Both the position numbers and the translations under genes were made by a program. A stretch of DNA of 32,000 bases. It comes from an uncultured Clostridia bacterium (lineage in GTDB: Bacteria; Bacillota; Clostridia; Christensenellales; Aristaeellaceae). Of the stretch, positions 1-32,000 are shown one piece after another; position 1 is the stretch's first letter, and each line of letters starts with the position of its first letter. The DNA lies in contig CAKUFG010000020.1 of the NCBI GenBank assembly GCA_934647235.1, forward strand, positions 15,699 to 47,698, written 5' to 3'. The notes below the pieces were generated by a model, which was not told where the DNA came from, ran no database searches, and saw only the letters and a program-made list of their open reading frames with translations.

Positions 1-320
1 GGGCGCATCCCCTTTTTGGCAATATAATATGGACGATCCGTGCCGCGTTGGACGTTGATCTCAATGATTTTCTTTCCGGCTTCTTCAATGGTCCTGTAGT
101 GAAGGAACATGGTGACATCCGGCTTGATGGAATCCCGGACCATGTTGCTGACCTGCAGCGCAGCGCCGTCCGGGTCATCCAGACCGATTACTTTGCCGCT
201 ATCCAGGACGCCGATATACAGCGTGCCGCCGTCACTGTTTGCAAAGGCAATGATTTCCTTTTTGACGTCGTCCACAACGATCGATTTCAATTCCACGGTT
301 TCGCTTTCCTGATAAAGCAT
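1..320 (-). CDS. AlbA_2 (Schlafen-type, 'divergent AAA') domain protein, N-terminal part. The 3' end runs off the window.
   Basis: It is absent from the ORF track because there is no stop in the window. Reverse-complement translation from the ATG at 320-318 gives MLYQESETVELKSIVVDDVKKEIIAFANSDGGTLYIGVLDSGKVIGLDDPDG...QRGTDRPYYIAKKGMRP. This carries the ESETvEfK / AFANsdGGtLYIGV / RPYY signature of AlbA_2 domains. The + ORF 48..362 is its antisense shadow. Confidence 0.7.
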   Translation of the reverse strand, partial: MLYQESETVELKSIVVDDVKKEIIAFANSDGGTLYIGVLDSGKVIGLDDPDGAALQVSNMVRDSIKPDVTMFLHYRTIEEAGKKIIEINVQRGTDRPYYIAKKGMR

Positions 321-322
321 AT

Positions 323-531
323 CGTCAACCCCCTTGGCAGATCTATCTCGTCATCATTATAATAAATCCCGTCAACAAAATCAATGCGCTTGACGAGATT
401 TGAAAGGAATGGTGACGAGATAATTTGATTGTTCCCGTAATTCAAGGGAATTATCATGCATTGCATCAGGACGAACTGCTGATATCTCGTCAATCATGTC
501 GTCATGCCGTCATGTATTAAATGAAACGTCA
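323..531. promoter_or_regulatory. Cluster of ATCTCGTCA 9-mers and CGTCA cores in the AT-rich region upstream of the AlbA_2 gene
   Basis: ATCTCGTCA occurs at 345-353 (+) and 484-492 (+). Its reverse complement TGACGAGAT occurs at 391-399 and 413-421. Extra CGTCA cores start at 323, 370, 500, 508 and 527. Confidence 0.5.
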
Positions 532-584
532 CGAATCCTATGCACTTTTTATGACATATCAGGCTGATATACGCCTTGCGGTTT

Positions 585-1451
585 TCAGAGCCGCGCCAGG
601 ATTTCCCCAATATCTCCGTCAATGCAGACGGCCTGCTCCGCAATTTCTTTGGGGCATGCGGCCTGCCCCTGATTGACGCAAGCATAAACGGCGTTTGGAT
701 TGCGTGCCGTCATCCGCCAGAAGGGGTACTTGATGATGACCGGCGTATTGTAGCCCACGCCCAATTCAAGATAAAGGATTTTCTGTCCTTTGCGGGTGCG
801 CAGAAAGCTTTCATACCGCTCGGCGGCGGCATGCCAGCCTTCGTCCTCGACGAATTTATCGTCCGAACGCAGGTTCATGGTCAGAGGCTTTCCACAATGC
901 GGGCAAACGGGAATCAGCTCGGTCGGAACACGCATGTCTTTTTGTCGATCGACCATTTCGCGAACGATCGCTTCGTTGTCCCAGGTTTCCTGGCAGCAGG
1001 GATCGCTGCACTGAAACAGTCCGTAATCGCCCTGGGTGTAAAACAGCCGCTTTTTATCAAAGCCTGCCTTCTGGAAGCAGTGATCGACGTTGGTGGTAAT
1101 CACAAAATAATCCTTGCCCTGCAAAAGCTTAAGCAGATTTCCATACGCCGGCTTGGGCGCGTCCATGTAGCGGTTTACGAAAATATACCGGCTCCAATAG
1201 GCCCAGAATTCTTCCTTCGTGGGATACGGGAAAAAGCCGCCGGTGTACATATCCGAAAAGCCGTATCTGGCCGCGAAATCGGAGAAATATTGAGTAAATC
1301 GCGTGCCGAAATAGGTAAATCCCGCCGACGTGGACAGCCCCGCGCCCGCGCCGATGATGACGGTATCAGCGTCATGCAGCGCCTGCTTCAGCCGATCAGT
1401 CTGCGCGGAGCAGGCGGGTATAGATGGATTTATCGATTTCCTTGAAAACAT
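585..1451 (-). CDS. Sir2-family protein of the macrodomain-linked (SirTM-like) type, a putative protein ADP-ribosyltransferase
   Basis: The 288-aa ORF has a Rossmann motif VIIGAGAGLSTSAGF. It has TTNVDHCF and YTQGDYGLFQC where classical sirtuins have QNID and HG, plus zinc-ribbon cysteines (CSDPCC...CPHCG). It lies directly downstream of a macrodomain gene and overlaps it by 56 nt. The true start may be internal. Confidence 0.7.
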   Translation of the reverse strand: MFSRKSINPSIPACSAQTDRLKQALHDADTVIIGAGAGLSTSAGFTYFGTRFTQYFSDFAARYGFSDMYTGGFFPYPTKEEFWAYWSRYIFVNRYMDAPKPAYGNLLKLLQGKDYFVITTNVDHCFQKAGFDKKRLFYTQGDYGLFQCSDPCCQETWDNEAIVREMVDRQKDMRVPTELIPVCPHCGKPLTMNLRSDDKFVEDEGWHAAAERYESFLRTRKGQKILYLELGVGYNTPVIIKYPFWRMTARNPNAVYACVNQGQAACPKEIAEQAVCIDGDIGEILARL

Positions 1452-2175
1452 TGAAGATCACCTTTTTCACGCTGGTTGGTTGATGGAGGAAGTCCTTGAC
1501 TGTCCGCACGGCGATTTCCGCCGCCTGCTCGTTGGGAAAATGGAATTCGCCGGTGGAGATGCAGCAGAACGCGATGCTTTCCAAATTATTCGCCGCCGCC
1601 AGCTCCAGACAGGAGCGATAGCAGCTTGCCAGCAGCTCGCAGTCGCGCTCCGTCGGCGCATCGGCGATGATCGGCCCCACGGTGTGAATCACATACCGGC
1701 ACGGCAGGTTGAACGCGGGCGTGATTTTGGCCTGCCCCGTAGGCTCGGGGTATCCCTGTTTTTGCATGATTTGATCGCAGACAAGGCGCAGCTGCACGCC
1801 TGCGAAGGTGTGAATCGCGTTGTCGATGCAGCGGTGGTTGGGCACATAGCAGCCGGTCATGCCGGAGTTTGCCGCATTGACGATCGCGTCGCAGCGAAGC
1901 GTCGTAATGTCGCCCTGCCAGAGATAAATCCCCGGCTGAATGGGTGAAAGCGAATCCGCGTCCGTCGCGCCCTTTTCTTTTGCCGCTTCGCGCAGGTATT
2001 CATCCTGAATCTTCAGGAATTCCACGTCAGAGCTTTGCGCCGGGCGCACGTTCATCAGCCCGCGCAAAAGCAGCCGCTGATCGTCCGCGTCCTGCGGCAC
2101 GCCCCAATCGCGATACGCTGGGTTTTCATTCAAAAGCGACCGAATCAGGTATTGCCGCCGTTCGGATTGATTCAT
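1396..2175 (-). CDS. Macrodomain protein (ADP-ribose binding/hydrolase, MacroD-like)
   Basis: The 259-aa ORF contains LWQGDITTLRCDAIVNAANSGMTG, CIDNAIHTFAG, VIHTVGP and CCISTGEFHFP. These are the canonical macrodomain motifs (GDIT...NAAN, G-x-G-type loop ISTG). Confidence 0.85.
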   Translation of the reverse strand: MNQSERRQYLIRSLLNENPAYRDWGVPQDADDQRLLLRGLMNVRPAQSSDVEFLKIQDEYLREAAKEKGATDADSLSPIQPGIYLWQGDITTLRCDAIVNAANSGMTGCYVPNHRCIDNAIHTFAGVQLRLVCDQIMQKQGYPEPTGQAKITPAFNLPCRYVIHTVGPIIADAPTERDCELLASCYRSCLELAAANNLESIAFCCISTGEFHFPNEQAAEIAVRTVKDFLHQPTSVKKVIFNVFKEIDKSIYTRLLRAD

Positions 2176-2187
2176 AATGCCCTCCGA

Positions 2188-3117
2188 TCAGAACATGGAT
2201 AATTGCGCCGAGATATACGATTCCTGCCGTGCCTCGATGATGCTGTCGCCCTCGCGCAGATGACCGATCAGCAGCGGCGAATGGGGATCGTGCAGCCGCC
2301 GGCTGCGCTCCACCGTATTGCGGTCGTAATTGGCATAACAATAGACGCAGCCGTGCGGGCAGGTGTTGTACATTCCGATGTCCGCGCCCAGCAGGCAGTC
2401 GCATTCTGCGCGCGGCGATTTCTTCGATCTCGGCACGTTCAGCCGGCAATCGAGCGCTTTTTCCAGCACATCGCGCGTCATGCAGCCCGAAACATCTGCG
2501 CCGTACTGCGCCAGGCTTGGATTCTCGCAGCAGGTGCGAATGGAAATGCTGTATTTCTGCCCGATTGCGGCGAACGCCTGAATGAGCAGCTTTTGTTCCT
2601 CCATCGAAACCGCCCGCGCCTGCGGAAAATTGCGCTTCGTCTTTTCATACAGGTCGATAAAGCTGACCACGCAGGAATTGACAGATCCGCAAAGCGCCGC
2701 CGCCATCGCTTCAAAGCTGCGCAGGTGGTATTTCAGCGAATACTTCTCCGTGATAAACACGGGGTCGTATCGCCAGCCGACCGCCCGTGCGCCAACCAGG
2801 CTGGATAGCTGCCGAACGGATTCCAGCACGCGCACTTTGTCCGGCACGAACGGCTCGATCTCTTTGCCGTAGGGCGTAACCGTGACGAACCAGAACTGCT
2901 GGAACGCGCTTAGCTCGCCCAGCCGTGCAAGCATCGGCTGCGGGTTTTTGGTGCAGAAGCACAGCGCATCCACGACCGCCGGGTCGAGCCGGTATTTCAG
3001 CACCTGCTCCGAGCGATAGGGATTGCGCGCCAGCACAAAGCCCTCGCGAACGCGGTTATAGAACCATTCGCTGTAGCAGGCGGGAATGTCTGTGCGGCAG
3101 CCGGTGTTCAGAATCAT
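2188..3117 (-). CDS. DUF1848-family protein with a C-terminal CX3CX2C (radical-SAM-like) cysteine motif
   Basis: I trimmed the ORF 2188..3144 to MILNTGCRTDIPACYSEWFYNRV, a typical DUF1848 N-terminus. The C-terminal motif is NTCPHGCVYCYANY. It ends 12 nt upstream of the macrodomain gene. Confidence 0.65.
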   Translation of the reverse strand: MILNTGCRTDIPACYSEWFYNRVREGFVLARNPYRSEQVLKYRLDPAVVDALCFCTKNPQPMLARLGELSAFQQFWFVTVTPYGKEIEPFVPDKVRVLESVRQLSSLVGARAVGWRYDPVFITEKYSLKYHLRSFEAMAAALCGSVNSCVVSFIDLYEKTKRNFPQARAVSMEEQKLLIQAFAAIGQKYSISIRTCCENPSLAQYGADVSGCMTRDVLEKALDCRLNVPRSKKSPRAECDCLLGADIGMYNTCPHGCVYCYANYDRNTVERSRRLHDPHSPLLIGHLREGDSIIEARQESYISAQLSMF

Positions 3118-3228
3118 GACTCCTCCGATTTCTGCAGGCAGCAAGGCGCCTGCCCCAGCCTGCGCTTCTATTATAGCGGGTTCCCGGAATAAAGAAAAGT
3201 ACGCACTTTTTTATAACCGGGGGGCGGA

Positions 3229-3257
3229 TTGACAGGCAAATGCGCAAAGGTTACAAT
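3229..3257 (+). promoter_or_regulatory. SigA-type promoter for the HxlR-family gene
   Basis: TTGACA (3229-3234), a 17-nt spacer, then TACAAT (3252-3257). It lies about 40 nt upstream of the GGAGG-preceded ATG at 3297. Confidence 0.55.
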
Positions 3258-3296
3258 AAGCATGCAATATACAAAATGAAACCGGAGGAATTTGTC

Positions 3297-3629
3297 ATGC
3301 TGACCAAGGCCGAGCTGCCTGAATGCCCCGTCGCCACCGCCGTGCAGCTGATTGGCAACAAGTGGAAGCTGCTGATCCTGCGCAACCTGATGACGCGCCC
3401 GTGGCGCTTTAACGAGCTGCTCAAAAGCCTTCCGGGCCTGAGCCAGAAGGTGCTTACCGATAACCTGCGCGCCATGGAGGCCGACGGCATCATCACGCGC
3501 ACGGCCTATCCCGAGGTGCCGCCGCGGGTGGAGTATGCGCTGTCCGAGCTGGGCGAATCCATGCGGCCCATCATGAAGGCGTTGGAGGTATGGGGCACAG
3601 ATTATCAGAAGCTGGTTCGCGGCCAATAA
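3297..3629 (+). CDS. HxlR-family winged-helix transcriptional regulator
   Basis: CPVATAVQLIGNKWKLLILRNLMTRPWRFNELLKSLPGLSQKVLTDNLRAMEADGIITR...PPRVEYALSELG is the HxlR signature. I chose the start at the ATG with GGAGG 8 nt upstream. The ORF track starts earlier, at 3240. Confidence 0.85.
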   Translation: MLTKAELPECPVATAVQLIGNKWKLLILRNLMTRPWRFNELLKSLPGLSQKVLTDNLRAMEADGIITRTAYPEVPPRVEYALSELGESMRPIMKALEVWGTDYQKLVRGQ

Positions 3630-3634
3630 AAACG

Positions 3635-3680
3635 CTGGACGCCGACAACGCCGACGTCCAGCCGCCGCCCGATGGGCGGC
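3635..3680. terminator. Two GC-rich hairpins between convergent genes
   Basis: The first is CTGGACG(3635-3641)...CGTCCAG(3655-3661). The second is GCCGCCC-GAT-GGGCGGC (3664-3680). U-tracts are weak. Confidence 0.4.
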
Positions 3681-3706
3681 AGAGATGATTTCTGCCTGAT
3701 GAAGCC

Positions 3707-4105
3707 TTATTTTGCCGCCGCCACGGGCTCGCCCGCCAGCGTGGATACCTCGCCGGTCCGGGCGTTGAGTGTCAGCGGATCGGCATGGGACAGAATCTTC
3801 GCCGCTGCTTCCGCATCATAGAAAAACAGCGTATCCGCGCCGCAGACGGACAGGGCCACAACCGCGTCGGCCGGCATGGCGACGCTTTCGCATGCAAGCA
3901 CGGCGGCGATTTCTGCCTCCGTGTAGGGCGCGGCGGTAACGGGGTTGACAGCGCTGGGGGTGATCATGGACCTGGCCATATAGACGGCGCCTACGCCGTA
4001 TTCCGCGCTGTTGAGCGCGATGGTGGGATAGGCAGGCTCCGCCATTGCGGCAGAGGAAAGCGTGATGGCAGTCAGAAGGGTCAGCAGAGAAATTGCACGT
4101 TTCAT
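3707..4105 (-). CDS. Small secreted protein of unknown function (signal peptide)
   Basis: Trimmed to MKRAISLLTLLTAITLSSAAMAEP, which has a basic n-region, a hydrophobic core and an AMA cleavage-like site. An AAGGAGTG RBS lies upstream. Confidence 0.55.
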   Translation of the reverse strand: MKRAISLLTLLTAITLSSAAMAEPAYPTIALNSAEYGVGAVYMARSMITPSAVNPVTAAPYTEAEIAAVLACESVAMPADAVVALSVCGADTLFFYDAEAAAKILSHADPLTLNARTGEVSTLAGEPVAAAK

Positions 4106-4303
4106 TGAGAAACACTCCTTTGTTATCGGGGCTCGCCCCTGTTTTCGGGTGCTATTATAAGGCGGCTTTTCCCCGCTGTGAAGTACGCACAATAAGGTGC
4201 GGTAGTTACCCGAAGGATATCCACGGCGCTGCTTTGCCGGCGGGATAAACATAAACAGGGCATCAGGATGCTCCCGATACCCTGCTTGGCTTATTGCGCT
4301 TTT

Positions 4304-4912
4304 TTATACAGGAATGCTCTGCCGGCCGGTGATCCACTCCCGCAGGCAGCGGAAATCCTCCGGGGTGTCGCTGTCCAGCACCGTGCCGCGATCCAGCACC
4401 GGCAGGCTGCGGATGGGCGCGCCGCTGCTTTCCATTGCGCCGCGCAGGCCGCCCGGCCCGTCATAGGCGATTAAATAATCCATCCATTCTGCCTGGATGA
4501 AAACGGGGTGGCCATACTGCCCGTGCCAGTTGGGGCGCACAAAATCGCCGGCAGTATCGCGCAGCATGGCCGCCGTGGCATGGCATACCAGCGGCACGTC
4601 GGCGGGGGAGATCATCACCCGCTCTGTGCGCCCCCGCAGGGCGGCAAGCGCCAGACGCAGCGAGTCCATCTGCTGGGTGGAGGCGTAAGCGGGATTGAAT
4701 ACAAACTCTACGTCCGCTTCCCCTGCCAGCGCGGCTTCCAGCGCCTTGCGCCGGTGCCCGGTGACGATTACGATGGGCGATGCGCCGCAGCGGCGCATCA
4801 TGCAGATGACGCGCTGGATCATGGTTTGCCCGTTAATGCGCAGCAAGGGCTTGAAATCGCCCATGCGGCTGGACAGACCGGCGGCCAGAATGATACCGGA
4901 CAGCTTTTGCAT
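4304..4912 (-). CDS. MobA/MocA-like nucleotidyltransferase (molybdenum cofactor cytidylyl/guanylyltransferase family)
   Basis: Trimmed to MQKLSGIILAAGLSSRMGDFKPLL, the LAAGxSxRMG NTP-transferase motif. A GGAGG RBS lies upstream. A Mo-hydroxylase operon is in the neighbourhood. Confidence 0.75.
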   Translation of the reverse strand: MQKLSGIILAAGLSSRMGDFKPLLRINGQTMIQRVICMMRRCGASPIVIVTGHRRKALEAALAGEADVEFVFNPAYASTQQMDSLRLALAALRGRTERVMISPADVPLVCHATAAMLRDTAGDFVRPNWHGQYGHPVFIQAEWMDYLIAYDGPGGLRGAMESSGAPIRSLPVLDRGTVLDSDTPEDFRCLREWITGRQSIPV

Positions 4913-4938
4913 AAAAACCTCCAGAAATCCAAATGTGG

Positions 4939-5589
4939 TTATGCGGATGCGGCGCTGCCTTCGCTGATAACGCCTGGCTGCATGCCGCAATACAGAATGC
5001 GAAAGCCTGCTCCCGTCCACTCCGCTGTGGTGATTCCGCCGTAGGGCTGGGGCAGACGCAGCACGTCGTCAGGGGGCAAGCCCAGCTCACGGCACAGCCA
5101 GCCGCGTGCTGCACCGCTGTGGGAGATAATAGCGATATTGCCGCTTTCGGATGCGCAGATGCGATGCAGCGCGCGCGACAGCCGTTCCCCGGCAGTCTGA
5201 AAGCTTTCGCCGTCCGGGGGCGGGCAGGTGCCAATATGCAGTCCGCGCTGCGCATACAGCTGCGGCCAGCGGCTTGCAATCTCCGAGAACGTCAGGCCGT
5301 CCCATTGCCCAGCGTCCAACTCCTGCAAATCAGCATCATAGTAAACGGGCAGGCGCAGTCGATGCCCGATGATGCGGGCGGTATCGGCGGCGCGGATCAG
5401 CGGGCTGGCGTACAACGCGCAAATACCTTTATCGGCAAGATAAATCGCGGCCTCTTTGGCCTGCAGCATGCCGGCATGGCTGAGCGGCAGATCGGTGCGG
5501 CCAATGCAGCGCTTTTGACCATCCAGCGCTTCCGGCTGACCGTGCCGGATCAGATAAACCCTGATTTTAACCGCCTCCCTTGCCCGCAT
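4939..5589 (-). CDS. Histidine phosphatase family protein (phosphoglycerate mutase/CobC-like)
   Basis: YLIRHGQPE (the RHG catalytic motif), SPLIRAADTA and IISHSGAARG (the second His motif). Confidence 0.8.
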   Translation of the reverse strand: MRAREAVKIRVYLIRHGQPEALDGQKRCIGRTDLPLSHAGMLQAKEAAIYLADKGICALYASPLIRAADTARIIGHRLRLPVYYDADLQELDAGQWDGLTFSEIASRWPQLYAQRGLHIGTCPPPDGESFQTAGERLSRALHRICASESGNIAIISHSGAARGWLCRELGLPPDDVLRLPQPYGGITTAEWTGAGFRILYCGMQPGVISEGSAASA

Positions 5590-5648
5590 GTTACCATTGA
5601 TTGTAAGCGGAATCGCAGGGCGCGCAAGTAGCCTGCGCTACATGGCGG

Positions 5649-5677
5649 TTGCATTTTGAATAAAAGGACGTTATAAT
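5649..5677 (+). promoter_or_regulatory. SigA-type promoter for the Crp/Fnr-family gene
   Basis: TTGCAT (5649-5654), a 17-nt spacer, then TATAAT (5672-5677). The ORF-track ATG at 5676 lies inside the -10 box, so I prefer the start at 5730. Confidence 0.5.
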
Positions 5678-5729
5678 GCAGGCGAATAAAGCGTTGGCAA
5701 AACGAAAGCAAAGGACAGGGGAGAGGCGA

Positions 5730-6392
5730 ATGGCGCACGCCTATTTGATGGAGCCGCAGGCCGCGGAGCTGTTTTTGAAGATCGGCGAACCGGCTACATT
5801 TCGAAAAAATACGGTGCTATTTGAGGGCAACAGCACGCCGGATCGGTGCTTTTTTGTGCGCGGCGGATTTGCCATGGGCATGACCGCCACGCAGGATGGC
5901 GCGCAGCATTTTTTCGGCATGTATGAGCCGGGCAGCATCATCCTGTGCCAAAGCCTGTTCGCAGCTTTTCCCATGCCGCTGTCCATTGTTGCGCTGACGG
6001 ACTGCGACACGGTGATGGTCAGGCGCGAGGCCTTTCTGCAGGCCATGCAGGCAAGCTCGGAGCTGCGGGCGCAGGTGCTGCGCATGGTATCGGGGCAGTA
6101 TCTGCAGGCTATGGAGTTCATCCGCGATATCCATGTGATGAGCGCCAATCAGCGCCTGTGCATGCTGCTGCTGCGCCTGCTGGGGGCGGATTGCCCAGCT
6201 GACGAGCCAGTGGAAATGAAGGACGCGCCCAGCCAGCAGATGCTGGCCGATATACTGGATGTGAACCGCATTACCGTGGTGCGGGCGATGAAGCGCCTGA
6301 AGGCTTCCGGCGTGCTGCTGCCCGCGCCTGTGGGAACGATCAAAATTAAAAGCGCCCGGGCGCTTCAGGCCTGGGCGGAGCAGCAGCTGTAA
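5730..6392 (+). CDS. Crp/Fnr-family transcriptional regulator
   Basis: The N-terminal part is a cNMP-binding-like beta-barrel (FRKNTVLFEGNSTPDRCFFVRGGF). The C-terminal part is an HTH (SQQMLADILDVNRITVVRAMKRLKASGVL). GGGGAGAGG lies upstream of the ATG. Confidence 0.75.
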   Translation: MAHAYLMEPQAAELFLKIGEPATFRKNTVLFEGNSTPDRCFFVRGGFAMGMTATQDGAQHFFGMYEPGSIILCQSLFAAFPMPLSIVALTDCDTVMVRREAFLQAMQASSELRAQVLRMVSGQYLQAMEFIRDIHVMSANQRLCMLLLRLLGADCPADEPVEMKDAPSQQMLADILDVNRITVVRAMKRLKASGVLLPAPVGTIKIKSARALQAWAEQQL

Positions 6393-6398
6393 ATGGGA

Positions 6399-7598
6399 TC
6401 AACGATCCTTTCGCTTGTAATCCTCAAACAAAGATAAATACAGGGCCGTGATAACGCGGCAATCCTTGAGATTCAGCTGGAAAAGCTCTTCAATGCGCTG
6501 AACGCGGTACATCACCGTGTTTTTGTGGATGAAGAGCTTTTCCGCGGCTTTCTGGTAATTCATTTCGCTCAGCAGGTAGGCGTGCAGGGTGTCAAAGTAG
6601 TTGGTCTCATGCTCCTGATCGTGCTTGCGGATCATGTCGATTGCCGAGTGATACAGGCACATGCCATTGGGCGTTCGTTTCAGAACCAAATAGGCGATGG
6701 GCATTTTGTAGTTTTCAACAAACACCACGCGGCTTTCATTATCGTCAAAATCAGCCAGATCCACTGTGCGCTGGCAGGCATGCAGGTGGTTGATCAGCAA
6801 TTTCAGGTCGGAAAACGGCTCGCTGACTACCACACGCGGCACTTCAGGCACAAGCTGCTGCAGGGCCTCCAGGTCGTAGGGCTCGTAAGCCTTTTTCAAA
6901 ATGACAATGCCGCCCTGGTGCTCTACCGGCCAGGTATCGGCATAGTGCGCGCAGAACTGCGCGGTCTTCTGCCATACGGCTGCCACCGCCTCGCCGTGCA
7001 GCGGGGGCAGATATACCAGCCGCCATTGACGGATACGGTTCAGCTCCGAATCATACAGGCGGTTGGTATGGCACCAATCCTCCGGCGCGCCGTTGAGAAG
7101 GCCGGACAGGTATACCTGCATGGAAAAGGCCGTCTGTTCGGTGACGTACTTACTCAATCGCAGCGCCAACAGGAAATAGGGGGCCAAAAACTCCACCAAT
7201 TCGATACTTTCGGCCTGATTTTCGCAGGGAGAGGTCACCGGCACGTCCAGCACGCCCAGCATCCGCGCGCCCCAGAAGCAGCCGCAGTTGATGTGCGGAT
7301 GACGCATCATGGGGAAGGCGCCGATGAAGGCGTGCCCCTCGGAAAGCTTGCTGTCAATCAGCCGCACGCGCTCGCGGATTTCCTCCGGGGTAGAAAAGCG
7401 AAAATGGTCAGTGTATTCCTCCACCAGCTCCTGCGTGTAGTTTTTAGAGCGCGCGATGATCGTGCGCGTGGTGATGGTAAGCGCCACGGGCTGCCCCAGA
7501 TACTCCGCCGCCTTATTGCACATGCTGCCAAGGCTGCCTTCGGCGGCGATCAAATCCATAAAATCAATCTTGATCCGATCCTGAAGAAGTTGATCCAT
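6399..7598 (-). CDS. PucR-family transcriptional regulator (purine catabolism regulator-like)
   Basis: The C-terminal PucR-type HTH reads NYQKAAEKLFIHKNTVMYRVQRIEELF. It is divergent from a xanthine-dehydrogenase-family operon. Confidence 0.75.
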   Translation of the reverse strand: MDQLLQDRIKIDFMDLIAAEGSLGSMCNKAAEYLGQPVALTITTRTIIARSKNYTQELVEEYTDHFRFSTPEEIRERVRLIDSKLSEGHAFIGAFPMMRHPHINCGCFWGARMLGVLDVPVTSPCENQAESIELVEFLAPYFLLALRLSKYVTEQTAFSMQVYLSGLLNGAPEDWCHTNRLYDSELNRIRQWRLVYLPPLHGEAVAAVWQKTAQFCAHYADTWPVEHQGGIVILKKAYEPYDLEALQQLVPEVPRVVVSEPFSDLKLLINHLHACQRTVDLADFDDNESRVVFVENYKMPIAYLVLKRTPNGMCLYHSAIDMIRKHDQEHETNYFDTLHAYLLSEMNYQKAAEKLFIHKNTVMYRVQRIEELFQLNLKDCRVITALYLSLFEDYKRKDR

Positions 7599-7686
7599 CG
7601 GCTGGCCTCCAATGGCATAACATGGTTAAAAACATCTAACCACAGCGATTCAGGCTTGTTTTTCGCACAAGTCCTTCTCCAAAGCT

Positions 7687-7712
7687 TTTTCCTGTGTCCA
7701 TAGACAGGAAAA
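7687..7712. promoter_or_regulatory. Inverted repeat TTTTCCTGT-N8-ACAGGAAAA in the PucR / Mo-hydroxylase divergent region
   Basis: The arms are a perfect 9 bp (7687-7695 and 7704-7712). Confidence 0.35.
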
Positions 7713-7786
7713 TGTTTTGATTGTTATGATTATAGCAATTCTTGTACAGGCAGTCAAGCGCGCAAGGCGCCGTCTGCCGCAAGGCG

Positions 7787-7803
7787 TTTGTGCATTGCAC
7801 AAA
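7787..7803. promoter_or_regulatory. Perfect 17-bp palindrome TTTGTGCA-T-TGCACAAA, a candidate operator upstream of the Mo-hydroxylase operon
   Basis: It has 8-bp perfect arms and ends 44 nt upstream of the ATG at 7847. Confidence 0.45.
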
Positions 7804-7846
7804 GGGCAGGATCGTCTTTCTTTCAGTCAAAGGAGGAGAAGCATTC

Positions 7847-8362
7847 ATGAGCAGAACCATTTCCTTTAAGGTCAACGGCCGGACGGAGGTTTTTACCGTC
7901 GGCCATGACGAATCCCGGTTCACCATTCCGGATGAAGAAAAGCAGGCGGATACCCTGCGCGTCCGCCTGGGCCTGACCGGTACCAAGCGCGCGTGCAGCC
8001 AGGGCGCCTGCGGCTGCTGCACGGTGCTGAAGGACAACGTGGCCGTGCCCAGCTGCCAGCTGCTGACGGTGGATTGCGACGGCAGCGAAATTGTAACCAT
8101 CGAGGGGCTGGCCGATCCCAAAACGGGCAAGCTCGATCCCTTGCAGCAGTTGTTTGTGGATGATTATGCCTTCCAGTGCGGCTACTGCACGCCGGGCATC
8201 ATCATGACCCTGAAGGCGCTGTACATCAAAAGCCCCAATCCCACCGCTGAAGAGGTGCGCGAGGCGCTGTCGGGCAACCTGTGCCGCTGCATTTCTCAGT
8301 ATCATGTGTTCAACGCGGCTGAGCACTATCGTCAGCTGCTCAACGGGGAGGCGAAAGCATGA
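7847..8362 (+). CDS. (2Fe-2S)-binding small subunit of a xanthine dehydrogenase/aldehyde oxidase-family molybdenum hydroxylase
   Basis: The plant-type ferredoxin motif is CSQGACGCCTV. The second cluster motif is QCGYCTPGIIM...GNLCRC. An AGGAGGAG RBS lies upstream, and an ATGA overlap joins it to the next gene. Confidence 0.9.
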   Translation: MSRTISFKVNGRTEVFTVGHDESRFTIPDEEKQADTLRVRLGLTGTKRACSQGACGCCTVLKDNVAVPSCQLLTVDCDGSEIVTIEGLADPKTGKLDPLQQLFVDDYAFQCGYCTPGIIMTLKALYIKSPNPTAEEVREALSGNLCRCISQYHVFNAAEHYRQLLNGEAKA

Positions 8363-10665
8363 GCAACAAGCCAGAATACCGCTATTTCGGCAAAAACGTA
8401 AAGCGTCTGGAAGCCGAGGAAATCGTTACCGGCAAAACCATTTATACTGACGACGTGCAGTTTCAGGATCTTCTGCACGTAAAGGTGCTGCGCTGCCCCT
8501 ATGCCAGCGCCAAGATCAAGCGCATGGATATCGGCGCGGCGCTCAGGGTGCCCGGCGTTACCAGCGTCAATTACTATGGCAACCTGCCCGAGCAGTGCAG
8601 AAACTGGGGCATCAACGCCCCGGCCATCGTGCCCGTGCTGCATGATTACGGCTGCTATGCGGGCGACGTGGTGGCGGTCATCGCCGCTGAAACCGAGCAG
8701 GCCGCCGAGGAAGCCCGCGATCTGATCAAGGTGGAGTACGAGGTGCTCAAGCCCGTCCTGACCGTCAAGGAGGCCATTCAGCCCGGCGCGCCGCTGGTGC
8801 ATCCCGATACCTTCCCCACCGGCAACATCGTGTTCCCCGTTATTCCCTATGTGGGCGAGGATATGATGATGCACCTGGTGCGCGGCGACGCGGACAAGGC
8901 CTTTGAAGAATGCGACTTTGTGGATGAGAGCGAAGCGCACTATGATTCTCTGGGCTGCCCGGCCGCCATGGAGCCGCCGGTGGTGGTGTGGAAGTATAAC
9001 GCCGCCCATAACGATTTCCATGCCTGGGCCTCCACACAGACTCCGCATGGCTATCGCCTGGCCGCCATGAACTGCATGGCCGGCATGAAGAACGATACCA
9101 CCGTGGTCAACGTCGGCGGCGGCTTTGGCAACAAGGCCCCCATGAACGCGCCTACGGTATACGCGGGCGTAGCAGCCGTGGCCAATCCCGGCCGTCCCTG
9201 CAAATATGCCCTGACCAAGACGGAGCAGCTGATCGGCTTTGACGAGCGCATCGGCATGTTCATGCGCTTTAAGGTGGGCATCAAGGATGGCCTGATCCAC
9301 GCCGTAAAGGGCGAGTGCTATTTGGACTGCGGCGCGTACAACACCTGCGGCCAGTGGCAGATGGGCGTGGGCCTGGGCGAAGCGCAGATTGCCCTGGGCA
9401 AGTGCAAGAACTGGGATCTGGACGGCAAGATGGTCTTTACCAACCATGTGCAGACCGGCCCCGTCCGCGGCTTTGGCGGGCAGGAAATCAAGTGCGCCAT
9501 GATGCCCATCGTCGATCGTCTGGTCAAAAAGGCCGGACTGGATCCTGTGAAGTTCCTGGCGGACAACTTTGCCGCTACGGGCGACGGCTGGTACTGGCGC
9601 AACCAGGTATGGTATAACTGCCGCGAGCAGAATTACGCCCCCGCGATCTATGAAACCGCCGAAAAATTCGGCTGGAAGGATAAGTGGGTTGGCTGGGAAA
9701 AGCCCTATAAGGAGGTGGGACGCCGTGCCTACGGCGTGGGCGTATCCACCCACGGCAACGCCGACGTGGGCGAGGACGACTGCGTGGCCTATGTCCGCAT
9801 CGATCCCGTGCAGGCGCGCGCCTATCTGCATCAGGCTGCCGCCGAGCAGGGCTGCGGCCAGCGCTCCAACCTGCGCAAGCCCGTGGCCGAAATCCTGAAC
9901 ATGGATATTGAGGATGTAATCGTCGTCGAGCAGAACACCGAGAACCAGGGCTACGGCCAGGGCCCCGCAGGCTCCCGCGGCAGCATCACCACCATGACGG
10001 CAGTTACCCGCGCCGCCGAGGATGCGCGCAATCAGCTGTTTGCCAAGGCTGCCGAGCACTGGCATGTCTCCCCCGATGAAATGGAGACGGAAAACGGCAT
10101 GATCTGGCCCAAGAACTGTCCCGAGGAAAAGCTGCCCTGGGTGATGGCCGTGCCCTTTGCCTGGCAGGCGCATGGCGTGGGTCATTATTATCACGATTAT
10201 TCCAAATCCAACTTCTGCATCTATTTCGCCGAGGTTTCGGTGGATCTGGATACGGGCGACGCGCGGCTTGAAAACGTGGCCGTCGGCTCCGATGTGGGCC
10301 AGGTGATCGACCCGGCCACGCTGGAAATGCAGTTCCACGGCGGCTTCGGCGCGGCCTGCGCCGATACGGGCCTGATGGAAGAAAACGTTATCGACCGTCC
10401 CACCGGCCGCGCGATGACCGGCAGCATGATCGATTACAAGTGGCGTCCCTTTAACGAATTCCCGCCCATCGACGTGGTGATTCAGGAGTCTCAGCCCAAT
10501 ATCTCCCGCTGGAAGGCTGTGGGTCTGGGCGAAATCTCCGGCTCCGCCGGCCCCGCCGCCATGATGATGGCCATTTCCAACGCCATCGGCACCAACTACT
10601 GCGAGTACCCGGCCAGCCGCCAGGGCATCCTGCGCGCCATGGGCAAACTGAAGGAGGGCAAGTAA
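8359..10665 (+). CDS. Molybdopterin-binding large subunit, xanthine dehydrogenase family
   Basis: The 768-aa ORF starts with an a/b-hammerhead-like N-terminus (RLEAEEIVTGKTIYTDD). It contains GGGFGNK, VRGFGGQE and GLGEISGSAGPAA motifs typical of Mo-hydroxylase catalytic subunits. Confidence 0.9.
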   Translation: MSNKPEYRYFGKNVKRLEAEEIVTGKTIYTDDVQFQDLLHVKVLRCPYASAKIKRMDIGAALRVPGVTSVNYYGNLPEQCRNWGINAPAIVPVLHDYGCYAGDVVAVIAAETEQAAEEARDLIKVEYEVLKPVLTVKEAIQPGAPLVHPDTFPTGNIVFPVIPYVGEDMMMHLVRGDADKAFEECDFVDESEAHYDSLGCPAAMEPPVVVWKYNAAHNDFHAWASTQTPHGYRLAAMNCMAGMKNDTTVVNVGGGFGNKAPMNAPTVYAGVAAVANPGRPCKYALTKTEQLIGFDERIGMFMRFKVGIKDGLIHAVKGECYLDCGAYNTCGQWQMGVGLGEAQIALGKCKNWDLDGKMVFTNHVQTGPVRGFGGQEIKCAMMPIVDRLVKKAGLDPVKFLADNFAATGDGWYWRNQVWYNCREQNYAPAIYETAEKFGWKDKWVGWEKPYKEVGRRAYGVGVSTHGNADVGEDDCVAYVRIDPVQARAYLHQAAAEQGCGQRSNLRKPVAEILNMDIEDVIVVEQNTENQGYGQGPAGSRGSITTMTAVTRAAEDARNQLFAKAAEHWHVSPDEMETENGMIWPKNCPEEKLPWVMAVPFAWQAHGVGHYYHDYSKSNFCIYFAEVSVDLDTGDARLENVAVGSDVGQVIDPATLEMQFHGGFGAACADTGLMEENVIDRPTGRAMTGSMIDYKWRPFNEFPPIDVVIQESQPNISRWKAVGLGEISGSAGPAAMMMAISNAIGTNYCEYPASRQGILRAMGKLKEGK

Positions 10666-10666
10666 G

Positions 10667-13033
10667 ATGAGGCCTTTTGAGCATAAAACGGCTGCTTCCT
10701 TCGAGGAAGCCTCCAGAATTCTGCAAAGCGAAAACGCCGAAATCCTGGCTGGCGGCACGGATATCCTCAACGCCCAGGAGCAGGCGATCCTTGAAAGCCA
10801 TCCGGATACGATGGTGGATATCAAGCGCATTCCCGGCGGCGCGGGCATTGCCGAGGATAACGGCTGCATCACTGTGGGCGCGCTGACCACCCTGACCGAT
10901 ACGGTGGAATCCGTGCTGCTGCTGGAAAAGGCTCCCGCGCTGGCGCAGGCCGCCAGAAGCGTCGCCACGCCCCTGATCCGCAATCTGGGCACCGTGGGCG
11001 GCAACCTGTGCCAGGATGTGCGCTGCTGGTTCTATCGCTATCCGCAGGAGATGGGCGGGCGGCTGGACTGCTCCCGCAAGGGCGGCGATGTGTGCTACGC
11101 CATTCAGGGTGAAAACCGCTATCACTCCGTATTCGGCGGCATGAAAACGCATGGCGGCGCGTGCCAGAGCGCGTGCCCGGTGCATACCGATATCGGTTCT
11201 TACATGGCCTCGATCCGCGCGGAGCACTGGGACGAAGCGGCGCGCCTGATCATGAACGCCAACCCCATGCCCATGCTGACCTCGCGCATCTGCCCTCATC
11301 CCTGCCAGGATAAGTGCAACCAGAACTGCTATGGCGAGTCCGTGGCCATCCATTGCGTGGAGCGTACGCTGGGCGATTATATCCTGGCGCATGCGGATAC
11401 CTTCTATCAGGCTCCCGAAAAGGAAACCGGCAAGCGCGTCGCTGTGGTGGGCGCGGGCCCTGCGGGCCTGAGCGCGGCGTACTTCCTGCGCAAGGCGGGG
11501 CACGCCGTAACGGTGATCGATGCGCATGAAAAGGCGGGCGGCGTGCTGTACTACGGTATCCCGTACTATCGTCTGCCCAAGCACATTGTGGAGCAGTTTA
11601 CCAATGCGCTGGCGGGCATGGGCATTGAGTTCCGCATGAACACCAGGGTGGGGCAGGATGTATCCGCCGAGGAGCTGGTGGCCGGCTACGATAAGGTGTT
11701 CTTCGGTACCGGCGCATGGAAGCAGCCCATCCTGGGCATTGCGGGCGAAAACCTGACGGAATTTGGCCTGAACTTCCTGGTGGAGGTCAACAGCTTCCTG
11801 AAAAAGAACATTTCCGACGACGTGCTGGTGTGCGGCGGCGGCAACGTGGCCATGGACGTGGCGCTGACCGCCAAGCGCATGGGTGCCAGAAACGTGACCC
11901 TGATCTGCCTGGAGCAGCGCAAGGAAATGCCCGCCAGCGAGGAAGAGGTAGCCCGCGCGATTGAAGAAGGCGTGGTCATCTGCAACGGCTGGGGACTCAA
12001 GGGCGTGGCGGCCGACGCGCAGGGTCAGGTGACGGGCCTGCATGCCGTCAGGTGCCTGAGCGTCTACGATGAAAACCATCGCTTTGCGCCCGTATACGAT
12101 CAGGCCCAGGAGCGGCTGTTTGACGCAAAAACCATCATCCTGGCTACCGGCCAGCGCGTGGATACCGCTTTCCTGGGCGAAAAGCTGGGCGCGCAGCTGA
12201 AGACGGCGCGCGGCCTGTTCGATGTAAATCCCGATACCTTCCGCACGCAGAATGTAAAGGTCTACGCGGGCGGCGACGCGGTGACGGGCCCCAACCTGGC
12301 GATCCGTGCCATCGCGGCCGGCGCTGCGGCAGGCAAGGATATGGCCAAGGAGCTGGGCAGTGCCTGGACGCCCTGGCAGAAGCCCGCGGACTTCCTGATC
12401 TATGATCTGAACGGCATCAAGGAGACGGCGCAGGCCAGGCTGCGTGAAAAGGCGGCTGCCGAGCGCACGCTGCTGGACGAGGACGCGCAGAGCCTGACCA
12501 TGGACGAAGCCAAGGCCGAGGCCAACCGCTGCATGAACTGCGGCTGCTACTCCGTTAACGCCTCCGACCTGGCCAACGTGCTGGTGGCGCTGGATGCTAC
12601 CCTGGTGACGACGCAGAAGGAAATCGCCGCGCGCAGCTTCTTTACCACCAGGCTCAAGGCCTACGATATGCTGGAGCTGGGCGAAATCATCAAGGCTGTA
12701 AAAATTCCCGTCAAGGCGGGGCATACCAACGGCTATATCAAGGATCGCCTGCGCAACGCCATCGACTTTGCCCTCATCGCCCTGGCCTACGATGTGAAGC
12801 TGGAGGACGGCGTGATCGCCGATATCTCCCTGGTGCTGGGTGGCGTGGCCCCCGTGCCCTATGTGCTGGATGACGTGGCGGCGCTGCTCAAGGGCAAAAA
12901 GCCCACGGCTGAGCTGGCGGCCCAGGCAGGCGAGCTGGCAATCAGCAAAGCCACGCCCATGGAGAAGAACGCCTACAAGGTAAACGGCATTCAGGCTATG
13001 GTGGAGCGCTTTGTCGCCAGCCTGGCCCAATAA
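10667..13033 (+). CDS. FAD-binding subunit (CoxM/XdhB-like) with an inserted GltD-like FeS + NAD(P)H/FAD oxidoreductase module
   Basis: The N-terminus is an FAD_binding_5-like region (ILAGGTDILN...RNLGTVGGNL). The middle is GltD-like, with CPHPCQDKC, VAVVGAGPAGLSAAYFLRKAGHAVTVIDAHEKAGGVL, VCGGGNVAMDVA and YAGGDAV. The C-terminus is a CO-dehydrogenase-flavoprotein C-domain-like region (ISLVLGGVAPVPY). Confidence 0.8.
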   Translation: MRPFEHKTAASFEEASRILQSENAEILAGGTDILNAQEQAILESHPDTMVDIKRIPGGAGIAEDNGCITVGALTTLTDTVESVLLLEKAPALAQAARSVATPLIRNLGTVGGNLCQDVRCWFYRYPQEMGGRLDCSRKGGDVCYAIQGENRYHSVFGGMKTHGGACQSACPVHTDIGSYMASIRAEHWDEAARLIMNANPMPMLTSRICPHPCQDKCNQNCYGESVAIHCVERTLGDYILAHADTFYQAPEKETGKRVAVVGAGPAGLSAAYFLRKAGHAVTVIDAHEKAGGVLYYGIPYYRLPKHIVEQFTNALAGMGIEFRMNTRVGQDVSAEELVAGYDKVFFGTGAWKQPILGIAGENLTEFGLNFLVEVNSFLKKNISDDVLVCGGGNVAMDVALTAKRMGARNVTLICLEQRKEMPASEEEVARAIEEGVVICNGWGLKGVAADAQGQVTGLHAVRCLSVYDENHRFAPVYDQAQERLFDAKTIILATGQRVDTAFLGEKLGAQLKTARGLFDVNPDTFRTQNVKVYAGGDAVTGPNLAIRAIAAGAAAGKDMAKELGSAWTPWQKPADFLIYDLNGIKETAQARLREKAAAERTLLDEDAQSLTMDEAKAEANRCMNCGCYSVNASDLANVLVALDATLVTTQKEIAARSFFTTRLKAYDMLELGEIIKAVKIPVKAGHTNGYIKDRLRNAIDFALIALAYDVKLEDGVIADISLVLGGVAPVPYVLDDVAALLKGKKPTAELAAQAGELAISKATPMEKNAYKVNGIQAMVERFVASLAQ

Positions 13034-13097
13034 GCAGGAATAACGATCGCCCGGCAGGGGGCTGCATGGACCCTCTGCCGGGCAGAAAGGGAACGAT

Positions 13098-13469
13098 ATG
13101 CTTAAAAAGATCGGAAAAGCTTTCCTGGTGGGCGGCTGCATCGGCCTCGTAGGCGAAGCGCTGATTCAGCTTGCCGGCCTGTTTATCAAGGATCCTACGA
13201 TGGCCATGATGGCGGGCATTCTGCTGTTTGGCGTCGTCGCGGTGGGGCTGATTGCGTCCGGACTGTACTTCAGAATTGCGAAGTTTGGCGAGGAGGGCGC
13301 GGCGATTCCCGTATGCGGCCTGATGTTTGGCGCGGCCACGGGCGCGGCCGCCGCGCGCGCTGCCGGAAAATCCAAAGGTCAGGCCTTCCTGACTGGCTTC
13401 TGGGGCGTAATCAAGGTGCTGGGTACGGGCTATGTGCTGGCCTTTGCCCTGGGACTGCTGCTGCGCTGA
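13098..13469 (+). CDS. SpoVAC/SpoVAEB-family membrane protein (SpoVAC-like)
   Basis: KAFLVGGCIGLVGEALIQ and FGEEGAAIPVCGLMFG resemble B. subtilis SpoVAC (AFLVGGLICLIGQ, FAGAGSAVPVTGF). The protein is hydrophobic with multiple TM segments. Confidence 0.65.
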   Translation: MLKKIGKAFLVGGCIGLVGEALIQLAGLFIKDPTMAMMAGILLFGVVAVGLIASGLYFRIAKFGEEGAAIPVCGLMFGAATGAAAARAAGKSKGQAFLTGFWGVIKVLGTGYVLAFALGLLLR

Positions 13470-13495
13470 CGCGCGCGCGGAAAGGTTAGGTTGAA

Positions 13496-13867
13496 ATGGC
13501 TTTTGTTTACGCATTCCTGATCGCGGGCTGCATCTGCGCGCTGACGCAGTGCCTGAGCAGCCTGAAGGTTCCCTTCCCGCTGGTGGCGATTCTGCTGATG
13601 GTGCTGGGCGGCGGCCTGTGTACCAAGCTGGGATTCTTTGATTGGCTCAACGCTCTCTCCGCTGCTGGCCCGGCCGTTACGGCTGTGGGCTGCGGAAACG
13701 GCGCGTATAACGCGGGCGTTGCGTTGGCTGCCGCAGGCACGGCGCAGCCGCTGCTGCTGACCGCTGCGCTCAACGTAATCCTGGTTGCTCTGGGCGCAGG
13801 CTGCGGCGATTGGCTGCACAAGCGCTTTCCCGGCGCATTTGCCCGGCAGCTGACGGAAAGCAAGTGA
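13496..13867 (+). CDS. SpoVAC/SpoVAEB-family membrane protein (SpoVAEB-like)
   Basis: MAFVYAFLIAGCICALTQ and LSAAGPAVTAVGCG resemble SpoVAEB (AFLVGGGICVIGQ, FAGAGATVPITSFG). Confidence 0.6.
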   Translation: MAFVYAFLIAGCICALTQCLSSLKVPFPLVAILLMVLGGGLCTKLGFFDWLNALSAAGPAVTAVGCGNGAYNAGVALAAAGTAQPLLLTAALNVILVALGAGCGDWLHKRFPGAFARQLTESK

Positions 13868-13871
13868 CCGT

Positions 13872-14138
13872 ATGACTGAAATGGAAAAAACGCTGGCGCA
13901 GCGGATGATCGGCCAGCGGGTGACGCATGTGTCCCTGGGCGCGGGCGTGGTGAGCGCCTGCACCAACATTGCCATGAAGGTGAAGCTGGATGAAACGGGC
14001 GAGGAATGCGCCTTCGCGTTCCCTTACTCGTTCAAGCAGTTTTTTACCGCCGAGGATCCGGCGCTTCAGCAGGAAATCCTGAATTTCTATAATTCCGGAG
14101 CCTGGGTGGCCCCGATTCACGATCATCACGATTGCTGA
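13872..14138 (+). CDS. Hypothetical small protein (88 aa)
   Basis: The ORF starts 5 nt after the preceding gene, has host-like GC, and is followed by a good terminator. I recognise no motif. Confidence 0.45.
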   Translation: MTEMEKTLAQRMIGQRVTHVSLGAGVVSACTNIAMKVKLDETGEECAFAFPYSFKQFFTAEDPALQQEILNFYNSGAWVAPIHDHHDC

Positions 14139-14205
14139 TGGTGGACATCGGCAAGGCTGCGGCCGCATCGGATGAACGCAAAAAAGCAAATGACATACTC
14201 ACTTT

Positions 14206-14237
14206 CTGCCGCCCAATGGGCGGCAGCTTTTGTGTTT
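14206..14237 (+). terminator. Rho-independent terminator
   Basis: The CTGCCGCCC-AAT-GGGCGGCAG hairpin (14206-14226) is followed by CTTTTGTGTTT. Confidence 0.75.
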
Positions 14238-14325
14238 ATGAGATTTTGCTTTTTTCAGCAGAAGAATAACCACTTGCTTCTGACTTTCTTCAGATGTGTA
14301 TGAAAATCTATAGGGGATAGGATTA

Positions 14326-14526
14326 TTACGGGGAAGCGGCAGCATCTGCTTTCGGCGAGGCGCTTAAAACGGACAAAGCCTGAGTGCTATCCGGCGCTTG
14401 CTTTACAGGCAGCTGCATTTTCAAAAAAGTAATATACTGGTGGAGAACAGCATCCTGCGCATGATCCCGCCGAAAATAGGCGCGGATGTTTTTCGTCAGG
14501 CCTGGCTCTGCTGCGTTCAGATGAAA
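14326..14526 (-). pseudogene. Possible 3' remnant of a high-GC gene truncated at the island boundary
   Basis: This start-less open frame reads FHLNAAEPGLTKNIRAYFRRDHAQDAVLHQYITFLKMQLPVKQAPDSTQALSVLSASPKADAAASP*. It begins right after the RT stop codon and has host-like composition. I see no recognisable family. Confidence 0.3.
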
Positions 14527-16536
14527 TTACCCCTTAAATTTTTGCAGTGTAAACTTGCCGTTGAGCGTTGATACACATATATATCTGAGCCGTGTTTCTT
14601 TTGTGCTTTCCAGGAACCCAACAGGAACAAACCAAGCATTAACAATGCTGAAACCGTTTGACTGCTTTACCAAAGAGAAAAGTTCTTGCAATGAATCCAG
14701 AATTGCCATCAGCTTTTGTGCGTCCGCTTTTATGCTAATCTGTTCGGCCTGAAGGCATCTTGATTCATGATGAGCGGTATTATCCTTCCACCATGGACTT
14801 AAATGATCTTTGATCTGGCTATATAATGCATCAATCTTTTTAGAAATGTCTTCATCAAGTTGGAAGGGCCACCGCAGATCGATGCTTATACTGCCTTCCC
14901 ACTCGGTTTGCTCCGATATTTCCGGTAGATATGCTGTTTCCAGCACTTGTTTTCTCTGCGGTGATAGTGTACTCAAATCCTGGCGAAATATCCATCGGTT
15001 TTCTTGCGCACTGTACAGAATGAAGCTTCCAATAGATCTTTGCGCAATTAAAGGCCGGAACCAGTTTTTCGTTGTATAATGGTATTCACCGCACTTAGTT
15101 AATTTGTCTGGTTGACCATTATCGAACTGATAATCGGAAGAATAAGATACATCTGTTGCTTCAGTGCGGATTTTTCTTATCAGTGATCGGAACAGCTCAG
15201 TATTCCAGGGATATTCAAAGCTTAAGCTTTCTTGGCCAACAGTGAGTTTCATTCGATTGATTGACAAACGGCCGGATTCATTTTCAAATTCTCTGCAAAT
15301 AGAGAACAGATGATGTCGTAGAGCACTACGATCCTTTATGCTGTCTGCAGGAATAGTAACTCGCTCCCAGCATCTGGCTGTTACTGGAAGAACTTTGAAG
15401 TGTTTTATGCGGACATATGTTTCAAGCTGCTTTTCCTGCTCATATTCCTGCAAAACTGATACATCATCTAACAAAAGACGACTCAATGCTTTATACGTTA
15501 GGCTGCCCTTATAGCCAGTTTTGATCTGCAGGAGCTTTTTTAACTTGGCAGCGCTGTCTTTGCTTGCATGAGTAATGAAAGAGACTTTACCCATTACAGA
15601 TGCAAATTGACGGCGCATTTCCCAAAGTTCAATATTTGTTTTATTTTGCAGAAGATATCCAATTTCCTTGCTTGTTTCGATTATATATCTATGACTCACT
15701 GTGATTCTGTTTTTTCTTGTTGAGGTTTTTACCATGTTTAAGCCAAGAAGATGTATTGCGTCGCCTTCTGTTTTCAATTGGCGAATATAAGTTTTCTTCT
15801 TATTCAACTCAAGTTTATGATTTGTGATCTCTGCACGAAGTATTTCAAGCGCCTGCTCCAGCTTTTCTTTTGCATCAACGCCTGTGGTGGAAATAATGAA
15901 GTCATCTGCATAGCGCGTATAACAGATGCCCTTCAGCATGCTCATGCGTTCGTCAAGATCCTTAAGAAAGATATCTGACAAAATCGGTGATGTCACAAAA
16001 CCAATCGGAAGATGACCTTTATAAAAGCATGTAGAGAGAAATTTTTTTAAGAGAGCCGTTCTTGACTTTGGCCATGAGTGGACAGCCATCAAGCGATCAA
16101 ACAACAGATCAAAAGAAACTGAATCAAAATATGAATGGATGTCAGTTTTTAAATAGGTATCTGAACGCAGATGTAATTTGAGGCAGGAATCAGTGCTTTT
16201 TCCTTTCTGATACGCAAATGATTTGGCATCAGGCTCGTAAACTCCGCCAAGAGCAAGCGCAAACAATCTATGAAAATGACGAAGCATTTGTCCTTCAGGT
16301 GTTGCCTGATACGTTATGATTTGTCTGATCTTTCCGTTTACGATTGTTTTATATAGAAAGACATACTTATCCGGGTTGAGCAGATAATTTTGAATGGTGC
16401 GTTTAAACAAAGAAGAATACTGAGTAAAAAAACTAGGGAATGAAGCCATGCCTGACACTTCTCCGCAGGAGGAATATAGGCCGTATTTATCACAATGGAC
16501 GTTTCCCAGCAAGGTTTTAATCAATTGGTTATCCAT
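14527..16536 (-). CDS. Reverse transcriptase (aa ~60-275) fused to a ~330-aa C-terminal domain of unknown function
   Basis: The RT motifs are in order: KIRQIITYQATPEG (1/2), YLKTDIHSYFDSV (3/A), LPIGFVTSPILSDIFL (4/B), YTRYADDFII (5/C, with YADD at nt 15901-15912), LELNKKKT (6) and HLLGLNM (7). The start ATG overlaps the upstream helicase stop by 8 nt (ATGGATAA). Confidence 0.85.
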   Translation of the reverse strand: MDNQLIKTLLGNVHCDKYGLYSSCGEVSGMASFPSFFTQYSSLFKRTIQNYLLNPDKYVFLYKTIVNGKIRQIITYQATPEGQMLRHFHRLFALALGGVYEPDAKSFAYQKGKSTDSCLKLHLRSDTYLKTDIHSYFDSVSFDLLFDRLMAVHSWPKSRTALLKKFLSTCFYKGHLPIGFVTSPILSDIFLKDLDERMSMLKGICYTRYADDFIISTTGVDAKEKLEQALEILRAEITNHKLELNKKKTYIRQLKTEGDAIHLLGLNMVKTSTRKNRITVSHRYIIETSKEIGYLLQNKTNIELWEMRRQFASVMGKVSFITHASKDSAAKLKKLLQIKTGYKGSLTYKALSRLLLDDVSVLQEYEQEKQLETYVRIKHFKVLPVTARCWERVTIPADSIKDRSALRHHLFSICREFENESGRLSINRMKLTVGQESLSFEYPWNTELFRSLIRKIRTEATDVSYSSDYQFDNGQPDKLTKCGEYHYTTKNWFRPLIAQRSIGSFILYSAQENRWIFRQDLSTLSPQRKQVLETAYLPEISEQTEWEGSISIDLRWPFQLDEDISKKIDALYSQIKDHLSPWWKDNTAHHESRCLQAEQISIKADAQKLMAILDSLQELFSLVKQSNGFSIVNAWFVPVGFLESTKETRLRYICVSTLNGKFTLQKFKG

Positions 16537-18250
16537 TTTTTGCAGCCTCCCGAATTTTTACATCTAATGTCTGACGAGCTTTGTCTGAAACGACCATGTA
16601 TAATGCGCTGCGGGCCCGTGTCATACCAACATAAAGCAGATTCATTCTCTGATCATGGTCGAGACTGTCAAAATCAACTAATACAACAATGGGACTTTCT
16701 AGTCCTTTGAAAGCGTGGACTGTACTAAACAATATTTTTCCTTTTCTGTCTGTTCGTTCCGTGGAAACAGGAAAAGCAGGATCAAGATCGGAAGCCACTG
16801 ATCTATCAAAGCGAGAGGCGGATAGGATTACAATATCATCAAAACATATTTGTTCTTTTTTTAGCTGACGGAGAATGGATTCGACAATTTCTAGCTGAGC
16901 CTGGCTTTTTTTGTATCCGCGAATCTCTACCTCTGCACCGCGCATCTCCATTTTTCGAAACTTTGTATGCGTTCCAAAGATAGAATCTATTTTTTCGATA
17001 ATAGCCTGAGAATTACGACAATTGTTTATCAGAGAATAACTGGCAAAATGGCTATGGTATTCGTCAAGAGACTTTGCAATCTTTTCATAATCCGTATGAG
17101 CAAAATAGAGGTTTTGCTTATCTGCATCCATGAAAAAATACCAATTGCCATTTTGCAGTCCACCCGGGAGCATAAGGTCTATAGCTTCGAGATAGTGCGT
17201 TTCAAAAACATCCTGAGCCTCATCAATGATCAGCACGTCAAAAGGTTCATGAGCTTGCTCTATTAAATGCTCCGCATATTGAGTCGGCAACACGTCCGAA
17301 TAATACTTTGCCGTATCGTTTTTTCGCATCTGCTCCATTGTAGGAGAAAGACCTGCCAGGATAGCCTTTTCCATGTAATCAAGCAAACTATCGCAAACAA
17401 TTGAAGTATCATTGCCGATGCTCTCCTGCAGCCATCCTGCCAGGTTTCTATTATAGCAGAATAGACCAACTTTTTTCCCTTGGCCAGCGAAGGTGCGTGC
17501 AGATTCCAATGCCAATACTGTTTTGCCCGTTCCAGCACTTCCCTTAATTAAACATCTTTCATTCTCAAAAAGCCCTTCAAAAACCATTTGCTGGTTTTCA
17601 GTCAGAGTAATAATCTGCTTTTCGACACTTCGGATCTGACTTGAGATTGCTGGTTTAAAGTCATAGTTGGGCCGCAGAATGGCTGCGATTGCATTCGTCT
17701 GCTGTTTGTTAGGCACAAAAATCCGAGCATTTTTGCGACTCTTCCAGAATCCGGCAAGCTTCAGTAAATATGCTTTAATATCATAGTAGTTATCAATATC
17801 TGCGATTTGATAATCATCTAAATCCGGTATGGAAAAGCGCCCATGAACGGTTGAGTCAGGAAACACTACTCCAAAACCAAACAGACTCCATTGAAGGTTC
17901 TCTGCGTTATTTTTTTCAATAAAACTCATTAATGCGTGCATGGCATTGTTAGCTTCTGTTACCGGATTCTTGATTATATTCTGAATGCCAAACCGGTCTG
18001 TAGAGTACCACACGCCATTCTCATAGGAGATCCTGCCGCCCTTAACCTCTAAGGCAAAGGTCCCTCCATCTGGGAAAATTACGACAAAGTCGGCTTCACC
18101 TTGGGACTGAGTAGGATGTCTGGCAATTCCAACCGAATGGAGCACATACCAATCATCTGTGTCAGGCATGTTACGAAGCATAGTAAACAGCTTACGTTCC
18201 GCAGAGGACTTTGTATCCTCATCAATAGAAGCGGGAATCATGCGAGCCAT
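16529..18250 (-). CDS. NERD (PD-(D/E)xK nuclease-related) domain fused to an SF1 (UvrD/Dda-like) helicase, a Nhi-like architecture
   Basis: The N-terminus has the NERD core GEADFVVIFPDGGTFALEVKGG. The helicase motifs are Walker A GSAGTGKTVLA, Walker B/II VLIIDEAQD, TVHAFKGLE and LLYVGMTRARSALYMV. A GAGGTGATAAT RBS precedes the ATG. Confidence 0.85.
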   Translation of the reverse strand: MARMIPASIDEDTKSSAERKLFTMLRNMPDTDDWYVLHSVGIARHPTQSQGEADFVVIFPDGGTFALEVKGGRISYENGVWYSTDRFGIQNIIKNPVTEANNAMHALMSFIEKNNAENLQWSLFGFGVVFPDSTVHGRFSIPDLDDYQIADIDNYYDIKAYLLKLAGFWKSRKNARIFVPNKQQTNAIAAILRPNYDFKPAISSQIRSVEKQIITLTENQQMVFEGLFENERCLIKGSAGTGKTVLALESARTFAGQGKKVGLFCYNRNLAGWLQESIGNDTSIVCDSLLDYMEKAILAGLSPTMEQMRKNDTAKYYSDVLPTQYAEHLIEQAHEPFDVLIIDEAQDVFETHYLEAIDLMLPGGLQNGNWYFFMDADKQNLYFAHTDYEKIAKSLDEYHSHFASYSLINNCRNSQAIIEKIDSIFGTHTKFRKMEMRGAEVEIRGYKKSQAQLEIVESILRQLKKEQICFDDIVILSASRFDRSVASDLDPAFPVSTERTDRKGKILFSTVHAFKGLESPIVVLVDFDSLDHDQRMNLLYVGMTRARSALYMVVSDKARQTLDVKIREAAKNG

Positions 18251-18259
18251 ATTATCACC

Positions 18260-18373
18260 TCATAAAAAAGCAGAAGTGTTACTTAGAAAATAGGACACCT
18301 AAAAGTACTTTTAGGTGTACCAGCCACTGCTTACGCTGTCTCCACCTTAGGTGAAAATCTAACACTTCTGTAC
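18260..18373 (-). ncRNA. Structured 5' leader or candidate ncRNA of the NERD-helicase/RT operon
   Basis: An 11-bp outer stem pairs CAGAAGTGTTA (18271-18281) with TAACACTTCTG (18360-18370). It encloses a perfect 24-nt palindrome ACACCTAAAAGTACTTTTAGGTGT (18295-18318). On the minus strand the closing stem is followed by U6 (18264-18269) and then the SD. The predicted TSS lies at the 5' foot of the outer stem. Confidence 0.5.
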
Positions 18374-18378
18374 CATTA

Positions 18379-18407
18379 ATTATATAGGATATTGCAAGAA
18401 ATGTCAA
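18379..18407 (-). promoter_or_regulatory. Consensus SigA promoter driving the leader and the NERD-helicase/RT operon
   Basis: The minus strand reads TTGACA (18407-18402), a 17-nt spacer, then TATAAT (18384-18379). Both hexamers match consensus perfectly. Confidence 0.7.
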
Positions 18408-18552
18408 TCTTTCGGGATTCACGTTCAGAACATTTTGCTTCTTGATTATGGATAGTCTGTACAGTCGGGAGTATAGCTGTTCTCAACGCACCCAGAGGAC
18501 GGCATAGGCCAAGCAGGAATACCGCTCAAAGGTGGTATAGGTTTCATCAGGC

Positions 18553-18816
18553 TTAGAAGCGCCGTCGTCCAGCGGCAATGAAGCTGAAATAGTCGCGTGC
18601 GGCAGCGATATGCGCAGGACCTCTCGCTTCCATGGCTTTATCATATTTGCTTTTCGAATAGATAAGCCTATAATTATAGTTGCTGTCTATACCATGTTGA
18701 CAGCATATCTCTTCCCGCTGCTGCTTGTCAGGAAAACGGCTGTGCAGAAAGATATGGCAAAGATAGGCTTGACTGCAAACGGAAGGCCGATCTTGATAAA
18801 GCCTGCCTTCTATCAT
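18553..18816 (-). CDS. Hypothetical 87-aa ORF, possibly a gene fragment
   Basis: This is an ORF only. There is no clear RBS and no motif I can assign. The YDKAMEARGPAHIAAARDYF stretch is faintly AP2/HNH-like. Confidence 0.2.
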   Translation of the reverse strand: MIEGRLYQDRPSVCSQAYLCHIFLHSRFPDKQQREEICCQHGIDSNYNYRLIYSKSKYDKAMEARGPAHIAAARDYFSFIAAGRRRF

Positions 18817-18918
18817 TGAACAGCTGATATCCGGTGTTTGGGTTTTCTATTGCTTTGTCTCATTCACTTACAAATCACTTTTTTAGAAAGCTTGAAAATG
18901 GCTGACGGAAGCTGCAAA

Positions 18919-18948
18919 ACAGCTCTGAAGCATATGCTTCAGAGCTGT
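18919..18948 (-). terminator. Perfect 30-nt palindrome, a likely rho-independent terminator on the minus strand
   Basis: ACAGCTCTGAAGCAT/ATGCTTCAGAGCTGT has 15-bp arms and is followed on the minus strand by TTTG. It lies about 50 nt downstream of the 18999..19208 ORF. Confidence 0.5.
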
Positions 18949-18998
18949 GGCTAATCCCACTGAGGTTGATACAATATGGGGAAATACACACCCGAATT

Positions 18999-19208
18999 TT
19001 ATATGGATGATGGGGTGGACTGTGAAGTAGCTTGAGCCATGGCAATATTTTTTGGTTTCCCATTGACTAATTTGGGAATAGCGCCATATTGACCATCAAG
19101 GTACGCACGACGAATCCTTTTATCAAACCGTGCTCCAAATTCACCCAACCCAAATACTTTAGATGTACCATTCTCCTCCCTTTTAGCAACAAATCCTATT
19201 TCGGGCAA
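18999..19208 (-). CDS. Hypothetical 69-aa ORF, probably the 3' fragment of an unidentified gene
   Basis: The ORF is followed by a strong hairpin. Its 5' end coincides with the breakpoint of the recombinase remnant. No family recognised. Confidence 0.25.
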   Translation of the reverse strand: MPEIGFVAKREENGTSKVFGLGEFGARFDKRIRRAYLDGQYGAIPKLVNGKPKNIAMAQATSQSTPSSI

Positions 19209-19500
19209 AACGACTGAGACTTTTGACGATGATCATGTCGATCTGGCCGTTTCTGCAGTCCGTCAGCAGCCGCTGGAAGTCCTTTCGCTCCTTCGTTGTG
19301 CCGGTCACTTCATCCGCATAAATGCCAGCAAAAATCCAATCAGGATTGTGCTGAATCAGATTGCTGAAGTAGCTGACCTATGTGGAAAGAGAGTGCAGCA
19401 TCGCGTCTTTTACGCAGGAAATCCGCGCATAGGCGGCAACGCGCTTTTTCCCGGCTTTCTTTCTGCCGCCCGGCATGGTTTGATAAATGATTTTTGCCAC
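19183..19500 (-). pseudogene. Large serine recombinase, N-terminal resolvase-domain remnant with an in-frame TAG and a 3' truncation
   Basis: From the GTG at 19500 (GGAGGTGA RBS) the frame reads VAKIIYQTMPGGRKKAGKKRVAAYARISCVKDAMLHSLST*VSYFSNLIQHNPDWIFAGIYADEVTGTTKERKDFQRLLTDCRNGQIDMIIVKSLSRFARN. The TAG lies at 19378-19380. Similarity to recombinases ends after FARN at about 19197. Confidence 0.75.
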
Positions 19501-19565
19501 TCGGCTCACCTCCTTGGCAGCTGGCATGTTACCTCTGAAGCCCGGACAAAGCAAGTTAAATTGTA

Positions 19566-19724
19566 TCAACAACGAGCAGAAAAAATCGGCTGATACTTCT
19601 CCCGCAAAAGCTGTTCTGCGCTGCGAAATTCATCCATGGAGATCACGCCGTTTCCCAGCATGGCGCGGCAAATAGAGAGCATTGCCTAATACCGGATTTC
19701 CTTTTCAAAACCTTGCTGTGTCAT
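19566..19724 (-). pseudogene. Small helical protein of the type found just upstream of large serine recombinases, interrupted by an in-frame TAG
   Basis: After a GAGGTAAGGAA RBS the frame reads MTQQGFEKEIRY*AMLSICRAMLGNGVISMDEFRSAEQLLREKYQPIFSARC. The TAG lies at 19686-19688. Confidence 0.5.
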
Positions 19725-19785
19725 TTCCTTACCTCAAAAAAGAGAATCGGATTGAGCCGTTGTCTAAAACAGCCCAATCCGATCA

Positions 19786-20805
19786 TTAAATGATTTTTGC
19801 GAGTTTTCCGGATACCCAGCCCACGCGGGAACCAGTGACAATCGCGTGCCAGCCGTTCTGCGCGGTCGCCACCAGTGGGAAGGTGCTGCCCGGCGCAACG
19901 GTGGAAAGGCGCTCGTATTCCGTTCCGTTGCCGCAGCGGACGTTCACCTTGCCGCCTTCGGAGACGATCACCACTGTCGTACCAACTGGAGCAGGTTCAT
20001 CAGGCGTGGGCTGCTCCGGCGTGTCAGGCTGACCGTCATCATCCGCAGCAGCATCCATCAGCGCTGCGTGGGTTTTATCGCCGTACTTGCCGTCCGCTTC
20101 CAGACTGGCTTTCTTCTGGAACGCCAGCAGCGCCTTTTCCGTTTCTGTACCAAATTCAGCATCCGCGCCATACTTTGGCAGCGCGTAGCCCAGCTGCATT
20201 AGCAGCTCTTGCAGGGCTTTCACGTCGGAGCCCATCATGCCGCGTTTCAGCAGACGGCTTCCCAGCGCAATCTCCGGTGTAGGCACATCGACGGCAGCTT
20301 CTCCGTATTGGATAAAGGGCAGTTTGTACCAGTACTTCCACTTGCGCTCTTTCACCTTCGTGCGCACACAGCCATAGTTGAAACCTCGCCATTCCACGGC
20401 ATAGCCGTTACCGACGTAATAGCCCACATGCCCGTCTGTGTGCAGCGCCAGACCTACGATCTCCGGCAGCGTGTCAATCGTACCCCAATCCATGCCCTTG
20501 GATTTCGCCCAAGAAAACATGGAGTTCGCCCCCTTGTCCGGGCAGCCGTTTGCACCATACTTGTTGGAAACGGTACTATCCGTACCAATTGCATCCAGCA
20601 TGGCCTGCCCGCCATTCGTCCACGCATAGCCCTTCGCGCCGCCGATGCAGTCGCAAACCACTTTCTTATCCCGGATGTCCTGCTTGTACCGGCTCATGCG
20701 GGACGATGTGTAATGAGACGGATACTGCTTGGCCTTCCGGTTCAAAAGACTGGTCGTTGCCTTGTAGCCGCAGGTGCCGTACCAATAAGGCTGGCCTATA
20801 GACAC
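19786..20805 (-). CDS. Cell-wall hydrolase/endolysin: NlpC/P60-like domain + PG_binding_1 + SH3b
   Basis: There is a candidate catalytic Cys (VVCDCIGGAKGYAW) and His (TDGHVGYYVGNG). The PG-binding repeat is GSDVKALQELLMQLGY...ADAEFGTETEKALLAFQ...ADGKYGDKT. A Pro/Asp linker leads to a C-terminal SH3b-like region (GKVNVRCGNGTEY...GWVSG). The GTG start is uncertain. The frame stays open upstream to 20835, so the gene may be 5'-truncated. Confidence 0.7.
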   Translation of the reverse strand: MSIGQPYWYGTCGYKATTSLLNRKAKQYPSHYTSSRMSRYKQDIRDKKVVCDCIGGAKGYAWTNGGQAMLDAIGTDSTVSNKYGANGCPDKGANSMFSWAKSKGMDWGTIDTLPEIVGLALHTDGHVGYYVGNGYAVEWRGFNYGCVRTKVKERKWKYWYKLPFIQYGEAAVDVPTPEIALGSRLLKRGMMGSDVKALQELLMQLGYALPKYGADAEFGTETEKALLAFQKKASLEADGKYGDKTHAALMDAAADDDGQPDTPEQPTPDEPAPVGTTVVIVSEGGKVNVRCGNGTEYERLSTVAPGSTFPLVATAQNGWHAIVTGSRVGWVSGKLAKII

Positions 20806-20821
20806 GAAGTCGTCTTTTGCC

Positions 20822-20968
20822 GATTGGCTGAATAATCAGATTATTCGCGATCAGCTAAAATTTGACATTAAAGTATGCTTGATCAAAAATGGCTATCCTC
20901 CCCAGTACAGTCCCGAAGTTTTCCGCAAGGTCATGGAACAAGTTGAGAACTTTGAAGAGAATAGCTAA
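20822..20968 (+). pseudogene. C-terminal tail fragment of a Type I restriction enzyme R subunit (HsdR, DUF3387-like)
   Basis: The frame translates as ...NNQIIRDQLKFDIKVCLIKNGYPPQYSPEVFRKVMEQVENFEENS*. This is the characteristic HsdR C-terminal (K)YGYPP... tail. There is no upstream helicase part. Confidence 0.5.
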
Positions 20969-21132
20969 TTTGTTCGAAACGGAGGTTAACGTAGTATACG
21001 AGAAATCTATCAAGCAACGTCTTTGCAAGTAATATTCATAAAGAAAATTCTCATGTGAGCTTGCTTTTTGACCACCCGTGCGTAAGCTGTGACTCAACCG
21101 CGAGGCACACAACAAAATGGGAGGTATTCATC

Positions 21133-21768
21133 ATGGAATGCGGAAAGCTCACAGCGAAACTTCGAGACGCGGTGCCGGTTTGCTTCATCGAAAACGGCAA
21201 GGAGGTCAAGCGCTTCAAGAACATCGAAATCCCCGACGAGATCAAGAAGCTGCCCTATTAGGAATTCGAATTCAGCGTACCGGTAACCGGAGCCATCACA
21301 TTCAAGATCATGTTCGAGGAAGGCGTTTTGCCGAAGGTCTGGCCGGAAGCGCGGGCGCGCAAAACGCGGAAAGTAAGATTCGAAGAAGCGCCCATGCATG
21401 AAAGAATCACCGCCGGGCTTCAGGCGGCATTGGAGCAAGCAGAGGCCGAGGGCCAGCCTGTGGCGGAAATCGCCGAAGCAGCCGCGCAGGGTTCGGAGAT
21501 CACCACTGAGTTGAATGGGCAGGAATTGACCATCACGACCCAAGAGCCAGAGAAAATGGAGGCTGCCTTCAACGTAACCGGCGAGCGCCGCAAGGCGCTG
21601 GTAGAGGCCATCAAGGCCTTCGTAGACGCGCCTGCTGTATACCAGAACGCGCCCAGCTTCGCCTATGTCATCGCCGATTACACGGTCAGCAAGACTGGCA
21701 CGGTATCCGGCCCAGTGAACGAAGCCCTCATTGCCGCACTGAATGCGAAAGGTTTTATTGCAGAATAA
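21133..21768 (+). pseudogene. Conserved integrative/conjugative-element protein of unknown function, a single frame interrupted by one TAG
   Basis: After a GGGAGG RBS, MECGKLTAKLRDAVPVCFIENGKEVKRFKNIEIPDEIKKLPY runs to a TAG at 21259-21261. The same frame then continues EFEFSVPVTGAITFKIMFEEGVLPKVWPEAR...NAKGFIAE*. The track ORFs 21055..21261 and 21310..21768 are in the same frame. Confidence 0.55.
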
Positions 21769-21778
21769 GGCGTAATTT

Positions 21779-21799
21779 CCCCGCTTCGGCGGGGTTTTT
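21779..21799 (+). terminator. Rho-independent terminator
   Basis: A CCCCGC-TTCG-GCGGGG hairpin is followed by TTTTT. Confidence 0.8.
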
Positions 21800-22072
21800 A
21801 TGTCTAAGGCAGAGGGTTGCACCATTCCACAGAAATTAAGCGTAAAAAGCTGAAATTAGCCGTCTTTGCAATAGTGCATCTATCATGTGTGCAAAGCAAA
21901 AATTTATTTGTGAGCCATATCGTGTATTCCTGCAAGTCTAAAGGGTAAAAAGGGGTATGGAGGCACATTTTTGCATGAAAACAAACAAGCCCATCCTTTC
22001 AGATAAGCTTGCTTGCACCAACTAATGTCGGTTTTCATGGCGCAACAGATTGATATTGATACAATCTACCAC

Positions 22073-22115
22073 GGGTGCACTCTGAAACGCTCTCCGTTTT
22101 AGAGTGCACCCTTTT
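22073..22115 (+). terminator. Hairpin with T-run (terminator-like)
   Basis: GGGTGCACTCT...AGAGTGCACCC forms an 11-bp stem with a 17-nt loop and is followed by TTTT. Confidence 0.4.
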
Positions 22116-22142
22116 GCACCCGTACCTTTTACAGAAAGTGAT

Positions 22143-22171
22143 TTGACTTTTGCGTCTTTCAGAGCTAAGAT
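22143..22171 (+). promoter_or_regulatory. SigA-type promoter
   Basis: TTGACT (22143-22148), a 17-nt spacer, then TAAGAT (22166-22171). It lies upstream of the AGGAGG-GTG start at 22195. Confidence 0.5.
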
Positions 22172-22194
22172 CGTCCCCTGAAGGAGGTGATCGT

Positions 22195-22455
22195 GTGCCC
22201 AGAAAGAAGAAACCGACCGTGCTCATGGGTGGCGAAGAACTCCGCATCCAACACTTAACGACAAAAGAGCGTCATGACGCTTATACACGGCTGAGCCACT
22301 ATCTGCTCTCTGTTCACTATCTGAGGAACTGGCTTGAGCAGGAATTGATCAGCCCTGCCGATTACCGTCGCATGGACAAGGTGCTGGTCAAGAAATACGG
22401 CTTCAGCGATAAAAGCATCTTTCGCCCTGAATGCAGGAGGTTGTTGGAGAAGTGA
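22195..22455 (+). CDS. Small element-associated protein (86 aa), unknown function
   Basis: A GTG start lies 7 nt after AGGAGG. The sequence is VPRKKKPTVLMGGEELRIQHLTTKERHDAYTRLSHYLL...ISPADYRRMDKVLVKKYGF. It resembles small helical proteins common in Clostridia integrative elements. Confidence 0.5.
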   Translation: MPRKKKPTVLMGGEELRIQHLTTKERHDAYTRLSHYLLSVHYLRNWLEQELISPADYRRMDKVLVKKYGFSDKSIFRPECRRLLEK

Positions 22456-22997
22456 ACCAAGCAGAGATCGCCACGGTCGAACGGCTTCGGCGCGAAGGCA
22501 AAGGACTGTCAGCCATAGCCCAAGAAACCGGTATTTCAATAAACACTATCAAGTCCCACTGTTTCAGACATGGCTTATCGGGTTCTCGGCCTATTCGGAC
22601 ATGTATGTTTTGCAACACTGAAATCAAAACGAAGGATCACTTCTGCTCGGGCGGCTGCCGGGATGGATGGTACGAAATCCACAGTGTTGATGCACAGGAT
22701 ATATTGCGCCTCTGCAAAGCGTGTGGAAAACCATTTGAGCCCCGTCAGCCCAAGCAGGTTTACTGCTCGAAGCAATGCTTCTACAATGACCGTTACCATT
22801 CCAAGCAGACCATCACTGAAGATGAAACCCTGCACCAGATGCTGATGTCTATACCACATGAAGCCGCCGTTGCCCTTGTGGGAATGACGATGGAGCTTCT
22901 TTTGGCATCAGGCTGGAAAGCCCCCGGCATAGAAGAATCTCTTGATCCGTCAAATATAGCAGATACGCTCTACGTGAAGCCGAGTCTAAAACCATAA
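22431..22997 (+). CDS. Sigma-70 region-4-like HTH protein with Cys-rich zinc-ribbon-like segments
   Basis: The HTH is GKGLSAIAQETGISINTIKSHCFRHGL. The cysteine clusters are CMFCNTEIKTKDHFCSGGC and CKACGKPF...YCSKQC. The start could instead be the GTG at 22452. Confidence 0.55.
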   Translation: MQEVVGEVNQAEIATVERLRREGKGLSAIAQETGISINTIKSHCFRHGLSGSRPIRTCMFCNTEIKTKDHFCSGGCRDGWYEIHSVDAQDILRLCKACGKPFEPRQPKQVYCSKQCFYNDRYHSKQTITEDETLHQMLMSIPHEAAVALVGMTMELLLASGWKAPGIEESLDPSNIADTLYVKPSLKP

Positions 22998-23015
22998 CGA
23001 GATTGATACAAAGGC

Positions 23016-23050
23016 CCACGGAAATCCCTTAGATCAGGATATTTCCGGGG
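23016..23050. terminator. Hairpin between convergent genes
   Basis: CGGAAAT (23019-23025) pairs with ATTTCCG (23041-23047), with extra flanking G:C pairs. Confidence 0.35.
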
Positions 23051-23075
23051 TGTTCGAGCGTTTGGGAGTGCATGA

Positions 23076-26000
23076 TCAAACCATGACCTTATTCATCAGC
23101 TGCTGGAAGTCATCCACGTGGTCGTATGTGACCATGCCATTTGACAGTGTTGTAAAGAGCTTCTTCGCGCAGTCGATCTTTGCTTTCTCAATCGGGCGCA
23201 GGTTTAGACTGTCCATTGTTCCCTTCGTTTCCGCAACGAAGTAGATGTGCCGTACAGTGCCCTCATGGAACACGATTGCCCAGTCCGGCGAATAATGCCC
23301 GACCGGCGTAGGAATGGAGAACCCTCTCGGCAGCTTCGCGTAGATGAATACATCCTGAGAACCATCCAGCGATTTGACAAAGCGGCGCTCGACGCTATCC
23401 TCTGCTGTGCCGTCAGTGAAGACATAATCCTGAATGGCTTTGTCGGCATGGAATGCTTGGTCGAAGGTCTTTCCGTGTTTTTCAGCAGTAAAGATACTGC
23501 TGTCATAACTACCCTCGATCTGGTCGTAGGTAATATGTTCCACAATCATGGTTGCCTTCTGTTCCTTGATCAGACGGATAACCTTGGAAATGAATTCCTC
23601 CGGGTTATTGCGGAACATATAGAATTTAGCCGGGTTAATGCCCTTTAGAACGGCAGCAGCAGAACGGCGCGTAAGCACAGTGCCTTCCGCAATTTTGCCG
23701 ACGAGATCATACTTGACCTGGCTGGTTTCCGCATGTTTCAGCGTTTCAGTATGTGTTTTTGCCGCCTCAAAGCTATTGCCGGTTCGCATCTCATCGCCGG
23801 AGATGCTTGCCTTTTGACCGGCAACAGAAACAGTATACTGCAGCTGGCTGACGAACAGCTCACTGTTGATCGCCGCGACAGCTTTACGGATCAGCTCGTC
23901 GCTGTCGAAATCAACCGTATACGCATACTTGTGATTGATCGCCGTCCAGAGATTCTGGAATTCCTTTTTGTAGAAGCGGTCATTGAGCGGATTCTCCGGC
24001 GCAGGCGTCTTATTGCCATCAGCAAACATTTCTTTGAGAACCTTATCATCGAAAATTGCCTGTACCAGCTTATGGATGCTTTCACCTATCGGCTGAAGCC
24101 CCTCGGGCAGCGGCTTGAGACGATCAGCAGCCACATCATCACGATAATCCTGCGTAATGCCGTCATCTTCATCCACATAGTTGTTGCGGACGAGGTATTG
24201 GTAGATTTTTCTCGCATCCGACGCATTGATCTTTGCGGTAGAGCCATCTGCCATAATGACGTTTTTGCCCTCAAAGTACTCAATGCTTGCCTTCCGGGGA
24301 CGATCATACAGCACAGCACGAGTTTCGTCCTGCAGAGCAGCGACGAAATCCGCATAGCCCTCACTGGCAATGACCGTCAGGGTATTCAGAACATGAACGT
24401 CTGCACCGACGGTTTCCGCGTCCATGCGCTCACCAGCCTGATTGACGCACAGGCGCAGTCCGCGGCCAACCTCCTGCCGCTTCTGCGTGGTGCTGTCGCC
24501 GCCGTGCTTGAGCGTGCAAATCTGGAACACATTCGGGTTGTCCCAGCCCTCGCGCAGTGCGGAGTGCGAGAAGATGAAGCGTGTCGGCTCCTCAAAGCTG
24601 AGCAGGCGCTCTTTGTTCTTGAGAATCAGGTCATACGCGGAAATATCATCGCTGAACTCATTGCCGCGCTTGAGTTGGCTGTCGATGGCACGCCCGGTCT
24701 TCTTGTCGATGCTGAAATAGCCGCGATGCGTAGCATGAACATCAATGCCATCGAGATATGCCACATACTCCGGATCAAGCAGAGTACGGTATCCGTTCAT
24801 GACCGAAACGTATTCTTCCTCAAAAATACGCCCGAATTCGCCGAGCGCCTCATTGCCATCCGCATCGTATTGCCGGTAATGCGCTACCTCGTCGATGAAG
24901 AACAGCGACAGCGTCTTAATGCCCTTGTGGAACAGCTGCGCTTCCTTCTGAAAGTGAGAGATGATCGTTTCCCGAATCTGCACACGGCGCTTGTCGCTTT
25001 CGGAGACGTCGCCGATGACTTCGCCCTTGTGGATCATATCGCCATTGATGAAGGTGACGGTTCCATCAATGGGATCGATCTGTGAAACGGAAAAGCCACG
25101 GTACTGTTCCATTTCGCCGGAGATGAAATAGAGGTTATCTCCAACGGTCAGCGGGCGAGTTTCGCGGTTGATGGACTTGTTGTATCGGATCTCCAATTCC
25201 ATGCGCACCTTCGGCGGCTTTTTCGGAGAGAGGACGAAGCTCTCAAGGTACAGATAACCGTCCGTACCGCGAAAATTCTTTACTTCAAAGCCCTTGACCT
25301 CAATGCGTTTAACCAGACGCTTGTTATAAGCGTCCAGCGCGTCCAGCACATAGATCAGGTTGTGCCGCTCCTTGTGTGTTGCGGAGTAGTTGAGCGTGAA
25401 AAGCGGATTGAAGGATTTCAGCGCCTTCTGCGTCACGTCGCCGCCCATCTTCTGGGGTTCATCCATGATGATGATCGGGCGATTTGCGGCAATGACGTCA
25501 ATCGGGCGGCGGCTCTGAAACTCGTCGCGCTTCGAGTAGATGATGCGCGCTTCCTTGCTCTTGCCGTCCTCTTTCAAAGAAGCGGCGAAAGCCTGCGTGT
25601 TGATAATCATCACATTGATGCCGCTGTCGGCAGAAAAGCTGTCCAGCTGGTTCAGGTTGGCGCTGGAATAGATGAAGAACCGCGCCTTCTTGCCGTAATG
25701 CTCCATGAAATGGTCAACGGTGATCTCGAAGGACTTCTTCACGCCCTCGCGAATGGCGATAGACGGCACGACCACGATGAACTTGCTCCAGCCATAGCGC
25801 TTGTTCAGCTCGAACATCGTCTTGATATACACATAGGTTTTGCCCGTGCCGGTTTCCATTTCCACGTCCAGCGCACAGCGTCCCAGCCCCTTCGCAAGGG
25901 AAGCGGACTGATAAATCTCGTTGTCCTGCTGCACGTCGCGGATGTTTTTCAGCAGCTGCTCATCGGTCAGCTGCAGCATTTCGTTCAGATAGCCGGTATC

Positions 26001-26195
26001 GTCTACTTCATCCATCGAAATCTGATCAGGAGGAAACAGGCTCATCTGCTGATCCACAGGCGCGAGCACAGGCTTGGTCTCGCCCAAATCGCGGCGATAG
26101 GACACGCCATCGGAATAGGGCTGTCCTTTGAAGGCCCTCACGACGCTGTCAACGGCATCGGTCTGGTATTGCTGTATCTTAAATCGAAATTTCAT
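23076..26195 (-). CDS. res: Type III restriction-modification system endonuclease (Res) subunit
   Basis: The N-terminus MKFRFKIQQYQTDAVDSVVRAFKGQPY is typical of Type III Res. The SF2 helicase motifs are METGTGKTYVY (I), IIIMDEPQKM (II), NYSATH (III) and QEVGRGLRL (VI). The C-terminal PD-(D/E)xK motif is YSPDWAIV...IYFVAETKG. Confidence 0.85.
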   Translation of the reverse strand: MKFRFKIQQYQTDAVDSVVRAFKGQPYSDGVSYRRDLGETKPVLAPVDQQMSLFPPDQISMDEVDDTGYLNEMLQLTDEQLLKNIRDVQQDNEIYQSASLAKGLGRCALDVEMETGTGKTYVYIKTMFELNKRYGWSKFIVVVPSIAIREGVKKSFEITVDHFMEHYGKKARFFIYSSANLNQLDSFSADSGINVMIINTQAFAASLKEDGKSKEARIIYSKRDEFQSRRPIDVIAANRPIIIMDEPQKMGGDVTQKALKSFNPLFTLNYSATHKERHNLIYVLDALDAYNKRLVKRIEVKGFEVKNFRGTDGYLYLESFVLSPKKPPKVRMELEIRYNKSINRETRPLTVGDNLYFISGEMEQYRGFSVSQIDPIDGTVTFINGDMIHKGEVIGDVSESDKRRVQIRETIISHFQKEAQLFHKGIKTLSLFFIDEVAHYRQYDADGNEALGEFGRIFEEEYVSVMNGYRTLLDPEYVAYLDGIDVHATHRGYFSIDKKTGRAIDSQLKRGNEFSDDISAYDLILKNKERLLSFEEPTRFIFSHSALREGWDNPNVFQICTLKHGGDSTTQKRQEVGRGLRLCVNQAGERMDAETVGADVHVLNTLTVIASEGYADFVAALQDETRAVLYDRPRKASIEYFEGKNVIMADGSTAKINASDARKIYQYLVRNNYVDEDDGITQDYRDDVAADRLKPLPEGLQPIGESIHKLVQAIFDDKVLKEMFADGNKTPAPENPLNDRFYKKEFQNLWTAINHKYAYTVDFDSDELIRKAVAAINSELFVSQLQYTVSVAGQKASISGDEMRTGNSFEAAKTHTETLKHAETSQVKYDLVGKIAEGTVLTRRSAAAVLKGINPAKFYMFRNNPEEFISKVIRLIKEQKATMIVEHITYDQIEGSYDSSIFTAEKHGKTFDQAFHADKAIQDYVFTDGTAEDSVERRFVKSLDGSQDVFIYAKLPRGFSIPTPVGHYSPDWAIVFHEGTVRHIYFVAETKGTMDSLNLRPIEKAKIDCAKKLFTTLSNGMVTYDHVDDFQQLMNKVMV

Positions 26196-27241
26196 GGCTT
26201 GTGGTTCACCACCTGTTCCAGCATAAGGAAACGGTCAAAATCGCTTTCGTACAGGCGATCCTGAATAATCCGATACTTTTCATATTCCGTCTCCGCATGG
26301 AGCTTTGCTTGTTCCGCAGTGATCTTGCCGGGGCCTGTCAGCAGCTCGTTTCCGTTAAACTCCAGAAAGCCGTCCAGACGCTTCGCCCAGTCCTCCATGC
26401 TCATGGGAATCTTGCGCTCCGCCTGCAATTGGGCATAATCCAGATAAAGAGAGACGATGCGCTCCAGATAGTGCATTTCCTGTTCGCTTAAATAGTTCTT
26501 GGCCACTGTCACGTCTGTTTTCAGGATCTTGCCATCCGGCGCATTCTCCCATGTGGTCAGCCCCATATGCTCCTTGTTGGCGTCCGCACGCTCCACGATG
26601 AGCTCCGCAGCCGTGTGTCTGTGGACGGCAAAATGCATCTTGTTCTGCACCGTCTGAAAGAACAGGCGGGTCGTTCTGGCGTCCTTATCGTAATCAAACG
26701 CCGTTGCGTACAGGTCTGTGACCTTCTGATAGAACTTTCGTTCGCTCAGCCGTATCTCCCGAATCTGCTCAAGCTGACGCTCGAAGTATTCGTCCGTGAA
26801 CATATGTCCCTTTTTCAGGCGCTCCACGTCCATCGTCCAGCCCTGAATGGTGTGGTCTTTCACGATCTGACCTGCCCATTTGCGGAATTGCACGGCACGC
26901 TGATTATTGACCTTGAAGCCAACGGCTATGATCATTTGCAGGTTAAAGTGAGCCACCTCACGGTTGACCTGCCGCACACCTTCTGTTTGAACTATTCGGA
27001 ATTTCCGAATAGTTGCCGCCTCAGTCAATTCTCCGTCTGCGTATATCTTTTTGATATGCTCATTGATGGTAGGAAGCCCTACATCATACAATGCCGCCAT
27101 CATCTTCTGCGTCAACCAGATGTTTTCATCCTCGTAGCGCATCTCGAAGCTGACGTCGCTCTCGCCGGTGGCGGCGACGAAGGTCAGATATTCCGCAGCA
27201 GAGCTGCGCAGGGCAAGCTCCTTTTTCTTCTGCGCCGCCAT
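26192..27241 (-). CDS. RhuM-family protein embedded between mod and res
   Basis: Strings typical of RhuM-family proteins: NIWLTQKMMAALYDVGLPTINEHIKKIY, ATIRKFRIVQTEG.RQVNREVAHFNLQMIIAVGFKVNNQRAVQFRKWA and IREIRLSERKFYQKVTDLYA. An ATGA overlap joins it to res, and a 1-nt gap separates it from mod. Confidence 0.75.
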   Translation of the reverse strand: MAAQKKKELALRSSAAEYLTFVAATGESDVSFEMRYEDENIWLTQKMMAALYDVGLPTINEHIKKIYADGELTEAATIRKFRIVQTEGVRQVNREVAHFNLQMIIAVGFKVNNQRAVQFRKWAGQIVKDHTIQGWTMDVERLKKGHMFTDEYFERQLEQIREIRLSERKFYQKVTDLYATAFDYDKDARTTRLFFQTVQNKMHFAVHRHTAAELIVERADANKEHMGLTTWENAPDGKILKTDVTVAKNYLSEQEMHYLERIVSLYLDYAQLQAERKIPMSMEDWAKRLDGFLEFNGNELLTGPGKITAEQAKLHAETEYEKYRIIQDRLYESDFDRFLMLEQVVNHKP

Positions 27242-27242
27242 A

Positions 27243-29285
27243 TCACAGCACCTTCCTTACAGTCGAGGGCGAGTAGGTCTCGAAAATCTGGTCAAAGTTG
27301 GTGGCCGTGCTGTCGTCCGCCATGGAGGCGTCGCGGAAGACGGCGTAGTAGGGCTGCCGCTTGGCAATGGCGGTCACGGTTTCGGTGGTTACGCCTTTAT
27401 CGAAGCAGGCCAGCAGGAAGCCGTCCGCCACGTCGAACACGCGCTTGCCGTCGATTTCCGTCTCGGTAATCGTGCTGGAGGGCAGCACGCCCAGCTCCAG
27501 CATGACCTGGAACAGCAGGTCTTCCGGCGTGCGGTCAGGCTTGATGTTATCCGTCGTGAAGGAAAGCAAATCCTGCCGCATTGCGTCGGGCGTGTAGTAG
27601 ACGTCCTGCATGTTGGAGGAATCCAGCCGCAGGCAGCGGAAGCCGCCGTCAAAGTCCTTGGAGAGCGCCAGCCCTGCGTCCTCACGGATTTTCTTGGCAG
27701 CGCGGCGAATGCGCTCCTTGCCGATTTCGCAGAGGTCAGAGTACTGTTGAGTCGCACTTTTTTCAGGCAATTGAACGAGAATATATCTGCGTTTGCTATC
27801 GGCATTCTTTGCGTTGATTTGCATAACGGCTTGCGCAGTAGTTGCTGACCCAGAAAAGAAATCCATGATCAAATCATTCTTTTGGGTCGAAATTTGAATA
27901 ATTCGCTCAATCAGTCGTGTTGGCTTAGGCGTATCGAAAGGTGCTTTTCCATCAAAAATCGATAGTAGTTCCTTTTTGGCTTCATCAGTATGACCGACCT
28001 CAGAACATGGCCAGAGATTTGTTACAACCTTGCCGTTTTTTTCGTCCAAGTACGTTTTCTTTGCAATACCACCATTTCCTCCACTAGTAAAATAGTACAG
28101 CGGCCAATTGCCTCTATCATACACCTCTCTTGCATTTTTGCGTGCAATTGATACATCATCGCAGAGAACAATACCCTTAACACCTGTACGCACATTATTA
28201 GGTGTTACACCACAAATAGATGCGCGTTCTGTTTCATCATTCAAATCACGCAGTTCATAGCGGCTCCACCCTTGCATGATTTTCAGCATATCATTCTGCT
28301 GATAACGCCAATGCGCTCCATTACTGGGGTATAGCATCTTTCCTGTAAAAGGATGCTGAATAGCATAAACCATTCCTTGATGCGTTGCCGCCCCGGGCGC
28401 ACAGGGATTATCTGCACGCCACAGTACAGGATCTCCATCAGGGCTCTTATACTTTTCATTCATTTCAGCCGTTCGCGGTAATTTATAAGGAATCCAATTA
28501 GCCTGACGACTGAATACAATCAAATGCTCCTTTTCGCTACTAATACCTTTTGAATCATTTCGTGGTGCATAAGTCCTTTGCCATGCAATATCGGCAACAA
28601 AGCAGCTTTCGCCAAATACGCTTTCACAGGTCTTTATGAGATTAGCAGCTTCGTGGTCATCAATACTGATAAAGATAACCCCATCCTCGCTCAGTAAATC
28701 CTTCGCCACTCTCAGCCGCGGATAAATCATGTTCAGCCAATCCGTATGGAATCTGCCGTTGCTGTCGGTGTTCTGCACGAGCTGGTTGCCCTGTTCGTCA
28801 TACTGTCCGCTTCTGCCCATATAGCTGTCCGTGTCCTCGGCAAAATCGTCCTCATAGACGAAATCGTTGCCGGTGTTGTAGGGCGGGTCGATGTAGATCA
28901 TCTTCACCTTGCCCAGATACGTTTCCCGCAGCAGCTTGAGCACGTCCAGATTGTCGCCCTCGATATACAGATTCTCGCTGTCCCAGCCGCCGGGCGTGCC
29001 ATCCTTGCCCACGCTGTCCGCCTTGATGGGGCGCAGCGTTGCCGAAATGGGCGCGTTCGCCGCCAGCATCGCCTTCTTCTTGTCCGGCCACGTAAACTGA
29101 TAGCGCTCCTCGCGGCCTTCCACAACCGTCGTGGAAATCTCCTGCATCAGCACATCCTTGTCAATGGCGCGGACAACCTCGCCGTTCTCGTTCACGGTCT
29201 CCGTGACCGCGTTCGGGAACAGCGCCGCCAGCTTTTTATAATTCTCATCCGCCAGATTGGGGGTGTGCATGGTGAGCTTATCCAT
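27243..29285 (-). CDS. mod: Type III Mod-like DNA methyltransferase (N6-adenine/N4-cytosine, beta class)
   Basis: Motif IV is MIYIDPPYNTGNDFVYEDDF. Motif I is DLIMDFFSGSATTAQAV. The large central variable region is taken as the TRD. Gene order is mod upstream of res. Confidence 0.85.
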   Translation of the reverse strand: MDKLTMHTPNLADENYKKLAALFPNAVTETVNENGEVVRAIDKDVLMQEISTTVVEGREERYQFTWPDKKKAMLAANAPISATLRPIKADSVGKDGTPGGWDSENLYIEGDNLDVLKLLRETYLGKVKMIYIDPPYNTGNDFVYEDDFAEDTDSYMGRSGQYDEQGNQLVQNTDSNGRFHTDWLNMIYPRLRVAKDLLSEDGVIFISIDDHEAANLIKTCESVFGESCFVADIAWQRTYAPRNDSKGISSEKEHLIVFSRQANWIPYKLPRTAEMNEKYKSPDGDPVLWRADNPCAPGAATHQGMVYAIQHPFTGKMLYPSNGAHWRYQQNDMLKIMQGWSRYELRDLNDETERASICGVTPNNVRTGVKGIVLCDDVSIARKNAREVYDRGNWPLYYFTSGGNGGIAKKTYLDEKNGKVVTNLWPCSEVGHTDEAKKELLSIFDGKAPFDTPKPTRLIERIIQISTQKNDLIMDFFSGSATTAQAVMQINAKNADSKRRYILVQLPEKSATQQYSDLCEIGKERIRRAAKKIREDAGLALSKDFDGGFRCLRLDSSNMQDVYYTPDAMRQDLLSFTTDNIKPDRTPEDLLFQVMLELGVLPSSTITETEIDGKRVFDVADGFLLACFDKGVTTETVTAIAKRQPYYAVFRDASMADDSTATNFDQIFETYSPSTVRKVL

Positions 29286-29311
29286 TGTCTCTTTCCTCCA
29301 AAACCACGAAA

Positions 29312-29707
29312 TTACTGTGCTTGAAAAATCCGCTTGATTTCGTGTTCAATAACTGTCTTTGCGCCGTATTTTAAGGCGGTATCCAAATAGAGAATCATCT
29401 CAATAAAGTCGAGAACCGACTTCCATTCCTCAGCATTCTTGCTTTCAGCCTCGCTTTTCGGAATATCTATCACCTGAACGCTCGTCCAGAAAGAGTAGGA
29501 ATTGATTAGATGGCGATACCTTTGCAAGTACCTCTGAGCCGTCGAATAGCATTTATCCCAATCTGATGAATTTTTCGCATCGCGAATCTCCGCCGTCAGA
29601 ATTTTCACTTTTGACAGTTCATGCGCCGCGCTTAATGTCTTCTTGACAACGTCCATTGCACGAGAGGTTTGCTCATTGACTGCATCTCTGCTCAGAATGG
29701 TATTCAT
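29312..29707 (-). CDS. Hypothetical 131-aa helical protein
   Basis: The ORF has an ATGA overlap with the upstream DUF4391 gene and ends 26 nt before mod. Its GC is lower than its neighbours. No motif recognised. Confidence 0.5.
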   Translation of the reverse strand: MNTILSRDAVNEQTSRAMDVVKKTLSAAHELSKVKILTAEIRDAKNSSDWDKCYSTAQRYLQRYRHLINSYSFWTSVQVIDIPKSEAESKNAEEWKSVLDFIEMILYLDTALKYGAKTVIEHEIKRIFQAQ

Positions 29708-30318
29708 TGATTCTCCTCCCTTAGCTGTTTTATTCTCTGTACCAGCTCAAACTTCTTCTTCGGCTGCTTCTCCGCACGCGCCTGTTTTTCTAATCTGTCA
29801 ATTTCCTTTTGCAGCTTTGCCCGCTTATCGTCCAGCGCAATCTGTTCGTTCAGCGTGTGGCTGCCCTCGATTTCGATGTGCCCGATCTGCGTGACCACGC
29901 TTTCCCAAACCGCGTCCATATTCAAGCCCTGAAGACGGAGCGTCTGACTTCCGGCAGGCTGCCATTCATCCATGATGAGCTTTGTCTGCCACAGGGCGAG
30001 ACGCTCCACCTGCTCGCAGGTGAGGACAAGCACAGTGTTCTGTCCGAAGGTTCGGGCAATGAAAACGATGTTCTGCTTATCAAATTCCTTCCGGCGCAGG
30101 CTGACCTGCACCACAAAAAAGGCGTGAATGTCCTTGCCATCCGCCAGATTCAGCGAAACCGTGGATACTTCGTTGCAGACCGTAATCCGCGCCACGTCGG
30201 CGTCAAAGCTCTTGCGCCTATCGGCGCTCATGTCCGCAGCAAAATGCTCGAGCACCTTTTTCTTGGGAATGATCTTCCTGACCTCTGTGGATAATGGCAA
30301 TCCCAGCATGAAACGCAC
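29704..30318 (-). CDS. DUF4391-like protein
   Basis: LGLPLSTEVRKIIPKKKVLEHF...ITVCNEVSTVSLNL...IHAFFVVQVSL matches my recollection of DUF4391 N-terminal regions. The context is typical, directly downstream of an SNF2 helicase and upstream of a methyltransferase. The tail is a coiled coil (KRAKLQKEIDRLEKQARAEKQ). Confidence 0.55.
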   Translation of the reverse strand: MRFMLGLPLSTEVRKIIPKKKVLEHFAADMSADRRKSFDADVARITVCNEVSTVSLNLADGKDIHAFFVVQVSLRRKEFDKQNIVFIARTFGQNTVLVLTCEQVERLALWQTKLIMDEWQPAGSQTLRLQGLNMDAVWESVVTQIGHIEIEGSHTLNEQIALDDKRAKLQKEIDRLEKQARAEKQPKKKFELVQRIKQLREENQ

Positions 30319-30319
30319 C

Positions 30320-32000
30320 TCACTTTACGACAAGGAAGCATATAAGCTCGAAGTCGTCCAGTCCGTTAATCACCCCGGACAGAAAGCTCATCTGATTTCC
30401 CTTCAGGAAGGAATCGACGTCGCTTTCGTCCTTTGTCTCGATGATGGAGTCGATCGCAAGGCTCAGAAGCTCTGACATCTCCGCCATGTTCCGCCCATCG
30501 TCCGTCTCGGCATTGAACGCATTGCAGAGAACCGGCACGGGCTTGTCCTGCCCGCGGCAGAGCAGACGGACGGAGTCCAGCAGCTTCTTCGGGTTCAGAT
30601 AGTCGCAGATGATTTCGCCATCCGTCCCGATATACACCATGTAGAAGGGATGGATGCGGTTCTGGTTATTGATGTTGACACCATTGTTGACGTTCTTCAG
30701 CACGAAGATGACGCCTTCCGGGCATTCCTCCGTCGCGGGAACGACGGCGTGCAATCCTTTCGGCTTGCTTTCAAGGCTGCCATGCGTCTTCATGTAGTCC
30801 AGCAGGTCGAGACGGAATTCATTCAGCCCCAAATCCATGATGGAGATGCCCGTGGACATATCCTCGATATCAACAACCTCCTCTTGCAGCCGCTTGAGCT
30901 GCGCCTTGCGGTATTCGAGGTCGCCCTTTTCTTCCGCGTTAATGAGGTCGTCGTCGCCGGTGGAGGTCATGACCGAAATCTTCATGCGCGTTTCAACGCG
31001 GGATTTCAGATTGATGTACTCATCCAGCGTCATATCCGGCCAGAAGTTTACGAGCTGTATGACGTCGTTGCGGCTGCCGATGCGGTCGATACGCCCGAAG
31101 CGCTGAATGATGCGCACAGGATTCCAGTGAATATCGTAGTTGACCAGATAGTCGCAGTCCTGCAGGTTCTGACCTTCGGAAATACAGTCCGTGGCAATCA
31201 GAATGTCGATTTCGGCGGGATTGTCCGGCATGAGTACATCCTTGCTCTTGGAAACCGGGGAGAAGCAGGTCAGCACATTATTGAGCGTCGCTTTCAAGCC
31301 GCGAATGGTCGTTTTGCCGTCCGCACTGCCGGTAATCACCGCCGTGTCCAGTCCATGGCGCGATTTCATACGGGCGCTGACCTGATCATACAGGTAGTTT
31401 GCCGTGTCCGCAAACGCCGAGAAAATGATGACCTTCCTGTTGCCCGGATTGATCGGATGGGCGATCTTATCGTCCAGCAGCTGAAAGAGCGTCTGAAGCT
31501 TGCTGTCATGCTCCGGGGTGATGTCGTTCATCATCAGAAGCAGCAGCTCCAGATTCTCCGCGTCCTTCGCCAGCTCGCTTCGCCATGAAACGTAGTCCAT
31601 GTCGGCAATATCGATTTTGATCTTTTTGCCGATCCGGGTAAAATCCGTGTTTTCGTCTTCCGCGTCAAAGTCGTTGTCCGACACGTCGCGCATCTCGATT
31701 TCTCCGCCGCCTCCGGCCACAAAGTTATCGATGATGGCAATGGTCGAATTGATTATGCCCAGTATGCGCCCAAGAGTCAAACGGAAAGAATAGACCGAGC
31801 TTTCAAGACGCTTCAGCAGGTTGATGCTCATCAGACGCCGGATGCCAAATTCACGCCCGCGCATGGACATGTTGGCGACTTTTTCCAGATCAATGTACTT
31901 CGCCAGCTTACTGGGGAGAATGTAGCTGGAAGGCGTATAGACACACAGCGACAGCAGCCCCAGTTGCTCGAATATTTCATTATAGTTGATCGCGCTGTTC
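30320..32000 (-). CDS. SNF2-family helicase, C-terminal part. The 5' end lies beyond the window.
   Basis: The helicase C-domain motifs are KVIIFSAFADTANYL, ILIATDCISEGQNLQDCDYLVNYDIHWNPVRIIQRFGRIDRIGS. The reading frame stays open upstream of the track's Met at 31870 as far as the window edge (...NYNEIFEQLGLLSLCVYTPSSYILPSKLAKYIDLEKVANMSM...). Confidence 0.8.
   Translation of the reverse strand, partial: NSAINYNEIFEQLGLLSLCVYTPSSYILPSKLAKYIDLEKVANMSMRGREFGIRRLMSINLLKRLESSVYSFRLTLGRILGIINSTIAIIDNFVAGGGGEIEMRDVSDNDFDAEDENTDFTRIGKKIKIDIADMDYVSWRSELAKDAENLELLLLMMNDITPEHDSKLQTLFQLLDDKIAHPINPGNRKVIIFSAFADTANYLYDQVSARMKSRHGLDTAVITGSADGKTTIRGLKATLNNVLTCFSPVSKSKDVLMPDNPAEIDILIATDCISEGQNLQDCDYLVNYDIHWNPVRIIQRFGRIDRIGSRNDVIQLVNFWPDMTLDEYINLKSRVETRMKISVMTSTGDDDLINAEEKGDLEYRKAQLKRLQEEVVDIEDMSTGISIMDLGLNEFRLDLLDYMKTHGSLESKPKGLHAVVPATEECPEGVIFVLKNVNNGVNINNQNRIHPFYMVYIGTDGEIICDYLNPKKLLDSVRLLCRGQDKPVPVLCNAFNAETDDGRNMAEMSELLSLAIDSIIETKDESDVDSFLKGNQMSFLSGVINGLDDFELICFLVVK

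Follow-up and report, generated by a model that had tools for sequence, protein, structure and literature searches.

The 32,000-nt stretch of Clostridia DNA that we analyzed (hereafter, the window) carries, on its minus strand, a NERD-SF1 helicase gene overlapping a reverse transcriptase (RT) gene, which raises the question of whether this pair encodes an immune system and, if so, of what kind. A sequence-only reading had proposed an RT-based defence system, and the features it described at the locus were borne out (Table 1): a TTGACA-17-TATAAT promoter before the two genes, a 573-aa NERD-SF1 helicase and a 669-aa YADD RT recognizable from their ORFs, Pfam domains and quoted motifs, an 8-nt gene overlap, an AT-rich (40%-GC) island with a GC content of 0.39–0.46 across about 14.0–19.0 kb vs 0.56–0.63 upstream, recombinase debris beside this island, and a Type III R-M operon nearby. 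The stretch between positions 14000 and 18900 shows no general enrichment of promoter-like sites (10 found vs 9.5 expected), so it is the perfect score and the position of this promoter, and not the number of sites, that carry weight. The predicted transcription start (~18372/18371) corresponds to the first bases of a structured RNA, and related loci have equivalent promoters (TTGACA/TTGACG ... TATAAT/TAAAAT) 5′ of theirs. Anecdotally, defence or mobile-element genes often adjoin the helicase-RT pair; the neighbours across loci include McrBC, HsdS with HNH, UvrD-PDDEXK and integrases, in addition to the Type III R-M operon of the window. No member of the helicase-RT family was found on viral contigs.

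Table 1. Features of the helicase-RT locus and its surroundings, in window coordinates.
Feature	Position	Strand	Basis or remark
Promoter, sigma-70-type TTGACA-17-TATAAT	18379..18407	-	sole 12/12 match within 14000-18900
Conserved structured ncRNA, candidate retron msr-msd, 107 nt	18266..18372	-	covariance model R1, 99 bits, E = 4e-17
a1 arm of ncRNA	18370-18360	-	
Invariant G of ncRNA, candidate 2′-OH priming/branching G	18359	-	
P2, conserved hairpin of ncRNA	18356-18340	-	
P3, short hairpin of ncRNA	18338-18321	-	
P4, variable hairpin of ncRNA, candidate msd stem	18318-18295	-	
Invariant opposing G of ncRNA	18282	-	
a2 arm of ncRNA	18281-18271	-	
U-run directly 3′ of a2 arm	18264..18269	-	T run after a2 in all related loci
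Shine-Dalgarno (SD) GAGGTG of helicase gene	18256..18261	-	sequence reading; 5 nt 5′ of ATG at 18250
NERD-SF1 helicase ORF, 573 aa	16529..18250	-	ORF coordinates
Helicase stop / RT start overlap, 8 nt	16529..16536	-	ORF coordinates; RT ATG inside AATGGATAA
RT ORF, 669 aa	14527..16536	-	ORF coordinates
RT N-terminal part, residues 1-335 (fingers, palm, thumb)	15532..16536	-	RVT_1 79.5 bits
RT orphan C-terminal domain, residues 336-669 + stop codon, 334 aa	14527..15531	-	AF2 model
Serine-recombinase remnant, frameshifted and truncated	about 19200-19572	-	motif reading, without HMM
Type III R-M operon	mod 27243-29285; RhuM gene 26192-27241; res 23076-26195		

The two genes keep company well beyond the window. 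Within the closer clades, each look-up anchored on the RT showed a NERD-helicase directly 5′ of it, the same arrangement was seen in 2/3 helicase-anchored look-ups, and synteny was kept across many MAGs. The overlap in the window is of a kind indicating translational coupling, to judge from the sequence; in related loci the junction is mostly an overlap of 1–26 nt, with a 14–20 nt gap in a few, and the GAGGTG spacing is identical at L001, L006, L010, L014 and L018. By arrangement and conservation, the helicase and RT genes are a genuine, conserved and apparently translationally coupled module.

The leader in front of the helicase gene had been described as structured and indeed is (MFE −37.2 kcal/mol, z = −2.7), but it proved to be far more than a leader: it is a conserved, msr-msd-like ncRNA, with no match in Rfam. 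The two ends of the RNA form an 11-bp stem, a1/a2, around the conserved 5′ hairpins P2 and P3 and the hypervariable P4; where this stem opens inward, each side has one invariant G (G14 and G91), and a conserved single-stranded UUCC element lies 5′ of a2. For a1/a2 plus P2, 99% of cells were paired vs 44–57% in slid controls, and 8 pairs had both sides changed; the observed values were reached by 0/500 shuffles, which related sequences without any structure can also exceed and to which the slid controls are a partial answer. The hypervariable region resists alignment, so that column-by-column scoring did not extend to P3 and P4; their support comes from single-sequence folds, which gave the same four-helix shape for each of the 17 homologues aligned and of 10 independent ones. 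The sequence of P4 differs among homologues yet is always paired, and between the window and a 97%-identical relative (L092) one of its pairs is swapped from A-U to G-C.

The RNA also follows the gene pair. A match to covariance model R1 was found directly upstream of the helicase in 8/8 helicase-RT loci (L092, L095, L096, L099, L102, L103, L254 and L255) that were retrieved by protein only and lay outside the training set; the training alignment itself was gathered with a motif derived from the same family, and only these eight later loci are independent of it. R1 had no match among about 100 other RT loci scanned, nor at an RT-less helicase operon (L253). Tandem arrays of 2–3 ncRNA genes occur at L014, L024 and L096, with a promoter and U-run per unit, an arrangement that suits an RNA acting in trans better than a cis leader. 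In L008, a sister lineage without the helicase, there is a separate RNA with a1/a2, the G/G pair and a long hairpin. By terminating part of the transcription, the U-run may raise ncRNA abundance above that of the mRNA. Mestre et al. (2020; PMC7736814) define a retron msr-msd by terminal inverted repeats, two opposing Gs, 1–3 msr hairpins and a variable msd stem; in its sequence and predicted fold the ncRNA has this anatomy, and it is a candidate msr-msd.

We observed a similar affinity in the RT, in which RVT_1 matches residues 105–266 and YADD is present. The retron motifs NAxxH and VTG had been reported as lacking, which is literally true, but they are variant and not absent: region X reads SCLKLH within STDSCLKLH (family pattern C[LIMV]xxH), region Y reads HLLGLN within HLLGLNM (family pattern xLG), and H122 and G265, like YADD, are invariant across homologues. 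H and G are the most conserved residues of the NAxxH and VTG motifs, respectively (Mestre et al., 2020). The best PADLOC matches were the retron models RT_I-B (101 bits) and RT_II-A (98 bits), the NCBIfam model retron_St85_RT scored 112 bits vs a cut-off of 235, and all top 15 matches of a PDB profile search were retron RTs. Drt3a was matched at 80 bits in PADLOC, at 67 bits in NCBIfam and at E = 1e-9 in the PDB (9z6y), and a group II intron RT model at 84 bits. As far as such comparisons place it, PADLOC, NCBIfam and the PDB all put the RT nearest to those of retrons, but below family cut-offs, its position in a “retron clade” being defined by HMM and PDB rankings. With no match at family threshold in PADLOC or NCBIfam, the earlier view that it falls outside the described retron and DRT types stood.

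The C-terminal half of the RT, in which no motif could previously be placed, had no match in Pfam or PADLOC. Its confident AF2 model (pLDDT 86.3, pTM 0.79) has a mixed alpha/beta fold, for which neither PDB nor BFVD gave a Foldseek match at E ≤ 0.001 (TM about 0.2), and a profile search gave 21 matches among 1.84 billion representative proteins, nearly all of them the same RT fusion or its fragments and three of them weak, repetitive matches in unrelated proteins. The domain is restricted to the window's subclade and lies outside the core system, because a larger sister clade with the same RNA and helicase, whose RTs are of 304–353 aa (retron-sized), has none. It is an accessory that may serve as an extra sensor or docking surface.

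Taking these lines together, we consider it probable that helicase, RT and ncRNA form a three-part, retron-like anti-phage module, in which a branched msDNA is made and the nuclease-helicase effector is kept inactive by RT-msDNA. It is most likely an unclassified retron type from gut Clostridia with a nuclease-helicase as its weapon, and is best read in this way because the leader is an msr-msd-like ncRNA and the nearest characterized relatives of the RT are retron RTs; the claim of a wholly new architecture did not survive these two results. With retrons the system shares covarying a1/a2 repeats, opposing invariant Gs, conserved 5′ hairpins, a variable long hairpin, best RT matches among retron models and structures, and sister-clade RTs of retron size. 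Along the transcript, the order is promoter, ncRNA, U-run, ribosome-binding site, helicase gene and overlapping RT gene; retron Sen2/St85 has the order ncRNA-effector-RT (PMC11701397), and this order, with a co-transcribed effector gene, is shared with Retron-Sen2/St85 and Vmi1. The system differs from retrons in an RT below every retron family cut-off with altered X and Y motifs, in an ncRNA outside Rfam that some related loci carry as 2–3 tandem genes, in an msDNA that is here predicted, in the 334-aa orphan domain of the window's subclade, and in its effector: a NERD-helicase type is in none of the retron classifications searched, namely the 13 types of Mestre 2020 and the 2026 SPIRE survey, the latter of which added two type XI-like lineages, one with DnaB_C-like proteins.

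The altered X and Y motifs, the presence of Drt3a among the RT's detectable relatives, the presence of an ncRNA dedicated to the operon and directly 5′ of it, and the single-stranded UUCC before a2 would also suit another product, with the ncRNA as the template for Class 2 UG/Abi-like copying (DRT2, DRT9, Drt3a) and a concatemeric, homopolymeric or double-stranded cDNA, not a branched msDNA antitoxin, activating or loading the helicase-nuclease. We hold this to be unlikely, as Drt3a is outranked everywhere by retron RT models and structures, a UG-type model comes first for no member, and the a1/a2 stem with its two invariant opposing Gs has a geometry specific to 2′-OH priming. We also think it quite unlikely that the system works like a Type VI retron, with little or no msDNA at rest and infection-induced msDNA switching on helicase translation or activity. 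The Type VI Retron-Vpa2 hybrid RNA (bioRxiv 10.1101/2025.10.22.683967) provides a precedent, and the ncRNA does sit on the effector's transcript, 5′ of its ribosome-binding site, only 9 nt separating the end of a2 from the SD; however, predicted folds leave the SD and start codon unsequestered, the effector coding sequence is outside the structured RNA, the tandem units with their own promoters and U-runs suggest free-standing RNAs, and the effector, a large enzyme, is no small toxic peptide.

The helicase matched NERD (residues 16–115), UvrD_C_2, SLFN-g3_helicase and AAA_30/19 in Pfam, and contains GEADFVV...LEVKGG, GSAGTGKT, IIDEAQD and YVGMTRAR. E52, D54, E68, K70, Walker A GTGKT and Walker B DE-QD (DEAQD) are invariant in both a 14-locus and a 47-homologue alignment, and A345, FKGLE and MTRA are invariant in the former and at least nearly so in the latter; NERD is a nuclease domain of the PD-(D/E)xK kind, and the whole protein is the predicted effector. 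The AF2 model (pLDDT 86.9) had SLFN11/14, Upf1, UvrD/PcrA, Dna2 and RecD2 as best folds, with SLFN11/14, which likewise join an N-terminal nuclease to a C-terminal SF1 helicase, as best Foldseek matches (about 600 columns) and UvrD at a TM of up to 0.51. No PDB sequence matched at E ≤ 0.001, and at 10–17% identity to Schlafen 11/14, Dna2 and UvrD/PcrA the likeness is one of fold and architecture, not of family membership. AbiO (48.7 bits) and Nhi (44.7 bits), weak and partial PADLOC matches, share the domain logic of a PD-(D/E)xK-type nuclease and an SF1 helicase in one polypeptide, whereas the window's helicase has an RT and an ncRNA coupled to it. Nhi acts alone, sensor and effector in one, degrading phage replication intermediates, and is countered by phage SSB (Bari et al., bioRxiv 10.1101/776245).

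Over its full length, the helicase matched PADLOC RTasNERD-Hel (202 bits; 157–202 bits across members), the model of a NERD-helicase cluster (cluster 485) that adjoins 7/17 UG34 RTs (PMC9226505), and it is homologous to that cluster, collinear in NERD and SF1, and paired with an RT. Since UG34 with cluster 485 is known, the pairing has a precedent in a different RT lineage; the match is moderate, and the helicase therefore belongs to a related family, not the same one. For UG34, no ncRNA was reported and the defence prediction was “inconclusive” (Mestre et al., 2022; PMC9226505). Were the window's system a UG34-type DRT, synthesis would be RNA-template-free and protein-primed, as in Class 1 UG/Abi RTs, and the RNA a mere regulatory leader or attenuator, which the terminator-like look of the a2 arm and U-run would suit. 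This appears very improbable: the RT is of a different, retron-like lineage, RT_UG17/22/26 but no UG34 are among the PADLOC matches listed (at most 25 families per list), and the RT list of L022, complete at E ≤ 1e-15, is also without UG34 (the library may hold no RT_UG34 model). In addition, the alpha/beta C-terminal domain is unlike the Class 1 alpha-repeat domain, sister-clade RTs are without any C-terminal domain, and a leader role explains neither the invariant G/G pair nor the several RNA copies with promoters of their own.

That the locus is no immune system, but a retroelement of the mobile or diversity-generating sort (group II intron, DGR), or else a remnant in decay, is largely refuted and extremely unlikely: the position in an AT-rich island, acquired horizontally and lying next to a broken recombinase, and the group II intron RT match would agree with it, but no intron or other Rfam RNA, maturase or endonuclease domain, or TR/VR repeats were found, both ORFs are intact with catalytic residues invariant across 30–98% identity, and synteny is kept.

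Under the retron reading, and by analogy with characterized retrons, the RT would recognize the conserved P2/P3 (msr) part of the ncRNA, prime at the 2′-OH of G18359 and copy the RNA backwards through P4, beginning immediately 5′ of the a2 arm. The RT-msDNA complex would then bind the nuclease-helicase and hold it inactive; a nuclease-type effector held in check in this way is plausibly a point in common with nuclease-effector retrons (Eco8/OLD, Ec78/PtuAB). Binding, cleavage or modification of the msDNA by a phage factor (e.g., an SSB, nuclease or recombination protein) would free the helicase, which would unwind and degrade phage replication intermediates or host DNA. The predicted product is a short branched msDNA of roughly 40–50 nt bearing the P4 hairpin, a length at the short end of the known retron range.

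The sequence-only reading had placed two overlapping genes, a NERD nuclease-SF1 helicase fusion and a reverse transcriptase (RT), behind a consensus promoter, and had proposed them as a candidate undescribed RT-based defense system. Both open reading frames were recovered on the minus strand, of 573 and 669 aa and with 8 nt common to both, and Pfam agreed with the domain calls, assigning NERD, UvrD_C_2, SLFN-g3_helicase and AAA_30/19 to the first protein and RVT_1 to the second. The TTGACA-17-TATAAT promoter was likewise found, as the sole 12/12 match within 14000-18900; promoter-like sites as a class were no more frequent in that interval than in shuffled sequence, and the weight of this promoter lies in its perfect score and its position, not in the number of sites. 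Its predicted transcription start is the a1 arm, one of the two terminal arms (a1 and a2) of an ncRNA, which is followed by a U-run, the SD sequence GAGGTG and then the helicase gene. The 8-nt overlap indicates that translation of the RT is coupled to that of the helicase, and the two genes were joined in an operon in nearly all loci examined.

Features of the module and its surroundings, with positions in the window
Feature	Position	Strand	Remarks
Hairpin with T-run	14206-14226		G+C-rich, 9 bp (8 G-C)
RT gene	14527-16536	-	669 aa
NERD-SF1 helicase gene	16529-18250	-	573 aa
ncRNA	18372-18266	-	5' of the helicase gene
Promoter	18407-18379	-	TTGACA-17-TATAAT
Serine-recombinase remnant	about 19200-19572	-	N-terminal piece with KRVAAYARIS, then stop codon; second frame IFAGIYADEVTGTTKERKDFQRLLTDCRNGQIDMIIVKSLSRFARN, then truncated
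PG_binding_1 protein	19786-20805	-	339 aa
Type III R-M operon	23076-29285	-	mod, RhuM-family gene, res
res	23076-26195	-	Type III R-M operon
RhuM-family gene	26192-27241	-	inserted between mod and res
mod	27243-29285	-	Type III R-M operon
DUF4391 protein	29704-30318	-	upstream of the Type III R-M operon
516-aa ORF	30320-31870	-	sole domain a helicase C-terminal domain; upstream of the Type III R-M operon

The stretch between promoter and helicase had been described as a structured leader. Structure was indeed present, the 135 nt from promoter to start codon having an MFE of -37.2 kcal/mol (z = -2.7 against shuffles), but the notion of a mere leader did not hold, as the comparative evidence pointed to a conserved ncRNA with the anatomy of a retron msr-msd. 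The region 5' of the helicase was kept even where the RT of a locus was no more than 35-60% identical to that of the window, and a second, larger clade in Clostridia MAGs (hereafter the sister clade) had the same arrangement. Using an alignment of 17 distinct ncRNA sequences (A2), gathered by means of a family-derived motif, we found that a1 and a2 form an 11-bp stem with compensatory changes in 7 of its 11 pairs and 98.9% of cells paired; this stem formed in 27/27 sequences folded. The 5' hairpin P2, of 7 bp, showed C-G to U-A switches among the A2 sequences. Overall, 99% of cells were paired, compared with 44-57% when the partner was slid by 1-3 columns, and eight pairs had changed on both sides; none of 500 shuffles reached the observed values, a comparison to be read with the caveat that shared ancestry alone can beat such shuffles.

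Folded singly, each A2 sequence adopted one four-helix shape made up of a1/a2, P2, a short hairpin P3, whose loop was often GCAA or GUAA, and a long hairpin P4. P4 was 8-17 bp long (10 bp in the window), hypervariable in sequence and paired in every sequence folded; support for P3 and P4 comes from these single-sequence folds and column-wise covariation covers a1/a2 and P2, MAFFT having been unable to align the hypervariable region. Two residues, G14 directly after a1 (window 18359) and G91 directly before a2 (window 18282), were invariant in 17/17 aligned sequences, and we infer that they are a candidate priming site. The ncRNA had no match in Rfam 15 at the gathering threshold or at E <= 1, the sole match at E <= 1 being a chance snoRNA elsewhere in the region. 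In a 97%-identical relative (L092:458-564), the P4 stem ACACC...GGTGT of the window's ncRNA reads GCACC...GGTGC, a compensatory A-U to G-C swap; pairing in this stem is thus preserved even between such close relatives.

Because A2 had been collected with the family's own motif, we tested a covariance model of the ncRNA (R1) on loci retrieved by protein similarity only; its E-values are rough, as model calibration was shortened. Among the first 90 sources (~1 Mb), R1 matched solely in helicase-RT loci and in 0/66 other RT loci. Six of the six new metagenome loci with an intact helicase 5' end gave a match, ending 15-50 nt 5' of the start codon. When helicase homologues were picked regardless of RT, two of them (L254 and L255) had an overlapping RT downstream together with the ncRNA, while a third (L253) lay in an RT-less operon that lacked the ncRNA, suggesting that the RNA tracks the RT and that the helicase is a portable module. 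Helicase and RT, whose co-occurrence the sequence-only reading had named as a check, recurred together, and with the ncRNA, in loci found by protein similarity. The L253 operon (L253:283-5737) encodes an AAA ATPase (670 aa), a metallophosphatase (232 aa) and an unannotated 318-aa protein, then a NERD-helicase 44% identical to the window's, and could be a different candidate defense system reusing the effector.

Tandem ncRNA arrays were present 5' of the helicase in three loci, with three units at a 183-nt period in L014:3771-4249 and L024:3773-4249 and two copies in L096:113-426. On reading the L014 sequence, we found that each unit has its own TTGACG-17-TAAAAT promoter-like sequence and U-run, and that the units differ mainly in P4. 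Tandem units so equipped are hard to square with a cis-acting leader. Three further loci departed from the usual arrangement. L104:833-1971 lacks the helicase: the ncRNA (52 bits) lies directly 5' of a 337-aa RT, which is followed by a housekeeping gene, a DUF1385/PrmC fusion, so that the locus represents a system either of two parts or in decay. In an Oscillospiraceae MAG (L012:5530-5898), a 123-aa NERD fragment is what remains of the helicase, whereas the ncRNA and the 646-aa RT on either side of it are intact. At L107:417-2478 the order is swapped, with a 325-aa retron-like RT followed by a NERD-helicase that shares 30% identity with that of the window (E = 2e-33), and a scan of its AT-rich upstream region with R1 found no ncRNA.

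The RT has ~75 full-length homologues, unnamed and mostly metagenomic. Its best models in PADLOC and NCBIfam were those of retrons, at scores below curated cut-offs. PADLOC placed retron models first (I-B, 101 bits; II-A, 98; III-A, 87), with Drt3a at 80 bits; NCBIfam gave retron_St85_RT at 112 bits (cut-off 235), group II at 84 and Drt3a at 67, and retron-model scores ran to 112-130 bits against the curated cut-off of 235. When the RT family profile was searched against all PDB sequences, the top 15 matches were retron RTs (E 2.5e-20 to 1e-12), followed by group II RTs (5e-11) and Drt3a (1e-9). Sister-clade RTs are retron-sized (304-353 aa), and their retron-model scores were slightly above that of the window's RT. 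We therefore take the retron RT clade to be the best match by sequence, short of proven membership.

[quoted passage not shown] The ncRNA family resembles this in that its ends pair via a1/a2, two opposing conserved Gs stand at the inner end of that pairing, and the conserved P2/P3 and the variable P4 correspond to msr hairpins and msd stem, respectively. The RT motifs differ. [quoted passage not shown] The sequence-only reading had remarked on the absence of both, correctly: the aligned positions read C[LIMV]xxH in region X and H[LVA]LG[LV]N in region Y, with H122 and G265 invariant in the family and the N and A of region X and the V and T of region Y replaced. We rate the system as apparently retron-like in its RNA, RT affinity and operon logic, and withhold formal retron membership for three reasons: the region X and Y signatures are not present as written, the placement of the RT is a best match by score, and production of a branched msDNA is a prediction. 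What we rate as new relative to retrons is the effector class, the variant RT motifs, the natural ncRNA arrays and, in the window, the orphan RT extension.

We also observed a sister RT lineage (L008:5825-5983, also L011:5782-5878) of ~655 aa with a different C-terminal region and without the NERD-helicase. Directly 5' of its RT is an RNA whose arms, AAAGAATCCTA / TAGGATTCTTT, are each flanked by a G and which has a ~30-bp hairpin and a U-run (MFE -67 kcal/mol). Small ORFs without annotation are present upstream, of 229 aa in L008 and 354 aa in L009. Since this lineage has its own a1/a2, G/G and hairpin RNA, the whole RT lineage looks retron-type.

The C-terminal part of the window's RT had been called an orphan, and residues 336-669 had no Pfam or PADLOC match. 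AF2 predicted a confident mixed alpha/beta fold for this domain (pLDDT 86.3, pTM 0.79), for which Foldseek returned nothing at E <= 0.001 from PDB or BFVD; tandem ferredoxin-like proteins (chlorite dismutase, YkoF) and AcrIIC3 were set aside as sub-threshold matches (TM ~0.2). When 1.84 billion representative proteins were searched with a profile of the domain, 21 matched, nearly all of them this RT fusion or its fragments, and three weak, repetitive ones in unrelated proteins. An apparent stand-alone copy (P0107) proved to be a fragment on a 1-kb contig, and tblastn found no separate gene for the domain in sister-clade loci. As the sister clade has the same RNA and helicase without the domain, we consider it a late addition to one subclade. 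The domain thus appears to be confidently folded, by prediction, with an extremely rare fold without known relatives. Separately, in P0113, a protein of 4253 aa, 13 separate stretches match profile positions 106-181 of the domain (E = 2.7e-12), which may be a repeatable module existing elsewhere too.

In the helicase, the NERD core residues E52, D54 and E68-x-K70, Walker A and the DE-QD of Walker B were invariant in both a 14-locus and a 47-sequence alignment (44-98% identity), and A345, FKGLE and MTRA were invariant in the former and nearly or fully invariant in the latter. The family comprises 928 clusters at E <= 1e-10, and the sole name that any source gave it was 'NERD domain-containing protein'. 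No PDB sequence matched at E <= 0.001; the nearest folds to the AF2 model (pLDDT 86.9) were SLFN11/14, Upf1, UvrD/PcrA, Dna2 and RecD2.

The best PADLOC model for the helicase was RTasNERD-Hel (PDLC03813), at 202 bits over the full length, with 157-201 bits in the sister clade; scores were about equal in both clades and lower in the swapped-order L107. This model represents a NERD-helicase cluster adjoining 7/17 UG34 RTs, for which defense prediction was inconclusive (Mestre et al., 2022; PMC9226505), and the match raises the alternative that the module is a UG34/DRT system. The RT differs from that expectation in that retron models come first for it, and in that UG34, a Class 1 UG/Abi RT, has an alpha-repeat C-terminal domain, whereas that of the window is mixed alpha/beta and the sister clade has none. 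No UG34 model was among the PADLOC matches listed for the window, the sister clade and L107, although PADLOC 2.0 may include no such model; UG17/22/26 models were present among those listed for family RTs. On these matches we reject UG34/DRT membership for the RT and, the helicase score being moderate, conclude that the published UG34 helicase is a related family that accompanies a different RT lineage. A second alternative is Nhi, a stand-alone protein whose targets for degradation are the replication intermediates of phages and which an SSB counters (bioRxiv 10.1101/776245). PADLOC matches of the helicase to Nhi and AbiO were weak, with the Nhi HMM reaching 44.7 bits over two partial stretches, and the helicase here is operon-coupled to an RT, whereas Nhi acts alone. 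A group II intron was rejected (no Rfam match, RVT_1 as the only Pfam match, TIGR04416 at 84 bits where the cut-off is 300), as was a diversity-generating retroelement, since 13500-20000 held no TR/VR pair and only chance repeats of 16-21 nt.

By analogy with characterized retrons, the RT would bind P2/P3, prime from the 2'-OH of G18359 and copy from just 5' of a2 through P4, giving an msDNA of ~40-50 nt; the RT-msDNA complex would then keep the nuclease-helicase inactive until a phage protein perturbing the msDNA freed it. Sequestration of the effector by retron msDNA is reported for both Ec78 and Eco8, the latter being triggered by a phage SSB (PMC12819146, PMC13402713). A Type VI-like variant, with msDNA made solely upon infection and switching the effector on, strikes us as quite improbable. 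One may picture a new retron type whose msDNA is the physical substrate that parks an Nhi/Schlafen-like nuclease-helicase, in which loci with 2-3 tandem ncRNA genes would yield several msDNA 'baits' so that one RT-helicase pair could monitor several phage factors, and in which the C-terminal domain of the window's subclade would be an added sensor with a new fold; we offer this as a speculation and consider it unlikely.

NERD is not mentioned by Mestre et al., and no helicase is either (Mestre et al., 2020; PMC7736814). A 2026 SPIRE survey adds two type XI-like lineages to the 13 canonical types; the proteins that accompany one of the two are DnaB_C-like and not NERD/SF1. In the searchable literature, which includes few subscription-journal papers, we found no account of the system and no combination of a retron with NERD, and UG34 only in Mestre et al. 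(2022). If msDNA synthesis and defense were confirmed, retrons would gain a fourteenth kind. Its defining features would be the non-canonical X/Y motifs of its RT clade, an ncRNA family of its own that is absent from Rfam, and a nuclease-helicase effector related to Nhi/AbiO-type defenses and to the UG34-associated helicase. At least three recruitments of one effector module would then have taken place, involving a retron-like RT, a UG/Abi RT and an RT-less operon with ATPase and phosphatase, which would bear on how defense systems are assembled from parts. Retron-based genome editing may also have a use for the compact, short ncRNA and for the naturally occurring multi-ncRNA arrays. The family is common in Clostridia of human and animal gut, and its helicases form hundreds of clusters at 90% identity. 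To our knowledge, retron biology in gut Clostridia is almost unexplored.

The genomic setting agreed with the earlier description of an AT-rich island (GC 0.39-0.46 versus 0.56-0.63 upstream) near recombinase debris and a Type III R-M operon; the frameshifted serine-recombinase remnant was read from its motifs rather than by HMM. Neighbors across family loci include, as illustrative context, McrBC, HsdS with HNH, UvrD-PDDEXK, integrases and Type III R-M. A search of IMG/VR for phage or prophage carriage found no close members (best match 30% identical), and a search for island boundary repeats or att sites found nothing convincing. Adjoining the recombinase remnant is a protein with a peptidoglycan-binding PG_binding_1 domain and a lysin-like N-terminus, which may be prophage debris. 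Between the end of a plus-strand SpoVA-type cluster and the RT stop codon, the G+C-rich hairpin with its T-run probably terminates transcription of the host operon on that side; the AT-rich island has its low-coordinate edge here.

Follow-up and report, generated by a model that had tools for sequence, protein, structure and literature searches.

The DNA analysed here, a stretch of 32,000 nucleotides from an uncultured Clostridia bacterium (hereafter, the window), encodes an operon consisting of a NERD-helicase gene and a reverse transcriptase (RT) gene. Between the operon promoter and the helicase start codon lie ~110 nt that were noted, from the letters of the window, as a potentially highly structured RNA. 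The original prediction left two roles open for this element: an RNA that serves the RT as its cognate template or scaffold, or a terminator or leader that limits the expression of a toxic operon. The question raised by the locus is which of these the RNA is, and to what kind of RT system it belongs. All features described below are on the minus strand.

Boundaries and architecture of the RNA

The element is preceded by a sigma-70 promoter at 18379–18407, in which TTGACA (18407–18402) and TATAAT (18384–18379) are separated by a 17-nt spacer. A promoter scan scored it as a 12/12 match to the consensus, the sole one within 13.5–19.5 kb; across 18 copies of the element from homologous loci, the promoter reaches 12/12 in 11. 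The distance from the -10 hexamer to the first arm of the RNA is 8 nt in most of these copies (range 3–11), and the transcript is predicted from the sequence to start at ~18372–18371, 1–2 nt ahead of that arm. The operon forms a 40% GC island adjoining a type III R-M system, and McrBC, TIR, HNH, and integrase genes are neighbours of homologous loci.

When positions 18260–18373 were re-read, every sequence element originally listed was present base for base. The outer helix is formed by a 5′ arm, a1 (CAGAAGTGTTA / CAGAAGUGUUA; 18360–18370), that pairs perfectly over 11 bp with a 3′ arm, a2 (TAACACTTCTG / UAACACUUCUG; 18271–18281), and this helix alone amounts to -12 to -19 kcal/mol across copies. 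It encloses exactly 78 nt (18359–18282) holding two hairpins, and the RNA as a whole, at ~108 nt, is very compact. The first hairpin, P1 (18339–18357), is an msr-like stem-loop of the form UUUUCACC-UAA-GGUGGAGA, with a 7–8 bp stem that is retained in 18 of 18 copies. Its sequence is nearly invariant: four copies have U-A in place of C-G at one covarying pair, two U.G wobbles never change, and the first loop base is variable. P1 is probably the recognition element of the RT.

The linker that follows (18319–18338) holds a weak second hairpin, CAGC...GCUG, and, in most copies, a G(U/C)AA motif. A small hairpin is seen here in most single-sequence folds, its register varies, and the consensus retains only two of its pairs. 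Next is the msd-like hairpin (18295–18318), a 12-pair helix (ACACCUAAAAGU/ACUUUUAGGUGU) formed by the 24-nt palindrome ACACCTAAAAGTACTTTTAGGTGT. Compensatory changes occur at 11 of its 12 pairs, 96.7% of cells are paired, and both sequence and length differ in distant copies; it is predicted to be the core of a reverse-transcribed region. Between this hairpin and a2 lies a pyrimidine-rich, single-stranded tract that ends in a conserved AG (18282–18294). The single-sequence fold of the window RNA gives the architecture that had been described for it, with a minimum free energy of -37.2 kcal/mol (z = -2.64). Since 4 of 200 shuffled sequences fold equally well, however, the window fold taken alone is only moderately unusual.

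Directly 3′ of a2 stands a C followed by six U residues (18264–18270), a candidate leaky intrinsic terminator and candidate 3′ end of a discrete RNA. UUU is found at this place in all 18 copies, with a longer U-rich run in nearly all of them. As judged from sequence, the tract probably is both a leaky terminator and the RNA 3′ end, and leaky termination is probably part of the element's working, since no copy lacks a U-rich tract after the 3′ arm. The SD (AGGUGA; 18260–18255) and helicase ATG (18250–18248) come next, as read from the sequence, together spanning 18248–18260.

Conservation of the fold and linkage to the RT

A family of homologous loci was collected by exact-protein look-ups, and a covariance model was built from 12 of their leaders. 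The model matches the window once, at 115 bits (E about 1e-23), and matches every intact homologous locus that was collected; the intact loci with the RNA upstream of the operon are L167, L169–L182, and L001–L004. Altogether, 18 distinct copies were obtained from homologous loci, the RTs of which are 33–81% identical. Covariation among such leaders had been named as the check on the predicted fold, and the fold proved to be conserved, with compensatory changes at 18 of the 32 pairs over the 18 copies. A total of 98.1% of cells are paired, versus 40–53% if the partners are slid by 1–3 columns, and the observed values were reached by none of 500 shuffles. In the outer helix, all 11 pairs are 100% paired, with compensatory changes at six. 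RNAalifold applied to a plain MAFFT alignment returns a1/a2, P1, and the msd hairpin, and the same architecture appears in the copies' own single-sequence folds (18 of 18). The element is an RNA of the minus strand, since the U.G wobbles are invariant and the opposite strand scores ~95 bits lower with the covariance model.

Nucleotide identity to the window copy is 0.55–0.90, which is at least that of the helicase coding sequence, and the DNA beyond the promoter is unalignable between homologous loci. At gathering thresholds, Rfam yields zero matches in the whole window, and within 18000–18700 the only matches are chance-level ones to snoRNAs or lncRNAs (E above 1). The covariance model built here thus describes an RNA family that Rfam does not contain. 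In searches of other collections, the operon had no megablast match among phage and E. coli sequences. RT peptide patterns scanned against viral and metagenome contigs retrieved hardly anything but distant, generic RTs, and the family itself was not represented. TTCACCNAAGGTGGAG was matched by 67 stretches of viral contigs, which are regarded as chance matches since the covariance model accepts none of them as a true copy.

The distribution of the RNA follows that of the RT. For instance, it is found directly before a short RT at L005, where the helicase is absent, and it is retained at L001, where the helicase is reduced to its NERD part. The RNA is still present at L002–L004, with short RTs that lack a C-terminal domain. 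L181 has a second RNA as well, an orphan that precedes neither gene and is equipped with a promoter and U-tract of its own. At L168, an intact RT lacks the RNA; this locus is cut short within the helicase gene, where an integrase element sits. The element is a conserved non-coding RNA gene linked to the RT rather than to the helicase.

The RT and its NERD-helicase partner

The RT (14527–16536; 669 aa; Pfam RVT_1) consists of a retron-like RT domain (~1–340) and an orphan C-terminal domain of ~325 aa. YADD is invariant across the RT family, as are the other polymerase motifs. Retron RTs are its best PDB sequence and PADLOC matches, and they make up the top 14 matches of a fold search, with target TM values of 0.59–0.76 for stand-alone RTs and 0.38–0.39 for two longer Eco2/Ec67 fusion chains; DRT9, DRT2, and AbiA matches rank below these 14. 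The best NCBIfam match is retron_St85_RT, at 112 bits and below its curated cutoff of 235; Drt3a scores 67 bits, Drt4 41, AbiA 34, and Drt2 33 (against a model cutoff of 390). Region X reads CLxxH, compared with NAxxH in retron RTs, and region Y reads LLG, compared with VTG. H122 and G265 are invariant, and the retained H and G are the residues named most conserved by a retron census (PMC7736814). By sequence and by fold, the RT is closest to retron RTs, and it does not reach the curated retron score cutoff.

The C-terminal domain is confined to 17 clusters worldwide. Its structural model is a mixed alpha/beta fold with 11 strands interleaved with helices, and the domain has no PADLOC or Pfam match, nor does any PDB fold match it at E below 1e-3. 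PADLOC has no model that covers the N-terminus, thumb, or C-terminal domain of the RT. An apparently stand-alone version of the C-terminal domain (P0107) occurs on a 1-kb contig fragment.

The first gene of the operon (16529–18250; 573 aa) encodes a NERD nuclease domain joined to an SF1/UvrD-like helicase (Pfam NERD, UvrD_C_2, and SLFN-g3_helicase). Its translation shows a D...ExK-type motif and the Walker A sequence GSAGTGKT, and residues 1–553 align to positions 1–510 of the 519-position PADLOC model RTasNERD-Hel (4.8e-60). By analogy, the NERD-helicase is predicted to be the effector. This near full-length match is a likeness to UG34, since a protein with NERD plus helicase (cluster 485) adjoins 7 of 17 UG34 RTs (Mestre et al. 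2022, PMC9226505). The same study predicts no ncRNA for UG34, which belongs to UG/Abi class 1 (PMC9226505). The present system appears to differ from UG34, compared here by its published description, in that its RT is nearer to retron RTs than to Abi/DRT RTs, with Abi/DRT models scoring far below retron models. It also differs from UG/Abi class 1 in its C-terminal domain, which is mixed alpha/beta rather than alpha-repeat, so an RT of UG/Abi lineage with an alpha-repeat C-terminus is not what is found here.

Among the effectors of the 13 retron types described so far, a NERD plus UvrD-like helicase is likewise missing, and the census of those types (PMC7736814) uses neither the word "helicase" nor "NERD". 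A literature search found no retron or DRT paper on this RNA, no retron paper with such an effector, and, on RT-NERD-helicase systems, nothing beyond one UG34 remark. These comparisons suggest that a helicase family linked to UG34 in catalogues also serves a retron-like RT with its own RNA.

Retron-like geometry and alternative roles

Retrons are defined in part by a conserved guanosine beside inverted repeats, the 2′-OH of which primes synthesis (PMC8989520). At this locus, inverted repeats a1 and a2 enclose the ncRNA as an 11-bp helix in all 18 copies, and an unpaired G directly 3′ of a1 (G18359) is a candidate priming (branching) G. The original prediction had compared this residue only loosely with a branching G; it proves invariant (18 of 18 copies) and, by position, equivalent to that of Ec86, so that both position and invariance agree with the definition. 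Facing it, directly 5′ of a2, is G18282, also a G in 18 of 18 copies and preceded by A in 17, and A18283 is, by analogy, the predicted first templating base. In Ec86, the corresponding junctions read a1 ...CCCUUA-G... and ...CUGAC-G-UAAGGG a2, with the unpaired Gs placed as they are here; in 48 E. coli genomes, the Ec86 sequence was confirmed at 100% beside the effector gene of the retron St85 family. Extension of the a1-G...G-a2 motif search to the upstream regions of more distant RTs was limited by a 7-bp pattern that is too unspecific in AT-rich DNA.

Other parts of the locus show the same likeness. The order of an msr stem-loop followed by an msd hairpin is found in P1 (7–8 bp) and the 12-bp hairpin in msd position, the latter within the 10–50 bp reported for retron msd stems (PMC7736814). 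A 5′ stem-loop region followed by a variable hairpin in msd position is the arrangement of Retron-Eco1/Ec86 (type II-A), the gene order ncRNA-effector-RT is that of St85/Ec86-type systems, and the defence-island context is also retron-like. There are differences as well: the RNA is unusually compact, with only 78 nt inside its arms, many members bear the orphan 325-aa C-terminal RT domain, and, compared with classical retrons, the RNA is apparently its own transcription unit with a conserved U-tract end. To our knowledge, a conserved terminator-like U-tract is not a classical retron feature.

The reading favoured here, with confidence somewhat above even, is that the element serves the RT as cognate ncRNA and represents a compact RNA of the msr-msd type, belonging to a retron-like system outside the described types. 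The template or scaffold role originally proposed is supported by the covarying fold, by co-occurrence with the RT when the helicase is missing (L005), by the junction Gs, and by the retron-like RT. The sequence is best read as specifying an RNA transcribed as a discrete, leakily terminated unit. Transcription would start from the near-consensus promoter, 1–2 nt before a1; P1 and the msd hairpin would fold first, and the emerging a2 would then close the 11-bp outer helix. With that helix closed and the U-tract directly behind it, most transcripts would probably end after a2, giving a discrete RNA of ~105–110 nt, and the minority that read through would allow translation of the NERD-helicase and RT. 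The RT would probably bind the almost invariant P1 hairpin, and the 2′-OH of G18359, opposite G18282 at the foot of a1/a2, would prime DNA synthesis. From there, the cDNA would grow leftwards, first along the single-stranded tract and then across the covarying hairpin, and would itself be a hairpin of ~40–55 nt. By analogy, the RT-RNA-DNA complex may hold or license the NERD-helicase nuclease until a phage perturbs the complex. We infer termination at the U-tract, 2′-OH priming, cDNA synthesis and its extent, and the effector and defence roles from these features. Several observations speak against a retron: for an msd, the hairpin ACAUCUAAAA varies unusually little; the RT scores below the curated cutoff, has CLxxH/LLG motifs, and is joined by a UG34-like NERD-helicase that no described retron type has; the RT of the truncated locus L168 lacks the RNA; and the conserved U-tract could mean that the RNA is mainly a regulator or scaffold.

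A cognate ncRNA that works by a non-retron mechanism, as in DRT2, DRT3, and DRT9, is considered unlikely. The RNA would then be a scaffold and/or template for protein- or 3′-OH-primed synthesis of repetitive or non-branched DNA, and the helicase might aid strand displacement. Linkage of a conserved, structured RNA to an RT would fit any RT-ncRNA system, a structured ncRNA beside a defence RT is shared with DRT2/DRT9/DRT3 (UG2, UG28, UG3+UG8), the helicase resembles a partner of the UG/Abi group, and the NAxxH and VTG motifs are incomplete in the RT. Moreover, a separate unit with a very strong promoter and a terminator-like tract recalls the upstream ncRNAs of UG2 and UG28, which are highly expressed and required by the defence RT (PMC9226505). 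However, the RT appears to be of a different clade, clearly nearer to retron RTs (112 bits, against 67 for Drt3a, 41 for Drt4, 34 for AbiA, and 33 for Drt2), and the DRT9, DRT2, and AbiA folds fall below 14 retron RTs. A DRT2/DRT9-type system in particular was rejected, as the RT is not of UG2/UG28 type by score or structure and the RNA has no Rfam match. The invariant Gs at the foot of a1/a2 constitute a retron priming geometry, and we know of no DRT2, DRT9, or DRT3 ncRNA that is enclosed by such a helix with a junction G. Nor is there a homopolymer template or a conserved template-jumping repeat: CACCTAA occurs twice in the window (18353–18347 and 18317–18311), and this repeat is window-specific.

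Distinctly less probable is a structural or regulatory RNA that is not reverse-transcribed, such as an antitoxin or scaffold that silences the nuclease through binding to the RT and helicase. The near invariance of P1 and several unpaired positions suggests protein contacts that would suit such a partner, as would the element's promoter and U-tract, which make it a discrete unit, and the existence of an orphan copy. Against this role, the family keeps YADD and the other polymerase motifs invariant, the most variable and covarying part of the RNA is a hairpin exactly in msd position, and a role without priming leaves the junction Gs hard to account for.

A purely cis-acting leader, whether an attenuator or an SD-sequestering switch that limits a toxic helicase-RT operon, is highly improbable. 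A stable helix that is followed by a U-tract and placed downstream of the sole promoter, ahead of the helicase start, does resemble a Rho-independent terminator or attenuator, and the stem (-12 to -19 kcal/mol) with its UUU is seen in 18 of 18 copies. The terminator fallback of the original prediction holds in part, for the U-rich tract itself, and is improbable as the whole role of the element, given that the RNA precedes an RT without helicase at L005 and neither gene at L181. The "loop" of such a terminator would be a 78-nt, multi-branched, conserved RNA, compared with a canonical 3–8 nt, and there is neither a conserved antiterminator alternative, as an attenuator would have, nor confinement to the operon. 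An attenuator also has no need of invariant unpaired foot Gs or an invariant 19-nt hairpin, and there are zero matches to Rfam cis-regulatory families. As for sequestration of the SD by CACCU and the alternative CACCUAA folds, neither proposal is borne out: homologues do not keep the second heptamer or an SD of the AGGUG form, while pairs within the hairpin covary. The SDs of homologues are of a generic GGAGG type (for example, GGAGGC, GAGGAA, and GGGAGC) and would not pair with CACCU, and the hairpin-preserving substitutions break the alternative pairings. The inner palindrome plus CCTATTTTCT was also tried as a terminator and rejected, its T-run not being conserved in homologues.

A diversity-generating retroelement was rejected since no template/variable repeat pair was found. 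Across the rest of the window and 14 homologous loci, 12-mers of the RNA recur at just two loci: at L181, in its second copy of the RNA, and at L005, in 18 nt of a coding region.

Returning to the msr-msd-type reading, the RNA apparently marks a retron-like defence system with a nuclease-helicase partner, undescribed so far, because a conserved RNA gene with template-RNA hallmarks accompanies a retron-like RT. About evenly balanced is the broader proposal of an unclassified retron type of gut and rumen Clostridia, in which a core of RNA and RT is variously joined by a NERD-SF1 helicase, NERD alone, or the orphan C-terminal RT domain. Its ncRNA would, at ~108 nt, be among the most compact known and would be an independent, terminator-bounded small RNA driven from a consensus promoter. 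If so, a nuclease-helicase effector class and a new RT architecture would be added to retron-like systems, from anaerobic Firmicutes that are poorly represented among studied retrons. Production of the RNA as an independent, terminator-bounded unit would uncouple the amount of RNA or msDNA from that of the toxic effector. If ~45 nt of the RNA is reverse-transcribed, it could suit a compact scaffold for ssDNA production in vivo; because it is small and sharply bounded, from a promoter-set 5′ end to a U-tract 3′ end, it is easy to test and attractive for this use. The natural variants already offer a ready dissection of the core, with loci representing RNA and RT alone, the addition of NERD only or of the NERD-helicase, RTs that have or lack the C-terminal domain, and a second RNA that is an orphan.

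The RNA element and its operon

The element lies on the minus strand, between a promoter that matches the consensus at 12 of 12 positions, the sole such match within 13.5-19.5 kb, and the start of a helicase gene. The promoter consists of a -35 hexamer (TTGACA, 18407-18402), a 17-nt spacer, and a -10 hexamer (TATAAT, 18384-18379), and is separated by 8 nt from a1 (CAGAAGTGTTA, 18370-18360), the 5′ arm of an outer helix. A G (18359) directly follows a1 and precedes an inner hairpin, P1 (UUUUCACC-UAA-GGUGGAGA, 18357-18339), a 20-nt linker, and a 24-nt palindrome (ACACCTAAAAGT/ACTTTTAGGTGT, 18318-18295). A 12-nt pyrimidine-rich tract with A as its last base then leads to a second G (18282), the 3′ arm a2 (TAACACTTCTG, 18281-18271), C plus T6 (18270-18264), a Shine-Dalgarno (SD) sequence (AGGTGA, 18260-18255), and the helicase ATG (18250). 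On a minus-strand reading, all sequence details of the original prediction proved correct, including the 78 nt between the arms and two CACCTAA heptamers. The single-sequence minimum free energy fold (-37.2 kcal/mol) is the one that had been described, and its z-score of -2.64 is suggestive, but alone not compelling. A search of the leader against Rfam gave no match.

Two minus-strand genes follow and overlap by 8 nt. The first (18250-16529) encodes a 573-aa protein with a NERD nuclease-related domain and then an SF1/UvrD-type helicase, and shows a full-length match to RTasNERD-Hel in PADLOC (4.8e-60). The second (16536-14527) encodes a 669-aa reverse transcriptase (RT; Pfam RVT_1). Both belong to an island of 40% GC that spans about 14.2-19 kb and is flanked on one side by host genes of 60% GC (xanthine-dehydrogenase family, SpoVA) and on the other by a 50-54% GC block with a type III restriction-modification module (23076-29285, minus strand). 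The latter comprises Res (ResIII plus RE_endonuc, 1039 aa), a RhuM-family protein, and Mod (N6_N4_Mtase, 680 aa). Together, the RT operon and the restriction-modification genes constitute a defence-island setting.

Conservation and covariation of the RNA

Roughly 100 homologues of the RT, none of them named, occur in public metagenomes, mostly in rumen and gut Clostridia. Contigs were fetched for RTs ranging from 81% down to 33% identity, plus six MAG loci. Each intact locus has the element, placed after a consensus promoter and ahead of the helicase start. Compared with the window copy, it is at least as similar in nucleotide sequence (identity 0.55-0.90) as the helicase coding sequence is, while DNA immediately past the promoter cannot be aligned (0.20-0.38).

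Twelve leaders were aligned with MAFFT and folded with RNAalifold, yielding three helices from the plain alignment: a1/a2, P1, and the palindromic hairpin. A covariance model built from this result finds one copy in the window (115 bits) and recovered untrained copies in L002-L005 and L182, together with a second copy in L181, whereas none of 67 chance matches to a sequence pattern in viral contigs scored. The covariation anticipated for homologous leaders is present: across 18 distinct copies, 98.1% of cells fall in standard pairs, versus 40-53% after the 3′ partners have been displaced by 1-3 columns. Compensatory double changes affect 18 of 32 pairs (6 in a1/a2, 1 in P1, and 11 of the 12 in the hairpin), and none of 500 shuffles came up to the real alignment in either paired percentage or covariation score. 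Because the 18-copy alignment was fitted to the covariance model, structure is favoured in it; the plain MAFFT alignment, however, had already given these helices, and each of the 18 copies takes the same architecture when folded singly. Opposite-strand scores are about 95 bits lower and the U.G wobbles of P1 are invariant, both of which indicate an RNA of the minus, operon-sense strand.

Linkage to the reverse transcriptase and leader alternatives

The components of the operon separate in natural variants. Three loci (L002-L004) combine the RNA and helicase with a short RT (319-331 aa) that has no C-terminal domain. In a minimal version (L005:5838-6975), the RNA directly precedes a 337-aa RT, likewise without that domain; the helicase is absent and the neighbours are housekeeping genes. 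In L001 (5388-7854), the helicase part has been deleted, and the RNA is followed by a NERD-only ORF of about 125 aa and then by a long RT (646 aa). L181 possesses an orphan RNA copy (4352-4466, 108 bits) about 60 nt past the RT stop. This copy has a promoter (TTGACT-17-TATAAT) and a U-tract of its own, and its hairpin differs in sequence from that of the first copy (473-589). One RT may serve two RNAs here, or the orphan could be what is left of a second system. Among the RT loci, L168 alone lacks the RNA, and its identity to L167 begins only inside the helicase gene; an integrase/HTH_17 element (L168:1-3052) replaces the ncRNA and the 5′ half of the helicase gene, through either mobile-element truncation or an assembly chimera.

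This pattern does not fit a leader whose only role is to tune expression of the helicase, and the element is very probably the cognate ncRNA of the RT. The suggestion that it is a terminator survives as a probable part of the mechanism, and not as a rival to an RNA role: all 18 copies have a U-rich tract after a2, and the a1/a2 helix alone contributes -12 to -19 kcal/mol. The promoter is perfect (12/12) in 11 of the 18 copies, and the distance from the -10 end to a1 (8 nt in most, range 3-11) places the expected transcript start 1-2 nt before the helix. The U-tract, the stable helix, and the orphan copy argue for a discrete RNA of about 105-110 nt, which would be produced by ending at the U-tract, while read-through transcripts would permit translation of the helicase and RT. 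Sequestration of the SD by CACCU finds no support, as the SDs of homologues (GGAGGC, GAGGAA, GGGAGC) would not pair with it. The alternative folds envisaged for CACCUAA were rejected as well; in most homologues the second heptamer reads ACAUCUAA, with a compensating change within the hairpin.

Several minor features accompany these loci. L005 is flanked by a PocR/AraC regulator and a PrmC-like methyltransferase fusion, and an 18-nt stretch of its RNA recurs inverted in a coding region (1552-1569), probably by chance. Past the RT, L004 (5090-5400) has a stretch (GGAAAGTCCGGGC...) that by eye resembles the RNase P RNA of bacteria. In L170, L171, L178, and L181, large LRR_5/DUF6273 surface-protein genes are found downstream of the RT, with an LRR_5 gene following the orphan copy in L181; these may merely mirror related genomic neighbourhoods.

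Comparison with retrons

Retron RTs start from the 2′-OH of a conserved guanosine beside the inverted repeats (PMC8989520), and a retron RNA is made up of msr stem-loops and then an msd hairpin with 10-50 bp (PMC7736814). The unpaired Gs after a1 and before a2 are each present in 18 of 18 copies, with an A preceding the latter in 17. The same junction occurs in Ec86 (Retron-Eco1), as ...CCCUUA-G at a1 and ...CUGAC-G-UAAGGG... at a2; the Ec86 sequence was confirmed at 100% identity in 48 E. coli genomes, under a gene annotated as a retron St85-family effector. P1 is almost invariant, with freedom limited to its first loop base, whereas the hairpin in the msd position is variable and covarying, the division of labour expected by analogy with a retron RNA.

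The RT itself is retron-like. Its closest PDB sequence matches are retron RTs (Kva2, Ec86, Ec78, Ec83, Eco8, and others), as are the top 14 fold matches of its AlphaFold model (pLDDT 84). Target TM is 0.59-0.76 for stand-alone RTs and 0.38-0.39 for two longer Eco2/Ec67 fusion chains among the fold matches; group II intron, DGR, DRT9, DRT2, and AbiA enzymes rank below the retron RTs. The top NCBIfam model, retron_St85_RT, scores 112 bits, under its cutoff of 235, followed by Drt3a (67), Drt4 (41), AbiA (34), and Drt2 (33). YADD is invariant in the family, and the retron NAxxH and VTG positions read CLxxH and LLG, retaining only the H and G rated most conserved in a retron census (PMC7736814). 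The orphan C-terminal domain (325 aa, residues 345-669; window 14530-15504, minus strand) is confidently modelled (pLDDT 84) as mixed alpha/beta with repeated strand-helix units. Neither PADLOC nor Pfam has a match for it, and no PDB fold reaches an E below 1e-3. Among 1.84 billion representative proteins, just 17 clusters contain it, nearly always as a fusion to this RT.

Covariation, RT linkage, the junction Gs, and the retron-like RT thus support the original prediction of a cognate template or scaffold RNA, and the features of retron membership that can be tested in silico at the RNA level are all present. By analogy, the element would work like a retron msr-msd RNA. In the retron-style use that is moderately favoured, the 2′-OH of G18359 would prime DNA synthesis, and the product would be a hairpin cDNA about 40-55 nt in length. 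The helicase-nuclease might, by analogy only, be the effector of a defence system.

The window system belongs to none of the 13 described retron types. The text of the retron census contains neither "helicase" nor "NERD" (PMC7736814), and literature searches found no retron with a NERD-helicase. The sole published trace is that 7 of 17 UG34 RTs (UG/Abi class 1) adjoin a NERD-helicase, in a source that made no ncRNA prediction for UG34 and called the defence association inconclusive (PMC9226505). Class 1 UG/Abi RTs typically have an alpha-repeat C-terminal domain; the window RT has none, is nearer to retron RTs, and does not resemble enzymes of class 1, although it is set apart from UG34 by description and not by sequences. 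UG34 may be the same RT family under another label. No PADLOC model covers the RT N-terminus, thumb, or C-terminal domain.

Similar junctions were observed beside more distant RTs. In L183 (4733-4995), GGGGUUA-G and G-UAACCCC-UUUU bracket 233 nt, and roughly 10 nt separate their end from the start of the RT. The shared junction hints at a possible longer sister ncRNA, but such 7-bp stems often arise by chance in AT-rich DNA. In a Mycoplasmatota chromosome (CP074575.1; L006:4609-4817), a 16-bp inverted repeat (AAATAAAATAGTCTTA-G ... G-TAAGACTATTTTATTT, then TTTT) with the junction of the window RNA lies upstream of an RT of 29% identity, at a distance of about 1 kb, and is probably another retron-type RNA.
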